DNA of 64,000 nucleotides from Rhodocyclaceae bacterium (GTDB lineage: Bacteria > Pseudomonadota > Gammaproteobacteria > Burkholderiales > Rhodocyclaceae), in the NCBI GenBank assembly GCA_016721505.1, contig JADKHX010000002.1, positions 37,126 to 101,125 of the forward strand. Direction: 5' to 3'. Of this stretch, positions 1 through 64,000 are shown piece after piece (positions within the stretch are counted from its first letter, which is position 1; each line of letters begins with the position of its first letter). Made by a program: the position numbers and the translations under genes. The notes below the pieces were generated by a model. That model ran no database searches. It was not told where the DNA came from and was given only the letters and a program-made list of their open reading frames with translations.

Positions 1-1356
1 CAATTTATCGAGCCGCTCAGCGGTGACCGCCGATTCATAGAGCAACTCGGGTTGATCAGGATTTTTGACCAATCCGTCGGCTAATAAATGCAGCACTTCC
101 TCATGCCGTCCAGCTTCTCGCAGCAACTGCGCTTCGGCAATGAGCAGTCGCGGCTCTTCTTTCGGCGCAATCGAACGCGCATAGCTCAGCCGCTCACGCG
201 CCTCGTCACTACGTCCGGCTTTCGCCAATAGTTGTGCGCAGCGCAACACTGCCGGCAAGCGATGTTCGCCGGCGTCAATTGCGTTGTAAAGACGAATCGC
301 TTCGTCGGGGTGATTCGTTTCCTCGCTGATCTGCGCAAGGTAATATCGAACCGGGTTTGGATCGCCTTTGCCAAACTCCAGCACATGGCGCAGGTGCCGC
401 TCGGCATCGACTAAATCTTCGAGTTGTAGCGCCAAAATACCCAGCGCGTAAATCGGTTCGATATTTTCCGGCTGCGCTGCATTCAAGGTACGAAATTCAG
501 CGCGCGCCTCGGCAAATTTTTTGTCACCCACCAGCGCACGGGCATAGGCTTGGCGAGCATCAAAGGCCTTTGGATTTGCGGCGACAAAGCGCTGCAAAAA
601 TGCTGTCTGCTCAGGGCTGCGCTCCAGCAGTTGCGCCTTCATCAAGGCAGCCAACTCCCATTGCGGGCGCAGCTCAAGTGCCTTATCAACATGGGCCAGC
701 GCACTAATGGTTTCGTTAACAGCGACCGCTGCTTTTGCTCGTGCCATGTGTGCTTCAGGCAAGCTCTCGTAAGGTGCGGCCAGTTGTTCAATCAACTTTT
801 GCACCGCCTTTTTGTCTGTATGTCGAGACATGACATTGGTCAGGCGCAACAAAGATTCGCCAACCCGCGCCGGATTGTCCACCAAATCTTTGGCCAGCAA
901 ATCGGCGAGTTCGTCGAGCCGATTTCCGACGGCAAGCAAGCTGGCTACGGTCTGCCGCGCCAGCGTGCTGGTCGGCTCAATCTCCAACCACAATCGCGCT
1001 TGCGCCAGCGCCAATTCCATTTGCTTGGCCATCATCGCCGTCTCTGCTGCGCGGCGGGCGATTCGCGCGTCGCGCGTCGAATTCGCTAAATCGGCGTGCG
1101 CACGTGCGGCAAGATCATATTGCCCACGCTGCGCGGCAACTTCGGCAAGCAAAAACTGATAAAGAATTTGCGGCGTGAGTTCGATACGCGGTGCGGCCAC
1201 AGACTCGGCTGACTCGGTGGTATCAACTTGTAACTCCGGCTCAGCTTCAGCCACACTTTCGGTGGCAGCAGTGGCTTTGGCATCTTGAGCGCGCACCGCA
1301 CCAGCCATTACAAAAAATGGTGTGATAAGCAGAACCAAATATTTGAACTTGCGCAT
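1..1356 (-). CDS. TPR-repeat protein with signal peptide (partial; C-terminus beyond the left edge)
   Basis: Absent from the ORF track because it runs off the edge. My reverse translation from ATG 1356..1354 gives MRKFKYLVLLITPFFVMAGAVRAQD... It continues in an uninterrupted Ala/Leu-rich helical-repeat frame down to base 1 (...LLADGLVKNPDQPELLYESAVTAERLDKL). Confidence 0.75.
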   Translation of the reverse strand, partial: MRKFKYLVLLITPFFVMAGAVRAQDAKATAATESVAEAEPELQVDTTESAESVAAPRIELTPQILYQFLLAEVAAQRGQYDLAARAHADLANSTRDARIARRAAETAMMAKQMELALAQARLWLEIEPTSTLARQTVASLLAVGNRLDELADLLAKDLVDNPARVGESLLRLTNVMSRHTDKKAVQKLIEQLAAPYESLPEAHMARAKAAVAVNETISALAHVDKALELRPQWELAALMKAQLLERSPEQTAFLQRFVAANPKAFDARQAYARALVGDKKFAEARAEFRTLNAAQPENIEPIYALGILALQLEDLVDAERHLRHVLEFGKGDPNPVRYYLAQISEETNHPDEAIRLYNAIDAGEHRLPAVLRCAQLLAKAGRSDEARERLSYARSIAPKEEPRLLIAEAQLLREAGRHEEVLHLLADGLVKNPDQPELLYESAVTAERLDKL

Positions 1357-1474
1357 GATGGGCAGTGAAAACAGAAGGAACTATCCGTAAGCTGAAGCCA
1401 AAAAATCCGGCCTGTAAAATCGCCTTAATCTTAGCAGTTTCATCACTCGTCTCGATGCGATTGGATGCGCGACC

Positions 1475-2299
1475 ATGCCAGAACTCCCCGAAGTTGAAGT
1501 GACGCGACGCGGTATCGCGCCTAGCTTGATTGGACGGCGTGTCACCAACACCAACTGGCGAGTTCCGGCTTTGCGCTATCCCTTGCCCAGTGATAAGACC
1601 GCACAGTTCACCGGCTTACCCTTGCTGGCGGTGCATCGCCGCGCCAAATATTTGCTGCTGGAATTCGCTAGCGGGCATTTGCTGATTCACCTTGGCATGT
1701 CTGGCAGTTTGCGGTTGGTCAGTCCTAGTCTTGCACCAGCGAAGCACGATCATGTTGATCTGGTTTTTGGCAGCGGTAAATCCGCCATTGCGCTGCGCAT
1801 GCACGACCCACGCCGCTTCGGCGCGATTTTGTGGCTGGAAGGCGATGCGTTTTCGCACCCGCTGTTAAACGTGCTGGGCATAGAACCACTGACCGATGAA
1901 TTCACCGCAGCATGGCTTAAAAAATCGCTGACCAATTTGAAAGCGGCAATCAAACCGACACTGATGGACGGTCATCGTATTGTCGGCATTGGCAATATTT
2001 ATGCCTCTGAAAGTTTGTTCCGCGCCGGCATCCACCCGGCCGTACCGGCGGGCAAAGTGTCTTTGAAACGCTTGGCGCGATTAGTACCGGTAATCAAAGA
2101 GACGCTCGCCGCAGCGATAAACGCAGGCGGCAGTTCCTTGCGCGATTTCATCCACTCCGATGGTAGTTCGGGCTATTTTCAACAGCAGTATTTTGCCTAT
2201 GGCCGCAAAGGCGAGCCGTGCCGTGTTTGTCAATCGCCCATCCGTGAAATACGACAAGCTCAACGGGCGACTTTTTTTTGCGCACGCTGTCAGCGATAG
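1475..2299 (+). CDS. mutM: formamidopyrimidine-DNA glycosylase
   Basis: 274 aa. Has N-terminal MPELPEVE, HLGMSGS, and a C-terminal zinc finger CRVC...CARC. Confidence 0.95.
   Translation: MPELPEVEVTRRGIAPSLIGRRVTNTNWRVPALRYPLPSDKTAQFTGLPLLAVHRRAKYLLLEFASGHLLIHLGMSGSLRLVSPSLAPAKHDHVDLVFGSGKSAIALRMHDPRRFGAILWLEGDAFSHPLLNVLGIEPLTDEFTAAWLKKSLTNLKAAIKPTLMDGHRIVGIGNIYASESLFRAGIHPAVPAGKVSLKRLARLVPVIKETLAAAINAGGSSLRDFIHSDGSSGYFQQQYFAYGRKGEPCRVCQSPIREIRQAQRATFFCARCQR
1534..1560 (+). repeat. 27-nt motif copy inside mutM
   Basis: ACGGCGTGTCACCAACACCAACTGGCG. Matches the family consensus with one core change (G->A). Read as RRVTNTNWR. Confidence 0.6.
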
Positions 2300-2485
2300 C
2301 CTTGTTTAGTATTGGTCGCACTAGCTTTCACATTTCATCCGCTCAAAACCGCCGTTCATCGCATTAGTTGATTTTTTTGTATGCCGTTGCTATTAAGATG
2401 CCGGTTCGCGCCGCGACGCCTACCTGAAATCTCGTGGCCTTGAAATTCACTATCCACAACGCAGGAATTAATTGGAGAAAACAGC

Positions 2486-4525
2486 ATGGTTCAGCGCAAT
2501 TTCCATACAGGTTTGAAGGTTTTAGCCGCATCGCTTTTGTGCATCGGTTTCGCCAGTTTAGGTACAGCCGCCGAATTGAAGTCGGGCGTCGAAAAACAAT
2601 ATTTCGACCCCAGCGTACGGATTCAAGACAATATTTTTCTGGCCGTGAACGGGACCTGGATTAAGAACACACCGATTCCAGCGGACAAAGGTCGTTTTGG
2701 TGCATTCGACATTTTGCGTGACACCAGCGAAACCCGCACGCGAATGATTATTGAGGACGCTGCCGCCAAAAAACAAGCCAAAGGCAGCGAAGGCGAGAAA
2801 ATCGGCATGCTTTACAACAGCTTTATGGACGAAGCCACGGTTGAGCGTTTGGGCATCAAGCCCCTGGCTGCCGACTTGAAGAAGATCGCTGCAATCAAAA
2901 CCACAAAAGACATCGCCAAGGTGATGGGCGAAATGCAAACAGCCCAGATCAATGGGCCGTTGCGGCTTGATGTCAACCAAGACGCAAAAGATTCGACGCG
3001 TTATCAAACCGACGTGCGCCAGGGCGGCTTGGGCATGCCTGATCGCGATTACTTTTTGAAAGACGATCCTCGCTTCAAAGCGGCACGCGACGCGTATGTG
3101 GTGTACCTCACGACACTTTTCAAACTGGCCGGCGAAAAAGCGCCAGAGGCTGCGGCAGCGAGTGTGATGAAACTTGAAACGGCGCTAGCGCAGATTCAAT
3201 GGACAAAGGTTGAAAATCGCAATCCGGAAAAAACTTATAACAAGAAGACACCTGCTGATTTGGCCAAGCTCACGCCGGAGTTTGACTGGGCGACCTACCT
3301 CACGGCAGGTCATGTCGGCAAGATTAGTGATTTGAATTTGAACCAGCCTAGCTATGCCGTTGGCCTGGGCAAATTGATCGCCAGCGAGCCGATATCCGTG
3401 TGGCAAGCGTATTTGAAAGCACGCTTGCTTGACGACGCGGCACCCGCATTGCCCAAGGCTTTTGTCGATGCGCGCTTTGAATTCCGTGGCAAAACCTTGA
3501 CCGGCACCAAGGAAAATCAACCGCGCTGGAAGCGCAGTGTGGCGGCAGTGGAAAACGGTATGGGCGAAGCGATTGGTCAGATCTATGTGGCTAAATACTT
3601 CCCGCCGGCTTCAAAGGCCAAAATGGATGAACTGGTCGGTAATTTGTTGAAAGCGTTCAAAGTCAGTATTGATGGTTTGACTTGGATGTCGCCCACCACC
3701 AAAGTGCAAGCACAACGCAAGCTTTCGACCTTTATGCCAAAAATCGGCTATCCGAAAAAGTGGCAAAGCTACGCCAAACTGGAAATCAAACCCGACGATT
3801 TGTATGGCAATTTGACGCGTACGGCGCGCTTCGCGCATCAATTCTCGGTAGATAAACTGGGTAAGCCGATTGACCGTGACGAATGGGGCATGACACCGCA
3901 AACCGTCAATGCCTACTACAACCCTTCACTCAACGAAATCGTTTTCCCCGCCGCGATTTTGCAATACCCGTTCTTCAGTCAAGACGTTGACGATGCAGTC
4001 AATTACGGTGGCATTGGTGCCGTGATAGGCCACGAAGTCGGTCACGGCTTTGACGACCAAGGTAGCCAGTTTGATGCCGACGGAAATTTGAAAAATTGGT
4101 GGACGGAAGAGGATCGCAAAGCCTTCACTCAATTGACCAGCAAACTCGTCGCGCAGTACAACGCCTACGAACCGCTGCCTGGCAAAAACATCAATGGCGA
4201 ACTAACTTTAGGCGAGAACATTGGCGATTTATCCGGTCTGCAAATCGCGTTCAAAGCCTATCGGCTATCGTTAAACGGCAAAGAAGCGCCGGTGATTGAC
4301 GGCATGACTGGCAACGAACGCTTTTTCTACGGTTTTGCACAAGTCTGGCGCTCGGTGATGCGCGACGAAATGATGCTCAATCGTCTGGTGTCCGACCCGC
4401 ATTCACCCGGCAACTATCGTCCAGTCGGTTCAGCCTCAAATTCCGATGCCTTCCACGAGACGTTTAATCTAAAACCCGGCGACAAAATGTATAAGCCGGA
4501 AGCCGAGCGGATTCGGATTTGGTAA
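2486..4525 (+). CDS. M13 family zinc metallopeptidase (PepO / endothelin-converting-enzyme-like), secreted
   Basis: 679 aa with a signal peptide. Has HEVGHGFD (HExxH), NAYYNP and GENIGDLSG motifs. GGAGA RBS lies upstream. Confidence 0.92.
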   Translation: MVQRNFHTGLKVLAASLLCIGFASLGTAAELKSGVEKQYFDPSVRIQDNIFLAVNGTWIKNTPIPADKGRFGAFDILRDTSETRTRMIIEDAAAKKQAKGSEGEKIGMLYNSFMDEATVERLGIKPLAADLKKIAAIKTTKDIAKVMGEMQTAQINGPLRLDVNQDAKDSTRYQTDVRQGGLGMPDRDYFLKDDPRFKAARDAYVVYLTTLFKLAGEKAPEAAAASVMKLETALAQIQWTKVENRNPEKTYNKKTPADLAKLTPEFDWATYLTAGHVGKISDLNLNQPSYAVGLGKLIASEPISVWQAYLKARLLDDAAPALPKAFVDARFEFRGKTLTGTKENQPRWKRSVAAVENGMGEAIGQIYVAKYFPPASKAKMDELVGNLLKAFKVSIDGLTWMSPTTKVQAQRKLSTFMPKIGYPKKWQSYAKLEIKPDDLYGNLTRTARFAHQFSVDKLGKPIDRDEWGMTPQTVNAYYNPSLNEIVFPAAILQYPFFSQDVDDAVNYGGIGAVIGHEVGHGFDDQGSQFDADGNLKNWWTEEDRKAFTQLTSKLVAQYNAYEPLPGKNINGELTLGENIGDLSGLQIAFKAYRLSLNGKEAPVIDGMTGNERFFYGFAQVWRSVMRDEMMLNRLVSDPHSPGNYRPVGSASNSDAFHETFNLKPGDKMYKPEAERIRIW

Positions 4526-4554
4526 GACCTTTGTAAATCGCGTCTATTGCAAAG

Positions 4555-4586
4555 TGAAAAAACAGCGGCTTGCCGCTGTTTTTTCT
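4555..4586. terminator. bidirectional rho-independent terminator
   Basis: Hairpin CAGCGGC-TT-GCCGCTG (4563..4578) has an A-run on one side and a T-run on the other. It lies between the convergent peptidase and ferredoxin genes. Confidence 0.8.
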
Positions 4587-5882
<1,296 letters not shown>

Positions 5883-5897
5883 CTTGACGGAAAATCG

Positions 5898-5910
5898 CCA
5901 GTTGGTGCTG
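5898..5910 (-). repeat. 13-nt core motif copy in the rsmD/ftsY spacer
   Basis: CCAGTTGGTGCTG, the reverse complement of CAGCACCAACTGG. Confidence 0.5.
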
Positions 5911-6089
5911 ATGAAACAAACACAAAAACAGAAACAACCATGCAACAAGGCGGTCGCGCACAAGACGCGCTCTGCGCCGTTGCGTGTGCTGACACGCCGT
6001 TGAACGTGGCTGGATTTGCCTGATACACAGTTCGCCTCTGTTAAAATTTTGCAGCCGCCTATCTTAGCGACTTCTGCCTGCACTCTTCT

Positions 6090-7154
6090 GTGATGACCGG
6101 TTCAAAACCAAAAATTGACGTTGTTAAATCGCTTTCGTTCGGCGAAAAAATCAAAGAAGGATTGGCAAAAACCAGCGCCACGCTGAATACGCCCGTAGGC
6201 GAACTTTTTTCAGGATCACCGAGCGCAGAATCCGGCCCTTCATGGAGCGAACGGCTCAAGGTGGGTTTGGCCAAAACCAACGCCACCCTGAACACTCCGG
6301 TCAGCGAATTGTTCAGCCGCTCGAAGATTGATGCCTCGCTGTATGAAGAACTGGAAGCCACTTTGTTGATGGCCGATTGCGGTGTCGACGCAACGACCTG
6401 GCTGCTCGATGAACTCAAGACCCGCGTCAAACGCGATGGAATTGAAAATCCGGCGCTGCTGCGCGCAGTGTTGAGCGAGCTGCTAACCACGCTGCTTTTG
6501 CCCATCGAAAAGCCGCTGGAAATCACTGCCCATCGCCCGTTCATCATCATGCTAGCGGGCATCAACGGCGCGGGTAAAACAACCTCCATTGGCAAGCTGG
6601 CGCGACATTTTCAGCAACAAGGGTTGAGTGTGTTGCTTGCTGCAGGCGACACATTTCGCGCCGCTGCGAAAGAGCAATTGATGGTCTGGGGTGAGCGCAA
6701 TGGCATCACCGTCATCGCGCAAGATTCAGGCGATTCGGCCGCTGTGATTTTCGACGCTATAGCCGCTGCGCGAGCGCGCAAGATTGATATTGTGCTGGCT
6801 GATACCGCTGGTCGACTGCCGACACAATTGCATCTGATGGAAGAAATCGCCAAGGTCCGGCGTGTGATTCAGAAAGCCGAAGCGAGCGGCCCGCACGAAG
6901 TCATTTTGGTGCTCGATGCCAATATCGGGCAAAACGCGATTGCACAAGTCAAAGCCTTCGACAAAGCCATCGGCGTCACCGGCCTCATCGTCACCAAGCT
7001 CGATGGCACAGCTAAGGGTGGGGTGTTGGCGGCGATTGCGCGGCAATGCGCCAAGCCCGTGCGCTACATCGGTGTGGGTGAAGGCATTGCTGATTTACAG
7101 CCATTCCGCGCCGCCGAATTTGTCGCGGCAATTTTTCCGCCGGAGCCCTCGTGA
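6090..7154 (+). CDS. ftsY: signal recognition particle receptor
   Basis: 354 aa. GINGAGKTTSIGKLA P-loop and DTAGR motif. The start is GTG 6090 or ATG 6093. The N-terminal region carries a ~25-aa tandem duplication. Confidence 0.95.
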   Translation: MMTGSKPKIDVVKSLSFGEKIKEGLAKTSATLNTPVGELFSGSPSAESGPSWSERLKVGLAKTNATLNTPVSELFSRSKIDASLYEELEATLLMADCGVDATTWLLDELKTRVKRDGIENPALLRAVLSELLTTLLLPIEKPLEITAHRPFIIMLAGINGAGKTTSIGKLARHFQQQGLSVLLAAGDTFRAAAKEQLMVWGERNGITVIAQDSGDSAAVIFDAIAAARARKIDIVLADTAGRLPTQLHLMEEIAKVRRVIQKAEASGPHEVILVLDANIGQNAIAQVKAFDKAIGVTGLIVTKLDGTAKGGVLAAIARQCAKPVRYIGVGEGIADLQPFRAAEFVAAIFPPEPS

Positions 7155-7798
7155 TTCGTTTCGAGCGTGTCGGGAAACGCTACCCGCCTGACATCAATGC
7201 ATTGACCGACATTCAGCTTGAAGTCGAAGATGGCGAGCTAATTGCTATCGACGGGCACTCCGGCGCTGGTAAATCTACCCTGCTCAAGCTCATCGCCGCG
7301 ATTGAAAAACCGACTTCCGGCGTGATTCTGGTTGGCGGGCAAAACGTCAGCGCATTGGGACGCAAAGCAATACCGTTTTTTCGGCGCAATCTTGGTCTAG
7401 TGTTGCAGAATCAAAATTTGCTATTTGACCGCAGCGTGTTTGACAACGTGTTGTTGCCTTTATCGATCGCCGGATTCGCGCCCAAAGAAGCCCCCGCCCG
7501 TGTGCGTGCTGCGTTGGACAAAGTCGGATTGTTGGCGCGCGAAAAGGCCTTGCCGATTGCGCTCTCGGGCGGCGAACAACAACGTCTGGCGATTGCTCGC
7601 GCAGTGGTAAGTCGACCAAATTTGATCCTAGCCGATGAGCCGACCGCGCATCTCGATGCGGCGACCGCCACCGATGTCGCGCGCATATTCATGGAGTTCA
7701 ACCGCGTCGGTGTTACCGTGTTGGTGGCTACCTACGATCGCAATTTGTTTCCCGCAGCGCGGCGAATTTCTCTGTCGCACGGAGCCTTGGTGACATGA
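7151..7798 (+). CDS. ftsE: cell division ABC transporter ATPase
   Basis: Walker A GHSGAGKST and signature LSGGEQQR. The GTG start overlaps the ftsY stop. Confidence 0.93.
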   Translation: MIRFERVGKRYPPDINALTDIQLEVEDGELIAIDGHSGAGKSTLLKLIAAIEKPTSGVILVGGQNVSALGRKAIPFFRRNLGLVLQNQNLLFDRSVFDNVLLPLSIAGFAPKEAPARVRAALDKVGLLAREKALPIALSGGEQQRLAIARAVVSRPNLILADEPTAHLDAATATDVARIFMEFNRVGVTVLVATYDRNLFPAARRISLSHGALVT

Positions 7799-8730
7799 AA
7801 ACTTGGTTCCAACAGCACATCAACGCGGCACGCTTGGCCATCCGGCGATTGGCAGCCACGCCATTGAATACACTGCTCGCCGTGCTGGCGATTGGGATTG
7901 CGCTGGCTTTGCCAGCAGGCGGGCAAATGTTGCTCGCCAACGCGCAACAAATATTGGGTCAAGGCGCAACGCAACAAACAACGAAACGCGCAACGCCGCG
8001 CGTGCAAATTTCCTTGTACTTAAATGTCGATGCCGAGCGCGGTAGCGCAGAAAGTTTGGCAACCACATTGGGCAAAAATCCGGCCATAAAGTCTGTCGAA
8101 TTTATTGACCGCGAAACCACTTTGCAACGCATGCGGCAAACGGCAGGCTTGAAAGAAGTCATCGACGCCTTGCCAAACAACCCCTTCCCCGACGCTTTGG
8201 TCATCACACCCAATGACGAAAGCGCCGAAGCGCTCGAATCATTGGCTGCCGAACTGCGTTCCCTGTCAAAAATCGATCATGTCCAGCTTGATTCGGCCTG
8301 GATAAAGCGTCTCGATGCGCTACTCAAAGTCGGCCGCACTTTTGTTGCGCTGCTGGCGACGCTGCTCGGTATTGGCTTAATTGCCATCACGTTCAACATA
8401 ATCCGCTTGCAAGTCATGACCATGCGTGCAGAAATTGAAGTTAGCCAACTGCTCGGTGCCACCGACGGCTACATTCGACGCCCGTTTTTGTATTTCGGCA
8501 GCATGCTGGGCATTCTCGGTGGCCTGCTGGCGTGGAGCTTGGTGCTGGCCGCCACGGCCACGCTGAGCCGCCCGATAAGCACGCTGGGCGAGCTTTACGG
8601 CACGCCGCTAGTCCTCACCAGCCTTGGCCAACAAGATGTGCTGGTGCTGCTGGCGGCGGCGGCCGGGCTAGGCTGGGTCGGGGCGGCGTTGTCGTTGCGG
8701 CAGCATTTGCGTGCGCCAACGAACGGATAG
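7795..8730 (+). CDS. ftsX: cell division ABC transporter permease
   Basis: 311 aa, 4-TM permease. ATGA overlap with ftsE. Conserved ftsYEX synteny. Confidence 0.9.
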   Translation: MKTWFQQHINAARLAIRRLAATPLNTLLAVLAIGIALALPAGGQMLLANAQQILGQGATQQTTKRATPRVQISLYLNVDAERGSAESLATTLGKNPAIKSVEFIDRETTLQRMRQTAGLKEVIDALPNNPFPDALVITPNDESAEALESLAAELRSLSKIDHVQLDSAWIKRLDALLKVGRTFVALLATLLGIGLIAITFNIIRLQVMTMRAEIEVSQLLGATDGYIRRPFLYFGSMLGILGGLLAWSLVLAATATLSRPISTLGELYGTPLVLTSLGQQDVLVLLAAAAGLGWVGAALSLRQHLRAPTNG

Positions 8731-8793
8731 ATTTCTCCTTCGCCTACAAGATTGGACTGTCCCCAAACACCGAATTGGGAACTTTTTGGCCAA

Positions 8794-8820
8794 TTAGCAC
8801 TCTCACCCCACGAGTGCTAA
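8794..8820 (+). promoter_or_regulatory. 9-bp perfect hairpin in the ftsX-rpoH spacer
   Basis: TTAGCACTC-(9 nt)-GAGTGCTAA, 36 nt upstream of the rpoH ATG. No T-run follows. The role is unknown (ftsX terminator or rpoH leader structure). Confidence 0.35.
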
Positions 8821-8855
8821 ACCAATGTTAAACTTACGGCAAAGGAGAATCTCGT

Positions 8856-9746
8856 ATGAGTACCGCTCTATCGCTATCCCCCAGTTTTTCTGCCACCGCC
8901 TTTCAGCTCCCATCAGCCAGTGGCAGTATCGAAGCCTATATCCAGGCGGCGAATCGCGTGCCTATGCTGACCGAAGCCGAGGAGCAATCCTTCGCTCGCC
9001 GCCTGCGCGACGAAGATGATGTCGATGCAGCGCGCCAATTGGTGCTCTCACACCTGCGTCTGGTGATTTCTATTGCTCGTGGCTACCTTGGCTATGGCTT
9101 GCCGCACGCCGATTTGATTCAGGAAGGCAATATCGGTTTGATGAAAGCGGTCAAACGCTTCGACCCGGATCGTGGCGTGCGCTTGGTGTCGTTTGCGATG
9201 CATTGGATCAAAGCTGAGATTCATGAGTACGTGCTGAAAAATTGGCGGCTGGTGAAAGTAGCGACGACCAAAGCGCAGCGCAAATTGTTTTTCAATTTGC
9301 GTAGCATGAAGAAAAGTTTGAACACTTTGGGGCCGGACGAAGTCAGCGCCATCGCCCTAAAGCTTGGTGTCAAACCCGAAGAAGTCGTTGAAATGGAAGT
9401 CCGCATGGGTGGTAGCGATATGTCGCTAGAACCCGCCACCGATGACGATGACGAGCGGGTCTCACCCATTGCCTATCTGGCTAGCGACATCAGCACCGAG
9501 CCATCTGCGATGCTCGAAGCCAAGCAATACGACCATCTGCAAAGCGATGGACTGGCCGAGGCACTCGCCAAGCTAGACGATCGCAGTCGTGCGATTATTC
9601 AACGCCGCTGGTTAGTCGAAGAAGGTGAAGAAGCTGCAACCCTGCACGAACTCGCTGATGAATTCGGTGTGTCCGCGGAGCGAATCCGGCAGGTTGAAGT
9701 CAAGGCGCTGCAAAAGATGAAGGGCGTGCTGGGGGCAATGCACTGA
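8856..9746 (+). CDS. rpoH: RNA polymerase sigma-32 (heat shock) factor
   Basis: 296 aa. RpoH box QRKLFFNLR and sigma-70 regions 2 and 4. AAGGAG RBS. Confidence 0.95.
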   Translation: MSTALSLSPSFSATAFQLPSASGSIEAYIQAANRVPMLTEAEEQSFARRLRDEDDVDAARQLVLSHLRLVISIARGYLGYGLPHADLIQEGNIGLMKAVKRFDPDRGVRLVSFAMHWIKAEIHEYVLKNWRLVKVATTKAQRKLFFNLRSMKKSLNTLGPDEVSAIALKLGVKPEEVVEMEVRMGGSDMSLEPATDDDDERVSPIAYLASDISTEPSAMLEAKQYDHLQSDGLAEALAKLDDRSRAIIQRRWLVEEGEEAATLHELADEFGVSAERIRQVEVKALQKMKGVLGAMH

Positions 9747-9768
9747 GGTTGGCCGTTACTGTTTAACC

Positions 9769-9863
9769 AACGGCGGCGAAGCAGGGGTTTCGCAAAGCAT
9801 TGCTCTGTGCCTGCGTAGCGGGTAGTCCGTACACAGCCGACACTGCACACCAGCACCAACTAG
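9769..9863 (+). repeat. 95-nt long-form repeat element, copy A
   Basis: AACGGCGGCGAAGCAGGGGTTTCGCAAAGCATTGCTCTGTGCC...CACCAGCACCAACTAG. Aligns by eye over its full length with copies at 11109 and 50968. Ends in the 13-nt core. Confidence 0.8.
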
Positions 9864-9888
9864 TGGAGGATAGCGAGTTGTCCCGCGC

Positions 9889-11004
9889 TTAAATCTCCTC
9901 CTCCCCCATCACCCGCCGATAAAACTCGTGGAAGTGTTGCATGCCGTCTTCCATTGGTGATTGATACGGGCCGACTTCGCTACGGTCTTGGGCTAGCAAA
10001 GCGCGACGACCTCTATCCATGCGCTCGCCAATTTCGTCGTCTTCGCGGGCGGTTTCGCGGTAGGCGGCTTGTTGGGCTTGGATGAATTCTGGTTCGAACA
10101 GGGCGATTTCTTCGGGGTAGTAGAACTCGACCACGTGGGTGGTTTTGTCGACAGCGCGCGGAATTAGGTGCGAAACAATCAGTACGTGCGGATACCACTC
10201 GATCATGATATTGGGGTAATACGTCAGCCAGATCGCACCATGCTTAACTAGCGCATGCGATGGCTCAGCTTGGCTTTGATCGAGCACGCTTTGGTGCCAT
10301 TTGGCATAGATCGCCGAACCCGGTTTTGCCACTGATCGCGCGCCGACACGCTGCACAGAATGCCATTCGCCGAATTGCCAAGTGAGTTCGTCGCAATTCA
10401 CCAAACCATTTAGACCTGGGTGAAATGGCTCGACGTGATAGTCCTCCAGATAAACCTCGATGAAGGTTTTCCAGTTGTAGTTGCATTCGTGTCGCTCAAC
10501 GTGATTAAGCCGGTAGCCGCTGAAATCGAGATCATTGGCAACCGCCAATCCGGCCATGTCGACGACGGGTGAACGTGGGCCTTTGAACAATAAACCTTGC
10601 CAGTTTTCGAGTTTGGTCTTGGCCAGATTAAGGCAAGGATTGGCCGGAAATTGCGGCGCGCCGACTAATTCGCCATCTGCTTTGTAGGTCCAGCGATGAA
10701 TGGGGCAGACAATCACTTTGGCATTGCCTGTGCCTTCAAGCATGATGGCTTGGCGATGGCGGCAGACATTAGACATTTCGTAAAAACCATCGGTTTGATG
10801 GCTGATTAAGCGCCCGTGGTCGTGCCACTCCTGCGAGCGGTAGTCGTTGATTTCTGGTGCCATCAGCGCATGCCCGACGTAGCCGGGTCCGGCATCAAAA
10901 ATCAACTTCACTTCACGTTCAAAACGCTGCAGGTCGAAATACCAATCGACCGGAAATTGCGATGTAGCGGGAGCGAGATTTTTGTGTTTACCGATATCTG
11001 ACAT
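9889..11004 (-). CDS. Rieske [2Fe-2S] non-heme-iron oxygenase, alpha-subunit type
   Basis: Rieske motif CRHR...CPIHRW and mononuclear iron motif EDYHVEPFH. I place the start at ATG 11004 (MSDIGKHKN). The upstream 109 codons of the track ORF are read-through of repeat copy B. Confidence 0.85.
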   Translation of the reverse strand: MSDIGKHKNLAPATSQFPVDWYFDLQRFEREVKLIFDAGPGYVGHALMAPEINDYRSQEWHDHGRLISHQTDGFYEMSNVCRHRQAIMLEGTGNAKVIVCPIHRWTYKADGELVGAPQFPANPCLNLAKTKLENWQGLLFKGPRSPVVDMAGLAVANDLDFSGYRLNHVERHECNYNWKTFIEVYLEDYHVEPFHPGLNGLVNCDELTWQFGEWHSVQRVGARSVAKPGSAIYAKWHQSVLDQSQAEPSHALVKHGAIWLTYYPNIMIEWYPHVLIVSHLIPRAVDKTTHVVEFYYPEEIALFEPEFIQAQQAAYRETAREDDEIGERMDRGRRALLAQDRSEVGPYQSPMEDGMQHFHEFYRRVMGEEEI

Positions 11005-11108
11005 GAGGAAGAATCCATGTGGGACGCTTGCGAAACGACATCTGGAAAAGTCTGGCAAGCGATCAACGGCACGGCGCCGAGCGTGGCATTTTAGCGGGTG
11101 ATTGGACG

Positions 11109-11203
11109 AACGGTGGCGAATCAGGGATTTCGCAAAGCATTGCTTTGCGCTTGTGTAGCGGTTCGGCTGCACTAAGTCGAGGCTCCACCCCGGCACCAAT
11201 TGG
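11109..11203 (+). repeat. 95-nt long-form repeat element, copy B
   Basis: AACGGTGGCGAATCAGGGATTTCGCAAAGCATTGCTTTGCGC...CGGCACCAATTGG. Same orientation as copy A. Contains the perfect 9-bp inverted repeat CGCAAAGCA-T-TGCTTTGCG. Confidence 0.8.
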
Positions 11204-11269
11204 CGAAATTTGCGTCGAAGTCGTTTTATTCGAGCTTTCACCATCACCCGTCGGGCATACACTTTTACG

Positions 11270-12934
11270 ATGATTGCACTGCTCGAAGCGAAACGCGCTG
11301 GACTTTTTGTGCGCGCGCATCTCGCCAACAACCTCGTCGCTGGACTCGTCGTCGGCGTGGTGGCACTGCCTTTGGCAATGGCGTTTGCGATTGCTAGTGG
11401 GGCAAAACCCGAGCAAGGAATCTATACCGCGATTGTCGCTGGATTTCTCGGCGCGGCTTTCGGTGGCAGTCGCCTGCAAATTTCCGGGCCGACTGGCGCT
11501 TTCATTGTCATCCTCGCCGCAATTACCGCGCGGCATGGCATTGACGGTTTGCAAATCGCCACACTGATGGCCGGACTGATGTTGCTGGCGCTGGGTGCGG
11601 CACGGCTCGGTACCGTCATCAAATACATTCCGCATCCCGTCATCATCGGCTTTACCAGCGGTATCGCGGTGATTATTTGGGTCGGGCAGTGGAAGGATTT
11701 TTTTGGTTTGCATGCTGCGCCGAACGCGGCACATTTCCACGATAAGTTGGCAAGTTTATTGGTTGCCTTGCCCGATTTTCATCTAGCTACGACTTCGCTC
11801 GCGTTGCTGGCGCTGCTGCTCACGATTTACAGCCCGAAGTTGTTCAAGCATATTCCGGGACCGCTGGTGGCAATGGTGGTCATCACCGTTATTCAGTCTG
11901 CTTTTCAATTCCCTAATGTCGCCACTATCGCCAGTGCGTTTGGTGGTATTCCGCAAGCGTTGCCGACCTTCCACGTGCCGCAGGTGTCAGCGGCAGAACT
12001 GGTGCAATTGATCGGCCCGGCGTTCACTATCGCTTTGCTCGGCGCGATTGAATCTTTGTTGTCTGCAGTAGTGGCCGATGGGATGGCTAGCGGATTGGCT
12101 AACGGTACAAGCGCAACACGCCACGATCCGAATCAGGAATTGATTGGGCAGGGTATCGCCAATATCGCCGCGCCGCTATTTGGTGGCTTCGCCGCGACCG
12201 GCGCGATTGCGCGCACAGCGACCAATGTGCGCAATGGCGCGACCAGTCCACTCGCCGGAATTACCCACGCGGTTTTCTTAGTATTCGTGGTGTTGCTTTG
12301 CGCGCCGTTGGCGGATCACATTCCATTGTGTGCGCTCTCTGCCATCTTGTTCGTAGTCGCATGGAATATGGCTGAGCTGCATCATTTTTGGCACCTCGCA
12401 CGCACGGCGCCGCGAAGTGATGTGATTATCTTACTCATCACGTTTGGCTTAACGGTGCTGACTGACATCGTCATCGCGGTCAATGTCGGCGTGATTTTGT
12501 CTTCACTGATTTTCATGCGACGAATGGCGCAAGCAGTGGAGATTCAGGATGAAACAAGTGAGCATGAATGGTTGATGCCGCCGAGCGAATCCGATGGGCA
12601 AAGGATGATTTACAGTATTGACGGGCCGTTCTTTTTTGGTGCGGCGGAGAAGCTGCAATCCACGTTGGCTAGCGCGCAACAACATGTCGAAGCGGTAGTT
12701 TTACGCTTGGGGCGCGTGCCGTTTATTGATGCGTCCGGTCTTGAAGCATTGAGTGAATTGGTTAGTAATTTTCAAGCGGCGCACACCCATGTCGCGCTAT
12801 GTGAAGTGCGGGCGAATGTGCTGAGCAAAATAGTTCGCAGTGGTATTGCCGATAAAGTCGGTCGAGAAAATATTCACGACTCATTGAGTGACTGGATTGT
12901 CGCTAGCACACCCAAAAATACGCCGATAATTTAA
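11270..12934 (+). CDS. SulP family anion permease with C-terminal STAS domain
   Basis: About 554 aa from ATG 11270 (MIALLEAKRAG). Multi-TM core followed by a soluble STAS-like tail. The longer track ORF starts inside repeat copy B. Confidence 0.85.
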   Translation: MIALLEAKRAGLFVRAHLANNLVAGLVVGVVALPLAMAFAIASGAKPEQGIYTAIVAGFLGAAFGGSRLQISGPTGAFIVILAAITARHGIDGLQIATLMAGLMLLALGAARLGTVIKYIPHPVIIGFTSGIAVIIWVGQWKDFFGLHAAPNAAHFHDKLASLLVALPDFHLATTSLALLALLLTIYSPKLFKHIPGPLVAMVVITVIQSAFQFPNVATIASAFGGIPQALPTFHVPQVSAAELVQLIGPAFTIALLGAIESLLSAVVADGMASGLANGTSATRHDPNQELIGQGIANIAAPLFGGFAATGAIARTATNVRNGATSPLAGITHAVFLVFVVLLCAPLADHIPLCALSAILFVVAWNMAELHHFWHLARTAPRSDVIILLITFGLTVLTDIVIAVNVGVILSSLIFMRRMAQAVEIQDETSEHEWLMPPSESDGQRMIYSIDGPFFFGAAEKLQSTLASAQQHVEAVVLRLGRVPFIDASGLEALSELVSNFQAAHTHVALCEVRANVLSKIVRSGIADKVGRENIHDSLSDWIVASTPKNTPII

Positions 12935-13521
12935 TTGCCGTCGAGTAGCCGCTTGAGATCCTGAGCGATTAGCGGCGCTGTATCTTCATGCTTGAGATAC
13001 AAACGCAGTTTGCCTTTGGCATCGATTACGTAGCTGCCCGACGAGTGGTCCATGGTGTAGCTACCGGGTGTCGTGCCGGGACTTTTCTGGTAAAAAATTT
13101 TGAAATCTTTGGCGACCGCAGCGGTGGCATTCGCATCACCAAAAACACCAAGAAATGAGGGATGAAAAGCCGGAACATATTGCGACAACAAAGCTTGCGT
13201 GTCGCGTTCTGGGTCGATGGTCATAAATACGACTTGAACCTTTTCACCGTCCGTTCCAAGCAAACTCATCACTTCGCGCATCTTGGTCAACACGGTCGGA
13301 CAGACATCTGGGCATTGAGTGTAGCCAAAGAAAATCACTACCACTTTGCCTTGAAAATCGCTGAGTTTGCGTGGCTTGCCGGTGTGATCGGTCAACGTTT
13401 GGGCCAGACCGGTGCTGCCAATTTCGGTGCCCGTGAGATCGGTGGAATTGAACGCGGGGGGCTTGCCACATGCAAACAAAAGGACGGTTGCCAGCAAGGC
13501 AGTCCAACGCAGGACACGCAT
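12931..13521 (-). CDS. SCO1/SenC copper chaperone (lipoprotein)
   Basis: 196 aa. LLFAC lipobox and the CPDVCPT CxxxC motif. Last gene of the aa3 assembly cluster. Confidence 0.9.
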   Translation of the reverse strand: MRVLRWTALLATVLLFACGKPPAFNSTDLTGTEIGSTGLAQTLTDHTGKPRKLSDFQGKVVVIFFGYTQCPDVCPTVLTKMREVMSLLGTDGEKVQVVFMTIDPERDTQALLSQYVPAFHPSFLGVFGDANATAAVAKDFKIFYQKSPGTTPGSYTMDHSSGSYVIDAKGKLRLYLKHEDTAPLIAQDLKRLLDGN

Positions 13522-13525
13522 GGAG

Positions 13526-14422
13526 TTAGACCGGAATGTAATGATCGATTAGCAAGGCGGCGAACAATAACGCCAGATACATAATCGACCAACGAAAACT
13601 TTTCTTCGCCACTTCGTCGCTGTACTGTCGCCACACCATCCATGCGTAGGCCAAAAACACCGCATCCAGAATCACCACGCTGACGAGGTAAAACCAACCC
13701 GCCATGCCAATGACAAATGGCACCAAAGTCACCAAGCTCAAGCCGACGGTATAGAGAAACACATGTCGTCGCGTGTACTCGGCGCCGTGGGTCACCGGCA
13801 ACATTGGAATGCCTGCTGCGGCATACTCTTGCGTTCGATACAGCGCCAAACTCCAAAAGTGCGGCGGCGTCCACACAAAAATAATCAGAAACAACATCCA
13901 CGCCTCGCCCGGGGTGGTGCCCGTAACGGCGGCCCAACCAAGCACTGGCGGCATTGCACCAGAAGCGCCGCCAATGACGATGTTTTGCGATGTATTAGGT
14001 TTGAGAAACACCGTGTAGATAATGGCATAACCGACGAAGGTGGCCAGCGTAAGCCACATGGTGTATGGGTTGACGAAAACATTCAACAACCAAAGCCCAA
14101 GACCACCGATGAGCACTGAGAGTGCTAATGTTTCTGTGGCATTGACCTGCCCAAGCGGCAACGGTCGTCCACGAGTGCGCGCCATTACGGCATCGATCTT
14201 TTGTTCAATCAGGCAATTCATCGCTGCCGCCGCGCCCGCCACCAATGCAATGCCAAGCGTCGCGAACAGGAGAATTCGCCACGGCACCATGGCAGGTGTG
14301 GCGAGAAACATGCCAATCACTGCGCAAAACACAATCAGCGAATTGACCCGTGGCTTGGTCAGCTGAAAGTACTGATGCAGTCGATTGGTTGTGCTTTGGA
14401 GTGTGAGCGCGAGAGCTTTCAA
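13526..14422 (-). CDS. ctaB: protoheme IX farnesyltransferase (heme O synthase)
   Basis: 298 aa UbiA-type polytopic protein adjacent to SCO1. The apparent start is TTG; there is no in-frame ATG near the N-terminus. Confidence 0.9.
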
Positions 14423-14574
14423 ACGCGGGAAATCCTGAGAGTTGGGACAAAAATAAACGCAGCGCCCAAGTTGCTTGCTGCATGGTTTGCAGCGCTCTGA
14501 ACGGCCTGTCGAAGTCTACCACGCTTATACTGCCGCCTCCGCATTCACCGCGCTGAGTTCGCTTTGCAGACCCC

Positions 14575-15924
14575 ATGAACGACTATCGAATTGAGATTCC
14601 CGACGGTGCGCCAAAACAACTTACGCGCGCTTGGTTAAGCCTTGGCATTGCAGCGTTAATTGGCGCTGGTTTGTTGGCAATTTTGCTGGTGCTCTCCCGC
14701 ACGCCCGGTGTGCAGGATGTGTTCCCACTGCGTGATTTTTTCAAATCGGCTTTGGTCGTACACGTTGACCTATCCGTGTTGATTTGGTTCATGGCGTTTG
14801 CCAGCGCGATGTGGAGTTTGGTCGGCGGTGAACGACTCGCCGCGCTCGGGCGAGTTGGCTTTGGTTTGGCTGCGATAGGCACGGCAATTATTGCGCTCTC
14901 GCCATTTTTTCCCGATGCCAATCCGCTGCTCAATAACTACATTCCGGTGTTGCAACAACCGATATTTTTTGGCGGGCTGCTGGTCGCTGGGGTGGGGTTT
15001 TCCTTGACGATTTTGCGGGCATTATTAACGATTAAGTTCGGCTCGCCAGTTGGTGCTGACCACACGCCGTCGACGCATTCATTTGCAATCTACCTCTCTG
15101 CGATTGCCGGCGCGGTCTCACTCAGCAGTGTTTTTTTTACCCTGCTCAAAGCGCCTGATTTAGACGGTAAAGCTTACTGGGAAGCAGTGTTTTGGGGCGG
15201 TGGTCATGCCTTGCAGTTTCAGCACACGCTTTTGATGGTCGTGGCGTGGTTTGGCTTGGCCAAGGAGTTAGGTTCACCACCGAAAATACAGTCGCGTGCA
15301 ACAATGATCTTGTTTGCGCTGGCCGCCTCACCGCTGCTAGCAGTGCCAATAATTTTTGCGGTGGCCGACGTCGGGTCAGCGTGGCATGTCGCGTATTTCG
15401 CGCGCTTGATGGAATTTGGTCACCCATTGATGCTGCCGCTGATTATTGTTGCGGCAGCGACCCTGTGGCCGATCCGTAAAATCAGCGCGCCAGCCAAGTC
15501 AGCATTGTTTGCTTCGGTGTTTTTGTTCGCCACCGGTGGCGTTTTGGCCTATCTCATCAAAGGCGTGAACGTTGTGATTCCCGCGCATTACCACGGCTCA
15601 ATTGTCGGCGTTACGCTAGCATTTATGGGCATGGCCTATGTGCTGTTGCCGCGCCTCGGATTTGCGCTAGCCGACGGGAAAATGGCGCGCTGGCAGCCCT
15701 ACGTCTATGGCGGCGGCCAGTTGATTCACATTCTCGGACTAGCTTGGTCGGGTGGCTATGGAGTGCAACGAAAGGTTGCCGGAGCTGAGCAAGTACTCAC
15801 CACGCTGCCGCAAAAAATCGGCATGGGCATGATGGGCATCGGCGGACTGATATCCATCATCGGCGGCATTATGTTTGTGGTGGTTTGCCTCGTCGCCATG
15901 CGCCGACGGCAGATTAAAACTTGA
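14575..15924 (+). CDS. orphan heme-copper-oxidase subunit-I-like membrane protein (divergent)
   Basis: 449 aa, about 12 hydrophobic segments. His-containing motifs parallel the 565-aa oxidase at 60187: VHVDLSVLIWF vs AHGIDMLIFWI, WGGGHALQFQ vs WAFGHSSQQ, IPAHYHGS vs VPGHFHAT. Only one His (FGHP) is present where HH is expected. The family call rests on by-eye similarity only. Confidence 0.5.
   Translation: MNDYRIEIPDGAPKQLTRAWLSLGIAALIGAGLLAILLVLSRTPGVQDVFPLRDFFKSALVVHVDLSVLIWFMAFASAMWSLVGGERLAALGRVGFGLAAIGTAIIALSPFFPDANPLLNNYIPVLQQPIFFGGLLVAGVGFSLTILRALLTIKFGSPVGADHTPSTHSFAIYLSAIAGAVSLSSVFFTLLKAPDLDGKAYWEAVFWGGGHALQFQHTLLMVVAWFGLAKELGSPPKIQSRATMILFALAASPLLAVPIIFAVADVGSAWHVAYFARLMEFGHPLMLPLIIVAAATLWPIRKISAPAKSALFASVFLFATGGVLAYLIKGVNVVIPAHYHGSIVGVTLAFMGMAYVLLPRLGFALADGKMARWQPYVYGGGQLIHILGLAWSGGYGVQRKVAGAEQVLTTLPQKIGMGMMGIGGLISIIGGIMFVVVCLVAMRRRQIKT
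15045..15071 (-). repeat. 27-nt motif copy inside the orphan oxidase-like gene
   Basis: The reverse complement is ACGGCGTGTGGTCAGCACCAACTGGCG, identical to the copy at 63690..63716. Read as SPVGADHTP. Confidence 0.75.
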
Positions 15925-16483
15925 TCAAGCGCCCAACTTCTTTGATAAATTTCATGGGCTCGGGATTGTCGCTGTAACGCATCACAATTTGCCCCCGCCG
16001 GTCGACCAAATGAATGTAACGCGGCGAGGCTTTGATACCGCCTAGGCCAATCACGCTTTCGACCGCTAGTGGTCGTGCGAGCATTAAATCGGGATGCGCG
16101 GCGAGTAGTTCGGCGGCGGGTTCAGTAGCATCAGTAATCACCCACAGGCGCTCCAAGCGCATACTGCCTTTGCCTTGTGCCGTGCGTGATTGCCGTGTCA
16201 AATACAAAGCTTGCTGGCAGGCATTGTCGCAAGCGCCAGGCGCGGCATAGACCATCATCCAACCGTCAGTGACTGCCTCGTGAACGAGCGGCTTGCCCTT
16301 GGTATCGAGCAATTGTTCATAGGGAAATGCTTGCGGCGTTACCACTTCGCCCAAACTTGGTACGGTTGGCAATGTCCATACATAACGAAACATCAACGCC
16401 GCCGCCAGTGGCAACAAACAGATTGCTGCGATTATCAATATGACGCGTTGACCGCGGCGCAGTCCGTGACTCGGTTTATTCAT
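15914..16483 (-). CDS. membrane-anchored thioredoxin-fold-like protein of the oxidase assembly cluster
   Basis: ATG 16483 overlaps the SURF1 stop (ATGA). One N-terminal TM and a GACDNAC CxxxC motif. Function is inferred from context only. Confidence 0.6.
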   Translation of the reverse strand: MNKPSHGLRRGQRVILIIAAICLLPLAAALMFRYVWTLPTVPSLGEVVTPQAFPYEQLLDTKGKPLVHEAVTDGWMMVYAAPGACDNACQQALYLTRQSRTAQGKGSMRLERLWVITDATEPAAELLAAHPDLMLARPLAVESVIGLGGIKASPRYIHLVDRRGQIVMRYSDNPEPMKFIKEVGRLIKF

Positions 16484-17211
16484 TGGTGTTTCCATAACAT
16501 CCATCCGTAAACTCCTGCCATTATCGAAAATATGAACCACATGAGCGCGTACCCGATGTGGTGCAACGCTGGATGCACCGGGCTAGTCCATTCGCGCGCC
16601 AAGCCATCGTCCGTTGCACTGGTTTGCAGCAACATTAGTGGCAACACTTTCAGTTCCGCGTTCAAACCAGATTCTCTCGTGTAATCATCCTCGCGCACGT
16701 GCTGCCACACCCGCCCAGACGGTGGTTCGGCTTTGAGCTCGAACACCCGTTGCTCGAAATGACGTAACACTCCACCCAATTCCAAAGTCGTATCAGTGGT
16801 GACGACGTTAGGCAATTCACTGCGTAGTCGCGGTGCGAGCACCCAACCACGATTGACCAATATTACCGATTTACTTGCCTCAAGTTGAAACGGCGTCAGC
16901 ACGTGATAACCCACCCAACGATTACGCAATTTGTTATCGAGAAAGATAGTCTTATCGGCTAACCATCTGCCCTTCAGCGAAACTTGATGCAAATCCAAAT
17001 CAAGGAAGTCCGCGGCGGTTTGTGATGTCAAAGTGTTCAAAGAAATCGGCGCGGCGGTTTGGGCGGCGAGCATTTGCTCATAACGTTCGGTCTTGACGCT
17101 AGCGCGATAGATCTGGAAAACGCTCATGCCAAGACACACTGACACCGCCAGCAAAATCATGGCATTTCGCAAAAGCTTGCGCTGTGGAGGTTTGACAGGC
17201 GGGGCGTTCAT
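16480..17211 (-). CDS. SURF1 family cytochrome oxidase assembly protein
   Basis: Two-TM SURF1 topology (N- and C-terminal helices flanking a large periplasmic loop) in a cox-cluster context. Start taken at ATG 17211 (MNAPPVKPP), because the longer track ORF would overlap the divergent gene. Confidence 0.8.
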   Translation of the reverse strand: MNAPPVKPPQRKLLRNAMILLAVSVCLGMSVFQIYRASVKTERYEQMLAAQTAAPISLNTLTSQTAADFLDLDLHQVSLKGRWLADKTIFLDNKLRNRWVGYHVLTPFQLEASKSVILVNRGWVLAPRLRSELPNVVTTDTTLELGGVLRHFEQRVFELKAEPPSGRVWQHVREDDYTRESGLNAELKVLPLMLLQTSATDDGLAREWTSPVHPALHHIGYALMWFIFSIMAGVYGWMLWKHQ

Positions 17212-17268
17212 GGTGGAATCAATTAGACTGCACAGCTTAATGCTTGGCAGTGATGGAGAATGATTTTG

Positions 17269-17466
17269 ATGCGCGTGATTGTGATTGTGCTGTTGCTGGC
17301 GATTGTGTTCAACATGGGTCGGGCGCTGATGTTCATTTTTCGCAACCAAGGGCGCGAGCGAGAACGTGGTGTACGCGCCCTCACGATACGAGTTGGGCTA
17401 TCGGTTGCCGTAGTTGTGCTTCTGGTGGTCGGCAATCAATTGGGTTGGATCAGCGGCAAACTCTAA
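17269..17466 (+). CDS. twin-transmembrane-helix small protein (DUF2909-like)
   Basis: About 65 aa, two TM helices separated by RNQGRERERG. Sits in the conserved divergent position next to SURF1. ATG 17269 has better GGAGA spacing than ATG 17260. Confidence 0.65.
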   Translation: MRVIVIVLLLAIVFNMGRALMFIFRNQGRERERGVRALTIRVGLSVAVVVLLVVGNQLGWISGKL

Positions 17467-17487
17467 TTGCCTTGATCTAATCAAATG

Positions 17488-17514
17488 GTCAGTTGGTGCT
17501 GGCCACACGCCGTT
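17488..17514 (-). repeat. 27-nt motif copy, intergenic
   Basis: GTCAGTTGGTGCTGGCCACACGCCGTT, between DUF2909 and ctaE. Confidence 0.75.
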
Positions 17515-17566
17515 GAGCGTTGAAAACAGAAGGGCAGGCTAAATTTATCGCCTGCCCTGGTAAGCG

Positions 17567-18433
17567 TTACAGCCAATAAACGACGACGAATAGTCCCAGC
17601 CAAACGACGTCAACAAAGTGCCAATACCAAGCCACCGCCTCAAAAGCGAAATGGCGTTCCGCGGTGAAGTGACCCTTCATGCTACGAATCAAAATCACAA
17701 TCAACATCGTTGCGCCGAGCGTGACGTGGAAGCCGTGAAAACCAGTGAGCATAAAAAAGGTTGAACCATAGACCCCGGTGGTCATTTTCAGATTCAGGTG
17801 GTTATAGGCTTCATAGTATTCGTAGGCTTGGAATCCAATAAACGTCAGACCCAATGCAATGGTCAGGAACAGACCCAAAACCAACTGTTTGCGTTTGCCA
17901 GCCAGCATGCCCCAATGCGCCCAGGTCAGCGTTGCGCCAGAGCTCAGCAGCAATATCGTGTTTAGCAGGGGAATGCCTGTGGCATGCATGGCATGGAATT
18001 CGGTTTTTGCTGCCTCGGCCGCAGGACCGGCGGTCGGCCACGTTCCAACGAATCCGGCAAATCCGCTGTATAACTGCTGCGCTGAGCTTGCGAGTTCCGG
18101 CACTGAGAGCACACGAATGTAAAACAGCGAGCCGAAGAAGGCGGCGAAAAACATTACCTCAGAGAAAATAAACCAGCCCATCGACCAACGGAAAGATTGG
18201 TCGACTTGGAGGTTGTAGTTACCGCCTTCGGACTCATCAATCACGCTGCCAAACCAGCCGAAAAGCATATAGAACAGCACAGCGAAGCCGGCCAGTAAGA
18301 CAAATCCGCCATTGGCAATGGAGTTCATGGTCAACACGGCACCGCTTGCCATGAGCAACAAAGCAAGCGATCCGACCATGGGCCAGAGCGAAGGTTGTGG
18401 AATGAAATAACGCGAGGCGGATGGATTGCTCAT
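17567..18433 (-). CDS. ctaE: cytochrome c oxidase subunit III
   Basis: 288 aa, 7-TM. Conserved C-terminal HFVDVVWLGLFVVVYW. Confidence 0.93.
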   Translation of the reverse strand: MSNPSASRYFIPQPSLWPMVGSLALLLMASGAVLTMNSIANGGFVLLAGFAVLFYMLFGWFGSVIDESEGGNYNLQVDQSFRWSMGWFIFSEVMFFAAFFGSLFYIRVLSVPELASSAQQLYSGFAGFVGTWPTAGPAAEAAKTEFHAMHATGIPLLNTILLLSSGATLTWAHWGMLAGKRKQLVLGLFLTIALGLTFIGFQAYEYYEAYNHLNLKMTTGVYGSTFFMLTGFHGFHVTLGATMLIVILIRSMKGHFTAERHFAFEAVAWYWHFVDVVWLGLFVVVYWL

Positions 18434-18492
18434 GCTTAGCTCCTTAAAAATATTTTCAACAAATGCTTGTTAATTTTGTGACTGAACTGCGC

Positions 18493-18705
18493 TCATTTGC
18501 CCACCACCAAAGTTGCGATAGTGACCATCGTGGCGACAAATATCAGCATAAACACTACGGCGGCAATTATTAGATGCACTGGCGACAGTGAAGGCGCGTC
18601 CTGTGCGTGGGCGGCGCGGCCGCGAAGTCCGACCATTCCGGAGCCAACGGTTCGCAGCACGCGCCAAAGGCTTGATACCGCTTGTGGTTCGGGAGTCGTT
18701 TTCAC
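18493..18705 (-). CDS. small membrane protein (DUF2970-like)
   Basis: 70 aa with a single C-terminal TM. Sits in the conserved slot between ctaG and ctaE. Confidence 0.6.
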   Translation of the reverse strand: MKTTPEPQAVSSLWRVLRTVGSGMVGLRGRAAHAQDAPSLSPVHLIIAAVVFMLIFVATMVTIATLVVGK

Positions 18706-18717
18706 GCATCTGCTTTC

Positions 18718-19302
18718 TTAGATTCCTGACCCACTGGTGCTAGCGCCATTGGCAGCAGACCCAGTGTTGTTACTACTGCCAACGCCGCCAGGGACTTCAA
18801 AAAATGTGTAGGACAAAGTGACCGTGCCGATGTCGCTCGGCAGGTTGCGATCCAGTGCGAATACCACCGGCATCACACGCACTTCGCCTGGGGCAAACAC
18901 TTGCTGACGGAAGCAAAAACAATCGAGCTTCTTGACAAAATTCGCTGCATGTTTCGGCCCATAGCTCGGTACCGCTTGTCCGGTAATCGAGTGGTTGCTC
19001 AAATTTTCCACGCGAAAATTAACTTGTACAAGTTCGCCAGTATGCATTGGCAGAGAGGTTTGCAACGCGGTAAAGCGTAGGCCGGTTCCGTGCGTGTTGG
19101 CATCGAACTCCATCGTGATCGGACGACCGACAGTCGCTGAGGCACGAAATTCATCCGCCTTTTGCACATCGTATATTCCCGTCCATTCGCAAAACGCACG
19201 ATACAGCGGTGGCTGTATGTAGGCGAACAAAAAACTAGCGATTGCCACCAGACCTAAGCCACTGGCAATTCGATAGTTGGTTACGGGAATGGCTGTCATC
19301 AT
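18718..19302 (-). CDS. ctaG: cytochrome c oxidase assembly protein Cox11
   Basis: 194 aa. N-terminal TM and the Cox11 CFCF copper motif (KLDCFCFRQQ). Confidence 0.92.
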   Translation of the reverse strand: MMTAIPVTNYRIASGLGLVAIASFLFAYIQPPLYRAFCEWTGIYDVQKADEFRASATVGRPITMEFDANTHGTGLRFTALQTSLPMHTGELVQVNFRVENLSNHSITGQAVPSYGPKHAANFVKKLDCFCFRQQVFAPGEVRVMPVVFALDRNLPSDIGTVTLSYTFFEVPGGVGSSNNTGSAANGASTSGSGI

Positions 19303-19311
19303 GCAATACGC

Positions 19312-19455
19312 TTATGCGCCGCCGCTGACCCACTGGCGGATGATCACTGTGACGAACACGGCACTCGCAAACAACGCGAGAAGAATCCCAACCCGGCGAT
19401 TATTCCTGCGCTGTGTGTCAAGGTCGTTAGTGTTCTCCACGGCATTTGCACTCAT
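19312..19455 (-). CDS. small single-TM protein between ctaD and ctaG (oxidase small assembly protein-like)
   Basis: Below the track's size cutoff. My translation is MSANAVENTNDLDTQRRNNRRVGILLALFASAVFVTVIIRQWVSGGA*. Its ATG overlaps the ctaD stop (TAATG). Confidence 0.55.
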   Translation of the reverse strand: MSANAVENTNDLDTQRRNNRRVGILLALFASAVFVTVIIRQWVSGGA

Positions 19456-21080
19456 TAGTGCGCAGCCGCCAAATGCTCTTCAGTAATCACTGGGGGATCT
19501 TCGAAGGTGTGATATGGCACGGGTGATGGCAGCGTCCATTCCAATCCAGTTGCGCCGTCCCATGGTTTGACCGGCGCAGCTTCGCCACCTTTGATGTTTT
19601 TCAGCACGACCCAGAGGAAAATCAATTGGCTGAAGCCGAAGCCGAATGCGCCAATGGATGACACCGCATTGAAATCGGTAAATTGGGTTGCGTAGTCGGG
19701 TATCCGACGCGGCATTCCGGCCAAACCGAGGAAATGCTGCGGGAAAAATGCCACATTGAAAAACACGATCGAAGTCCAGAAATGTACTTTGCCGAGCGCT
19801 TCGTCATACATGCGCCCAGTCCATTTTGGCAGCCAAAAATACGCACCGGCATACGCCGAAAACAACGCGCCAGCCACCATCACATAGTGAAAATGCGCCA
19901 CCACGTAGTAGGTGTCTTGCAATTGGATATCCACCGCCGTGATCGCCAGAACCAATCCCGTCAAGCCGCCAACGGTGAATAAGAACAAGAATCCAAGGGC
20001 AAATAGCATTGGCGTTTCAAAAGTCAGTTCGCCGCGCCACATGGTGGTGATCCAGTTGAAAACTTTGACGCCCGTTGGCACTGCAATTAACAGCGTGGCG
20101 TACATGAAATACAGCTGGCCAGTCAGCGGAATACCGGTGACATACATGTGATGCGCCCAGACAAAAAATGAAATCAGTCCGATCGCGGCAATTGCGTAGA
20201 CCATTGAAGTGTAGCCAAACAAATGCTTGCGCGAGAACGCCGGGATTACGTGCGAAACCACCCCAAATGCAGGTAGCGCGATGATGTACACCTCGGGGTG
20301 ACCGAAGAACCAAAAAATGTGCTGGAACAGCACAGGGTCGCCACCGCCAGCGGCGTTAAAGAAGCTCGTGCCGAAATGACGATCAGTAAGCAGCATGGTG
20401 ACTGCACCGGCCAATATCGGCATCGACGCAATTAGTAGAAACGCCGTGACCAACCAGGTCCAGCAGAACATCGGCATGCGCATTAGTGTCATGCCCGGTG
20501 CGCGCATATTCAAGATCGTGGTAATGATGTTGATCGAACCCATGATCGATGACATACCCAAAATATGCACGGCGAAAATCGCCATGTCCATACCCAAGCC
20601 CATTTGAACTGACAGCGGTGGGTAAAGTGTCCATCCCGTGCCAGCGGCACCGCCTGGAACAAAAAGCGAACCTGTGAGCAAAATCGCGGCAGGCGGGAGC
20701 AACCAGAAACTCCAGTTGTTCATCCGCGCAAACGCCATATCTGGCGCGCCAACCATCATTGGAATCATCCAGTTAGCAAAGCCAACGAAGGCCGGCATGA
20801 TCGCGCCAAACACCATGATCAGCGCATGCAAGGTAAGCATTTGGTTGTAGAACTCAGGGGATACGTACTGCAAACCTGGCGCAAAAAGTTCGCCACGGAT
20901 GACCAGCGACATTGCGCCGCCAACCAAAAACATGACAAAGCTGAACCACAAATACATGGTGCCAATATCTTTGTGATTGGTAGTGGTAAACCAACCCATG
21001 AGGCCAGGCGCGCGACCGTGATGGGCGTGGTCGCCATGATCACCGTGGGCATGATCGTGTGTGTCGTGACTTGCTTGCAT
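19455..21080 (-). CDS. ctaD: cytochrome c oxidase subunit I (A-family)
   Basis: 541 aa. WFFGHPEVY (CuB His plus cross-link Tyr), an HH pair and VVAHFHYV. Confidence 0.97.
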   Translation of the reverse strand: MQASHDTHDHAHGDHGDHAHHGRAPGLMGWFTTTNHKDIGTMYLWFSFVMFLVGGAMSLVIRGELFAPGLQYVSPEFYNQMLTLHALIMVFGAIMPAFVGFANWMIPMMVGAPDMAFARMNNWSFWLLPPAAILLTGSLFVPGGAAGTGWTLYPPLSVQMGLGMDMAIFAVHILGMSSIMGSINIITTILNMRAPGMTLMRMPMFCWTWLVTAFLLIASMPILAGAVTMLLTDRHFGTSFFNAAGGGDPVLFQHIFWFFGHPEVYIIALPAFGVVSHVIPAFSRKHLFGYTSMVYAIAAIGLISFFVWAHHMYVTGIPLTGQLYFMYATLLIAVPTGVKVFNWITTMWRGELTFETPMLFALGFLFLFTVGGLTGLVLAITAVDIQLQDTYYVVAHFHYVMVAGALFSAYAGAYFWLPKWTGRMYDEALGKVHFWTSIVFFNVAFFPQHFLGLAGMPRRIPDYATQFTDFNAVSSIGAFGFGFSQLIFLWVVLKNIKGGEAAPVKPWDGATGLEWTLPSPVPYHTFEDPPVITEEHLAAAH

Positions 21081-21132
21081 ATTCAGATACTCCTAGTTGC
21101 GTAGTGCGTCAGGTTCATTGCTGTTCAACAAA

Positions 21133-22293
21133 TTATTTGCCGCGAAGCGCTTTGACTTCGGCTGGTTGAATAACATCATTCAGCTTGTTGCTCCAAGCAT
21201 TGCGCTCGTAAGCAACCACAGACGCTATGTCTGCGTCATTGAGTTGAGCGCCGAATGCCGCCATCGCAGTGCCAGGCTTGCCATTAATAACAATAGCGAG
21301 ATGTCTTTCTTTGGGCCCCTTAACAATTGCTGAGCCATCGAGCGCGGGGAACGCCGGCGGCACACCTTTGCCCGTCGGTTGGTGACAACCGGCACAATTG
21401 GTTGTGTAAACCTTTTCACCACGTTTCACCAACTCGTCGAGCGTGAATACTTTGTTCGGATCATCTGCCGCCGCAGCCATTTCTTTTTGTTGCGCGGCTA
21501 CCCATTCGGCGTACTTGGCTTCTGACACCACATCGACCACGATAGGCATAAAACCGTGATCTTTGCCGCACAGTTCGGAGCACTGACCACGATAAGTACC
21601 TTCTTTATCGGCCTTGAACCATGCATCGCGCACAAAGCCCGGCACCGCATCGGTCTTGACGGCAAAAGCAGGCACCGACCAGTTGTGGATGACGTCGGTA
21701 GCTGTTGTCAAGATGCGGACTTTCTTGTTAACCGGTACGACAAGGTGACGATCAACTTCAAGCAAATAGTTCTCGCCCTTGGCTTCTTTGTTTTCGATTT
21801 GCGCGCGCGGGGTCGAGAGTACGCTGATGAACTTGATTCCGGTTGCATCACCACTCATGTATTCGTAGCCCCATTTCCACTGATAGCCCGTGACTTTAAT
21901 GGTCATATCGGCTTTGGAAGTGTCGCGTTGATTAACCAGCGCAATCGTGGCGGGAACGGCGATAGCAACCAATATCACAGCGGGAATCAATGTCCACAAA
22001 ATTTCAACCGTGAGATTGTCGTGAAAGTCTGCCGCTTTGTGACCGCGCTTGCGCGTATGCATCACCAGCGAATAGCCCAAAACACCAAACACCCCAACGA
22101 AAATAATCGTGACGAAAATCGTCAGGAATGTATGCAAATCGTAAATGCGCCGCGCTAAATCTGTGACCGGCTCTTGCAGATTGAGCTTCCATTCGGCTTG
22201 CGCTACACCAGCGAAAATCGCCAGCGAACCAGCCAACAGCACAGTAAGCACGGTTTTCAATCCGGCGAACTGGTTGGATGTATCTTTCGTCAT
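21133..22293 (-). CDS. ctaC: cytochrome c oxidase subunit II with fused C-terminal cytochrome c domain
   Basis: CuA site CSELCGKDHGFM plus CAGCHQ heme c motif. Start at ATG 22293 (MTKDTSNQ), preceded by a GGGAGA RBS. Confidence 0.93.
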   Translation of the reverse strand: MTKDTSNQFAGLKTVLTVLLAGSLAIFAGVAQAEWKLNLQEPVTDLARRIYDLHTFLTIFVTIIFVGVFGVLGYSLVMHTRKRGHKAADFHDNLTVEILWTLIPAVILVAIAVPATIALVNQRDTSKADMTIKVTGYQWKWGYEYMSGDATGIKFISVLSTPRAQIENKEAKGENYLLEVDRHLVVPVNKKVRILTTATDVIHNWSVPAFAVKTDAVPGFVRDAWFKADKEGTYRGQCSELCGKDHGFMPIVVDVVSEAKYAEWVAAQQKEMAAAADDPNKVFTLDELVKRGEKVYTTNCAGCHQPTGKGVPPAFPALDGSAIVKGPKERHLAIVINGKPGTAMAAFGAQLNDADIASVVAYERNAWSNKLNDVIQPAEVKALRGK

Positions 22294-22463
22294 TATTTCT
22301 CCCGGACTTGGAACCAAAACTTGTACTTTGTAAGGCTGCACTAGCGCGCAAGTACGTCACAAAAACTGAGTTTTGTGAAAAACTCGCTGCATGCCACTAT
22401 GTTCAACGCCGCGAAGGTTAACACGGCGCACCCCATCGCTGCAAAAATTTTGCGATGCACTTG

Positions 22464-23834
22464 CTAGGTTGCAGGGCTTGACAAGGCCGCCATCAAGCGC
22501 TGATGAACGCCACCAAAGCCCCCATTACTCATTACCAAAATTTGATCGCCTGTCTGCGCCTGCTCGCAAACTGCAGTCACGAGCTGATCCAAATCGCCAT
22601 GACATTGAGTTTTATTGGCGATGGACGAAAGCGCCTCAGCTGCATCCCATCCCAGATTATTGGTATAGCAAAAGACTAAATCGGCTTCGCGCAGACTCGC
22701 TGGCAACTGCGCTTTCATGGTGCCAAGTTTCATGGTGTTTGAGCGCGGTTCCAATACCGCCAATATCCGCGCCTTACCTGCAGTCTGACGCAGACCCGCC
22801 AAAGTCAAGCGAATCGCCGTCGGGTGATGGGCGAAATCATCAATTACGGTGATATCGCGAACCACGCCACGAATTTCCATACGCCGCTTGACGCCGGAAA
22901 AGGTCTCCAGCGCCTTAAGCCCAACCGCCACCGGCACACCAGCATGGCGAGCGGCAGCCAGTGCCGCGAGCGCGTTGGCGCGATTGTGATCGCCGCTTAA
23001 CGCGAACTGTTTGACCGAGCCGAAATGTTTGCCATCCAAGCCAACATCAAAACCACCGTCTGCGTTGACATTTTCACTGCGCCATCCACTGGCAGAGTTG
23101 GCCGCAACGTCAAATTTTTCGATTGGAGTCCAACAAGCGCGCGCTAACACCCTAGCGAGATTGTCGTCGGTGGCGTTGGAAACAATCAACCCATTGGCAG
23201 GAATAGTACGCACTAAATGGTGAAATTGTGTCTCGATAGCAGCAAGATCAGCGAAGATGTCTGCATGATCGAATTCCAAGTTATTCAAAACCACCGTTCG
23301 TGGATGGTAGTGAACAAACTTGGATCGCTTATCGCAAAACGCCGTATCGTATTCGTCGGCCTCGATGACAAAGAACGCTGAATCGGTCAATCGTGCGGAA
23401 ACCCCAAAGCCTTGTGGAACGCCACCTACTAAAAATGACGGGTTCAAGCCGGCTTCTTCCAAAATCCAGGTCAGTAGCGAAGTCGTTGTGGTTTTTCCGT
23501 GGGTCCCTGCCACACCCAAGACCCAGCGACTACGCAAAATATTGTCGGCCAACCACTGCGGACCAGACACATACGGCAAACTCTGTGCCAGCACGGCTTC
23601 GAGCAGAGGATTTCCGCGTGAAATTGCATTGCCAATTACAAACAGGTCGGGCATCAGCTTGGTTTGCTCCGCGCCATAGCCTTCGACCAGCTTGATTCCT
23701 TGCGCCTCAAGCTGAGTACTCATGGGCGGATAGACATTGGCATCGCAACCAGTGACGGTGTGCCCCGCGCTTCTGGCGAGCAGCGCAATGCCGCCCATGA
23801 ACGTGCCGCAAACGCCAAGAATGTGAATATGCAT
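22464..23834 (-). CDS. mpl: UDP-N-acetylmuramate:L-alanyl-gamma-D-glutamyl-meso-diaminopimelate ligase
   Basis: 456 aa. MHIHILGVCGTFMGGIALLA N-terminus and the GTHGKTTT P-loop of Mur ligases. Confidence 0.9.
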   Translation of the reverse strand: MHIHILGVCGTFMGGIALLARSAGHTVTGCDANVYPPMSTQLEAQGIKLVEGYGAEQTKLMPDLFVIGNAISRGNPLLEAVLAQSLPYVSGPQWLADNILRSRWVLGVAGTHGKTTTTSLLTWILEEAGLNPSFLVGGVPQGFGVSARLTDSAFFVIEADEYDTAFCDKRSKFVHYHPRTVVLNNLEFDHADIFADLAAIETQFHHLVRTIPANGLIVSNATDDNLARVLARACWTPIEKFDVAANSASGWRSENVNADGGFDVGLDGKHFGSVKQFALSGDHNRANALAALAAARHAGVPVAVGLKALETFSGVKRRMEIRGVVRDITVIDDFAHHPTAIRLTLAGLRQTAGKARILAVLEPRSNTMKLGTMKAQLPASLREADLVFCYTNNLGWDAAEALSSIANKTQCHGDLDQLVTAVCEQAQTGDQILVMSNGGFGGVHQRLMAALSSPAT

Positions 23835-23952
23835 AAGGCCGTGTTAATGGAATAATGGGAGAGATTTTACCCGCCACATTCATCTGCAAATCACAGTCAA
23901 TTGCACGCGAAAATCGATCAAATCCATTGCATTGATTGCGGTTCTCACCACT

Positions 23953-24558
23953 ATGCCCCGCCACAAGCCAACCATTAGCAGCTCAACTTACCTTCGCCGC
24001 AGCATAGCCAGCGCTGCGGCGCGCTTGATCGCCGAAGGTGGCATGAGCGATTTTGGTAGTGCAAAACGCAAGGCCGCGCGGCAATTGGGTGCGAGCGATG
24101 GCGATGCCTTGCCAAGCAACGATGAAGTCGAAATCGAATTGCGCGCGTATCAGGCAATATTCCAAGATAACGAACAAACAGAACGGCTGCACGAAATGCG
24201 GACGAATGCATTGGAAATTATGAATTTACTGGCAGATTTTCACCCGCACCTGACAGGCGCAGTGTTAAATGGCACTGCTGGCCGCTATGCGCCAATTGAG
24301 ATTGACCTATTTGCTGACAGCAGCAAAGATGTTGAGATATTCATGCTATCTCACAACATTTTGTACTCATCTACCGAGATACGTCGGCAAAATCCCTTAT
24401 CTGCAGAAACTCGCCTACATCTAGACTGGAATCACGACAGCATCGATTTATCGGTTTATCCGATTGCCGCAGTACGCACGCTGACACGCGACAATCGAGC
24501 TTGCGCCGCCACGATTGTTGGCCTTTTGGCCGCAACCCCGGAAATCACCCCGACATGA
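23953..24558 (+). CDS. conserved hypothetical protein
   Basis: About 201 aa from ATG 23953 with good coding texture. I recognise no motif. Confidence 0.5.
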   Translation: MPRHKPTISSSTYLRRSIASAAARLIAEGGMSDFGSAKRKAARQLGASDGDALPSNDEVEIELRAYQAIFQDNEQTERLHEMRTNALEIMNLLADFHPHLTGAVLNGTAGRYAPIEIDLFADSSKDVEIFMLSHNILYSSTEIRRQNPLSAETRLHLDWNHDSIDLSVYPIAAVRTLTRDNRACAATIVGLLAATPEITPT

Positions 24559-25130
24559 AACCACCGTTCATTTTGGTCGCCGGTATTGCCGCGGCACTAA
24601 TCTCTGTTGCTGCTCTCAGCTACCTACTCACGCGCGACATCGTATCGGAGGCGCCGCCGAATTTGGCCTCCTTGACCGTACCGCAAGCACACACTTCGAC
24701 CGCCATCACGGCTTTGACGCTGCCTGACACAACTGGCACAAATCAATCCATGAGTCAGTGGCGAGGAAAAATATTGGTGGTAAATTTTTGGGCAACCTGG
24801 TGCCCTCCGTGTCGCGAAGAGATGCCGGCTTTTTCGCGCCTTGCTGAAAAACACGCTGCCAACGGTGTTCAATTTGTTGGCATCTCCATCGATACACTTA
24901 ACAACGTACTGGATTTCCAAAAACGCACGCCCGTCAGCTACCCGCTACTGATAGGAACAATGGAAACGGTACAGAACACCATTCCGCTTGGAAACAATGC
25001 GCAAGCCCTACCTTTTACAGCCATCTTTGATCGGTCTGGCGTGCTGCATTCGGTCAAGCTTGGGCGCTTGGCAGAGGCTGAATTAGCGCATACTCTGCTA
25101 GCCCTCGAGACAAACGCAGAGACCAAGTAG
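24555..25130 (+). CDS. TlpA/ResA-like periplasmic thiol:disulfide oxidoreductase
   Basis: N-terminal TM anchor and a WATWCPPC thioredoxin motif. ATGA overlap with the previous gene. Confidence 0.88.
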
Positions 25131-25167
25131 TGGACAAACTGACGTTATTTGCGGCAAACTCACTGTC

Positions 25168-25713
25168 ATGACGAAGTCAACTAACCAAGCGAGCAACGCG
25201 AAACCTGCATCCAAGCAGGCTAAAAAGGCTGGGGCTCTCGCGGCAACTACGGGTCGCAGTGAGGGAATTTTAGTGCTGCACGGGCCGAATCTGAATTTGC
25301 TTGGCTCACGCGAACCAGAAATTTACGGTAGCTGTACGCTTGCCGACATTTCTACGACGATGAGTGCGCGAGCCAAAGGTGCTGGCGTGCGCTTGGAGAG
25401 CTTCCAAAGCAATCACGAAGGCGATTTGATCGACCGGATTCAAAGTGCGCGTGCAATCGGCATTGGGTTCATCATCATAAACGCCGCAGGCTTCACGCAC
25501 ACTAGCATTGCCATGCGAGACGCCCTGGCGGCTGTCGAAATTCCGTTTATCGAAGTCCATCTTTCGAATATTCATAAACGCGAAATTTTTCGCCATCATT
25601 CGTATTTTTCTGAACTTGCCGAGGGTGTCATTGTCGGCCTCGGCGCGCAGGGTTATGAATTGGCGCTTGAAGCCGCATTAACCCGATTGGGTCACGGCGA
25701 AAAGCGCACTTGA
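25168..25713 (+). CDS. aroQ: type II 3-dehydroquinate dehydratase
   Basis: [17 protein letters not shown] and [15 protein letters not shown] motifs. Carries a ~33-aa Lys/Ala-rich N-terminal extension, so the start is uncertain. Confidence 0.9.
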
Positions 25714-25800
25714 TCCAAAAAACAATACGGTGACGCGCAAGCTGGTGGTCGCGCTAATCCTGCCAAGGCTACGGCCAGTAACATTTTTGAGGAGCCTTCT

Positions 25801-26271
25801 ATGGACCTAAGAAAACTCAAGACACTGATTGATCTGGTACAAAATTCCGGCATTTCGGAATTGGAAATTAGCGAAGGCGAAGAAAAGATTCGCATTGCCA
25901 AATATGCCCCTGGTGTTCCCGCCACCACCTACGCTCATGCTCCAGCGCCAGTGCATGTCTCCGTCCCGGTCGGGTCAAATGACGGCGTGTCACCAGCACC
26001 AACTGGCGCGATGGAGCCGGTGGCCGCTGAACCACAAGGCCACATTGTCAAATCACCAATGGTCGGCACCTTCTATCGCTCGGGTGCGCCGGGTGCTCCA
26101 GCGTTTGTGGAAGTCGGCCAAGCGGTTAAAGAAGGCGATCGCCTGTGCATCATCGAAGCGATGAAACTGATGAACGAAATCGAATCCGATGCGACCGGTA
26201 CTGTGAAAGCCATACTGGTTGAAAACGGCCAGCCGCTGGAGTTTGGCCAACCGATGTTTGTGATCGGCTGA
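25801..26271 (+). CDS. accB: biotin carboxyl carrier protein
   Basis: 156 aa. Biotinylation motif [10 protein letters not shown]. Pro/Ala linker. Confidence 0.95.
25982..26008 (+). repeat. 27-nt motif copy inside the accB linker
   Basis: ACGGCGTGTCACCAGCACCAACTGGCG, read as [10 protein letters not shown]. Confidence 0.75.
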
Positions 26272-26273
26272 AT

Positions 26274-27638
26274 ATGATCGGCAAGGTTCTTATCGCCAAT
26301 CGCGGTGAAATTGCGTTGCGAATTTTGCGCGCCTGTCGCGAGATGGGTATCCGCACGGTAGCGGTACATTCTGAGGCTGATACCGAAGCCAAATACGTCA
26401 AGCTGGCCGACGAATCGGTGTGCATTGGTCCTGCACCTTCTGGACTGAGTTATCTCAATATCCCAGCGATTATTTCCGCGGCTGAAGTGACTGATGCCGA
26501 AGCCATTCACCCCGGTTACGGTTTTCTCTCGGAGAATGCAGATTTCGCTGAACGGGTTGAACGATCCGGTTTCATTTTCATCGGCCCGCGCCCAGAAACT
26601 ATCCGTTTAATGGGTGACAAAGTCTCGGCCAAAGCTGCCATGCGCGCAGCGCAAGTGCCTTGCGTGCCAGGATCAGAGGGCGCCTTGCCGGAGGATCCCA
26701 AAGAGTGCGTCAAGATTGCTCGCGCAGTCGGCTATCCGGTCATCATCAAGGCGGCGGGCGGCGGCGGCGGGCGTGGTATGCGCGTGGTGCATACCGAGGC
26801 GGCACTGGTTAACGCGATCGCCATGACTCGCGCCGAAGCCGGCGCTGCGTTCAACAACGCGACGGTGTATTTGGAAAAATATTTAGTTACCCCGCGACAC
26901 ATCGAAATTCAGGTGGTGGCCGATGCGCATGGCAACGCTATTTGGCTAGGTGAGCGTGACTGCTCGATGCAAAGGCGACATCAGAAAGTCTTGGAGGAAT
27001 CGCCCGCACCGGGTATCCCGCGCCGCTATATCAGCCGTGTTGGTGACCGCTGCGCGGATGCCTGTCGACGCATCAACTATCGTGGCGCTGGAACGTTTGA
27101 ATTCCTTTACGAGAACAACGAGTTTTATTTCATCGAAATGAATACGCGGGTTCAGGTCGAGCACCCGGTCACTGAAGAAACCAGCGGCATCGATATTGTG
27201 CAAGCCCAAATTCGCGTTGCCAATGGCGAAAAACTTTGGCTCAAACAACGCGAAATCGAAGCGCGTGGACATTCCATCGAATGTCGCATCAATGCTGAAG
27301 ATCCTTTCAAATTCACGCCATCGCCGGGAAAAATCACCAACTGGCATCCACCCGGAGGCCCGGGCATTCGCGTTGATTCGCATGCGTATTCGGGCTACAT
27401 CGTGCCGCAGTATTACGATTCGATGATAGGCAAAGTTATTGCCACCGGCGACACCCGCGAACAAGCCATCCGTCGCATGCGAATTGCCTTATCCGAGATG
27501 ATGGTTGACGGCATTAAAACCAACATTCCCCTGCATCAGGATTTGCTGTTGGACGAACGTTTTATTCAAGGCGGCACCAGCATTCACTACCTAGAAGAAA
27601 AGCTCGCCCAGCGCGAGGAAGCGCGTCGCAACACATAA
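26274..27638 (+). CDS. accC: biotin carboxylase
   Basis: 454 aa ATP-grasp protein. [15 protein letters not shown]-terminus. Immediately follows accB. Confidence 0.96.
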
Positions 27639-27647
27639 GGGCCGCCA

Positions 27648-28538
27648 ATGTGGTTAGAAGTGAAGCTGGAAACCGAAGCGCTGCACGCTGACGCATTAGC
27701 CGATGCTTTGCTGGCTTGCGGTGCGATTTCTGCTAGCGTCGAAGACGCGCATGCGGGCACCGATTTGGAAACACCGCAGTTTGGTGAACCCGATGGCACT
27801 GCAAATACTCCGCCAACACCTCTGTGGGATCGCAGTCGCGTAATCGCTTTGTTTGAACCTGCCGAAGATTTGCGCGTGCGGATAGCCAAGGTGGCTGGAT
27901 TATCGAACCCTTCATCGATTTTGCTGACCGAAGTCGCTGAACAAGATTGGGTGCGTTTGACTCAATCGCAGTTCGATCCGATTTGCATCAACGAACAACT
28001 TTGGATTGTGCCTTCGTGGCATGTCGCGCCCAACGCCAAGGCAATAAATTTGGTGCTCGACCCTGGTCTCGCTTTCGGCACTGGTTCACACCCGACAACT
28101 TTTCTGTGCTTAGATTGGCTGACGCAAATTGATTGTCGTAACAAGTCTGTGCTTGATTACGGTTGCGGCTCAGGCATCCTCGCCATCGCTGCCGCACGCT
28201 TAGGTGCGGCTACGGTGTTAGGTGTCGACATCGACCAAAATGCATTGATCGCCGCCAAAGACAATGCAACAAACAACAGCGTTAATTTACCGCTTCGCCA
28301 TTCGGTGCAACCACTAACTGAAACATTCGATATCGTCGTCGCCAATATTTTGACCAACCCGTTGTGCGTACTTGCGCCGCTGTTGGTCCAACGTGTCGCT
28401 GCCGGGGGCTGTATAACTTTGTCGGGCGTATTGGAAACCCAAGCCGAGCAAGTTATCGCCGCCTACGCACCATATTTATCTCTGAAAATCGGCGCAACGC
28501 GCGACGGGTGGGTTCGGCTTGAAGGCACAAAATGCTAA
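27648..28538 (+). CDS. prmA: ribosomal protein L11 methyltransferase
   Basis: 296 aa. DYGCGSGILAIAAARLGA SAM motif. Conserved accBC-prmA synteny. Confidence 0.92.
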   Translation: MWLEVKLETEALHADALADALLACGAISASVEDAHAGTDLETPQFGEPDGTANTPPTPLWDRSRVIALFEPAEDLRVRIAKVAGLSNPSSILLTEVAEQDWVRLTQSQFDPICINEQLWIVPSWHVAPNAKAINLVLDPGLAFGTGSHPTTFLCLDWLTQIDCRNKSVLDYGCGSGILAIAAARLGAATVLGVDIDQNALIAAKDNATNNSVNLPLRHSVQPLTETFDIVVANILTNPLCVLAPLLVQRVAAGGCITLSGVLETQAEQVIAAYAPYLSLKIGATRDGWVRLEGTKC

Positions 28539-29407
28539 GCCGTTGCCCCAATTGTCAGACAACTTTCCGAGTCACCACAGAACAACTCAAGGCGCGTCTC
28601 GGGCAAGTACGTTGCGGCACCTGCAAGCAAGTGTTCAACGCACTTGAAGCATTGGTCGATGCTTTACCCGATACTCAATCGCTTGCCCCACCGGCGCCAG
28701 TTTGGCGTGACGCCGCAGCCGCTCCGTTAGCGCGACCAGACTCATTCACCAACGAACGAAGCTTTCACAGCTTGCTGAGCAAAGAAGTATCGTCCGACTT
28801 GCCGCTGGCTCAAGCAGCAAATAGTGCCAATGCTGACATCGAAGAATTCACCAGTGATGCATTCGAATCAATCGGGTCTAGCGACGAAGCACCAGATGAA
28901 GCATTGCCCGTGCAGCCGCCGATCAAACTTCGCCGCTGGCCATGGGCAATTGCCGCCAGCCTTGCAGGCATTGTCTTCATCGCGCAAATTGCGGTTTACT
29001 ACCGCATTGAAATTGCGGTGCTGTCGCCCGAAGCACGCCCGGCGTTAGAGGCGCTTTGCGAGGTCGCCATGTGCAGCGTTGACTTGCCTAGCAAGGTCGA
29101 GCTATTGAGCATTGAAGCTTCCGATCTGCATCCGGTTGATCCCGCAACACCAACTCAACTCGAACTGACCGCGACCTTACGAAATCGCGCGCCGTTTGCA
29201 CAAACTTGGCCGCACTTGGAACTAACAATTACCGACACCACCGATAATGCGGTGGCTCGCCGGGTAATTGCACCGCAAGAATATTTGCTGCGCGGGCGCG
29301 ATGCGACCAGCGGATTTGCCAGTCAAAGCGACAATCCCGTCAGCATTTTTCTCACCACCGCCGGACTCCCCGCCAGCGGCTATCGTCTTTATCTTTTCTA
29401 TCCCTAA
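28532..29407 (+). CDS. zinc-ribbon (MJ0042-type) plus DUF3426 membrane protein
   Basis: N-terminal CPNC...CGTC zinc ribbon, one central TM and a C-terminal DUF3426-like domain. Confidence 0.75.
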   Translation: MLSRCPNCQTTFRVTTEQLKARLGQVRCGTCKQVFNALEALVDALPDTQSLAPPAPVWRDAAAAPLARPDSFTNERSFHSLLSKEVSSDLPLAQAANSANADIEEFTSDAFESIGSSDEAPDEALPVQPPIKLRRWPWAIAASLAGIVFIAQIAVYYRIEIAVLSPEARPALEALCEVAMCSVDLPSKVELLSIEASDLHPVDPATPTQLELTATLRNRAPFAQTWPHLELTITDTTDNAVARRVIAPQEYLLRGRDATSGFASQSDNPVSIFLTTAGLPASGYRLYLFYP

Positions 29408-29412
29408 ACCCT

Positions 29413-30348
29413 ATGAATACACTGATCTGCGGATCGATTGCCTACGACACCATCATGGTGTTCAACGACCGCTTCAAAAACCACTTGTTGCCCGATCAAT
29501 TGCACATTCTCAATGTGTCATTTCTGGTACCAGAAATGCGCCGAGAATACGGCGGCTGTGCCGGCAACATTGCCTACAACCTGAATCTGCTCGGCGGCAA
29601 ACCACTGATCATGGCCAGCGTCGGTCAAGACAGCGCGCCCTATTTGCAACGCATGAAGACACTCGGACTGTCATCCAAACATGTGCGTGAGATCGCCACC
29701 AGCTTTACTGCGCAAGCCTTTATCACTACCGATCTGGACGACAATCAGATCACTGCATTTCATCCCGGTGCGATGAATTTCTCGCACCAAAACCATATCG
29801 CCGACGCGAGCAATGTAAGTCTAGGAATCATTTCGCCCGATGGGCGCGATGGCATGCTGCAACACGCCACAGAATTCCACGCCGCGGGCATACCGTTTGT
29901 ATTCGATCCCGGTCAAGGCTTGCCAATGTTTGACGGCGCAGACTTGCTCAAGTTTCTCGATCTGGCCGACTATTGCACAGTGAATGATTACGAAGCCAAA
30001 CTACTTACCGAACGCACCGGCAAGTCGCTAAACGAATTGGCAACGATGGTCCGTGCACTGATCGTAACGCTGGGTGGCGAAGGCTCAGAGATCTATGCCG
30101 ACGGTACTCGCATTGCGATTCCAAGCGTCAAACCCACGGCGCTGGTTGACCCAACCGGTTGCGGTGATGCCTACCGTGCCGGCCTGTTGTATGGCATCGG
30201 TGAAGGCTGGGATTGGCGCAAAACGGGACGGCTCGCATCACTACTAGGTTCTATAAAAATAGCCGAGCGCGGCGGGCAAAATCATACGCCGACCAAATCT
30301 GAAATCGCCGCAAGCTTCCACGCCGCGTTTGGTGAAAAGCCATGGTGA
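29413..30348 (+). CDS. PfkB-family carbohydrate/nucleoside kinase
   Basis: 311 aa with the DPTGCGDAYRAGLLYG signature. Confidence 0.85.
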   Translation: MNTLICGSIAYDTIMVFNDRFKNHLLPDQLHILNVSFLVPEMRREYGGCAGNIAYNLNLLGGKPLIMASVGQDSAPYLQRMKTLGLSSKHVREIATSFTAQAFITTDLDDNQITAFHPGAMNFSHQNHIADASNVSLGIISPDGRDGMLQHATEFHAAGIPFVFDPGQGLPMFDGADLLKFLDLADYCTVNDYEAKLLTERTGKSLNELATMVRALIVTLGGEGSEIYADGTRIAIPSVKPTALVDPTGCGDAYRAGLLYGIGEGWDWRKTGRLASLLGSIKIAERGGQNHTPTKSEIAASFHAAFGEKPW

Positions 30349-30370
30349 AACAGCGCCTGAGTGGTGCACA

Positions 30371-30398
30371 CGCCAGTTGGTGCTGGTAACACGCCGTT
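30371..30398 (-). repeat. 27-nt motif copy, intergenic
   Basis: CGCCAGTTGGTGCTGGTAACACGCCGTT, 16 nt upstream of the TPR-GT9 gene. Confidence 0.75.
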
Positions 30399-30413
30399 AG
30401 TTCGTATCGCGCC

Positions 30414-32387
30414 ATGTCGCAGCCCACACTGATATCTTTTGACCAAGCGGTACGCCTGCTAGACCAAGGTAAAGACGAGCAAGCGCGCAACGCTTTCAGT
30501 GACCGCATTGCGCGGGACGCAAGCGATTGGCAATCCCTAATGATGCTGGGCATCATCGCCGGGAAGCAAGGCGACCCAACATTGGCCATCACATTTTTCG
30601 ACCGCGCGCTTGCCATTCACCCGCGACATGTGGACACACTATGCAATCGCGCCAATGCTCTGATGCTGCTGAATCGACATGAAGAAGCGTTGACCAGCTT
30701 GAATGAATTGGTCGTGATGGCACCAGACAATTCGAGTGTTTGGGGCAACAAAGCTGCGGCCTTGCAAGCTTTGGCCAGGTTACCCGAAGCGGTAGATTGC
30801 TTTGTGCAGGTGCTGGAGCTCGCGCCAGACAATCTGGATTTTTTGTTTCGCCACGGCATGGCCTGCGTGACGCTAAAGCAATATGCCGATGCGGAAAAAA
30901 GTTTGCGGCGGCTAACCACGCTAACGCCAACGAATCCGCTGGCATACCATGGCCTTGGACTGGCGCTGCAAGGTTTGGATTTGTTAGACGCTGCGCTAGC
31001 CTGTTTCGATCGTGCCAGCGCCATCAATCCCACACAGACAGATACCTATTTCGCCTGCGGCAATTTATTGATGAGTATGTCGCGCCACGAAGAAGCTGTG
31101 TTGAGTTATGACGCTGCGATACGAGTGGATTCGAAAGTGCCAGAGATTCACAATAATCGTGGTGTTGCACTCAGAACACTGCGCCGCGAAAGTGAGTCTC
31201 TTGCCGCTTTTGAAATGGCGCTCGACTTGCGACCCGATTATGCTGGCGCGCACAACAATCGCGGCGTCGCGTTTCGTCAATTGGGTCGTCTGCATGAAGC
31301 CTTGGAATGTTATGACCGCGCCCTCGAACTGTTGCCCGACTTCGTTTCCGCGCTCAGCAATCGCGGCGCGGCGCTCACCAATCTGAATCGAATTGATGAA
31401 GCACTGCAGTGCTTTAGCCAGGCACATAAGCTGTCACCTCAACAAGACGATGTCACTTATAACGAAAGCTTGTGTCTCCTACTCAAAGGCGATTTCGAGC
31501 GTGGCTTTCAACAATACGAAGCCCGTTGGACGCAAAATGGCGTAACTAAAATCAACGAGACGCACGGCAAGCCGTTGTGGCTCGGGATGAGCGACATCAA
31601 AGGCAAGACGATTTTGCTGCACGCCGAACAGGGCTATGGCGATACGCTACAGTTTTGTCGTTATGCAAAGCAGGTCGCCGCGATGGGTGCGCGTGTTGCG
31701 ATGTATGTGCCTAGCAGTTTGCTACCGTTGTTGGATGGGCTGACTGGCGTTGATGCGATGTCAGATCAAATCACTAAGTTGCCACCGGCTGATGTGCAAT
31801 GCCCTCTGTTGAGTTTGCCATTGGCATGCAAAACACGTTTGACTGACGTGAGCGGCGTGGCGTATTTGCAGGCACCGCCCCGCTATATCGATACTTGGAC
31901 AGAGCGCTTGGACGTGCAGTTGGACAAACCCACGCGACCGCGTGTCGGCGTGATGTGGAGCGGCAATAGCGCGCACCGCAATGACATGCATCGCTCAATT
32001 CCCTTGGCGCAATTTCGTCAAATCCTGTCGCTCGATGTGGATTTTTTCAGCCTGCAGAATTTCACTCATGAAGCGGAGTTACCACTCCTGGCTCAATGCA
32101 AAAATCTGCTGCGCTTCGACGACCTGCTCAAAAATTTCGCCGATACAGCAGCGCTAATTTCGGCAATGGATATGGTGATTACCGTCGATACCAGCGTGGC
32201 ACATTTAGCTGGTGCGTTGGGCAAACCCGTATGGATATTACTTCCGCTTAACCGCGACTGGCGTTGGCTGTTGGAGCGCAGCGACACACCCTGGTACGAC
32301 AACGCAACCTTGTTTAGGCAAACGCAACTTGGCGATTGGGATAGCGTTTTGGGTGCTGTATCGCGGCGACTCGCTGTGCATTTCTAA
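30414..32387 (+). CDS. TPR-repeat protein with C-terminal GT9 (heptosyltransferase-like) domain
   Basis: 657 aa. About 9 TPR units, then GYGDTLQFCRY...VDTSVAHLAGALGKPVWILLP. Confidence 0.75.
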   Translation: MSQPTLISFDQAVRLLDQGKDEQARNAFSDRIARDASDWQSLMMLGIIAGKQGDPTLAITFFDRALAIHPRHVDTLCNRANALMLLNRHEEALTSLNELVVMAPDNSSVWGNKAAALQALARLPEAVDCFVQVLELAPDNLDFLFRHGMACVTLKQYADAEKSLRRLTTLTPTNPLAYHGLGLALQGLDLLDAALACFDRASAINPTQTDTYFACGNLLMSMSRHEEAVLSYDAAIRVDSKVPEIHNNRGVALRTLRRESESLAAFEMALDLRPDYAGAHNNRGVAFRQLGRLHEALECYDRALELLPDFVSALSNRGAALTNLNRIDEALQCFSQAHKLSPQQDDVTYNESLCLLLKGDFERGFQQYEARWTQNGVTKINETHGKPLWLGMSDIKGKTILLHAEQGYGDTLQFCRYAKQVAAMGARVAMYVPSSLLPLLDGLTGVDAMSDQITKLPPADVQCPLLSLPLACKTRLTDVSGVAYLQAPPRYIDTWTERLDVQLDKPTRPRVGVMWSGNSAHRNDMHRSIPLAQFRQILSLDVDFFSLQNFTHEAELPLLAQCKNLLRFDDLLKNFADTAALISAMDMVITVDTSVAHLAGALGKPVWILLPLNRDWRWLLERSDTPWYDNATLFRQTQLGDWDSVLGAVSRRLAVHF

Positions 32388-32390
32388 TCC

Positions 32391-32488
32391 AACGGCGTGT
32401 GCTCCACGGATGGCTTTGCGCAGTCATCCGGCTACGCGGGCACGATGCAGTGTGCCGCGAATTCCCCGCTACGCCCGGCACCAACTCC
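32391..32488 (+). repeat. long-form repeat element, copy D (divergent; interior apparently inverted)
   Basis: Starts AACGGCGTGTG and ends CGGCACCAACTCC, like the family termini. The reverse complement of its interior (GGGAATTCGCGGCACACTGC...GCGTAGCCGG) aligns by eye with the interior of copy C. Confidence 0.55.
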
Positions 32489-32496
32489 TGGCCGTC

Positions 32497-33333
32497 CTAA
32501 TCCCACCCGCGCGGCACCACATATTGCCGACTGGGTTGGCAAAAAATTCGCCGGTCTTCCAAGCGCAATGCGGTTAGCGAACCACCCCACAAACAACCCG
32601 TGTCGATGGCCGCCAAATCCTTTCGCATCACCAATCCCAACGCCGACCAATGGCCACAAACGATGAGCGCAGTGGCATTAACACGATGCGCCGCGTCAAA
32701 CCAAGGTGTGCAGTTTTCCGGCCCCTGCGCGGGTGGTGCTTTACTGCCCGCCGCGCGGAATTCCATAGCCCCGTCGTTAGTCACATAACGCATCCGCGTC
32801 ATAGCGTTCACGATCACCCGCAACCTATCCCAGCCGGATAAGTCGTCCGACCACGCCGCCGGTTCCGAACCCCACATTTGAGCCATAAATTCACGATAGT
32901 TTGGCGCGCGCAGGGCAGCAGAAACTTCGTCCGACAATTGCTGCGCTTGTGCCAAAGACCAACTTGGCAAAAGTCCGGCATGCACCATCGCCCATTCACC
33001 GTGACGATGAAACAAGGGCAGACTGCGCAACCAGTTAAGTAACTTGGCTCGATCAGGCGCGGCAAGAATTTCCGCCAGCGTGTCTTCGCGATTGGCTTTG
33101 CCAAACCCTTCGGACTGCATTAACAAATGCAAATCGTGATTGCCTAAAACCACAGTTGCGGCGTCGCCCAGCGATTGGACATAGCGCAGCACCTCAAGCG
33201 ACTGTGGACCACGATTGACCAGATCGCCAACGAACCACAAACGATCTTTGCGCGCGTCAAACTCGACGTGATCCAGCAAGGATTGCAAGGCATCAAAACA
33301 GCCTTGCACATCACCGATAGCGTAAGTCGTCAT
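32497..33333 (-). CDS. apaH: bis(5'-nucleosyl)-tetraphosphatase, symmetrical
   Basis: 278 aa with GDVQGC, GDLVNRGP and GNHD metallophosphatase motifs. Confidence 0.93.
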   Translation of the reverse strand: MTTYAIGDVQGCFDALQSLLDHVEFDARKDRLWFVGDLVNRGPQSLEVLRYVQSLGDAATVVLGNHDLHLLMQSEGFGKANREDTLAEILAAPDRAKLLNWLRSLPLFHRHGEWAMVHAGLLPSWSLAQAQQLSDEVSAALRAPNYREFMAQMWGSEPAAWSDDLSGWDRLRVIVNAMTRMRYVTNDGAMEFRAAGSKAPPAQGPENCTPWFDAAHRVNATALIVCGHWSALGLVMRKDLAAIDTGCLWGGSLTALRLEDRRIFCQPSRQYVVPRGWD

Positions 33334-33796
33334 AGCAATTATTTTTGCGCGGCGAGCATCTTGGCGTATTTGGCAAAGCTGGCGATGCAGCCAATCAGGA
33401 TGTGCACCAAGCCCGCTGCGCCGTCGAGAAAGCCAAGCCGAAAGAAATAGAACTTGATGAAGCGAACCGCCGGCGAAATCAAAAGTTGCGCAATATTCGC
33501 GCGCTTGCCTTGTGCCAAAGCAATCTGGGCCGCCAGCGTGCTATATCGATTTTGTTTGGCCAAATAGTTGTCCAAGGACTCGGCCGATTCATGCAATAAA
33601 TCTCCCGCCAAAGTGCCAGTCTCACCACGATTGACGATGACCTTTTCATGCACGATATCAGCCGACCAACGCGCCGCGCGACGATCAAACAAGCGCAAAC
33701 TCCAATCCGGATAGCCTTCGCCATGACGTAAATATCTGCCCATAAACCGATTGCAGCGGGCAAAGCGATAGGCGGTTGTTTGCGCTGCAGCAGTAT

Positions 33797-33814
33797 CGTC
33801 AGTTGGTGCTGACG
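33797..33814 (-). repeat. core motif hairpin copy inside the GT2 insert
   Basis: CGTCAGTTGGTGCTGACG: 6-bp stem with a TTGGTG loop. It supplies the TGA that ends the N-terminal frame. Confidence 0.6.
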
Positions 33815-33841
33815 CGGAGTCTCGGCCCTTTGGCCGGGGGC

Positions 33842-33862
33842 GGGGGGGGGGGGGGGGGGGGG
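33842..33862 (+). repeat. 21-nt G homopolymer (poly-C on the coding strand)
   Basis: Counted directly. Preceded by GGGGGC and followed by CTTTGCGGGGCCCCCCCCTCCCC. Confidence 0.95.
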
Positions 33863-34332
33863 CTTTGCGGGGCCCCCCCCTCCCCGCTTTTAGTGACTTC
33901 ATTAGCGAGCTGCGCGCTTACCCGCTCATCCGCATCTACACACAGCACCCAATCATGCATCGCTTGTTCAACCGCGAATTGCTTTTGTGGCCCGAAGCCG
34001 CGCCAATGCGTCTGTATTACCCGCGCATCGAGGCTCGTCGCTAACTCAACCGTTGCATCTTCGCTACCCGAATCGACCACCAAAATCTCGTCGCAAAATG
34101 CAACACTGGCCAAGCATGCAGCGAGTTCGTTCGCGGCGTTTTTGGTGATGATGACTGCAGAAATGCGGCGCGCTACCGGTTCAACCAATGAGGCCATTTG
34201 GCGCTCCTAAAAATTGTGCAATCCAAAGCCGACTATGAGGCAGGCCGTGAGTGGGTCACGGCCTGATTATCGCGCCCGACTCGCGGTTTGGTTGCGGCGC
34301 ATAGCGTGCGGAATTCTTGGATAATCTTCGTC

Positions 34333-35286
34333 ATGCGCATTCTTCTAATAAAAACTTCGTCCATGGGCGACGTGATTCACAATTTGCCGGTGGTTAACGA
34401 CATTGTGGCGCGATTTCCCGATGCGCAAATCGATTGGGTGGTTGAGGAAAATTTTGCGGAGATTCCTCGTCTGCATCCGCGTGTCCAGCAAGTCATTCCG
34501 GTCGCGCTGCGGCGCTGGCGCAGGGCGCTTTTTGCTGGCAACACTTGGTCAGAGGTAGGCGAATTTCTTCGCGCCCTTCGTCGCGAAAATTACGACTATG
34601 TGATCGACACGCAAGGCTTGTTGAAGAGTGCGCTCATCACTTTTGTTACACGGGGCGTGCGCTGCGGCTACAACGCGGCATCCGCGCGCGAGGGTTTGGC
34701 AACGGTGGCTTATGACCGGCGATTTGCGGTGACGACCACGCTGCATGCGGTTGAGCGCAATCGCGCTTTGGTGGCGCAGGCAATTGGCGGTGTAAATAGT
34801 ACGTCCCTGAATTACGGCATTACACCGCCATCAAATGCCGCGGAAACGCAGACGACCGCAGTGCTGTTGACAGCAACTTCTCGCGACGACAAGCTGTGGT
34901 CGGAGACGCATTGGGTGGATTTGGGTTGTCATTTGAGCGCGCGCGGATTGATCTGCCAATTGCCCGCTGGTAGCACAATCGAACGCGAAAGGGCGACACG
35001 ATTGGTGCAGCAAATTCCCAATGCCATTGCGCTGCCGGCACAGGGATTGACGGCACTTGCTCAGGTGCTTGCCAGCGCCAAAGTCGTCATTGGTGTCGAC
35101 ACCGGTCTGGTTCATTTGGCTGCTGCGCTGGGACGCCCGACGGTGGCTATCTATTGTGCCTCGGACCCAACGCTCACTGGTGTTCTGGCTGCCACGCCGT
35201 TTGTCAATTTGGGTTCAAGTACTCTGGCGCCGAGCGCGATTGAGGTGATTGCGGCGACCGATGGTTTACTTGGTGCGGCGCATTGA
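34333..35286 (+). CDS. waaC: LPS heptosyltransferase I
   Basis: MRILLIKTSSMGDVIHNLP N-terminus and GVDTGLVHLAAALGRP motif. Start taken at ATG 34333. Confidence 0.9.
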   Translation: MRILLIKTSSMGDVIHNLPVVNDIVARFPDAQIDWVVEENFAEIPRLHPRVQQVIPVALRRWRRALFAGNTWSEVGEFLRALRRENYDYVIDTQGLLKSALITFVTRGVRCGYNAASAREGLATVAYDRRFAVTTTLHAVERNRALVAQAIGGVNSTSLNYGITPPSNAAETQTTAVLLTATSRDDKLWSETHWVDLGCHLSARGLICQLPAGSTIERERATRLVQQIPNAIALPAQGLTALAQVLASAKVVIGVDTGLVHLAAALGRPTVAIYCASDPTLTGVLAATPFVNLGSSTLAPSAIEVIAATDGLLGAAH

Positions 35287-36572
35287 TGGCGCGATTTATT
35301 TACAGCCTTTGTGTCGTATTGCTACTACCGGTGGCAGTAATTTATTTGCTCTGGCGAGCGCGCAAGCAACCAGAATATTTGAAACATTGGGGTGAGAGAT
35401 TTGGTTTTTTCGGCCACCTTTCGCGGCCCGCAAATGGGCTTTTGATTTGGCTGCACGCGGTGTCCGTCGGTGAGACGCGCGCGGCACAACCGTTGATTTC
35501 TGCGTTGCGTGAGCGCTATCCCGATCATCAAATATTGATTACCCACATGACACCCACAGGGCGCGCTACGTCGCAGGAATTGTTTGGCGATTCAATTGCA
35601 CAGTGTTATCTGCCCTACGACACAACCTGGGCAATGCAGCGCTTCTTGCGGCATTTCTCACCACGATTTGGCCTCGTTATGGAAACGGAACTGTGGCCGA
35701 ACTTAGTTGCCGCCTGCGCGCAACGTGATGTGCCGTTGATGTTGGTGAATGCGCGCCTGTCTGAAAAATCGGCGGCGGGCTACGCGAAACTTCCTGCGCT
35801 GGCAAAAGAAGCGCTGCAAGGTTTGCACGCTATTGGGGCACAATCGCAAGACGATGCAGATCGACTAACTGCGTTGGGCGCGCGCTCGCCGAGCGTCGTC
35901 GGCAATATCAAATTTGATATCGATGCGCCGGAAAACCAGATCGCGCTAGGTAAAAATTTTCGTACGCAAATCAGACAACGCCAAGTATTTCTTGCGGCTA
36001 GCACCCGCGAGGGCGAGGAAGCCTTGTTGTTGGATGCATGGTCGCGCAACGCGCCAGTTGGCGCTGGTGATACGCTTTTGCATAGCCCGCCGTTGCTCAT
36101 CATCGTTCCACGCCATCCACAGCGCTTCAACGATGTCGCGGCACTGGTTCAAGCACATGATTTGTGCCTGCAACGACGTAGCGAAAACAACGCCATCGAA
36201 GCCGGAACCGACGTGCTGCTAGGTGATTCAATGGGCGAAATGTTCGCTTGGCACACGCTCGCTGACCTTGCTTTTATTGGCGGCAGCTTGCTAGATTTTG
36301 GTAGCCAGAATTTGATTGAAGCCTGCGCGGTTGGCACGCCAGTGTTACTCGGACCGTCGACCTACAATTTTGCTGACGCCGCGTTTGAGGCGCAGGCTTG
36401 TGGTGCGGCGTTAGCGATTATTGATGCGGATGATTTGGTGCAAAAGGCGCGGGCTCTTTTGCACGATGCTGCGGCGCTTGCCCGCATGTCAGAAGCCGGA
36501 TTGCGCTTTGCTCAACAGCATCGTGGTGCAACGGCGCGGACGATGGAACTGATCGCCCGCGTCGTTAATTGA
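35286..36572 (+). CDS. waaA: 3-deoxy-D-manno-octulosonic acid (Kdo) transferase
   Basis: WLHAVSVGETRAAQPL motif. ATG 35286 overlaps the waaC stop (TGATG). Confidence 0.92.
   Translation: MARFIYSLCVVLLLPVAVIYLLWRARKQPEYLKHWGERFGFFGHLSRPANGLLIWLHAVSVGETRAAQPLISALRERYPDHQILITHMTPTGRATSQELFGDSIAQCYLPYDTTWAMQRFLRHFSPRFGLVMETELWPNLVAACAQRDVPLMLVNARLSEKSAAGYAKLPALAKEALQGLHAIGAQSQDDADRLTALGARSPSVVGNIKFDIDAPENQIALGKNFRTQIRQRQVFLAASTREGEEALLLDAWSRNAPVGAGDTLLHSPPLLIIVPRHPQRFNDVAALVQAHDLCLQRRSENNAIEAGTDVLLGDSMGEMFAWHTLADLAFIGGSLLDFGSQNLIEACAVGTPVLLGPSTYNFADAAFEAQACGAALAIIDADDLVQKARALLHDAAALARMSEAGLRFAQQHRGATARTMELIARVVN
36052..36075 (-). repeat. degenerate motif copy inside waaA
   Basis: CGCCAGTTGGCGCTGGTGATACGC, read as APVGAGDTL. 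One core mismatch. Confidence 0.4.
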
Positions 36573-36578
36573 CTAGCA

Positions 36579-37919
36579 CTATTCCAACAGCGAATTTACC
36601 GAAGCGAGGTCAGCTTCGCCCAGTCCACCCGCAGTTGCCTTCAATTTCAGCAGCGCCAACAAAGTGTCGAGCCGTGCCTTGGCTAACTTTTGTCGCGTGT
36701 CATAAAGTTGCGATTGTGCGTTGAGCACATCGATATTGATGCGCACGCCAACTTCGTAGCCGAGCTTGTTGGAATCCAGCGCCGACTGTGATGATGTCAG
36801 CGCTGCCTCAAAGGCTTTGACTTGCGACAAACCGGAAGTCACGCCCAAAAATGCCGTGCGCGCCCCTTGTGCAGCCGAGCGGCGAGCGTTGTCCAGATCA
36901 GCTTGCGCCTTGTCCTTCAAGGCCACCGCTTCGCGATCTCTGGAAGCCGTTGCACCACCAGCAAACAGCGGCACAGAGAGTTGTAAACCGACCGTAGTCG
37001 CATCAGTATCTAAACCAGTCGGCACGGATGAATTTCGCCCTTGCCCGCTATTGCTGCGGGAGGCAACCAAATCCAGTGTAGGTAGATGACCGGAACGCTG
37101 GCGATCAATTTCTCGATCGGCAATTTCAAGACTTGCTGCGGAAAGAAGTACGCCCAAACCACTTGTCTGCGCCATTTCAACCCATTTGTCGATGTTCTCT
37201 GGTTGTGGTCTCGCCAGGGCCACCCCGCTGCCCAAGCGCTTCAAATTTGGCACGTCCTTGCCTACCAAAACTTGCAATGCATATCGCTTGACGGCCAAAT
37301 CATTTTGCGCGGCGATCAATTGCGCGGTGGCTAAATCGAAACGCGCTTGCGCTTCGTGGGTGTCAGTAATCGTTGCGGTACCGACTTCAAAATTTCGTTT
37401 GGCAGATTCGAGCGTTTCGGCAATCGCAACTCGCTGCGCTTGAGCAGTGGCGAGGGTGTCTTCGGCGAGCAAGGCATCAAAATAAGCCGTGGCCACACGC
37501 AATATCAAGTCCTGTTGGGCTAAAACAAATTGCGTTTCAGCCAATCCCACAGCCAGTTCGGCTTGGTTGTAGCTAACCCAGTTTTGCCAACGGAACAGCG
37601 GCTGGGTCAGACTGACTGACCAGCCGTGCGTGTTGTACGAACTGGTCGGTAGTGGGGCGGCACCGCGTAATTGCGTATCGATGTCATTTGACGTGGTGGA
37701 CGCACCTGCAACGATCAAAGGCAACAAACCGGCGCGACCTTGTGGCAGTTTTTCGCGTCCCGCTTCCAGACTGGCGCGTGCGCTAGCAAATTGCGCATCG
37801 TAGTTGATGGCTTCGCGATATACCGAAACCAGATCGGCAGCGCCAGCCGCTTGGGTAAAACCAGCAGCCAGTGCGGCTGCAATGACACTCAAAAATAGGA
37901 AAGACTTATTACGTTTCAT
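36579..37919 (-). CDS. tolC: TolC family outer membrane channel
   Basis: 446 aa. Signal peptide and two internally repeated coiled-coil/beta halves typical of TolC. Confidence 0.88.
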   Translation of the reverse strand: MKRNKSFLFLSVIAAALAAGFTQAAGAADLVSVYREAINYDAQFASARASLEAGREKLPQGRAGLLPLIVAGASTTSNDIDTQLRGAAPLPTSSYNTHGWSVSLTQPLFRWQNWVSYNQAELAVGLAETQFVLAQQDLILRVATAYFDALLAEDTLATAQAQRVAIAETLESAKRNFEVGTATITDTHEAQARFDLATAQLIAAQNDLAVKRYALQVLVGKDVPNLKRLGSGVALARPQPENIDKWVEMAQTSGLGVLLSAASLEIADREIDRQRSGHLPTLDLVASRSNSGQGRNSSVPTGLDTDATTVGLQLSVPLFAGGATASRDREAVALKDKAQADLDNARRSAAQGARTAFLGVTSGLSQVKAFEAALTSSQSALDSNKLGYEVGVRINIDVLNAQSQLYDTRQKLAKARLDTLLALLKLKATAGGLGEADLASVNSLLE

Positions 37920-38052
37920 CGCGAACTCCGCGTCGGGGATTATGGGAACAATGAGAATTTAGGGCTTAGGCAAATGTCATGCAACTTGAGCAGGATGAAC
38001 AGTGGATTACAAAGGATGAAAAGGAGATAAAGCAGCTCGAATGGTTAAGGGA

Positions 38053-38376
38053 CTAATAGGTAGCCATACTCGGATCAACATCGCGTGCCCATGCCGCCAC
38101 ACCACCCTGCAAATTAAAAATGCGCGAAAAACCCTGTTGTTCGAGAAACATTCCGGCTTGGAAACTGCGCGCTCCGTGATGGCAAATCATCACCGTATCG
38201 GCTTCACGGTTAAGTGAATTCAACTGTTGCGGCACGCTGGACAAGGGCATCGCTTGCGCGCCTTCAATGCGGCAACGCTCAAGCTCCCACGGCTCGCGCA
38301 CATCGACCATCACTGGCTTGGTGCGGGTCGTGTCGGTTAGCCAAGCGTTCAGCATGGATGCGGATATTTGTTCCAT
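38053..38376 (-). CDS. rhodanese-domain sulfurtransferase
   Basis: Active-site loop CHHGARS. ATG 38376 preferred over the overlapping TTG 38391. Confidence 0.85.
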   Translation of the reverse strand: MEQISASMLNAWLTDTTRTKPVMVDVREPWELERCRIEGAQAMPLSSVPQQLNSLNREADTVMICHHGARSFQAGMFLEQQGFSRIFNLQGGVAAWARDVDPSMATY

Positions 38377-38380
38377 CTGG

Positions 38381-39070
38381 TCAAAACACAAAATGCGCTT
38401 CAGGTTCTAGTGGCACCAGCGCATCGGCATCGGTTTCGAAAATCGTTTCGCTGCGCACTGATTTGCCCATTCCATTTGCGCCGGCGACACAGGTCAGCAC
38501 CTTGGCTTGCATTGCCGGTGCATCACCAGTAATTACGAACAGGCGTCCGCCCACTTTGAGTTGATCAAGCAACAGCTGAGGCACCGCGTCTACAGCGCCA
38601 GAAATCATGATGACATCGAAGGGCGCTTGCTGGGCTAACCCAGCCAGACCGTTACCTTGCTCGACGGTGACATTCGTAACACCGGCATTACGCAAATTCT
38701 GCTTTGCCTGGGCGACCAACTCGGGAACAATTTCTATGCTCCACACATGCTCAGCATGCGCGCCAAGCAGCGCCGCCATAAAGCCCGATCCGGTGCCGAT
38801 TTCGAGCACACGCTCGTGCCGACGCATGGCAACGGCTTGTAGCGACTGCGCCTCTACTGAGGGTAAAAACATCCTCGCCCCGTGTCCTAAGGGCACTTCA
38901 GTATCAGCAAAGGCCAAGCCCGCATAGGCCGCAGGAACGAAACACTCGCGCTTGACGACGGAAAATAATTCCACCACGTCAGCATTCAGTACACCGGCCG
39001 GACGCACTTGTTGTTCGACCATATTGAAGCGCGCTTTTTCGACATTCATAAAAGCAGCAGGATGAGTCAT
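38381..39070 (-). CDS. protein-L-isoaspartate O-methyltransferase family protein
   Basis: 229 aa with the VLEIGTGSGFMAALLG SAM motif. Confidence 0.8.
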   Translation of the reverse strand: MTHPAAFMNVEKARFNMVEQQVRPAGVLNADVVELFSVVKRECFVPAAYAGLAFADTEVPLGHGARMFLPSVEAQSLQAVAMRRHERVLEIGTGSGFMAALLGAHAEHVWSIEIVPELVAQAKQNLRNAGVTNVTVEQGNGLAGLAQQAPFDVIMISGAVDAVPQLLLDQLKVGGRLFVITGDAPAMQAKVLTCVAGANGMGKSVRSETIFETDADALVPLEPEAHFVF

Positions 39071-39142
39071 ACACAGCTCCGATTGAAAGTAAGTAACGCA
39101 GATGCTTGCGGCAAGATCAGAAATTTCAAGCGAATAATCATT

Positions 39143-42100
39143 CTACTCGCGCACCCGATACCAAGCGGCGTAAAGCGCGGGCAAGAAAAGGCAAGTGAGC
39201 AAAGTGGCGACCAACAAACCGCCCATTACAGAAACCGCCATCGGTCCCCAAAAAACCTGCGAAACCAATGGAACCATCGCAAGAATTGAGGCAGCGGCGG
39301 TCAAAACTATTGGTCGGAAACGACGCACGGTCGAATCCACGATGGCGTTGAACAGCGGCTTGCCCTCGGCCTCATCTTGCGCAATCTGGTCGATCAAAAT
39401 CACAGAATTTCGCAAGATCATCCCCATTAGCGCGATCACCCCGAGATTGGCGACAAAACCAAACGGGATTTGAAAAATCATCAAGGCCATGGTCACCCCG
39501 ATCAACCCTAAAGGTGCGGTCAACAAGGCAATCAGCGTGCGTCCGATGCTTTGCAGTTGCATCATCAACAGCGTTATCACGCCTATTACCATGTAAGGCA
39601 TTACGGCTTGAATTGATCTCGAACCCTTGCCTGATTCCTCAACCGCGCCGCCCATCTCGATGACATAGCCGGGTGGTAGTGCCTGGCGAATTTCGGCAAG
39701 CTGGGCATTAATTTGGTTCGAAGCATCCGGACCTTGTATACCCTTAACGTCGGCGCGAAGGGTAATCGTTGGTAAGCGATGACGACGCCAAATCAAACCT
39801 TCTTCCAACTCTGGCACCAATTTGGCAATTTGCGCCAACGGAACATGACGTCCATTGCTGGCAACAATATCCAATTCTGGAATACGGTCCAAGGTGCGCA
39901 GATCAGCGCCAGCTTTACCACCGCCTGCGCGCCACACCACATCAATCAACAAGTCGTTTTCACGCAACTGGGTGATCGTTGCGCCAACCAACCAGCCCTG
40001 CAAGGTCTGCGCTACATCCTGGCTCGATACACCCAGCGCGCGCGCTCTGGCTTGATCAATTTCGACGCGAACCGACTTGATACGATCATTCCAATCGCTA
40101 TTGACGTCAACTAAATTCGGGTGAGCGCGCATCACCGTCGCAACCTTTGCCGCCTCGGCGCGCAGTTGCTCAATGTTCTCACCGGAAACACGAAACTGAA
40201 CCACGTAATTCACCGGTGGGCCGTTTTCCAAAATGGTCGTTCGTAGCCGCAAATGCGCCCAACTACCGTCTGGGTTGGCAAACTCCTTCTCCAGTTTGGC
40301 GCGAACCAGATCGCGCTCCTTGGCCCCTTTAGTCAGCAGCATGAACTGGCCGAAATTATCGTTTACCAATTGTTGATCCAGCGACAGGAAAAACCGGGGA
40401 ACACCCGTGCCAATATACGAAGACCACGATTCGATATTCTCGTCGCCACTGATCAATTGCTCGACACGCTTAACCTCACGCGTCGTGGCAGCCAAAGATG
40501 CACCTTGAGGTAACCAGACATCAATCATTAGCTCGGCTCGGCTAGCGCTGGGGAAGAATTGCTTTGGCACCGCCTTATCAAACAACACCAGGGACGCCAC
40601 GAAGGAGGCGACAGTGATCGCAATGACTAGCCATCGATGGCGCAAACACCAGACAACCAAAGCGCGGAACCGTCGATAGAAGGGCTTATCGTAGATGTCA
40701 TGATCATGGGCGGCGGCGTTTCCACCATGTGCTGTCGATTTGACCTTAGTGAGCAATACGTAGCCCAAGTAAGGTGTAAAAATTACGGCGACGAACCATG
40801 AGGTGATCAGCGCAATCGCCACCACCAGAAATATCGATCCGGTGTACTCACCGGATCCGGATTTTGCGAAATACACCGGTGCAAACCCGGCCACGGTAAT
40901 CAGCGTACCGGTCAGCATCGGGAAGGCGGTCGAGGTATAGGCAAAGGTCGCCGCGCGCATACGATCCCAGCCCTGCTCAATTTTCACCATCATCATTTCC
41001 ACCGCGATGATCGCGTCGTCCACCAGCAATCCAAGCGAGATTACCAACGCCCCTAAGGACACACGCTGCAGTGGAATGTCAGTGAGATTCATAACGATAA
41101 AGGTTATGGCGAGTGCCAATGGAATTGACAAGGCCACCACCATGCCGGTGCGCCAACCCAAACTGACGAACGACACCAACAACACGATTCCTATCGCTTC
41201 CAGCAGCGTTCTAAAGAACAAGGCAAACGATAGACGAACAACCTTAGGTTGATCGGCAACAACATTGACCTCTACGCCTACCGGCAAATCACGTTCGATT
41301 CGCGCCATCAACTCATCGACGTTCTTCCCCAAGCCGAGCACATTGCCGCCCTTGAGCATTACTACGCCAAACCCGACAGCGTCCTTGCCCATGAAACGCA
41401 TACGCGGCTGTGGCGGGTCGGACAGTGCGCGGGTAACGGTAGCAATGTCACCGAGGCGGAAATGCTTACCGCCTATGGTGATATCGGATTCGCGAATTTG
41501 TTCAGCACTTTTGAATGCGCCATCAACGCGCAGACGAACCCTGTCGGTGGCAGTTTCAACAAATCCCGCTGGCGCCACTGCGTTCTGTCGCTGCAATGCA
41601 TCAAATACCTGCAGCGGCGCCAAGCCCATTGCCGCGAGGCGGTCCGGTCGGGTTTCGATAAAGATTTTCTCATCCTGAATTCCGAGCATGTCGATCTTCT
41701 TGACGTCCCGAACCCGGCGCAACTCACGGGCGATTTGATCAGCATGCCGGCGCAGTTCCGGCATCTCTACGCCATCACCAGTCAAGGCGTAAATCTTGAT
41801 CAGCACATCACCGAATTCGTCGTTGGAAAAAGGACCTTGTATGCCTGCAGGCAAGGTACTGCGCATATCGTCGACCCGCTTGCGCACCTGATACCAAATT
41901 TCCGGAACCATCTCCGGCGGGGTGTAATCCTTGAGTGTCACATAGACAAAAGATTCGCCCGGTTTGGACGAGGATTTAACGTAGTCGACCCAGGGCGTTT
42001 CAAGCAATTTGCGTTCGATTTTTTCAGAGACCTGTTGCTCAAGTTCCAGTGCCGTGGCACCGGGCCAAAGCGTCCGCACCACCATCGTCTTCAGCACATA

Positions 42101-42226
42101 GTCCGGGTCTTCTGATCGCCCCAATTGGTTGTAGGCGAGCACACCACCGAGCGTCAAAACGATAATCAGATACAAAATGAACTGCCGATGGTTCAACGCC
42201 CACTCGGACAAATTGAGATGTTTCAT
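39143..42226 (-). CDS. RND efflux transporter permease (AcrB/HAE1-like)
   Basis: 1027 aa, 12-TM, with two large periplasmic loops. Confidence 0.93.
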   Translation of the reverse strand: MKHLNLSEWALNHRQFILYLIIVLTLGGVLAYNQLGRSEDPDYVLKTMVVRTLWPGATALELEQQVSEKIERKLLETPWVDYVKSSSKPGESFVYVTLKDYTPPEMVPEIWYQVRKRVDDMRSTLPAGIQGPFSNDEFGDVLIKIYALTGDGVEMPELRRHADQIARELRRVRDVKKIDMLGIQDEKIFIETRPDRLAAMGLAPLQVFDALQRQNAVAPAGFVETATDRVRLRVDGAFKSAEQIRESDITIGGKHFRLGDIATVTRALSDPPQPRMRFMGKDAVGFGVVMLKGGNVLGLGKNVDELMARIERDLPVGVEVNVVADQPKVVRLSFALFFRTLLEAIGIVLLVSFVSLGWRTGMVVALSIPLALAITFIVMNLTDIPLQRVSLGALVISLGLLVDDAIIAVEMMMVKIEQGWDRMRAATFAYTSTAFPMLTGTLITVAGFAPVYFAKSGSGEYTGSIFLVVAIALITSWFVAVIFTPYLGYVLLTKVKSTAHGGNAAAHDHDIYDKPFYRRFRALVVWCLRHRWLVIAITVASFVASLVLFDKAVPKQFFPSASRAELMIDVWLPQGASLAATTREVKRVEQLISGDENIESWSSYIGTGVPRFFLSLDQQLVNDNFGQFMLLTKGAKERDLVRAKLEKEFANPDGSWAHLRLRTTILENGPPVNYVVQFRVSGENIEQLRAEAAKVATVMRAHPNLVDVNSDWNDRIKSVRVEIDQARARALGVSSQDVAQTLQGWLVGATITQLRENDLLIDVVWRAGGGKAGADLRTLDRIPELDIVASNGRHVPLAQIAKLVPELEEGLIWRRHRLPTITLRADVKGIQGPDASNQINAQLAEIRQALPPGYVIEMGGAVEESGKGSRSIQAVMPYMVIGVITLLMMQLQSIGRTLIALLTAPLGLIGVTMALMIFQIPFGFVANLGVIALMGMILRNSVILIDQIAQDEAEGKPLFNAIVDSTVRRFRPIVLTAAASILAMVPLVSQVFWGPMAVSVMGGLLVATLLTCLFLPALYAAWYRVRE

Positions 42227-43257
42227 TTTGCTGTTCCGGCGGACTCAATCACGCGCACCTTTTCACCGGCCACCAACCGATGCACGCCTGCTGCGGCAAT
42301 ACGTTCGCCGCCTTTCAAACCTTCGCTGATAAGCGCTCCACTATCGGTGTAGGCGGCGATGCTCACCGGCTGCAAAGAGACACTCGCATCGCTGGCGACT
42401 ATCCATACCGCCGGCTTGTCAGCTTGCTGATAAATTGCGCTGAGCGGAACGATCAAGGAATTTTTCACGGCCTTGCTTGCAAAATTAACTGTGGCAGTCA
42501 TGCCAAGCGGCAATCTTGCATCGGCGCCAGCCAGTCGGATACGCGCGGCATAGGTGCGTGTCAGTGGATCAGCCGCGGGTGATATTTCCCTCACCGTGCC
42601 TTTGATTTTGACGCCATCTTTAGCCCACAGCGTCACTACCGCAGCCTGTCCAAGCTTAATCGCCCCAATGTCGGTTTCGGGCAAAGAAATGGCAATTTCC
42701 CGCTCTCCATCAGGCGCCAAACGGAACACCGGCTGGCCCGCGGTAACAACCTGCCCTGGTTCCGCCAAAACTTGGGTAATCACCCCGGTACGATCTGCCA
42801 GCAGCGTTGTATAGGCGGTCTGGTTGCGCGCCAAACCCGCTTGCGCTTCCGTTGCCGCCAACGCAGACTCACGCGCGTCTAGCGCTGCTTGGCTGACAAA
42901 ATTTTTGCTGCGTAGGTCACGGTAGCGCGCGGCATCGGCAGCTGCAATTGACCGCTGTGCCTCGGTCTGTGTCGCTTGCAAGCCGGCGTCACTTGCATCA
43001 AGCCGGGCGAGTGCTTGGCCCTGTTTGACTGCCGCGCCTACATCAACCAGTCTTGTCACGAGCTTGCCGGAAATCCGGAATCCTAAAGTTGATTCACTTT
43101 TTGCCCGAACCTCACCGCTGTAGTCGCGCACCGACAGCGTGTCACCAGCACCAACTGTCAATACGCGAACCAAGCGCGGAGACTTTTCTGGCGGTGGTGG
43201 TGGACTGCAGGCCATCAGAACCAGTGAAAGGGGCAGGACAATTGCGATTGACTTCAT
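42223..43257 (-). CDS. RND efflux periplasmic adaptor (MFP) lipoprotein
   Basis: Start at ATG 43257 gives MKSIAIVLPLSLVLMAC (lipobox). Coiled-coil hairpin region. The stop overlaps the RND start. Confidence 0.9.
   Translation of the reverse strand: MKSIAIVLPLSLVLMACSPPPPPEKSPRLVRVLTVGAGDTLSVRDYSGEVRAKSESTLGFRISGKLVTRLVDVGAAVKQGQALARLDASDAGLQATQTEAQRSIAAADAARYRDLRSKNFVSQAALDARESALAATEAQAGLARNQTAYTTLLADRTGVITQVLAEPGQVVTAGQPVFRLAPDGEREIAISLPETDIGAIKLGQAAVVTLWAKDGVKIKGTVREISPAADPLTRTYAARIRLAGADARLPLGMTATVNFASKAVKNSLIVPLSAIYQQADKPAVWIVASDASVSLQPVSIAAYTDSGALISEGLKGGERIAAAGVHRLVAGEKVRVIESAGTAK
43134..43159 (+). repeat. 27-nt motif copy inside the MFP gene
   Basis: ACAGCGTGTCACCAGCACCAACTGTC, read on the gene strand as TVGAGDTLS. 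Confidence 0.7.
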
Positions 43258-43319
43258 GGCATTACTCCGACAGCTGGCTTTCAGGTTTTGCTTCAAAGGC
43301 GTTGCGCGTATGGTTGGGT

Positions 43320-43991
43320 TCACTGGGCCAGGCGGGAATTGTTACTGCTCACAAGTCCATGCAAGGTCAGCTCAAAATGTGTCTGCAGATAAGTCTCGGC
43401 ATCAATCGTCGTCGCGCCGCACATATCAACAGAATGCCGGCGGATTGCCAACATCAGGATGGGCGCGAACAACACGTCAGCGACCATATCCACCGGCATC
43501 GAACGAAACTCCCCCGCAGCGATGCCGCGTTGTAGCACGCGCTTCAAAAGGTTGCGGGCGCGGGCAATGACCGCATTTTGGTAGAAGGCCGCCACCTCGG
43601 GAAAATTTCTCGCCTCGCTAATAACCAGTTTTGGTAGGCCACCAAGCGAGGTATTGCCGATCAACCGCCACCACGTCGACACTAGTTGCCGCATGAGTTC
43701 GGCACTTGAACCGTCGAAATGGTCGATCATCGAATCGGCAGCATCAAGCACCGGAACGATTCCTTCCAAAACCACAGCCTTAAATAGGGCAACTTTGCTG
43801 TCGAAATATAGATACAAAGTACCTTTGGAGACTCCCGCGAGCGCTGCAATGTCGTCGAGCCGCGTTGCCGCAAATCCCTTCTCGACAAACAGTGCCAAGG
43901 CCGCCGCAGTGAGTTCGGCGGGACGGGCTTGTTTGCGCCGCTGACGAGAGGCTTCCGGATTTGCGCCCAGGGCAATTTCAACACTGCTCAC
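43320..43991 (-). CDS. TetR family transcriptional repressor
   Basis: HTH region GFAATRLDDIAALAGVSKGTLYLYF. GTG 43991 has a GGAGA RBS 6 nt upstream. The track's start is TTG 44009. Confidence 0.88.
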   Translation of the reverse strand: MSSVEIALGANPEASRQRRKQARPAELTAAALALFVEKGFAATRLDDIAALAGVSKGTLYLYFDSKVALFKAVVLEGIVPVLDAADSMIDHFDGSSAELMRQLVSTWWRLIGNTSLGGLPKLVISEARNFPEVAAFYQNAVIARARNLLKRVLQRGIAAGEFRSMPVDMVADVLFAPILMLAIRRHSVDMCGATTIDAETYLQTHFELTLHGLVSSNNSRLAQ

Positions 43992-44014
43992 TGCATTTCT
44001 CCATCGCAACTCAG

Positions 44015-44054
44015 TATCTAAAGTAACTGACTGACTGGTCAGTTACTTTAGATA
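44015..44054. promoter_or_regulatory. 17-bp perfect inverted repeat, candidate TetR operator
   Basis: TATCTAAAGTAACTGAC-TGACTG-GTCAGTTACTTTAGATA, immediately upstream of the TetR-MFP-RND operon. Confidence 0.65.
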
Positions 44055-44079
44055 GAGTCGAATTCGATGTCAAGCGCAA

Positions 44080-44472
44080 TCAAAAAAGCAGCAAAAACCC
44101 CGCTGGATTTCGTAGCCGTGCGACTGAAGCTATCCAGGCAAAACAAATCAGCGCGGCGCCCCACGCAGCAACGCGCACCGGCTTGGAAAAACGTGGCCGC
44201 AAGGCAACAACACCGAGGCCAATATAAGCCAGCAACCCGACAATTTTTGCCGCCAGCCAAGGCACTGTCCATGGGTATTGACCAGACATCACGGCCAAGC
44301 CGATTGCAGCGGCCAACAACAAGGTGTCGTTGATATGTGGCACGATGCGCACCCAGCGCTGTTGAAGCATTGGCGAGCCAGTCAGCATCAGCAAACCACG
44401 CCAGGCGAAACCGCTCACGCTGATGATGGCAAACGAGATATGTAGTAGACGTAAATCGTTATAGGAAATCAT
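44080..44472 (-). CDS. SirB2-like small inner-membrane protein
   Basis: 130 aa, 4 TM. The family call is from overall resemblance only. Confidence 0.55.
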   Translation of the reverse strand: MISYNDLRLLHISFAIISVSGFAWRGLLMLTGSPMLQQRWVRIVPHINDTLLLAAAIGLAVMSGQYPWTVPWLAAKIVGLLAYIGLGVVALRPRFSKPVRVAAWGAALICFAWIASVARLRNPAGFLLLF

Positions 44473-44545
44473 GGCAAATGCTCGACGTACCCAATAGGCA
44501 TCATGTTATCTTGCTGTACAACCTTGAATTGCGGACTCGATCGCG

Positions 44546-45238
44546 ATGAGAAAACAACCTGCTGACATTCCGTTAATTCTGAGTCGTCTGCCCCTCTTTC
44601 AAGAACTTCACGCCGAACAAATATCGGCTATTGCCGTGGGCGTGCGCGAACGTGCTCTGGCGCGCGGCGAGATGTTGTTCCAAAAAGGTGATGCAGCGCG
44701 CGGCTTTTTTGTCGTGCTCAACGGTCAAATAAAACTGGCATTTCCTTCTGCGCAGGGCAACGAAAAGGTCGTCGAAATTCTTGGTCCACGCCAAAGTTTT
44801 GGTGAAGCGGTAATGTTCATGGATAGACCCTATCCGGTATTTGCCGAAGCTTTGCTCGATTCCAGTTTGCTATTCATTGATCGTGCAGTTGTTTTTGATT
44901 TGCTAGCGATAGACACCTCGTTTGCGCGAAAACTTTTGGCCGGACTGTCGCAACGGCTGCACGGCTTGGTACAGGATGTTGAATCGTATTCTTCGCGTTC
45001 GTCTGCACAAAGGGTGATTGGCCATTTGTTGCAACACTGTGCCGAAGATGCCGACAAGCAAGCCAACATCGAAGTCGTTTTACCGACCTCAAAACAAGTC
45101 ATCGCGTCGCGACTGAATCTCACGCCTGAGACGCTATCGCGCGTGTTCCATGACTTGAGCGAACGCGGCTTGATTCGTGTCAATGGCAAGAACATAACGA
45201 TTTTGGATCTGGAACTGCTGAGGCAATTCGACATTTAG
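44546..45238 (+). CDS. Crp/Fnr family regulator, Dnr/NnrR class
   Basis: 230 aa. cNMP-like barrel and HTH with the E--SR recognition motif (PETLSRVF). No N-terminal Cys cluster, so it is not FNR proper. Lies next to nirS. Confidence 0.85.
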   Translation: MRKQPADIPLILSRLPLFQELHAEQISAIAVGVRERALARGEMLFQKGDAARGFFVVLNGQIKLAFPSAQGNEKVVEILGPRQSFGEAVMFMDRPYPVFAEALLDSSLLFIDRAVVFDLLAIDTSFARKLLAGLSQRLHGLVQDVESYSSRSSAQRVIGHLLQHCAEDADKQANIEVVLPTSKQVIASRLNLTPETLSRVFHDLSERGLIRVNGKNITILDLELLRQFDI

Positions 45239-45250
45239 ATTTTTGCCGCG

Positions 45251-45469
45251 TCAGACATTGCGGCGAATACGAAACTCAAAGCAATCCTCAGGGCCGCGTA
45301 ATTCCACCCAAGAATAGCCGTTGCGCTTTAGGACGTTAAACAGCGGCGTCGGTTGCCGATACAACCAGAGCACCACTTCATCATCGGGCTGCATTGCATC
45401 GAGCGCCTCCATGGTGCGCTCAAACGGTTCGGGCGGTTGCATTTCGCGTGCATCGACGACAATTTCCAT
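45251..45469 (-). CDS. DUF2249-like small protein
   Basis: 72 aa with a TusA-like fold signature (REMQPPEPFERTMEAL). Divergent from nirS. Confidence 0.6.
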   Translation of the reverse strand: MEIVVDAREMQPPEPFERTMEALDAMQPDDEVVLWLYRQPTPLFNVLKRNGYSWVELRGPEDCFEFRIRRNV

Positions 45470-45536
45470 AGCCTTGATCTCCTCCTTTCAAGTCTAGACC
45501 GAAGTTTGAGTGTCCCGCCCATTGAGGCGGATTGCA

Positions 45537-45550
45537 TTGATGCGAATCAA
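45537..45550. promoter_or_regulatory. FNR/Dnr box, perfect
   Basis: TTGAT-GCGA-ATCAA, about 75 nt upstream of the DUF2249 start. Confidence 0.7.
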
Positions 45551-45591
45551 GCCACCGACCGGTCGCCAACAGATCTCGGGGATGAATCGCG

Positions 45592-45605
45592 TTGACCTGG
45601 ATCAT
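45592..45605. promoter_or_regulatory. FNR/Dnr-like box, imperfect
   Basis: TTGAC-CTGG-ATCAT. Nearly the same sequence as the box at 51636. Confidence 0.4.
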
Positions 45606-45629
45606 GGTTCCAATAAAAAAATCTTTGGC

Positions 45630-45643
45630 TTGATTGCAATCAA
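45630..45643. promoter_or_regulatory. FNR/Dnr box, perfect (nirS promoter)
   Basis: TTGAT-TGCA-ATCAA, about 110 nt upstream of the nirS ATG. Confidence 0.75.
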
Positions 45644-45667
45644 GGATTTATCCCGGTGAGAAGTTGA

Positions 45668-47473
<1,806 letters not shown>

Positions 47474-47527
47474 AGGCAAATTGCTGCTCGGGGAAATCCC
47501 GGCTAGCAATATCAAAGGAGCATAGAC

Positions 47528-47848
47528 ATGATCAAGACAGCTGCGTTTTTCGGAATAATTTGTGGTTTGGCCTTAGTGCTTGCGACGCCAGCGCGAGCGA
47601 GTGAAGAGAGTTTCAAGAAAGCCGGTTGCGTTGCCTGTCACACGCCAGACAAAAAACTGGTTGGTCCGGCATTGAAAGATATTGCCGCCAAGTACAAAGG
47701 CCAGGGCGACGCGGTCGCCAAGCTGTCGGAAAAAGCGCGCAAGGGCGGCTCTGGCGTTTGGGGTCCAATTCCCATGCCGCCCAATGGGGCCGACAAGGTT
47801 AGCGACGCAGACTTGAAGTCCACCGTCGAATGGATTTTGAACCGGTAA
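47528..47848 (+). CDS. nirM: cytochrome c551/c552
   Basis: 106 aa. GCVACH...VGPALKDIAAKY...GVWGPIPMPPN closely resembles Pseudomonas c551. Confidence 0.9.
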   Translation: MIKTAAFFGIICGLALVLATPARASEESFKKAGCVACHTPDKKLVGPALKDIAAKYKGQGDAVAKLSEKARKGGSGVWGPIPMPPNGADKVSDADLKSTVEWILNR

Positions 47849-47881
47849 GGCGGTGCAGGAACTCGCGAACCAAACAGGACT

Positions 47882-47908
47882 CGCCCACCTTGGTGGGCGT
47901 TTCCCCTT
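47882..47908 (+). terminator. hairpin plus T-rich tail after nirM (partial terminator/attenuator)
   Basis: CGCCCACC-TT-GGTGGGCG followed by TTTCCCCTT. Confidence 0.55.
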
Positions 47909-47972
47909 ATCTTGTGGGCACTCCTCTGCGCAAAGCGTCACTCAATCGCGATCACTCGGGTTTGCGACACCT

Positions 47973-48302
47973 ATGAAAGCCCGGTTGTACCTCTTACTCA
48001 TTGCAATGTGCTGTGCCGGCAATTCAAGCGCGGAAACTTTTGTGCCGGTATCGCCCAGCGAAATGACGCGACTCGTCCGCCAAGACTGCGGTTCTTGCCA
48101 CGGCATGAAATTAACCGGCGGGCTTGGCTCGCCACTCACTGCCGATGCGCTTAAAGGCAAACCTGCCGAAGCGCTGACGGCGACCATACTCTATGGGCGA
48201 CCCGGAACGACCATGCCGGCATGGAAATCACTGCTCACCGTAGCGCAAGCACAGTGGATCACTGCGCGTCTGCTCGAGGGATTTCCCGAGGAGGTTCGTT
48301 GA
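47973..48302 (+). CDS. nirC: cytochrome c55X
   Basis: About 109 aa from ATG 47973. Signal peptide and CGSCHG heme site. Position as in nirSMC. Confidence 0.85.
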   Translation: MKARLYLLLIAMCCAGNSSAETFVPVSPSEMTRLVRQDCGSCHGMKLTGGLGSPLTADALKGKPAEALTATILYGRPGTTMPAWKSLLTVAQAQWITARLLEGFPEEVR

Positions 48303-49480
48303 TGCGAAGCTTGGCCTATCTCTTTCTCTGCTGTGTGCTGGTGCTAGTGCTCGGCGCTTGTACGACGCTATCGACACTGCGCGGAACGGGCGATTTGGGT
48401 GTGGTGATCGAACGTGCCGATGGCGCAGTAACGCTGGTTAATACCTCCGCCAAAGCGCCTTATGCACGGGTCGACGGTTTGGGCGACCTGTCGCACGCCT
48501 CGGTAGTTTTCTCGCGCGATGCGCGCTATGCCTTTGTCTTCGGTCGCGATGGTGGCTTGTCGAAAATTGATCTGCTGGAATCGCGGCTGGTGAAGCGGGT
48601 GATGCAATCAGGCAATGCCATCGGCGGTTCAATATCACAAGATGGCCGCATCGTCGTCGCGCAAAACTATGTGCCGGGCGGCATCAAAGCATTCGACGCC
48701 GAAACCCTGGAGCTATTGTCGGAAGTGCCCGCCGAATATGCACCGGGAAAATTCTCCAAAGTGGTCGGTCTGGCGGATACCTCCGGCAACCGGTTTGCTT
48801 ACGCCTTGTTCGATGCGGGTGAAATATGGGTCAGCGATTTCAGCGACCCGAAACATCCAACGACCAAGAAATTCCCGGCCGGAAAGAATCCCTACGATGG
48901 CCTGATTACGCCCGACGGTCGCTACTACCTGGCGGGGCTATTTGGCGAAGACGGAATTGCCAAGCTTGACCTGTGGCAGACGGAAAAAGGCAGCAGCAAG
49001 ATTCTGGAAAACTACGGACGTGGCGAGGAGAAGCTGCCAGTTTTCAAGATGCCGCATTTACGCGGCTGGTCGCTCGCTGCCGGGCGCGCTTGGTTGCCTG
49101 CAATCGGGCGACATGAAGTACTGGTCGCCGATGCGCGGACGTGGAACGAAGTCGCTCGTGTGCAAGTTAAAGGCCAGCCAGTGTTTGTGATGGCTAGCCC
49201 GGACGGGCGACAAGTCTGGGTCAACTTTGCCCATCCGGACAATGGCTGGGTACAGGTGATCGATACGCTGAGCGGACAAGTGATCAAAACGCTACAACCG
49301 GGCAAAGCGGTTTTGCATATGGAGTTCACGCCGCGCGGCGAAGCGGTATGGATCTCAGCACGTGACGACAACCGCGTGGTGATTTATGACACGCGCAGCT
49401 TCGAGCAAATCGGCGGTTTCGATGTCAAAGCACCTTCGGGGATTTTCTTCACCACGCGCGCTGCGCGGATAGGCTTTTAG
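48302..49480 (+). CDS. nirF: heme d1 biosynthesis protein NirF (lipoprotein)
   Basis: ATG 48302 overlaps the nirC stop. LGAC lipobox. cd1-like propeller without a heme c site. Confidence 0.88.
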   Translation: MRSLAYLFLCCVLVLVLGACTTLSTLRGTGDLGVVIERADGAVTLVNTSAKAPYARVDGLGDLSHASVVFSRDARYAFVFGRDGGLSKIDLLESRLVKRVMQSGNAIGGSISQDGRIVVAQNYVPGGIKAFDAETLELLSEVPAEYAPGKFSKVVGLADTSGNRFAYALFDAGEIWVSDFSDPKHPTTKKFPAGKNPYDGLITPDGRYYLAGLFGEDGIAKLDLWQTEKGSSKILENYGRGEEKLPVFKMPHLRGWSLAAGRAWLPAIGRHEVLVADARTWNEVARVQVKGQPVFVMASPDGRQVWVNFAHPDNGWVQVIDTLSGQVIKTLQPGKAVLHMEFTPRGEAVWISARDDNRVVIYDTRSFEQIGGFDVKAPSGIFFTTRAARIGF

Positions 49481-49491
49481 GGCGAACCGCA

Positions 49492-50469
49492 ATGGACTCA
49501 CCTTACAGCCCGTTGGAATTTTCATTGTTAAACGACTGGCAGCGTGATTTTCCGCTGGTGTCGAATCCGTTCGCGGAGATTGCGGCGTCAGTTGGTGCTG
49601 ACGACACGCTGTCAGATAAGGTTCTAAGTACGTTGAACCGCTTGGTGGCGCGCGGCGCAATCAGCCGCATCGGAGCCGTGTTTGCGCCGCGTCGGGTAGG
49701 CATCGGCGCACTCGCCGCGGTCGCTGCACCTGCTGAAAAAATCGAAGCGATTGCGGCACAAATTAACGCGCACGCCACGGTCAATCACAACTACCAGCGC
49801 GAACATCTTTACAACCTCTGGTTCGTCGTCACGGCGCCCGACAAAGCCGCCTTGGACGCGACCCTAACGCAGATAGAAATGGAAACCGGCTGCACAGTTA
49901 TTTCCATGCCATTGGCCGAAGAGTTTCATATTGATTTGGCATTCGACATGCAGTCGGGACATAGCCCGATTCAGCACCAGCGTTCCTGCGCGGCTATCAC
50001 TCGAGACCTGGATACCGACGAGCGTCGGCTGGCAGCGCAATTGCAAGATGGCTTGACGCTTTGCGCCACGCCCTACGCAGAACTTGGGCAGCGCGCCGGC
50101 ATGAGCGAAGCGCAAGTGCTCAATCATTTGCGACGCTGGCAAGACGAGGGATTGATCAAGCGTTTTGGCATTGTCGTGCGACATCACGAAATGGGTTATC
50201 GCTCAAATGCGATGGTGGTGTTTGATATTGCTGACGACAACGCATCCACCATTGGCACGGCCTTGGCTAGCGTGCCGGGCGTGACTTTGTGTTATCGGCG
50301 CGAGCGTTGCCTGCCGGCGTGGCCGCACAATATTTACTGCATGGTGCATGGTCGAAGTCGCGATGAAGTCTTCCCGATTGTCGAACGTTTGGCGGCCATC
50401 GCCGGTATTAAGCCGACGGTGTTGTTCTCCGTGCGACGTTTCAAACAATGTGGTGCAAGATATTTCTGA
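49492..50469 (+). CDS. nirD: fused NirD-NirL siroheme decarboxylase subunits
   Basis: 325 aa with two tandem AsnC/Lrp-like modules (LNDWQRDFPL... and ERRLAAQLQDGLTL...). Confidence 0.85.
   Translation: MDSPYSPLEFSLLNDWQRDFPLVSNPFAEIAASVGADDTLSDKVLSTLNRLVARGAISRIGAVFAPRRVGIGALAAVAAPAEKIEAIAAQINAHATVNHNYQREHLYNLWFVVTAPDKAALDATLTQIEMETGCTVISMPLAEEFHIDLAFDMQSGHSPIQHQRSCAAITRDLDTDERRLAAQLQDGLTLCATPYAELGQRAGMSEAQVLNHLRRWQDEGLIKRFGIVVRHHEMGYRSNAMVVFDIADDNASTIGTALASVPGVTLCYRRERCLPAWPHNIYCMVHGRSRDEVFPIVERLAAIAGIKPTVLFSVRRFKQCGARYF
49586..49613 (-). repeat. 27-nt motif copy inside nirDL
   Basis: CGTCAGTTGGTGCTGACGACACGCTGTC, read as SVGADDTLS. Confidence 0.7.
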
Positions 50470-50957
50470 TGAATGCCATGCGCGCCTCAACTGATGCTTC
50501 GATTCGCCCGTCACCAGATGAAATGGATCGCGCCATCATTAACAAAATGCAAGGCGATTTCCCTTTGCTTGACGAGCCGTATCGCGCCGTTGCCGACAGC
50601 TTGGGAATCAGCGAAAGCGAATTACTTGGACGCTTGCAAGGCATGCTTGATAAGCGAATATTGACCCGCTTCGGGCCGATGTTTCAAGTTGAACGCATGG
50701 GTGGCGCTTTTGTGCTCGCGGCGATGACAGTGCCGGAAGAACGATTTGATGAAGTCGCCACGCAAGTCAATTCATTGGCCGAAGTGGCGCACAACTACCG
50801 CCGCGAACATGCGATGAATATGTGGTTCGTGTTGGCCACAGAGACTCGCGCCGGGATTGCCGAGGTCATCGCGCGAATAGAAGCGATGACGGCATTGCCG
50901 GTGTTTGCTTTTCCGAAAGAGCGTGAGTATTTCGTCGAGATGAAACTCCATGCTTGA
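50469..50957 (+). CDS. nirG: siroheme decarboxylase subunit NirG
   Basis: ATG 50469 overlaps the nirDL stop. Has the MDRAIINKMQGDFPL module. Confidence 0.85.
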   Translation: MNAMRASTDASIRPSPDEMDRAIINKMQGDFPLLDEPYRAVADSLGISESELLGRLQGMLDKRILTRFGPMFQVERMGGAFVLAAMTVPEERFDEVATQVNSLAEVAHNYRREHAMNMWFVLATETRAGIAEVIARIEAMTALPVFAFPKEREYFVEMKLHA

Positions 50958-51552
50958 GATGGCTCATAACAGAGGCGAAACAGGGAATTCGCAAAGCACT
51001 GCTTTGCGCCTGTGTAGCGGGTCGGCTGTACTAAGCCGACACTGCACGTCAGCACCAACTGGCAAATTCGGGCTAGACGAACGCGACCTCGATCGCGAAA
51101 TCATTCTCGCCACGCAAGGCGGCTTGCCGCTGGTATCACGTCCCTATCATTTCATCGCCGAGCAACTTGGGGTCGATGCAGGGCAAGTGCAATCACGGCT
51201 TGCCGCCATGCTGGCCGATGGTCGCATTCGCCGCATCGGTGCAGTGCCGAATCACTACGCCATCGGCTACACGGCCAACGGCATGAGTGTCTGGGATGTT
51301 GAAGATGCCCTGATCGACGAATTAGGCGCGCAAGTCGGTGCGCTAAGTTTTGTGACGCATTGCTATCGACGTCCGCGCCGTTTGCCAGCGTGGCCTTACA
51401 ACTTGTTTGCGATGGTGCACGGCGCTACGCGGGATGAGGTGCAAGCCGATGTCACAAAAATTGCTGCCTTGTTAGGTGACGCTTGCCGTGGCCACGACGT
51501 TCTCTATAGCAGCCGGATACTGAAGAAAACCGGACTGCGTATCGGGGGTTAA
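50950..51552 (+). CDS. nirH: siroheme decarboxylase subunit NirH (5' end runs through a repeat element)
   Basis: The conserved NirH sequence begins about LDERDLDREIILATQGGLPLVSRPY (from ~51073). The only in-frame ATGs (50950, 50959) lie upstream of the 95-nt repeat copy C, which stays open in frame. Confidence 0.8.
   Translation: MLEMAHNRGETGNSQSTALRLCSGSAVLSRHCTSAPTGKFGLDERDLDREIILATQGGLPLVSRPYHFIAEQLGVDAGQVQSRLAAMLADGRIRRIGAVPNHYAIGYTANGMSVWDVEDALIDELGAQVGALSFVTHCYRRPRRLPAWPYNLFAMVHGATRDEVQADVTKIAALLGDACRGHDVLYSSRILKKTGLRIGG
50968..51062 (+). repeat. 95-nt long-form repeat element, copy C
   Basis: AACAGAGGCGAAACAGGGAATTCGCAAAGCACTGCTTTGCGCC...GTCAGCACCAACTGG. Contains the perfect palindrome CGCAAAGCA-C-TGCTTTGCG and the hairpin GTCGGC-(8 nt)-GCCGAC. 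Confidence 0.8.
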
Positions 51553-51635
51553 TCCGCGCCACAAAGAATTGGCCGTGCCGCCTTGCGGCAACTGGCGATT
51601 ACTACAGTCAGTCTTGCTAGAGCAAGCTTGATTCG

Positions 51636-51649
51636 TTGACCTAGATCAA
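51636..51649. promoter_or_regulatory. FNR/Dnr-like box upstream of the embedded regulator
   Basis: TTGAC-CTAG-ATCAA, about 100 nt upstream of ATG 51745. Confidence 0.6.
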
Positions 51650-51744
51650 CAACCCTAAGACTCATCGCGATGATCATGGCTTGCCTAAAGTCGCAACGTC
51701 GCTCGGCTTGACCATTTCTTGTCGGCCAACAGGAGTCACTATTG

Positions 51745-53220
51745 ATGAATTCCTTCGCAGATTTTCCAGCCAACGATGCCAGCATTTTTTTGGCGCAAGT
51801 TGATTTTTTCGCCTGCGCTGACCCCCAAACTTTCATTCAAATTACCCGCAACGCACAGACACGAAAATTCCAAGCTGACCAAGTGGTTTGTAGTGTGGGT
51901 GATCAGCCGAGAACGCTTTTCGTTGTGCTCTCCGGGTTGATCAAGCGTGCCTTGCTTGCCGAGTGCGGACATGAGAGTGTGGCCGATCTAATCACGCCTG
52001 GGCGATATTTTGGCGACACCGAACTTTTTTCACAACGCCCGTTCGGGATTAGCGCCGTTGCTGTCGAACCAACAGAAGTGCTGTGCATTGACGGGGAAAG
52101 TATTCGCAAAGCAGTCGAACAGGATTCACGTTGGGCGAGCCACCTTATTTCATTGATGGCGCGCGGCAGACTTAGTAGCGACGCTGAACGCGCCATCGCG
52201 CCAACACGGTCGAGCTGCGAACGCGTGCTCGATTATCTGCTCGACTTAGCGGAAAAGAGCCACGCGGAAGGATGGGGAACAACCGTCAGATTGATGACCA
52301 CCAAACAGTTGATCGCTGCGCGAATCGGATTGACACCAGAGACCTTTTCTCGCGCCCTGCGGCAGCTTTCTGACGAGGGGAAAATCCTCGTTGATGGACG
52401 TCACGTGACATTGCGTGAAATGCTTATCGAAAGCTGGCCATCATCGAAGGCCGCCACGCAATCGGTCCGCCCTTCTCTCGATGTAGGGCGTATCGAAATT
52501 TACGAAAGTCCAACGCTTAACACCATCAACATCGCTGGCAGGCAGCGCATGTTGTCGCAGCGGATGAGCAAGTTCTGGCTAATGATTCAGCACGGCATCA
52601 CAGTGCGGCATGCACAAAATAAGTTGCAGCAAGCCATGGCTGAATTTGAGCTGCAAATGATTCACCTGCATAACTTAACGGCCAACGACAAAATCGCGCA
52701 GTCGCTCAAAGTCTTGGACGACATGTGGCGTGTGTTCCGTATGCAGTTGCTGCAGGCAGATGCCGGCGACACCGATAAAGTTTTATCCCAGGGTGAACAG
52801 GTGATGCGGGCCGCCAATGAGTTAACCGCGAAATATGTCGCTTTCGTCAACGACGCAAGCGCGCAATTGGTCAACCTGGCCGGGCGTCAAAGAATGCTGT
52901 CGCAACACATTGCCAAGCTTTATGTGCTGCAGCATTCAGGTGCGGTCAGCCGTGAGGCCGACTCAAAATTGCATGCAGCACGACAGGAATTTTCCAAGGC
53001 CCTGCTTGAGTTGCTACGCTCAGCAAACAACCATCCTGTCCTAAAGCGACAGTTGCGCCTTGTTTCCAGTCAATGGTCGGCCATGAGCAAAGGCTTGGAC
53101 GACCCGTCCCAAACCAATGCGGCGCGGAGTGCAAGCCAAATTTCTTTGGCAAGTGAGCGTGTAGTAAAGCAGCTAGACAACGTGGTTGTTTTCTATTCGA
53201 CGTTGAAAAAGGTCGCTTGA
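51745..53220 (+). CDS. Crp/Fnr-type regulator fused to two C-terminal PilJ/NarX-P-box-like four-helix sensor modules
   Basis: cNMP-like barrel (FVVLSGLIK...YFGDTELF) and an HTH with E--SR (PETFSRALRQL). These are followed by two ~110-aa repeats, each opening with N(I/L)AGRQRMLSQ(R/H). I see no hydrophobic segment anywhere. AGGAG RBS 9 nt before the ATG. Confidence 0.75.
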   Translation: MNSFADFPANDASIFLAQVDFFACADPQTFIQITRNAQTRKFQADQVVCSVGDQPRTLFVVLSGLIKRALLAECGHESVADLITPGRYFGDTELFSQRPFGISAVAVEPTEVLCIDGESIRKAVEQDSRWASHLISLMARGRLSSDAERAIAPTRSSCERVLDYLLDLAEKSHAEGWGTTVRLMTTKQLIAARIGLTPETFSRALRQLSDEGKILVDGRHVTLREMLIESWPSSKAATQSVRPSLDVGRIEIYESPTLNTINIAGRQRMLSQRMSKFWLMIQHGITVRHAQNKLQQAMAEFELQMIHLHNLTANDKIAQSLKVLDDMWRVFRMQLLQADAGDTDKVLSQGEQVMRAANELTAKYVAFVNDASAQLVNLAGRQRMLSQHIAKLYVLQHSGAVSREADSKLHAARQEFSKALLELLRSANNHPVLKRQLRLVSSQWSAMSKGLDDPSQTNAARSASQISLASERVVKQLDNVVVFYSTLKKVA

Positions 53221-53321
53221 GACTGAAATCCACTAACTCTTTGCGCCAAAAGTAGTAAGGGTATTCCGGCAGTCACTGACCCGCTGAAGTCGTTTGGCCG
53301 AAAACTCCCATAGGCCTGCAC

Positions 53322-53335
53322 TTGATATCAGTCAA
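53322..53335. promoter_or_regulatory. FNR/Dnr-like box upstream of nirJ
   Basis: TTGAT-ATCA-GTCAA. It overlaps the first ATG offered by the ORF track. Confidence 0.6.
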
Positions 53336-53370
53336 TGCGCGCCCCTAACAGTTTGGGGTCCAATGACCCC

Positions 53371-54528
53371 ATGTTCCGAATATCTCAATACATGCAGGAA
53401 ATTTTGGCGCCAACGCCGCTCGGGCCGGTGCGAAAACCACCCGCGCCGGTCGTCATCTGGAATTTAATCCGGCGTTGCAATCTGACTTGCAAACATTGCT
53501 ATTCCATTTCTGCCGACAAAGATTTTGCAGGTGAATTGTCGACGCAAGAAATCTTCTCGGTGATGGATGATCTCAAAGCTTTTCGCGTACCGGCGCTGAT
53601 ATTGTCTGGCGGCGAACCCTTATTGCGGCCTGACATTTACGACATCGCGCGACGGAGCAAGGCGATGGGTTTTTATACCGCCTTGTCCTCGAATGGCACG
53701 CTCATTGATGCAGCGGTCTGCGCCAAAATCGGCGAGATCGGCTTCGATTATGTTGGCATCAGCCTCGATGGTCTGGGTGCAACCCACGACAAGTTTCGCC
53801 GCATGGTGGGCGCCTTTGATAAATCGCTCGCCGCGATTCGGCTGTGCCACGCAGCAGGGATGAAGGTCGGTGTGCGTTACACGATGACGCAAGACAATGC
53901 GCACGACCTTCCCGGTTTGCTAAAACTGATTGAAGACGAAGGCATAGACCGCTTTTATTTCTCACATCTGAATTACGCCGGTCGCGGCAACGTCAACCGC
54001 AAGACCGACGCGCAACATCAAAAAACGCGGCAGGCGATGGACCTTTTGTTCGACACTTGTCTGGACTATCAACAACGCGGTGTGTTCAAGGAATTCACCA
54101 CCGGCAACAACGATGCCGACGGGGTTTATCTGCTGCACTGGGTAGCGCGACGCTTCCCCGAACGGCTCGAACACATCCGGCAAAAATTGCTGCAGTGGGG
54201 CGGCAATTCCAGCGGCGTTAATGTTGCCAATATCGATAACTTGGGCAACGTGCATCCCGACACCATGTGGTGGCATCACAACTTGGGCAATGTACGCAAT
54301 CGACCATTCAGCGAAATCTGGATGGACACTTCCGACCCGCTAATGGCTGGCTTGAAAGCAAAACCGCGCCAAGTCGGCGGGCGTTGTGGTGAGTGCGCGC
54401 ACTTCGCTATTTGCGGCGGCAACACCCGCGTTCGCGCGCAACAAACCAGCGGCAACGCGTGGGCAGAAGACCCGGGGTGTTATTTGACTGATGCGGAAAT
54501 CGGACTTGAAACGTGCGCCACGGTTTAG
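53371..54528 (+). CDS. nirJ: radical SAM heme d1 biosynthesis protein
   Basis: CNLTCKHCY (CxxxCxxC). Start taken at MFRISQYM (ATG 53371), matching the conserved NirJ N-terminus. Confidence 0.9.
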   Translation: MFRISQYMQEILAPTPLGPVRKPPAPVVIWNLIRRCNLTCKHCYSISADKDFAGELSTQEIFSVMDDLKAFRVPALILSGGEPLLRPDIYDIARRSKAMGFYTALSSNGTLIDAAVCAKIGEIGFDYVGISLDGLGATHDKFRRMVGAFDKSLAAIRLCHAAGMKVGVRYTMTQDNAHDLPGLLKLIEDEGIDRFYFSHLNYAGRGNVNRKTDAQHQKTRQAMDLLFDTCLDYQQRGVFKEFTTGNNDADGVYLLHWVARRFPERLEHIRQKLLQWGGNSSGVNVANIDNLGNVHPDTMWWHHNLGNVRNRPFSEIWMDTSDPLMAGLKAKPRQVGGRCGECAHFAICGGNTRVRAQQTSGNAWAEDPGCYLTDAEIGLETCATV

Positions 54529-56135
54529 CGAAAGATTTTGCGAAAAACTGCTTCGCGTGGATCTTGTGTTTGCTCAGCGTCACCGCCTCGCCCGGCCACG
54601 CCGCTGACGCCGCAGCGCTGTATCAACAACACTGTGCTGCTTGCCATGGCAGCGACAGAATCGGCGCGATGGGACCAGCACTGTTGCCGGAAAGTTTGGA
54701 GCGCCTGAAAAAAGCTGAAGCCCTGAAAGTCATCCGCGATGGCCGGGCAGCGACACAAATGCTGGGCTTTGCTGATCGATTGTCGGCGGAAGAAATCACG
54801 CAAGTCGGTGAGTATATTTTGGCCGGGGCCAAACGGGGAATCCGCCAAGCATTCTTGGCAGCGCCTGTAACCAGAGCACCAACTCACACAGAAGCAAATA
54901 TTCGCGCCTCACGTATTGTTCATTTCAGCAACCTGCCTGCCACACCGTCGCCGATTTTCGCCAGGCGCGACATGATTAATTTGTTTTTGGTGGTCGAGGC
55001 GGGTGACCATCACGTCAGCATTTTGGATGGCGACAAGTTGGAAGTCATTCATCGCTTCGCCAGTCGCTATGCATTGCATGGCGGACCAAAATTCACGGCC
55101 GACGGACGCTATGTTTTTTTCGCTTCGCGCGATGGCTGGGTGAGCAAATTTGATATCTGGAATTTGAAGACGGTCGCCGAAATCCGCGTCGCATTGAACA
55201 CGCGCAATGTTGCGGTGTCGGAGGATGGCAAATGGGTCATCGCCGCGAATTACTTGCCGGGCAATCTGGTTCTGCTCGATGGTGATTTGAATCTAGTCAA
55301 AGTGATCGCCGCCACAACGCTGGATGGCAGCAAGTCGTCGCGCGTTTCAGCCGTGTATGACGCCGCACCGCGCAAGAGCTTTGTCGCGGCACTCAAAGAC
55401 ATCCCGGAGATTTGGGAAATTTCTTACGACCCGACGATCGAACCGATCTACAACGGCATGGTGCATGACTACAAGATGGGCGAAGGCATCGCGATTCCCG
55501 GATTTCACAACCCGCGCCGCACCACGCTCGAAAGCCCCCTGGACGACTTTTTCTTTGATGCCTCCTACGCGCATGTGATGGGGGCAAGCCGGGCGGGTCG
55601 CGGCCAGGTCGTGCATCTGGATGTCAGAAAGAAAATTGCTGATTTGGATATTCCCGGTATGCCACATCTGGGTTCCGGCATCACCTGGACGCGCGACGGT
55701 CGTACCGTGATGGCCAGCCCGAATCTGAAAGATGGTGTGGTCAGCGTGGTGACTATGGACGACTGGAAAGTGATCAAGCAGATCCCCACCTTGGGGCCAG
55801 GTTTCTTTATGCGTAGTCACAGCAACACACCCTATGCGTGGGTAGATTCGATGATGAGCCCAGCCAAGAACACGCTGCAGATCATCGACAAACAGACGCT
55901 GGAAAAGGTGGCCGAGGTCAGCACCGAGCCCGGCAAAACTTTGGCGCACGTTGAGTTCGACCGCTATGGCAAATATGTGCTGGCCAGCCTGTGGGAACGC
56001 AAACAGGATGGCGGCGCAATCATCGTTTACGACGCCAAAACGTTCAAAGAAATCAAACGTATTCCCATGGATAAGCCAGTGGGCAAATACAACCTCTACA
56101 ACAAGATTACCCGCTCGGAAGGCACGTCTCACTGA
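54513..56135 (+). CDS. nirN: NirN (cytochrome c plus cd1-like propeller; dihydro-heme d1 dehydrogenase)
   Basis: 540 aa. Signal peptide and CAACHG, then a cd1-type propeller. GTG start overlapping nirJ. Confidence 0.88.
   Translation: MRHGLAKDFAKNCFAWILCLLSVTASPGHAADAAALYQQHCAACHGSDRIGAMGPALLPESLERLKKAEALKVIRDGRAATQMLGFADRLSAEEITQVGEYILAGAKRGIRQAFLAAPVTRAPTHTEANIRASRIVHFSNLPATPSPIFARRDMINLFLVVEAGDHHVSILDGDKLEVIHRFASRYALHGGPKFTADGRYVFFASRDGWVSKFDIWNLKTVAEIRVALNTRNVAVSEDGKWVIAANYLPGNLVLLDGDLNLVKVIAATTLDGSKSSRVSAVYDAAPRKSFVAALKDIPEIWEISYDPTIEPIYNGMVHDYKMGEGIAIPGFHNPRRTTLESPLDDFFFDASYAHVMGASRAGRGQVVHLDVRKKIADLDIPGMPHLGSGITWTRDGRTVMASPNLKDGVVSVVTMDDWKVIKQIPTLGPGFFMRSHSNTPYAWVDSMMSPAKNTLQIIDKQTLEKVAEVSTEPGKTLAHVEFDRYGKYVLASLWERKQDGGAIIVYDAKTFKEIKRIPMDKPVGKYNLYNKITRSEGTSH
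54872..54885 (+). repeat. degenerate core motif copy in the nirN interdomain linker
   Basis: CAGAGCACCAACTC, read as TRAPTH. Confidence 0.35.
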
Positions 56136-57319
56136 TGTCATTACTGACCATAAAAGATCCGGTGCCAACCAAACCAGCACAGACGTTTGCGCTGTTCGCG
56201 CTGGGCTTTCGGCCTTTCTATTTGCTCGCCGCGTCATTCACCGCCATGGCGCTTCCGGTGTGGATGCTGGTGTTATCGGGCGTGGTGTCCTTGCCCTTGC
56301 CGGGAATTTTTTGGCACGCGCATGAAATGATTTTTGGCTTTGCGGCTGCCGTCATCGTCGGCTTTTTATTCACTGCCGGCCGCAACTGGACAGGGCTACC
56401 CACCCCAACCGGCGGGCCGCTCGCGGCGCTCGCGGGCCTGTGGTTGCTCGGGCGCATCGGCATGGCATGGAGTGGTGGCGTTGTCGCCGCGCTGATTGAT
56501 TGGGCGTTCCTGCCCGCTGCTGCAATCGCTCTGGCCTTAGTGTTGATCAAGGCCGATAGTCGGCGCAACTATTTCATCATCGTATTACTGAGCGTATTGG
56601 CACTGGCCAACGCGGCCTTTCACCTTGCGCGTCTGGACGCCATCACGCTCGACCCCTTGCGCCCATTGTGGTTCGCGCTGGGCTTGATCACGGTGTTGGA
56701 AACTGTCATCGGTGGTCGGGTGATTCCGATGTTCACCGCGTCGGCATTGCGCGGTGTGAAGCAGTGGCAGCATCGACAGTTTGAACTCAGCGCCATCGCC
56801 TTGACAGCCATCGCGCTGCTGCTGTGGGTGTTGGATTTGAGCGCGATTGGCGCGCCACTGGCGGCGCTTGCCGCTGTCATGCAACTTGTCCGCTGCATCG
56901 GCTGGAACCCATGGGCGGCGCGGCGCTCACCTTTGCTGTGGATTCTGCACCTCGCTCATCTGTGGATTCCCACCGGCCTCGCGCTATTGGCTCTGGTGCA
57001 ATGGGGCGTATTGCCGCGTTCGGCGGCGGTGCATGCGCTGGCCATTGGCGCCACCGGCGGCTTGATTATCGGCATGATCACCCGCACCGCGCTGGGTCAC
57101 ACAGGTCGCATGCTGGTGGCCGGCAAGATTGAGATCACCGCCTATGTTCTGGTACAACTGGCCGCCGTTTCGCGCGTGCTGACGATTATTGCCTTCCCCA
57201 GTTTGATCCTCGGCGGCACGCACCTCGCCGCGACCTTGTGGGCCATCGCTTTCGGTCTGTATTTCATTCGCTATCTGCCGTGGTTAGCCAGCTCGCGTCC
57301 TGACGGTCGTCCGGGATAA
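56135..57319 (+). CDS. nnrS: NnrS family membrane protein
   Basis: 394 aa, about 12 TM, His-rich N-terminal helices (FWHAHEMIFGF). ATG overlaps the nirN stop. Confidence 0.85.
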   Translation: MSLLTIKDPVPTKPAQTFALFALGFRPFYLLAASFTAMALPVWMLVLSGVVSLPLPGIFWHAHEMIFGFAAAVIVGFLFTAGRNWTGLPTPTGGPLAALAGLWLLGRIGMAWSGGVVAALIDWAFLPAAAIALALVLIKADSRRNYFIIVLLSVLALANAAFHLARLDAITLDPLRPLWFALGLITVLETVIGGRVIPMFTASALRGVKQWQHRQFELSAIALTAIALLLWVLDLSAIGAPLAALAAVMQLVRCIGWNPWAARRSPLLWILHLAHLWIPTGLALLALVQWGVLPRSAAVHALAIGATGGLIIGMITRTALGHTGRMLVAGKIEITAYVLVQLAAVSRVLTIIAFPSLILGGTHLAATLWAIAFGLYFIRYLPWLASSRPDGRPG

Positions 57320-57408
57320 ATTTCGCACCAAGGTTCAGGTTGTTTTACTGACAAAATTCAATTGGTAGTTGTGCCATTGAAATAGCTATCCTTTAACCCG
57401 AGGTAGAC

Positions 57409-57801
57409 ATGAAGACCATCACCAAGATCAACCCGCCCGGCACCGAGGCGATTTACAAAGCTTACAAATTCTCGCAGGCCATGGTCTGCGACGGCATCGT
57501 CGAAGTCTCGGGCCAGGTCGGTCTGGCTGCTGATTCCACTGTTCCCGAGGACATCAGCGAGCAGGCCCGCAACGCGTTCACCAACTTGAGGCATGTGCTC
57601 GAAGCTGCGGGCTCCGACCTGCGCCACGTCCTGCACCTCACCCAATATCTGACCAATATCGAGGACGCCCGCGCCGTCACTAAAGTGTTCGCGGAATTCT
57701 TTCCCAGCGACTACCCGGCCTGCACCGTCGTGCAGGTGGTCGCGCTGGTGCTGCCACAGCTGAAGATTGAAATTCAGGCCAGGGCGGTCGTTAAAGACTG
57801 A
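57409..57801 (+). CDS. RidA/YjgF family protein
   Basis: 130 aa. Size and C-terminal pattern (LKIEIQARAVV) are typical of the family. Confidence 0.7.
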   Translation: MKTITKINPPGTEAIYKAYKFSQAMVCDGIVEVSGQVGLAADSTVPEDISEQARNAFTNLRHVLEAAGSDLRHVLHLTQYLTNIEDARAVTKVFAEFFPSDYPACTVVQVVALVLPQLKIEIQARAVVKD

Positions 57802-57843
57802 GGTGGCCGGCGAAAATACGATCGAGCCGGCGCCATCCGCCGC

Positions 57844-58947
57844 TTAGAAATTGTGCCGGATTCCCGCGCCGACCAGTTTGGCAGTCGCGCCAGGGGTGGG
57901 ACGATTGAAAGTATCGGCGCTGAACTGTGTCGTGTCGTCGTTTAGCGTCAGGTTGTAGCCCGCATATAGCAGTGTTCGTTTGCTCAGGGCGTGTTCGACA
58001 ATAAGCCCCATCGAGGTCGAATCGGCCTGATCGAGATTGTGGTCGTGCAGGTGCGAGACTTGGATGCCGATGCTGTCGATTTCGCTCAAATGGTATTGCA
58101 GACCGAGGTTAGATTGATCAAAGGTGCGTTTGTTTGAACCGCCGACGATAGCACCACCGCTACGCTCAGTGCGCACAAAAATGCCGGCAATCTTGACCCG
58201 ATCCAAGGTCCACGATAACGCGGCCGAACTATCGTGGATTGCGATCGGTGGGGCGTTCCCCAAATGCTGGGTCAGTTGGGTTCCGGCAAAAAAAGCAAGC
58301 TGCTCACCGTGGTAGTAAGTGGCAATCAGCGTGGCGCGTTCCTGATTGCTGGCGTAGGTCTTGTCGTCCCCGCCATAAGGTGCAAAAGCATAGACGACGA
58401 AGTGTTGCCAGCCGCCGAGTACGGGCGACATGTAGCGCACGGCGTTGCTGAAGTGCGTCGGGTCGGCGCGGCTGTTGAGCGGCGTCGGCAGCAGAACCAG
58501 CAAGCCGCTGAAGACACTGCCGCCGACGGGATCAAAATACTGCATGATTTTGACCGGGCTGCTCATCCGGCCGGCCGTCACCGTGCCGTAGTCGCCACTT
58601 ATGCCGACATAACCCTGACGTGACAGCGTCCGACTACCAAAACTCGGCGCGCCGATGCCGGAATTCTGATCCACCGCCAGACCGTATTCCAGCCGGGCAA
58701 TCGCGTTGAGACCAGGCGAGATCGCTTCCTGAATCCGCCAGCCAATGACGCTGGCGTCGTGGCACCCGGACTCGATGCCGGAGCGCTTACTGCCCGACCC
58801 GTTGGTCGAATGCATTGCACAGACATCAACAGTTCCGTACATCGCGCTGCTGCCCTGAGCGCCAGCATTGCCGGCCAGGAACATGCTGGCCAGACAGATA
58901 GCCAAACCGGTGGTAAGTCCTCGACCGGGCAAGGTAAATGTCATCAT
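57844..58947 (-). CDS. Gram-negative general porin
   Basis: Start at ATG 58947 gives the signal peptide MMTFTL...NAGAQG. Alternating beta-strand pattern and C-terminal ...GIRHNF. Confidence 0.85.
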   Translation of the reverse strand: MMTFTLPGRGLTTGLAICLASMFLAGNAGAQGSSAMYGTVDVCAMHSTNGSGSKRSGIESGCHDASVIGWRIQEAISPGLNAIARLEYGLAVDQNSGIGAPSFGSRTLSRQGYVGISGDYGTVTAGRMSSPVKIMQYFDPVGGSVFSGLLVLLPTPLNSRADPTHFSNAVRYMSPVLGGWQHFVVYAFAPYGGDDKTYASNQERATLIATYYHGEQLAFFAGTQLTQHLGNAPPIAIHDSSAALSWTLDRVKIAGIFVRTERSGGAIVGGSNKRTFDQSNLGLQYHLSEIDSIGIQVSHLHDHNLDQADSTSMGLIVEHALSKRTLLYAGYNLTLNDDTTQFSADTFNRPTPGATAKLVGAGIRHNF

Positions 58948-59188
58948 CAATCCAAGAAAAGTGGCATTGGAACTACCGGGACATGAGTTCGAACACAGAC
59001 GGCTGACCATGATTGACGCATCGTACTGCGCTGCCGAAATAAGGACATGATTAAGATCAATCATCCACGACATCGTGTCGGGTCTTTATCAGATTCGCTG
59101 GCTCAGCACCTCGGGCAGCCGAAATAAACAGCGCCGCCATCTTGTAGGTTTTTTGTGCCGCGCATGCGCGCCGCCGGCGTTTTGAAAA

Positions 59189-59202
59189 TTGACCGCAGTC
59201 AA
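59189..59202. promoter_or_regulatory. Dnr/NNR-type box upstream of the second oxidase operon
   Basis: TTGAC-CGCA-GTCAA, a symmetric sequence about 100 nt upstream of ATG 59304. Confidence 0.6.
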
Positions 59203-59303
59203 GGCATTTGGTGAACGCCGCGCCTAGCATCAGGTCGTGTGGAGCTTGGATCAGCCAAGCGCCAAATCCTGTCACTGAGCAAGCCACCTGAGGAGAACAT
59301 CCC

Positions 59304-59456
59304 ATGAATGAAAACGAAACCGATGCCCCCGTGCCCTTCATGCAACAGCTTTTGGACAACCCGTTTCTGTTGTTGTTCCTGGGCGTGATGATTCCGATGG
59401 TGGTCTACAGCCTGTGGGGCGTGATCGACATTTTGACCATTCCCGTCGCCAAATAG
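59304..59456 (+). CDS. small single-TM protein, first gene of the second oxidase operon
   Basis: Below the track's cutoff. GAGGAG RBS 7 nt upstream. Translation is MNENETDAPVPFMQQLLDNPFLLLFLGVMIPMVVYSLWGVIDILTIPVAK*. Confidence 0.6.
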   Translation: MNENETDAPVPFMQQLLDNPFLLLFLGVMIPMVVYSLWGVIDILTIPVAK

Positions 59457-59480
59457 TTACGCCTTCAGAGAGGAAAAAAT

Positions 59481-60020
59481 ATGAGCGCAATTCTCCCGCC
59501 CGCAGAACGACTTTGGTGGAAACATCCCCTCGACCGCGTCGAAGGCACCTGGATCGTGATCGCCTTTATCTGGTGCATGATCATGTTCGCCATGATGGTC
59601 GGCTGGCACATTTACGGTAAGCAAAATCTCTCCACCGAAACCTACAAAACCACGCCGGAACTGTTCAGCAAGAAGGCACAGGATGTGGTCGACAAGTACA
59701 CGGTGCGCAAAGAGACCGATAAGGAAATTCCGGTGGTACATCCGCCTCCAGGCAGTGATGTCTATCTCGTTGCACGGCTATGGGATTGGTGGCCGATCAT
59801 CGAACTGGAAAAAGACAAAACCTATAAGCTCCATTTGACCTCGATGGACTTCAACCACGGCTTTTCACTGCAGCCGGTGAACATCAACATTCAAGTCGTG
59901 CCGGGTTACGAGCATGTGGTCAAAGTGACACCGAATCAGTCGGGTACTTTTTCCATCGTCTGCAACGAATTCTGCGGCATCGGCCACGCCAATATGGCCG
60001 GCCGAATTTACGTTAAGTGA
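59481..60020 (+). CDS. heme-copper oxidase subunit II, one TM plus cupredoxin with a complete CuA site
   Basis: 179 aa. H-x34-CNEFCGIGHANM fits H...CxExCx3Hx2M exactly. Confidence 0.88.
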   Translation: MSAILPPAERLWWKHPLDRVEGTWIVIAFIWCMIMFAMMVGWHIYGKQNLSTETYKTTPELFSKKAQDVVDKYTVRKETDKEIPVVHPPPGSDVYLVARLWDWWPIIELEKDKTYKLHLTSMDFNHGFSLQPVNINIQVVPGYEHVVKVTPNQSGTFSIVCNEFCGIGHANMAGRIYVK

Positions 60021-60107
60021 GGGAGTTGATCGTGAAACTACGCGCCAACAATGATCCGATTTATTTCGGCCAAAACCCACAAGCCCTTGTAGCCCACCCA
60101 TCCCCTG

Positions 60108-60127
60108 CCCTTCCCTCGAGGGAAGGG
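60108..60127. repeat. perfect 20-nt palindrome between subunits II and I
   Basis: CCCTTCCCTCGAGGGAAGGG, checked base by base. Confidence 0.9.
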
Positions 60128-60186
60128 AGTTCTTCGGCTCGCTCCGCTCGAACCTTACGGGGTGGTTTGCAAATGGAGATTTCACT

Positions 60187-61884
60187 ATGAGCACAACCTA
60201 TCGAACCTGTCCGCGTTCCGGACTGCAATTTGAGGCACAGGCCGAGCGCCTGATGTTGGTCAACGCTGTTGCCGCTGTCGTATTTTTGTTAGTGGGTGGC
60301 ATCCTTGCTGTCGGTGTGGTGCTCACCCGCTGGCCGGCTGTGCATTGGCTGTCAGCCGATGCGTTTTACATGGTGCTGACCGCACACGGCATCGACATGC
60401 TGATCTTCTGGATCATCTTCTTCGAGATGGCGGTGCTGTATTTCTGTTCATCAACGCTACTGCGTTGTCGAATCGCCACGCCGCGAATGGCATGGCTCGG
60501 TTTCGCGCTGATGCTGATCGGCGCGGTCACCAACAACGTCGCCGTGTTCCGTGGCAGCTCCAGCGTGATGATGACTTCCTACGTGCCGATGATGGCCGAG
60601 CCGGCGTTTTATCTGGGTCTGATTTTGTTCGCCGTCGGCGCATTGATCGGATGTTTCGTTTTCCTTGGCACGCTGGTCGTTGCCAAGCGCGAAAAGACTT
60701 ATCAAGGCTCGATTCCGCTGGTGACTTTTGGCGCGGTGACGGCGACCATCATCGCGGTGTTCACCATCACTTCCGGCGCGATCATTTTGATCCCGACTTT
60801 CTTGATGTCGGTTGGTGTCATCAACCAAGTTGACCCCTTGGTGTACCGCACTATTTGGTGGGCCTTCGGTCACTCGTCGCAGCAGATCAACGTCGCTGCG
60901 CACATCTCGATCTGGTACGCCATCGCCGCAATTTGCTTCGGTGCCAAGCCAATGTCCGAGCGGGTCAGTCGCGGTGCCTTCCTGCTCTACATTTTGTTTT
61001 TGCAACTCGCCAGCGCGCACCATTTGCTGGCCGATCCGGGCATGAGCACGGAATGGAAAGTGGTCAACACCAGTTACTTCATGTACTTCGCCGTGTTGGC
61101 CTCAATGATTCACGGCCTGACCATTCCCGGCGCTATCGAAGTCGCGCAACGTGAAAAGGGTTACACCAAAGGTCTGTTCGAGTGGCTGCGCAAAGCACCA
61201 TGGGGCAATCCGGTTTTCTCCGGCATGTTCATTTCGCTAATCGGTTTCGGCTTCCTCGGCGGGATCTCCGGCGTGATGATGGGAACGGAACAACTGAACA
61301 TGTTGATCCACAACACCATCTACGTTCCCGGCCACTTCCACGCCACGGTTGTCGTCGGCACCACGCTGTCGTTCATGGCGCTGACCTATTTCCTGATTCC
61401 GGTCTTGTTCAAGCGCGAAATGATCAACCCCGGCCTGGCCAAATTGCAGCCGTATATGTTCGGTCTGTCGATGTACTTCTTCTGTCTGGTGATGATGGGC
61501 GCCGGCACGCTGGGCGTATCGCGGCGGCATTGGGATATGGCCATGGGCGGCTCGCCACTGGCCTATGAATTCCCCGGCGCGGCTTACTTGATGATGGGCT
61601 TGGTCGGCATCGCTGGCATCGCCGCGATTCTTGGCGGCGCGATCTACATCTACATCACCGTCGGCTCACTGTTGTGGGGCAAGAAACTGGATGCCGGTGT
61701 ACAAACTACACAGACGATTCCGTTGCCAAAAACTCCGATGCCAAACGTCGTTGTTCAAAGTCACGGCTCAGCAGGCTTCGCCGCACCGGGCACCTTTGCC
61801 TTGGCCATGGTGTTCCTGATTTCCTTCGTCCTGTACTACTTCATCAATTGGAAGTATTTGTCGCAGGTCTGGGGTTTGAGTTAA
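60187..61884 (+). CDS. heme-copper oxidase subunit I, B-family-like, lacking the cross-link Tyr (candidate NO reductase, sNOR/eNOR-like)
   Basis: 565 aa. Heme His in LTAHGIDM. CuB His in WWAFGHSSQQ, with Gln where Tyr is expected at +4. HH in ASAHHLL and HFH in VPGHFHAT. GGAGA RBS. Confidence 0.85.
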   Translation: MSTTYRTCPRSGLQFEAQAERLMLVNAVAAVVFLLVGGILAVGVVLTRWPAVHWLSADAFYMVLTAHGIDMLIFWIIFFEMAVLYFCSSTLLRCRIATPRMAWLGFALMLIGAVTNNVAVFRGSSSVMMTSYVPMMAEPAFYLGLILFAVGALIGCFVFLGTLVVAKREKTYQGSIPLVTFGAVTATIIAVFTITSGAIILIPTFLMSVGVINQVDPLVYRTIWWAFGHSSQQINVAAHISIWYAIAAICFGAKPMSERVSRGAFLLYILFLQLASAHHLLADPGMSTEWKVVNTSYFMYFAVLASMIHGLTIPGAIEVAQREKGYTKGLFEWLRKAPWGNPVFSGMFISLIGFGFLGGISGVMMGTEQLNMLIHNTIYVPGHFHATVVVGTTLSFMALTYFLIPVLFKREMINPGLAKLQPYMFGLSMYFFCLVMMGAGTLGVSRRHWDMAMGGSPLAYEFPGAAYLMMGLVGIAGIAAILGGAIYIYITVGSLLWGKKLDAGVQTTQTIPLPKTPMPNVVVQSHGSAGFAAPGTFALAMVFLISFVLYYFINWKYLSQVWGLS

Positions 61885-61894
61885 TCGCGACAGC

Positions 61895-62824
61895 ATGCCG
61901 GGAAATGCGTTCAGGAGTCATGCCGACATGAATCAGGCTCAAATCGCCAGTCGCGGGTTCACAAAAACCGCACGCGACGTGCTGAGCCTGTTCAAGCTGC
62001 GCATCGGCTTCATCATCATGCTCACCGCTTTGGCAGGCTATGCGATCACGCCGGGCGGCAATATCGGTGCGCTTCAACTCACGGTGCTTGCGCTCGCCGT
62101 TTTGGTTTCGTCAGCCAGCGCCGGTGCCTTCAATCAATACATCGAATGTGAGGAAGACAAGCTGATGGCGCGCACCCGCACGCGGGCGTTTGTCACCGGT
62201 GCTTTGCCGCACACACCGGCGTGGCTGGTGCTGATTGTGGCGATGCTGGTCGGCTCTGTCGCGGCGGCGTGGTATGTGAGCAATGCCGCAGCGGCGTTCT
62301 ACACTTTCCTCGGCGCGTTCTTCTACGCCATCGTTTATACGGTTTGGCTAAAGCGTCGCAGTTGGCTGAACATCGTTGTCGGCGGCCTCGCGGGTAGCTT
62401 CGCCGTGCTCGCCGGTGCGGCGGCGGTCAATCCGGTTTTAGGTGCAGAGCCAGTATTGCTGGCGCTGGTTTTGTTCCTGTGGACGCCACCACATTTTTGG
62501 AGCCTGGCAATCGCCAATCGTGCCGAATACGCCGCTGCCAATGTTCCGATGTTGCCTGTTGTGGTTGGCGATGTGCGCGCCGCGCAAATCGTTTTTTACA
62601 GCACCGTTGCCTTGGTTTTGGTTTCGCTGATTGCGCCGATCATTGCCAACGCACCAATCCACTTTGCCGGTGCGCTGATCGGCGGCGGATACTTCCTGCG
62701 CAAGTCCTGGCAGCTGGCACAAAACCCGAATCGCAAAACCGCAATGGCCTCGTTCTTCGCCTCATTGCTGCAACTTTCGCTGCTGCTGGTTGCAGCCATG
62801 GTGGACGTCTGGGTATTGCGATGA
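61895..62824 (+). CDS. ctaB: protoheme IX farnesyltransferase, second copy
   Basis: 309 aa UbiA-type protein, paralogous to 13526..14422 (shared [12 protein letters not shown]). An alternative start is ATG 61928. Confidence 0.88.
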   Translation: MPGNAFRSHADMNQAQIASRGFTKTARDVLSLFKLRIGFIIMLTALAGYAITPGGNIGALQLTVLALAVLVSSASAGAFNQYIECEEDKLMARTRTRAFVTGALPHTPAWLVLIVAMLVGSVAAAWYVSNAAAAFYTFLGAFFYAIVYTVWLKRRSWLNIVVGGLAGSFAVLAGAAAVNPVLGAEPVLLALVLFLWTPPHFWSLAIANRAEYAAANVPMLPVVVGDVRAAQIVFYSTVALVLVSLIAPIIANAPIHFAGALIGGGYFLRKSWQLAQNPNRKTAMASFFASLLQLSLLLVAAMVDVWVLR

Positions 62825-63669
62825 AAGCTCGTCGCCTGTTGGTCGGGCGTTTGGTCGTGCTATGGCTGGCGATGTGCAGCGGCTCCACCCTCGCGCAGGA
62901 CACCAACACCGCAGCAGCAAGTTCCCCCGGCCTTGACCAAAACCTCGCGCTGAAACTCAGCCACGAAGCACTTGGCCGCACCATCGGCGAACATGCCCTG
63001 CTCGACCGCGAAGGTCGCCCGGTCCGCCTTGCTGATTTTCGTGGCAAGCCGCTGCTGGTGAGCTTTATCTACACCGGCTGTTTTCAAGTCTGCCCCGCCA
63101 CTACCAAGCTGTTGCAAAAGGCTGTACGCGACGCGCAGGAAACTTTGGGCACCAACAATTTCCGCGTCATCAGCATCGGCTTCAATCAGCCCGCCGACTC
63201 ACCGCAAGCGCTCAAATCCTATGCACGGCAATACGGCATCACCGAACCCAATTGGGAATTCTTGAGCCCCTCCGCCGCCAGCGTGGCCGATCTCGCGCGC
63301 GACTTTGGCTTCAGTTACGTCCCGACCGCCGCCGGTTTTGATCACGTCCTGCAAGTCACCGTGGTCGACGCCGACAGCAAGATTTACCGTCAGGTTTATG
63401 GCGACCAATTCACGCCCGAGCAGCTCACCGAACCATTGCGCCAACTGATCAACCGTGCGCCAATCAGCGACACCACCAACTTCGCCGATCTGGTCGAACG
63501 TGTGCGCATCCTTTGCTCGGTGTACGACCCGCTCACCGGCAAATACAAAGTCAGTTACGGCCTCGCATTTGAAATCGCTGGTGGTGTGACTTTTTTGATT
63601 TGGATACTTTGGTTTTTCGGCAACGAATGGTGGACGCGGCGGCGGCACACACGTCAGTTGCGCGCCTGA
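62821..63669 (+). CDS. SCO1/SenC copper chaperone, second copy, with C-terminal TM
   Basis: ATG 62821 overlaps the ctaB stop (ATGA). Signal peptide and CFQVCPATT CxxxC motif. The longer track ORF is read-through. Confidence 0.88.
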   Translation: MKARRLLVGRLVVLWLAMCSGSTLAQDTNTAAASSPGLDQNLALKLSHEALGRTIGEHALLDREGRPVRLADFRGKPLLVSFIYTGCFQVCPATTKLLQKAVRDAQETLGTNNFRVISIGFNQPADSPQALKSYARQYGITEPNWEFLSPSAASVADLARDFGFSYVPTAAGFDHVLQVTVVDADSKIYRQVYGDQFTPEQLTEPLRQLINRAPISDTTNFADLVERVRILCSVYDPLTGKYKVSYGLAFEIAGGVTFLIWILWFFGNEWWTRRRHTRQLRA

Positions 63670-64000
63670 TGAGTTCGATATCTGCCGACACGGCGTGTGG
63701 TCAGCACCAACTGGCGAGTGAAAGCCTCGGCAGCAAAATCTGCCGCAAGCTCGATCACCAGTTCGATACCGTTTTCGGCGCAGCGGCCAACCCGTGGCGA
63801 CACCTCGGCGCGCTTGGCTTTCTATTCCTCTGGATCGTCGTTGTCAGTGGCATCTACGTCTACATCATGTTCGACACCTCAGTTGCCGGCGCCTACGAAT
63901 CGATTGAATCGCTATCGCGCGAACAACCGCTGTTCGGCGGCCTGTTGCGCAGCCTGCATCGCTACGCATCGGACGCGTTCCTGATCGTCACGCTGTTGCA
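63669..64000 (+). CDS. cytochrome b-like membrane protein (partial; continues past the right edge)
   Basis: Not in the track because it is edge-truncated. ATG 63669 overlaps the SCO1 stop. My translation is MSSISADTACGQHQLASESLGSKICRKLDHQFDTVFGAAANPWRHLGALGFLFLWIVVVSGIYVYIMFD...SLHRYASDAFLIVTLL. Confidence 0.6.
   Translation, partial: MSSISADTACGQHQLASESLGSKICRKLDHQFDTVFGAAANPWRHLGALGFLFLWIVVVSGIYVYIMFDTSVAGAYESIESLSREQPLFGGLLRSLHRYASDAFLIVTLL
63690..63716 (+). repeat. 27-nt motif copy at the 5' end of the cytochrome b-like gene
   Basis: ACGGCGTGTGGTCAGCACCAACTGGCG, identical to the reverse complement of 15045..15071. Confidence 0.75.

Follow-up and report, generated by a model that had tools for sequence, protein, structure and literature searches.

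What signal does a Crp/Fnr regulator receive when two PilJ domains are attached to its C-terminus, and is such a protein a genuine gene product at all? The question is posed by a gene lying among the nirS and heme d1 genes of a Rhodocyclaceae bacterium, in the 64,000-nucleotide stretch of DNA that was analysed as a whole and is called the window here. The encoded protein consists of three parts, a DNR-like Crp/Fnr regulator, a 31-residue disordered linker and two PilJ four-helix bundles (Table 1). The analysis establishes its architecture and motifs, the fold predicted for it, its conservation in a family and its gene context.

Table 1 Features of the fusion gene, its protein and its surroundings (positions in the window; residue numbers from ATG 51745)
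Feature	Position	Strand	Basis or remark
Separate 230-aa Dnr-like Crp/Fnr regulator	44546..45238	+	30% identical to N-terminal half of the fusion
Two FNR-type boxes upstream of nirS	45537-45550, 45630-45643	+	Pattern match
nirS, nirC, nirF, nirDL, nirG, nirH	45674..51552	+	Cytochrome cd1 nitrite reductase and heme d1 synthesis, upstream
FNR/DNR-type box TTGACCTAGATCAA	51636..51649	+	Centre ~102 nt upstream of the regulator ATG
Shine-Dalgarno AGGAG	51731..51735	+	9 nt 5' of ATG, read from sequence
Crp/Fnr regulator gene with two C-terminal PilJ domains	51745..53220	+	ORF, Pfam, full-length homologues; stop codon included
cNMP-binding-like beta-barrel, residues 40-127	51862..52125	+	PF00027 (cNMP_binding), E 5e-17
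Long C-helix, residues 128-154	52126..52206	+	AlphaFold model; usual Crp/Fnr dimerisation helix
HTH_Crp_2 winged helix, residues 159-225	52219..52419	+	PF13545, E 6e-13
Recognition helix E199, S202, R203	52339-52353	+	Invariant in 26 family members
Disordered linker, residues 227-257	52423..52515	+	AlphaFold pLDDT <50 for residues 227-252
PilJ four-helix bundle A, residues 258-368	52516..52848	+	Pfam, model, N-box motif
N-box A INIAGRQRMLSQ, residues 261-272	52525-52560	+	G-x-x-R nitrate motif made up of G265 and R268
PilJ four-helix bundle B, residues 369-491	52849..53217	+	Pfam, model, McpN 6gcv profile match
N-box B VNLAGRQRMLSQ, residues 376-387	52870-52905	+	G-x-x-R motif made up of G380 and R383
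FNR-type box TTGATATCAGTCAA upstream of nirJ	53322..53335	+	Identical in L007, one mismatch in L011
nirJ, nirN-like, nnrS	53335..57319	+	Downstream unit

Integrity of the reading frame and location of the protein

The open reading frame extends from 51742 or 51745 to 53220 on the + strand. Because homologues in the alignment begin with the same MNSF... N-terminus, the start is placed at ATG 51745 and not at TTG 51742, giving a translation of 491 aa.

It has to be asked whether this long frame is an artifact of assembly or sequencing, or a recent pseudogene-like fusion of a Crp/Fnr gene with a stand-alone double-PilJ gene. The closest relatives of the C-terminal half are indeed stand-alone double-PilJ proteins of 265-290 aa, and at two loci (L077 and L082) their genes lie within nir clusters. 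A hidden frameshift, the hazard raised in an earlier note made from the sequence alone, was looked for, and the same uninterrupted architecture (~500 aa) was found in ~52 clusters at 50% identity, drawn from independent assemblies and differing in linker length, without a stop or frameshift; the artifact is dismissed on this ground. Moreover, a separate metagenome contains a 99%-identical protein, base composition is uniform across the Crp/PilJ junction, and the stand-alone proteins carry signal peptides, of which the fusion has none. The probability left for an artifact is negligible. The search for a signal of horizontal transfer showed GC and GC3 of the gene to be unremarkable beside those of its neighbours. 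No convincing intrinsic terminators were found around the gene, and transcription may pass from nirH through it into nirJ by read-through.

Hydropathy was assessed with Kyte-Doolittle 19-residue means, for which the usual threshold of a transmembrane helix is 1.6. The highest value in the whole protein is 1.40, within the beta-barrel, and the N-terminus reaches 1.0 and residues 227-491 no more than 0.70; by this measure, no transmembrane helix or signal peptide is present anywhere. The previously claimed absence of a hydrophobic segment is thereby borne out, and the protein is therefore cytoplasmic. A receptor of the conventional membrane or periplasmic type, with its PilJ domains outside the cytoplasm, would agree with the typically periplasmic location of N-box PilJ domains, as in McpN (PMC6381276), and with the signal peptides of the nearest free relatives of the C-terminal half. 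However, a chain in which no segment reaches 1.6, which lacks an N-terminal signal sequence and which starts with a DNA-binding regulator that could not be exported leaves such a receptor with next to no chance.

The Crp/Fnr half and the tandem PilJ module

The ordinary Crp/Fnr layout that the earlier note had ascribed to the first ~230 residues, including the E--SR helix, was recovered with both expected Pfam domains (Table 1) and with E199-x-x-S202-R203, all three residues of which are invariant in the alignment of 26 diverse family members. An E-x-x-S-R recognition helix reads TTGAT half-sites. In the AlphaFold model, the barrel is strand-rich with pLDDT >90, and the barrel-bearing model matched CRP-family structures with a Foldseek TMt of 0.8-0.87. 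Since the fold search with the full-length model gave Crp-family matches only, the C-terminal half was modelled on its own.

The best solved relative of the N-terminal half is DNR (3dkw), with E-values of 2e-41 as a profile and 1.6e-16 as a single sequence. The NCBIfam CRP model reached 49.6 bits where its cutoff is 266, and no NCBIfam equivalog reached its cutoff for the regulator. In FNR proper, the oxygen sensor, conserved cysteines ligate a [4Fe-4S] cluster; the family alignment contains no invariant or near-invariant cysteine, and Cys24, 49, 74, 114 and 158 of the window protein are unconserved in it. In E. coli CRP, the Arg-Ser/Thr pair R82/S83 contacts the cAMP phosphate. This pair is absent from the barrel loop, which reads ...FSQRPFGISAVAV... 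in the window protein and FGxxELFxxxxYxxxAxAV in the family consensus, with no conserved R-S/T. Judged by sequence, the N-terminal 226 residues are DNR-like, with neither the FNR-type cysteines nor the cAMP contacts of CRP. With the linker left aside, conservation is lowest in the barrel (15-34% identity between clades), and an invariant Arg, R193, aligns with His187 of P. aeruginosa DNR, which we take to be a haem ligand. The separate Dnr-like protein of the window also carries Arg at this position. The linker itself is unconserved across the family (0-22% identity) and 24 to 55 residues long.

For the region beyond the linker, two PilJ-type repeats had been proposed, and both the repetition and the PilJ content proved significant. 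The two halves of the region align at a score of 109, compared with 29 +/- 5.7 for shuffled sequences; Pfam places PilJ (PF13675) on two stretches with an E-value of 2.9e-19; and the family profile matches the ligand-binding domain of nitrate-bound McpN (6gcv) with an E-value of 9.5e-16 in the PDB profile search. As a single sequence searched against the PDB, the C-terminal half matched McpN marginally (E 0.028) and in the N-box region only. NIT (PF08376) and 4HB_MCP gave no Pfam match at E <= 1, and neither HAMP nor a DHp/CA kinase core appeared in the Pfam or NCBIfam results for the protein.

The repeats open with the peptides INIAGRQRMLSQRMSK (residues 261-276) and VNLAGRQRMLSQHIAK (residues 376-391). 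The AGRQRMLSQ signature, which had been singled out as the hallmark of PilJ-type bundles, is published as part of the nitrate N-box of McpN, derived experimentally as [IVL]-[ND]-x-A-G-x-Q-R-M-L-[ST]-Q (PMC6381276), and both repeats match this motif exactly. Among the 26 diverse family members, G265, R268 and R383 are invariant and G380 is conserved in at least 90%. Distant clades deviate from the strict N-box: position 4 of box A has C in place of A, and position 7 of box B has N in place of Q.

The AlphaFold model of residues 249-491 (pLDDT 95.3, pTM 0.92) has eight helices, which make up two bundles. Its top PDB fold match in Foldseek is NasR (4akk), over 256 columns with a TMq of 0.63-0.64 and a probability of 1.00 but a statistically weak E-value of 0.15, as is common for helical bundles; with this qualification, the suggestion of NasR as the cytoplasmic analogue is upheld. 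NasR was not among the best 60 of 146 matches in the PDB sequence-profile search (E <= 10). Single bundles matched McpN 6gcv with a TMt of 0.73-0.75 at 24% identity, NarQ 6xyn was among the fold matches of the C-terminal half, and the tandem PilJ chemoreceptor domain 8wdf gave no global match (TMq 0.27). In the structures of NarX, NarQ and McpN, nitrate is held between two G-x-x-R helices, while the nitrate site of NasR is asymmetric and intramolecular, with one arginine from each bundle (PMC8199190). Most likely the two PilJ bundles share a single intramolecular site like that of NasR and probably do not act as two independent sensors. That R268 and R383 lie close together is a prediction by analogy, from the global fold match to NasR.

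Gene neighbourhood, FNR-type boxes and the family

The reported position of the gene between nirH and nirJ is correct. Upstream of the regulator, the order is Dnr-like regulator, NirS, NirC, NirF, NirDL, NirG and NirH, so that the separate Dnr-type protein claimed at 44546 is also in place; downstream follow NirJ (identified by TIGR04051 at 630 bits), NirN-like and NnrS. The true nirJ start is probably a conserved ATG at 53371.

Of the FNR-like boxes mentioned in the earlier note, the one at 51636 exists, whereas the total of five has to be raised: TTGAYN4RTCAA occurs six times in the window, compared with 0.32 expected. Besides the boxes of Table 1, there is one at 59189. The same or a similar box stands upstream of the gene at -113 in locus L007 and at -107 in L011, and GATCAT (51672-51677) is a possible -10 hexamer at class II spacing from the 51636 box. 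The box at 53322 is a putative promoter signal that gives nirJ-nirN-nnrS a start of its own downstream of the inserted regulator gene. The nirS box pair recurs with the same 93-nt spacing in L011, and, from their sequence, these two boxes are likely targets shared with Dnr. Because FNR-type boxes are common to FNR and Dnr, the boxes are not assignable to the fusion protein in particular.

Genomic members of the family come only from betaproteobacterial MAGs (Rhodocyclaceae, Azonexaceae and Sterolibacteriaceae), all uncultured; the names of several of these MAGs suggest a wastewater or groundwater origin. L007 and L011 show the identical nirH-[gene]-nirJ arrangement, the gene directly follows nirS in L001 and L020, a family member (P0015) adjoins narK-narGHJI in L008, and the neighbours in L009 are a hemerythrin and a PilJ-HAMP-PAS-GGDEF-EAL protein. 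In L003, L004 and L012-L019, the 10 kb around the gene contain no nir or nar gene. N-oxide gene clusters house only some family members.

Tandem N-box PilJ modules also occur after ANTAR or REC-ANTAR outputs (P0046 and P0060), a predicted precedent for the use of this module as a cytoplasmic sensor. Two proteins of ~485 aa with a C-terminal Crp part (P0130 and P0140) were considered as a reversed architecture and turned out to be tandem Crp-Crp fusions. Around the stand-alone double-PilJ genes, a tblastn search for nir, nar and dnr over 70 loci gave matches in only 3, the Pfam content of neighbours in five cultured genomes revealed no common theme, and no Crp/Fnr gene was found beside these genes except within the L077 nir cluster. 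The impression that the fused architecture is uncharacterised agrees with our literature search, which found no paper on Crp/Fnr-PilJ2 proteins or their family; the McpN paper mentions N-box PilJ domains in 'transcriptional regulators', and its supplements contain neither Crp nor cNMP (PMC6381276).

Candidate signal, proposed mechanism and known systems

Our preferred reading, to which we give a little better than an even chance, is that of a soluble one-component cytoplasmic sensor of nitrate (possibly nitrite) that acts at FNR-type boxes and has one NasR-like site. The N-terminal 226 residues would dimerise via the C-helix and read TTGAY-N4-RTCAA boxes via the E-x-x-S-R helix, and a flexible tether of ~30 residues would join this Crp core to the two PilJ bundles. 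These would pack side by side in one chain, like the NIT domain of NasR, with one N-box helix per bundle (G265/R268 and G380/R383) contributing to a single pseudo-symmetric oxyanion site for nitrate that has entered the cytoplasm, or possibly for nitrite. Occupancy of the site may alter the docking of the sensor module on the Crp core, or its release from the core, and this change would turn DNA binding or activation on or off at the boxes before nirS, the gene itself and nirJ-nirN-nnrS; an oxidase-like operon further downstream is a possible additional target. The coupling step is speculative because the linker is disordered, unconserved and variable in length and thus offers no rigid signalling helix. 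Through the FNR-type box of its own gene, synthesis of the regulator would depend on FNR or Dnr, which respond to low oxygen or NO, and its activity on nitrate; since both would be needed, the regulator could work alongside Dnr as an AND gate. The ligand, DNA targets, sign of regulation and coupling mechanism are what we infer here.

The ligand range of related sensors varies: McpN is nitrate-specific, NarX and NarQ also accept nitrite, and neither ion was bound by a recombinant NIT domain (PA4520) (PMC6381276). Because these proteins differ in their ligands, the ligand cannot be read off the motif.

The same architecture and action could serve nitrite or another small oxyanion or N-oxide, in which case the substrate of the nitrite reductase would be reported. 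NarGHI denitrifiers export nitrite and reduce it in the periplasm, and a cytoplasmic nitrite signal would be indirect in them for this reason. The window copy and its closest relatives do lie in a nirS/heme d1 cluster, whose substrate is nitrite; NarX and NarQ, with their related P-box, respond to nitrate, nitrite and sulfite (PMC6381276); the Crp/Fnr paralogue NarR of Paracoccus is described as nitrite/nitrate-sensitive (PMC3541799); and the N-box positions that vary in distant clades could shift specificity. However, the N-box present in both repeats is exactly that of McpN, a nitrate binder without relevant nitrite affinity (PMC6381276), and we regard a ligand other than nitrate as unlikely.

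Another possibility is that the input is NO/haem (or redox) perceived in the DNR-like barrel and that the PilJ module is an appendage serving oligomerisation, partner binding or stabilisation. The nearness of DNR among solved structures, the intact barrel and C-helix of the model and the many members outside N-oxide gene clusters fit this explanation, and the flexible, unconserved linker argues against tight allosteric coupling. On the other hand, the G-x-x-R of both N-boxes is invariant or nearly so in a family whose members are otherwise only 26-38% identical, and such invariance is hard to explain without ligand binding; moreover, it is the barrel that is least conserved, linker aside, and R193 occupies the position of DNR His187. 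A purely barrel-borne input therefore appears quite improbable.

Returning to the nitrate sensor, the family can be described as uniting in one soluble protein a motif-defined, predicted nitrate-binding module and a DNA-binding domain of the FNR type. In the Pseudomonas model, NarX/NarL sense nitrate outside the cell, and the signal is passed on via Dnr. If our reading is true, Rhodocyclaceae-type bacteria would possess a direct one-component route from nitrate to the FNR-type promoters of nirS-type denitrification genes, by which the NarXL-to-Dnr cascade would be replaced or supplemented. We propose tentatively, with somewhat less than even confidence, that the family represents an undescribed Crp/Fnr class in which a tethered C-terminal NasR-like PilJ module, and not the barrel, binds cytoplasmic nitrate, and which provides such a one-component route to nirS. 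Crp/Fnr regulators could then, as the family is predicted to show, gain a second, C-terminal sensor, and if the DNR-like barrel still senses NO/haem, one polypeptide might integrate two N-oxide signals. Control of nirS in wastewater and groundwater habitats bears on nitrite and N2O accumulation, and a soluble nitrate-responsive transcription factor could be a compact biosensor part. The sensor, a 240-residue helical domain with two candidate arginines, is amenable to binding assays, mutation and FNR-box reporters.

Among known systems, DNR, NNR and NnrR, the NO-responsive activators of nirS and nor, share with the fusion the E-x-x-S-R helix, the TTGAT-N4-ATCAA box class and a location in nirS clusters. 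Their signal is NO, sensed via haem in the barrel, and they are ~230 aa long without a C-terminal extension, whereas the fusion adds a linker and sensor module of 265 residues. NarR of Paracoccus belongs to the Crp/Fnr family, has a reported response to nitrate/nitrite and controls nitrate respiration (PMC3541799). The location of P0015 beside narK-narGHJI is a NarR-like context. In Paracoccus, narR presumably adjoins narK. To our knowledge, NarR has just the two usual Crp/Fnr domains and carries no recognisable module for nitrate binding.

The N-box of the fusion is related to the P-box of NarX/NarQ (A-I-N-x-A-G-S-L-R-M-Q-S-Y-R-L) and to its G-x-x-R nitrate contacts (PMC8199190), but the periplasmic sensor and the HAMP, GAF-like, DHp and CA domains of these transmembrane two-component kinases are absent from the fusion. 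McpN (PA2788), the nitrate chemoreceptor of P. aeruginosa, belongs to the same Pfam family and has the same N-box. It carries one PilJ domain per chain, in the periplasm between transmembrane helices, binds one nitrate at the homodimer interface and signals to chemotaxis; in the fusion, by contrast, tandem PilJ domains are part of a cytoplasmic chain with a transcriptional output. In the ANTAR-PilJ2 and REC-ANTAR-PilJ2 proteins P0046 and P0060, which are likewise cytoplasmic, a tandem N-box PilJ module also stands C-terminal to a nucleic-acid-binding output, although this output is the RNA-binding ANTAR domain, and only a few residues separate ANTAR from the first N-box helix in P0046 where the fusion has a long disordered tether.

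NasR of Klebsiella oxytoca (NIT-ANTAR, 4akk) and the fusion are both cytoplasmic, soluble one-component proteins whose sensor consists of two four-helix bundles per chain, as predicted for the fusion. NasR carries its sensor at the N-terminus and the fusion at the C-terminus; that of the fusion belongs to the Pfam class PilJ, with no NIT match at E <= 1. The output of NasR is an ANTAR RNA-binding antiterminator, that of the fusion a Crp/Fnr DNA-binding domain (HTH_Crp_2), and NasR serves nitrate assimilation, whereas the fusion gene lies in a respiratory nir cluster.

Domain layout and family of the regulator

The protein encoded between nirH and nirJ had been described in an earlier note, from the sequence alone, as a soluble Crp/Fnr regulator with two C-terminal PilJ/NarX-type repeats, and this description was upheld in all its parts. 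The Pfam scan found the two domains of a usual Crp/Fnr N-terminal layout, followed by two stretches of PilJ, with no match to NIT or 4HB_MCP at E <= 1. The C-terminal region is a genuine internal repeat: its two halves align with a score of 109, versus 29 ± 5.7 for shuffles. The hydropathy maximum (19-residue Kyte-Doolittle mean) was 1.40, within the beta-barrel, and 0.70 past residue 227; because these maxima are so low, the protein has neither a membrane helix nor a signal peptide and is cytoplasmic. The mechanical first start is a TTG 3 bases 5' of the ATG, which is preferred here since homologues begin with MNSF.

Features of the regulator and of related units in the window
Feature	Position	Strand	Details
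Dnr-like Crp/Fnr gene	44546		230 aa
Regulator ORF	51745 (ATG)-53220	+	491 residues
AGGAG	9 nt 5' of regulator ATG	+	sequence
cNMP_binding	regulator residues 40-127		Pfam E 5e-17
HTH_Crp_2	regulator residues 159-225		Pfam E 6e-13
PilJ (PF13675)	two stretches of regulator		Pfam E 2.9e-19
FNR-type box	45170		within 3' end of dnr; TTGAYN4RTCAA scan
FNR-type boxes (two)	45537, 45630 (45537-45643)		before nirS; TTGAYN4RTCAA scan
FNR-type box	51636		centre ~102 nt before regulator ATG; TTGAYN4RTCAA scan
FNR-type box	53322		directly before nirJ; TTGAYN4RTCAA scan
FNR-type box	59189		before downstream oxidase-like operon; TTGAYN4RTCAA scan
COX2/cupredoxin-like small protein	in operon 59189-62824		179 aa
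Heme-copper oxidase subunit I, very divergent	in operon 59189-62824		565 aa; CtaD model 76.6 bits vs cutoff 670
Heme o synthase, dedicated	in operon 59189-62824

Among solved structures, the N-terminal half is closest to DNR of P. aeruginosa (3dkw), at E 2e-41 when searched with the family profile and 1.6e-16 when searched with the sequence by itself; this half is 30% identical to the window's own Dnr-like protein. The recognition-helix residues E199, S202 and R203 are invariant in the fusion family; a motif of this type marks the FNR/DNR class and reads TTGAT half-sites. The regulator is assigned to the Crp/Fnr superfamily and its FNR/DNR recognition class. FNR proper was ruled out, as the family has no conserved cysteine and an FNR-type iron-sulfur cluster is therefore excluded; CRP proper was ruled out by the lack of the Arg-Ser pair that contacts cAMP. 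DNR binds haem, and no NCBIfam equivalog reached its cutoff for the regulator.

The PilJ domain of McpN, in which R61 is essential, has been solved with nitrate, and the N-box [IVL]-[ND]-x-A-G-x-Q-R-M-L-[ST]-Q sets the PilJ domains that bind nitrate apart from the rest, that of PilJ itself among them (Martin-Mora et al., PMC6381276). Both repeats match this motif exactly (INIAGRQRMLSQ, residues 261-272; VNLAGRQRMLSQ, residues 376-387), which bears out the AGRQRMLSQ-type signature previously taken as a PilJ hallmark, and they are the sole N-boxes across the window in any frame. G-x-x-R is the nitrate-contacting core common to NarX, NarQ and McpN (review of nitrate sensor kinases, PMC8199190); in the fusion family, three of the four positions (G265, R268 and R383) never vary and G380 hardly does. 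The family profile matched McpN (6gcv) with E 9.5e-16, and the regulator is placed by its motifs in the N-box subclass of PilJ.

An AlphaFold model of residues 249-491, resting on a 61-sequence alignment, has eight helices (pLDDT 95.3, pTM 0.92). Its top PDB match in Foldseek was NasR (4akk; 256 aligned columns), with good probability (1.00) and TM-scores (TMq 0.63-0.64) and a weak E-value (0.15). McpN (6gcv) matched as a single bundle (TMt 0.73-0.75, 24% identity), NarQ (6xyn) was among the matches (TMt 0.41), and the tandem domain of the PilJ chemoreceptor (8wdf) gave no global match (TMq 0.27). Each bundle is thus classed by sequence as an N-box PilJ domain of the McpN type, and the predicted arrangement of the pair is that of the NasR NIT domain, an analogy already drawn in the earlier note.

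A fused-gene artefact, which that note had wished to exclude, was ruled out by the distribution of the architecture. A word-indexed search yielded a metagenomic protein 99% identical to the regulator and 25 more clusters that combine the same three Pfam families (462-516 aa). In an exhaustive HMMER search over 1.84 billion representatives, ~52 clusters at 50% identity matched the profile over its whole length (335-682 bits), beyond which scores dropped to proteins matching one half only; by these matches, the Crp-PilJ2 fusion is a family. In a collection of 185,579 species genomes, the complete fusion occurs in at least 10 loci (L011-L020). All ten are MAGs, so genetics would need a heterologous host; nine are labeled Rhodocyclaceae, Rhodocyclales, Propionivibrio, Azonexus, Sulfuritalea or Sterolibacterium, and one Pseudomonadota only. 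Identity to the window protein in the HTH is 80-86% within the closest clade and 43-54% in the other family members; outside the closest clade it is 23-40% in the PilJ bundles and 15-34% in the barrel. The linker shows 0-22% identity and a length of 24-55 residues.

The representative search also brought up P0130 and P0140 (~485 aa), in which two complete Crp/Fnr units (cNMP_binding and HTH_Crp_2, twice) are fused head-to-tail; going by length and match pattern, P0164 and P0212 are presumed to have the same build.

Genomic context and FNR-type boxes

Window genes were named by NCBIfam and Pfam, and nirS and nirC by tblastn matches. The order is the Dnr-like gene, nirS, nirC, nirF, fused nirDL, nirG, nirH, the regulator, nirJ (TIGR04051, 630 bits), a nirN-like gene for a cytochrome cd1 homologue, and nnrS (PF05940, E 2e-107); nirDL, nirG and nirH encode siroheme decarboxylase subunits. 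The previously reported placement between nirH and nirJ, the separate Dnr-type regulator and the FNR-like box before the fusion gene were all recovered. The motif TTGAYN4RTCAA occurs 6 times in the window versus 0.32 expected. With several Crp/Fnr proteins co-resident, these boxes are not assignable to any single one. As read from the sequence, a plausible -10 hexamer lies at class II spacing from the regulator's box. The box itself is kept in two related loci, L007 (at -113) and L011 (at -107); these features suggest that expression of the regulator is controlled by FNR or Dnr, or by the regulator itself. A sequence scan revealed no convincing terminators between the regulator and neighbouring units.

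The nirJ box overlaps the mechanically called nirJ start at 53335 (region 53322-53392), and an in-frame ATG at 53371 (MFRISQYMQE), 42.5 nt from the box centre, is shared with L007, L011 and L082. For these reasons, the true start is probably 53371 or 53392, and the nirJ transcript may have little or no leader.

The order nirC-F-DL-G-H-[gene]-nirJ-nirN-nnrS recurs in L007 (regulator 61% identical) and in L011 (59%), where dnr and nirS also lie upstream; the nirJ box is identical to that of the window in L007 and differs by one base in L011. Protein identities between the window and L011 are 95% for NirS, 89% for NirC, 86% for NirF and NirH, 84% for NirN, 82% for NnrS, 78% for NirJ, 76% for Dnr, 74% for NirG and 73% for NirDL; at 59%, the regulator gene evolves, in this protein comparison, much faster than any other in the cluster. 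Elsewhere, its gene directly follows nirS (L001, L020), adjoins narK-narGHJI (L008) or adjoins genes for hemerythrin and a PilJ-HAMP-PAS-GGDEF-EAL protein (L009), and in L003, L004 and L012-L019 no nir or nar genes lie within 10 kb of it. Given these mixed contexts, the link to N-oxide respiration is frequent, not universal.

Paired FNR-type boxes precede nirS in the window, L011 (3789-3895), L001 (8032-8106) and L020 (8031-8105), spaced by 93 nt in the first two and 61 nt in the last two. Each of these four carries the fusion gene as well, and within this fusion-bearing set the two sites could hold two different Crp/Fnr proteins.

Stand-alone tandem N-box PilJ proteins were placed in nirS/heme d1 clusters in only 2 of the 70 loci that encode such proteins: a Sulfuricella MAG (L077:9887-10738, 283 aa), in which a cytochrome c gene separates nirG from the PilJ gene, and a Chromatiales MAG (L082:9805-10605, 266 aa), in which nirG and nirH directly flank the gene. 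Both are presumably periplasmic because of N-terminal signal-like hydrophobic segments, and double N-box PilJ modules are thus associated with nir clusters in a second, extracytoplasmic form as well. At the nirH-nirJ junction, the regulator's place in the window, L077 carries a 180-aa ORF (11244-11786) that was not matched by a hemerythrin query; accessory genes may repeatedly have been inserted at this junction.

In the window, the box at 59189 is followed by three oxidase-related genes, and no canonical norCB was seen in its annotated parts. Within the heme-copper oxidase superfamily, the encoded oxidase could belong to the NOR type and serve the nir cluster next to it. A 449-aa ORF (14575-15924), which matched COX1 only weakly (E 3e-12) and nothing in NCBIfam, has as neighbours a heme o synthase gene (13526-14422) and an operon for an aa3-type oxidase (16480-22341); it is predicted to be another divergent member of this superfamily.

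Predicted sensing and likeness to known systems

In McpN, NarX and NarQ, a single nitrate lies between two equivalent helices of a homodimer, and in NasR an equivalent pseudo-symmetric site, described as asymmetric and with both arginines present, is built by two bundles within one chain (PMC8199190). Because of the tandem N-boxes and the NasR-like predicted packing, we propose as the simplest reading that G265/R268 and G380/R383 would form one intramolecular nitrate site. The full-length AlphaFold model (pLDDT 87.5) has a pTM of only 0.57, with residues 227-252 below 50; high local confidence, low pTM and the poorly modeled tether suggest two rigid bodies on a flexible tether. Piston movement or rotation along a continuous helix is unlikely, since the tether is unconserved and variable in length. 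We favour a mechanism in which the ligand would decide whether the sensor module docks on the Crp core or is released from it, through autoinhibition or its relief, as has reportedly been proposed for NasR; a weaker alternative is that sensor modules of different subunits would pair upon ligand binding. Box-dependent synthesis and nitrate-dependent activity of the regulator would together make an AND gate. Its ligand binding, DNA binding and regulatory action are all predicted.

The literature search found no publication joining PilJ and Crp/Fnr, in keeping with the initial impression that the architecture was not characterised, and N-box PilJ domains in transcriptional regulators receive passing mention only, in the McpN paper (PMC6381276). 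Tandem N-box modules also follow ANTAR or REC-ANTAR domains in uncharacterised proteins including P0046 and P0060, so the cytoplasmic C-terminal PilJ2 sensor has parallels. The separate parts of the fusion are already known; as far as the literature shows, what has not been characterised is their combination, its location amid the heme d1 genes and the attachment of a sensor after the HTH of a Crp/Fnr protein.

Membership in the NIT family by sequence was ruled out by the missing Pfam match, and a NarX/NarQ kinase was rejected in the membership comparison. In function, the regulator resembles NarR of Paracoccus, for which, to our knowledge, no sensing mechanism has been described and there is no such PilJ module. 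NarR is an FNR paralogue described as nitrite/nitrate-sensitive (PMC3541799). In its working, the regulator would by analogy be closest to NasR, likewise a cytoplasmic, tandem-bundle, one-component nitrate sensor, from which it differs in having a Crp/Fnr DNA-binding domain as its output.

Follow-up and report, generated by a model that had tools for sequence, protein, structure and literature searches.

A probable eNOR-type nitric oxide reductase operon beside the nitrite reductase genes of a Rhodocyclaceae bacterium

What does a heme-copper oxidase operon do when it lies beside nitrite reductase genes and its catalytic subunit lacks the cross-linked tyrosine of the oxygen reductases? The question is raised by the window analysed here, a 64-kb stretch of a Rhodocyclaceae contig in which the operon region spans positions 59189–64000 of the plus strand. 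A preliminary description of this DNA had proposed a tyrosine-less, B-family-related enzyme as the NO-reducing partner of NirS, with its sub-family left open. That proposal is supported by the active-site glutamine, by identity to a published eNOR sequence and by a distance tree, and the sub-family can now be named as eNOR. We put the probability of an eNOR-type nitric oxide reductase operon in this region at roughly 82%. The operon is a new member of a family that, together with this operon layout, has already been described.

Open reading frames combined with Pfam and NCBIfam matches reproduced the gene content and coordinates first reported for the operon (small membrane protein, CuA-bearing subunit II, 565-residue subunit I, ctaB, SCO1 and a cytochrome b-like gene; Table 1). 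The operon is also, as had been said, the second of its kind in the window, the first full heme-copper oxidase operon being an A-family aa3 cluster at 12931–22341, and its heme O synthase gene is the second copy within the window. Most junctions had been described as translationally overlapping; in fact only two of the five overlap, ctaB/SCO1 (ATGA) and SCO1/cytochrome b (TGATG), and the remainder are separated by 24, 166 and 10 nt.

Table 1. Features of the operon and its surroundings, in window positions.
Feature	Position	Strand	Description
Paralogue of the His-His-less heme-copper-like protein	14575–15924	+	47% identity; inside the aa3 oxidase cluster
nir region	44546–57319	+	Crp/Dnr-type regulator, nirS, two c-type cytochromes, nirF, nirDL, nirGH, Crp-PilJ regulator, nirJ, nirN, nnrS (Pfam)
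RidA gene	57409–57801		between nnrS and the operon
Porin gene	57844–59073	-	divergent; between nnrS and the operon
Dnr/FNR-type palindromic box	59189–59202		TTGAC-CGCA-GTCAA, TTGACCGCAGTCAA; 102 nt before the first ATG
Candidate -10 hexamer	59225–59230	+	TAGCAT, predicted from sequence
Small one-helix membrane subunit	59304–59456	+	50 aa, one hydrophobic helix; GAGGAG ribosome-binding site
Probable eNOR subunit II	59481–60020	+	179 aa, PF00116; one transmembrane helix and a cupredoxin domain with complete CuA
Spacer between subunits II and I	60021–60186	+	unusually long; contains a perfect 20-nt palindrome
Probable eNOR catalytic subunit I	60187–61884	+	565 aa, PF00115, 215 bits
Heme O synthase (CtaB/CyoE)	61895–62824	+	TIGR01473, 256 bits against a cutoff of 210
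SCO1/SenC copper chaperone	62821–63669	+	PF02630, 54 bits; signal-anchor N-terminus
Cytochrome b-like gene, N-terminal part	63669–64000	+	ends at window edge; weak Pfam match of its own, 22 bits

Synteny of the operon is maintained in 68–80 of 80 related loci: subunit II is present in all 80, the small peptide in 78, ctaB in 75, SCO1 in 71 and the cytochrome b gene in 68. In more than 588 species there are close relatives whose genes stand in the same order. The spacer between subunits II and I is peculiar to this locus, at 166 nt compared with 9–90 nt in the 80 relatives, none of which has the 57-residue reading frame that it contains. Its palindrome (CCCTTCCCTCGAGGGAAGGG, 60108–60127) occurs once in the window; the fold is not unusual (z = -0.69), and no Rfam match was found in it.

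We then compared subunit I with the B-family oxygen reductase ba3 of Thermus thermophilus (1EHK, 1XME), to which it is about 31% identical at most. A predicted model of subunit I (pTM 0.83) is closest to B-family oxidases (TM 0.75–0.80), with no NO reductase structure among its 50 best structural matches. The motifs AHGIDM, WWAFGHSSQQ, SAHH and GHFH were recognized, and alignment confirms that all six canonical histidines of heme and CuB are retained, as had been read by eye: H67, H229, H278, H279, H383 and H385 correspond to ba3 H72, H233, H282, H283, H384 and H386. By this mapping H67 and H385 ligate the low-spin heme, H383 the high-spin heme, and H229, H278 and H279 the non-heme metal. The active-site difference lies four residues after the first metal-ligating histidine, where the glutamine noticed earlier is indeed found: Q233 aligns with the cross-link Tyr237 of ba3 and is invariant across 33 diverse relatives. 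Nearby, Val236 and Trp239 of ba3 are replaced by Gln and Asn.

The residue at the cross-link position is diagnostic, being Gln in eNOR, Asn in sNOR and Glu in cNOR and qNOR (PMC8756737, Table A4). Subunit I is 47% identical (E = 2e-101) to WP_015717644.1 of Thermus, used as an eNOR sequence in the same paper. In a simple neighbour-joining distance tree of 36 sequences, which did not include that of Rhodothermus marinus, the 13 Gln-bearing sequences all fall into a single clade with moderate support (67% of 200 bootstraps). The preliminary description had named clustering inside the O2-reducing B-family as the contrary outcome; subunit I falls outside the tyrosine-bearing B-family. Included in the Gln clade is a Thermus homologue with His/Lys ligation of the low-spin heme, as reported for some eNORs (PMC11214002).

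Other families were set aside by their motifs. A B-family oxygen reductase would carry GHPxVY in place of GHSSQQ, with the cross-link tyrosine four residues after the first CuB histidine. The C-family-related cNOR and qNOR have a Glu site and a cytochrome c or quinol site replacing CuA, as against the Gln site and CuA subunit found here, and no norC gene lies in the window. In gNOR one active-site histidine is replaced by Asp and subunit II is devoid of CuA ligands (PMC11214002); here all three histidines and a full CuA site are present. The His/Met low-spin heme and cNOR-like site residues of nNOR (PMC11214002) differ from the H67/H385 pair. The sNOR of ammonia-oxidizing bacteria (NorSY; norSY-senC-orf1) comes nearest, being B-related and tyrosine-less with CuA and a SenC/SCO1 gene in its cluster, as here. 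An sNOR is nevertheless extremely improbable, for it has Asn where this protein has Gln233, Murali et al. place it in a clade of its own, and the window protein groups with published eNOR sequences. Murali et al. further describe a K-type channel including S309 (ba3 numbering) in eNOR that is absent in sNOR, and the corresponding serine, S306, is present here and invariant among relatives.

By alignment, most residues of the ba3 proton channel are present in subunit I: Y244, S257, S306 and T312 match ba3 Y248, S261, S309 and T315, with two positions changed (ba3 T312 is H309 and ba3 Y244 is I240). Retention of this channel and of CuA, together with the closeness of the solved ba3 oxidases, could also suit a functional, high-affinity B-family-type O2 reductase for microoxic conditions in which another tyrosine, such as Y297 or Y268, substitutes for the missing one; Y297 is invariant in the eNOR clade only, and the FNR-type box upstream would also fit a low-oxygen oxidase. 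We consider this very unlikely. The glutamine is invariant across the 33 diverse members, the models of tyrosine-less families in Murali et al. show no migrated tyrosine, and in this genome, as in other lineages, the operon neighbours nirS. Y268, the tyrosine ten residues before the His-His pair that had been noted, at a spacing other than that of cbb3, when a compensating residue was considered, is not a migrated one, since it is also invariant in the tyrosine-retaining sister group. Moreover, the eNOR of R. marinus, the only biochemically characterized member, reduced NO but not O2 with several donors (PMC11214002). We infer NO reduction by the window enzyme from this Rhodothermus enzyme, to which it is linked through family membership only.

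Subunit II carries the complete CuA site originally claimed for it. Residues 126–172 form the full H-x34-C-x-E-x-C-x3-H-x2-M motif (H126-x34-C-N-E-F-C-G-I-G-H-A-N-M172), and among solved structures ba3 subunit II is the nearest (E = 1.6e-16), its CuA ligands aligning with these residues. The 50-residue peptide, which has no match in Pfam or NCBIfam, is encoded where ba3 has its subunit IIa, giving the same IIa-II-I layout; in Defluviimonas, Thermus and Thermomicrobium, homologues with 40–58% identity precede the subunit II gene. The eNORs studied so far contain A-type hemes, and many eNOR operons include CtaA. No ctaA gene was found anywhere in the 64-kb window, though ctaB is in the operon, which differs in this from the heme As-containing R. 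marinus enzyme and the many operons with CtaA. At least 12 relatives have CtaA next to the operon, and in Thermomicrobium CtaA and CtaB form one fused protein.

The surroundings of the operon point to denitrification. Two genes, one for RidA and one for a divergently oriented porin, separate it from nnrS, which had been taken for its immediate neighbour. The nir genes adjoin the operon in about 9–13 of the 80 related loci, and also in Thermus. The symmetric box previously noted about 100 nt upstream was located 102 nt from the first ATG. Six copies of the pattern TTGAYN4RTCAA are present in the window, where 0.32 would be expected, and every one of these boxes falls in the nir/eNOR region, the other five within the nir genes at 44546–57319. 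Of 78 related loci, 40 have a box with no more than one mismatch in the 300 nt preceding the operon, compared with 2 of 310 control windows. A sigma-70 scan revealed no full -35/-10 promoter, as is expected for an activator-dependent one; with TAGCAT as the -10 element, the box would be centred at -41.5, the geometry of a class II activator. A search of the window genes agreed with the earlier remark that norCB is not visible: norC, norB, norZ and ccoN were all absent from the 64 kb, which is the part of the genome in view. Another NO reductase may be encoded elsewhere in the genome, and the window enzyme would then not be the main one. Most likely, the eNOR operon supplies the NO-reducing step of denitrification beside the nitrite reductase genes.

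These features suggest how the enzyme would work. When O2 is low and NO present, a Crp/Dnr-family activator, two of which are encoded in the adjoining nir cluster, would bind the box and turn on the class II promoter. The enzyme core would comprise the one-helix peptide, subunit II and subunit I. Electrons would enter at CuA from periplasmic carriers, candidate donors being the two c-type cytochromes encoded beside nirS, and would pass through the bis-His low-spin heme (H67/H385) to an active site formed by the high-spin heme (H383) and a non-heme metal on H229, H278 and H279. There, by analogy with the Rhodothermus enzyme, two NO would be converted to N2O. Four-electron reduction of O2 is not expected because Gln233 replaces the redox-active cross-linked tyrosine. 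Protons would probably be taken up from the cytoplasm through the ba3-like K-type channel (Y244, S257, S306 and T312, with H309 replacing Thr), making the NO reduction step electrogenic. The co-transcribed heme O synthase would provide the farnesylated heme precursor, and SCO1 the copper of CuA.

Among relatives the operon extends past the cytochrome b-like gene. The translated N-terminal part of that gene shares 66% identity with full-length orthologues, which match PF00033 and have 2x[4Fe-4S] and a domain like FlpD/MvhD fused to a membrane cytochrome b. Some 60 relatives have two cytochrome b-FeS/flavin fusions at this end of the operon, one with a BenC-like 2Fe-2S/FAD/NAD module and the other with 2x[4Fe-4S] and FlpD, together with a heme-copper paralogue of 12 helices in which the heme ligands are kept and the His-His pair of CuB is missing. 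These later genes also include one for a protein of about 165 residues without family match, and two orders of the fusions are seen among relatives. The window contains the first gene of this set and, in the aa3 biogenesis cluster, a paralogue of the His-His-less protein; the less-explored part of the locus lies mostly past the window end.

The fusions, with which the window operon begins to continue as well, could be taken to mean that NO reduction is mainly a detoxifying sink fed by cytoplasmic NAD(P)H, and not energy-conserving respiration fed by cytochrome c. A preprint on Ferrigenium likewise proposes a complex of fusion and eNOR, but with electrons flowing the opposite way, to NAD+ (10.64898/2026.01.22.701106). 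We regard such a sink as improbable: the same fusions are also found away from eNOR genes, beside the His-His-less paralogue, and CuA subunits are normally fed by soluble periplasmic carriers, of which the two c-type cytochromes of the nir cluster are candidates. Physical or functional coupling of the fusions to eNOR is itself a proposal. With odds that are likewise well below even, the eNOR genes of this lineage may account for only the leading half of a conserved cluster some ten genes long, whose rear half would be an uncharacterized membrane redox module needed by eNOR, and perhaps by aa3, for cytoplasmic electron delivery or for heme/copper cofactor maturation at low O2.

Comparison with known systems places the eNOR assignment in context. 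The traits reported for the R. marinus DSM 4252 enzyme (Murali et al. 2024, PMC11214002) recur here, namely B-family relationship, a CuA subunit II, Gln for Tyr, a K-type channel and nir association; activity was measured there, whereas the window enzyme is known from its genes. The closest described layout is that of Ferrigenium straubiae KS (eNOR II, eNOR I, heme O synthase, sco1, cytochrome b-FeS-FAD-NADH, cytochrome b-FeS), whose operon products were detected in the proteome of denitrifying cultures, with eNOR I/II the top heme-copper oxidoreductase transcripts (10.64898/2026.01.22.701106). Both organisms are betaproteobacterial, of the Gallionellaceae and Rhodocyclaceae respectively, and share the order from eNOR II to sco1; the Ferrigenium fusions appear to follow the other of the two orders. 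That preprint terms the fusions 'rather unusual', yet 68 of the 80 loci closest to the window operon carry them. The Thermus homologues (WP_015717644.1; megaplasmid pTF24b) are 45–47% identical, carry GH-x2-QQ, share the core of small peptide, II and I, and adjoin nirS, but Lys replaces the second low-spin heme histidine retained here, and their locus is followed by an Rrf2 regulator, without ctaB, SCO1 or cytochrome b genes. In Magnetospirillum magnetotacticum MS-1 the gene order reportedly found by Tanimura and Fukumori in 2000 is mcaII-mcaI-hosA. Compared by description, this hemoprotein has subunits II and I followed by a heme O synthase gene, as here, and is without cytochrome c oxidase activity. 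Murali et al. class this 'cytochrome a1-like hemoprotein' as an eNOR.

The assignment bears on how such genomes are read. Denitrifiers with eNOR as their sole NO reductase are scored as lacking one, or as having an extra oxidase. Called correctly, this operon would make the Rhodocyclaceae genome that of a nirS-plus-NO reductase denitrifier and N2O producer. The close relatives in more than 588 species are a further indication that eNOR is very common among Burkholderiales-type bacteria of water and sludge. If the K-type channel works, NO reduction would conserve energy here, unlike in cNOR. Finally, the conserved cytochrome b fusions and the His-His-less paralogue offer a concrete target for how eNOR may be supplied with electrons or cofactors.

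Among solved structures, the 565-residue subunit I is most closely related to B-family oxidases (Aquifex 7DEG and Thermus ba3, E ~1e-45). Alignment to ba3 assigns H67 and H385 as the low-spin heme ligands, H383 as the high-spin heme ligand and H229, H278 and H279 as the non-heme metal ligands, and puts Q233 at the position of the cross-link tyrosine, Tyr237(ba3); conserved histidines and a glutamine in place of tyrosine were what the preliminary description had read at these sites. The residue at this position is a marker, being Tyr in oxygen reductases, Glu in cNOR and qNOR, Asn in sNOR and Gln in eNOR (PMC8756737, Table A4). Subunit I also has, as S306, the serine S309(ba3), which eNOR reportedly retains and sNOR lacks (PMC11214002). 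We considered membership of the sNOR, gNOR, nNOR, cNOR/qNOR and B-family oxidase groups and each fails a defining residue test: two His ligands to the low-spin heme mean that subunit I is not nNOR, while the presence of all three active-site histidines and of the CuA site means that it is not gNOR. The initial reading as a Tyr-less, B-related NO reductase is thus supported, and the residue marker together with the tree described below names the sub-family: subunit I is an eNOR. Among the ba3 K-channel residues, Y248, S261, S309 and T315 (ba3 numbering) are kept, and T312 and Y244 are changed to His309 and Ile240 of subunit I. An AlphaFold2 model (pLDDT 79, pTM 0.83) has 13 helices and is closest in fold to B-family oxidases (TM 0.75–0.80), with no NOR among its best 50 structural matches. 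Subunit I reaches no NCBIfam equivalog cutoff, which is why it is generically named in databases.

Relatives of subunit I number at least 8000 at E <= 1e-10 in a word-indexed protein search (best match 93% identical) and 1417 at E <= 0.001 in a 50%-identity representative library; a genome scan confirmed relatives in at least 588 GTDB species. The full-length representatives comprise Gln-bearing GH-x2-QQ sequences, a haloarchaeon among them, Tyr-retaining GH-x2-QY sequences from Hodarchaeales and Thermoproteota (the QY group) and ordinary GHPxVY B-family enzymes. All 13 Gln-bearing sequences group together in a 36-sequence neighbour-joining tree (67% of 200 bootstraps); this single clade has the QY group as its sister and stands at a good distance from ba3. 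This places subunit I outside the B-family oxidases and with the Gln clade, in keeping with its first reading as non-canonical. Gln-bearing homologues are also found in plasmid records of Defluviimonas (62.5% identical to subunit I) and Thermomicrobium roseum (43%), and on Thermus megaplasmids (45–48%), where they adjoin nirS. The Thermus homologue has Lys as the second low-spin heme ligand, a trait of some eNORs (Murali et al., PMC11214002). One Thermus cluster includes WP_015717644.1, which is counted among eNOR sequences (PMC8756737); it aligns with subunit I at 47% identity (E 2e-101), including the motif FGHGAQQ. A search started from the Thermus homologue did not have the Rhodothermus eNOR among its named top matches. 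On the Thermus thermophilus TF24 megaplasmid the eNOR-type core has nirS and a radical SAM gene as neighbours and an Rrf2-family regulator after it; the subunit I encoded there, annotated as a ba3 oxidase, shows the His/Lys pair of low-spin ligands.

In the tree the eNOR clade has as its nearest relative the QY group (representatives P0127, P0132, P0134 and P0153). Named members of this group derive from MAGs of Hodarchaeales and Thermoproteota, and the group seems to be intermediate between B-family oxidases and eNOR.

A tyrosine elsewhere in the fold could in principle compensate for the loss of the cross-link residue, and the preliminary description had pointed to one ten residues before the His-His pair. 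This residue, Y268, is invariant in the eNOR clade. It is equally invariant in the QY group, which retains the canonical tyrosine, and for this reason Y268 is not a migrated replacement. Six residues (E80, Q232, N235, N294, Y297 and H309) are invariant across diverse eNOR-clade members and absent in B-family oxidases; the QY group has E80, Q232, N235 and H309 as well, and N294 and Y297 are specific to the Gln clade. Y297 corresponds to V300 of ba3 in helix VIII. The models of Murali et al. (PMC11214002) contain no migrated tyrosine.

ORF positions and family scans bear out the gene set originally assigned to 59189–64000. Subunit II has a whole CuA motif (H126-x34-C-x-E-x-C-x3-H-x2-M172). Gene coupling had been overstated, since overlaps occur at only two of the five junctions rather than most, and the operon does not directly follow nnrS, with a RidA gene and, in divergent orientation, a porin gene in between. 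Among 80 related loci, subunit II is conserved in all, the small peptide in 78, ctaB in 75, SCO1 in 71 and the cytochrome b gene in 68. The small peptide, also kept in Defluviimonas, Thermus and Thermomicrobium, matches ba3 subunit IIa in gene position and topology, although without clear sequence similarity.

Features of the eNOR region and of related loci (positions are those of the window unless a locus is named)
Feature	Position	Strand	Remarks
Palindromic box TTGACCGCAGTCAA	59189-59202		Upstream of 50-aa ORF
50-aa one-helix ORF	59304-59456	+	GAGGAG ribosome-binding site
Subunit II, 179 aa	59481-60020	+	PF00116
Subunit I, 565 aa	60187-61884	+	PF00115, 215 bits
Heme O synthase	61895-62824	+	TIGR01473, 256 bits, exceeds its cutoff
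SCO1/SenC	62821-63669	+	PF02630
Cytochrome b-like protein	63669 to window end	+	ORF; first 110 codons only
nir cluster			Content: Crp/Dnr-type regulator, nirS, two c-type cytochromes, nirF, nirDL, nirGH, Crp-PilJ fusion regulator, nirJ, nirN, nnrS
Two small c-type cytochromes, NirM-/NirC-like	47528-47848, ~47970-48302	+	CxxCH; between nirS and nirF
Crp-PilJ regulator, 492 aa	51742-53220	+	Crp/FNR-type cNMP-binding domain, HTH, two PilJ-type domains
A-family aa3 cluster	12931-22341		First heme-copper operon of window
449-aa paralogue of HCO-like protein	14575-15924	+	47% identical; opposite strand within aa3 cluster
eNOR-type small peptide-II-I core	L081 1796-9140		Thermus thermophilus TF24 megaplasmid pTF24b
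Upstream CtaA/COX15	L004, L011, L022, L023, L028, L031, L048, L054, L055, L061, L066		Related loci
Downstream module	L002 11533-17066		~60 other loci likewise; window 63669-64000 is its first gene

The spacer between the genes for subunits II and I (60021–60186) is 166 nt long in the window versus 9–90 nt in 80 relatives, and contains a perfect 20-nt palindrome, CCCTTCCCTCGAGGGAAGGG, at 60108–60127. A 57-aa ORF that spans it (60017–60190) is not a gene, because it has no family match and is absent from all 80 relatives. We also rejected an RNA element or repeat: the spacer matches no Rfam family and folds with ordinary energy, and the palindrome has no second copy elsewhere in the window.

The symmetric Dnr-type box described ahead of the operon is present. 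Its consensus, TTGAYN4RTCAA, occurs six times in the 64 kb where 0.32 sites are expected, with starts at 45170, 45537, 45630, 51636, 53322 and 59189. All six sites lie within 45170–59202, where they precede nir genes, a regulator and the eNOR operon, a clustering that appears to mark a local Dnr/FNR regulon of the nir/eNOR region. An exact box is found within 350 nt upstream of the operon in 19 of 78 related loci; if one mismatch at most is allowed, 40 of the 78 have a box within 300 nt, compared with 2 of 310 control windows. The spacing of the box would suit an activator site of class II, with its centre at -41.5 relative to a TAGCAT -10 element, the latter read by eye and not by a tool; a sigma-70 promoter scan upstream of the operon found nothing. 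The box at 53322–53335 directly adjoins the earliest possible start codon of nirJ, so the start of this gene has probably been placed too far upstream.

Upstream of the operon, the window (54% G+C) carries a full cd1 nitrite reductase cluster. In roughly 9–13 of the 80 related loci, too, nir genes are found within 8 kb of the operon. A scan of all large ORFs of the 64-kb window found no norB, norC, norZ or ccoN, consistent with the earlier statement that norCB is missing from it. The two NirM-/NirC-like cytochromes are candidate electron donors to NirS as well as to the CuA site of eNOR.

PilJ domains are as a rule periplasmic sensor domains, and the Crp/FNR plus PilJ architecture of the 492-aa regulator in the nir cluster is unusual for a DNA-binding protein. 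Each of its PilJ-type domains has the motif AGRQRMLSQ, and the box at 51636 lies near its gene.

The eNOR isolated from R. marinus reduces NO and does not reduce O2 (Murali et al., PMC11214002), and eNOR has been reported in Accumulibacter and Gallionellaceae KS (PMC11214002). A preprint on Ferrigenium straubiae KS (10.64898/2026.01.22.701106) describes the same operon, comprising eNOR II, eNOR I, heme O synthase, sco1, a 'scaffold protein' and two cytochrome b fusion genes, with four of the products in the proteome of denitrifying cultures. Because eNOR and this operon were already described, what we have found is a new member, correctly identified, of a known family. The underlying observation is confirmed and its interpretation supported, and NO reduction is the probable function in this organism, of which 64 kb of genome is visible.

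In relatives the operon continues into a conserved module. The cytochrome b gene encodes a cytochrome b N-terminal domain fused to 2x[4Fe-4S] and an FlpD/MvhD-like domain, and the truncated gene of the window is 66% identical to this FlpD-type fusion versus 49% to an FNR-type one. The latter type of gene in the cluster, a cyt b-[2Fe-2S]-FAD-NAD fusion, has a soluble part resembling BenC-type oxygenase reductases; the cluster further encodes a ~165-aa protein with no family match and a ~450-aa heme-copper-like (HCO-like) protein. Of 86 loci searched, 68 contain each cytochrome b fusion, 63 the 165-aa protein and 60 the HCO-like gene; most loci lacking these genes end too soon downstream to reveal them. 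Two gene orders occur, and in two loci (L089 and L090) the module is present without eNOR genes nearby.

The HCO-like protein belongs to the HCO superfamily proper: profile comparison matches it to the eNOR alignment (probability 99.8%, E 1.7e-29), and its model has a 12-helix HCO fold (pLDDT 85). It keeps H63, H211, H338 and H340 and a Gln equivalent to Q232 of eNOR, and has Leu-Pro in place of the His-His pair. Its 449-aa paralogue in the window lies in an aa3 cluster made up of coxB, coxA, ctaG, coxC, SURF1, a PA0111-family protein, ctaB and SCO1, at the place that ctaA commonly occupies. This ORF is 100% identical to MBP6278528.1 from a Rhodocyclaceae MAG and belongs to a family of more than 6000 members with generic database names; its heme ligands and one CuB His are conserved, and its match to PF00115 is weak. 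It is not a hidden NorB: the His-His pair is absent, no NorC adjoins it and no NCBIfam model matches.

Neither the aa3 cluster nor the rest of the 64 kb contains ctaA/cox15, and the layout, with the paralogue and without ctaA, recurs in the Rhodocyclaceae MAG GCA_016718525.1 (L087). In R. marinus eNOR both heme sites hold heme As, and CtaA is encoded in many eNOR operons (PMC11214002). In about a dozen relatives a divergent CtaA/COX15 gene stands immediately upstream of the eNOR operon, at the place of the porin gene in the window, and in Thermomicrobium roseum (L083 7832–9634) a fusion of CtaA/COX15 with CtaB lies downstream of eNOR. In six contexts the HCO-like paralogue always neighbours heme-copper biogenesis genes (SCO1, TlpA-like, ctaB, SURF1, DUF1318 and sometimes CtaA), the two cytochrome b fusions, or both. 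That the paralogue and the fusions simply replace heme A synthase is rejected, since L092 and L093 have CtaA together with the paralogue and CtaA adjoins the eNOR operon in at least 12 relatives. The paralogue may be a scaffold, act in cofactor maturation or form an electron module. The conserved downstream module, together with its paralogue in the aa3 cluster, is the most interesting loose end of this region.
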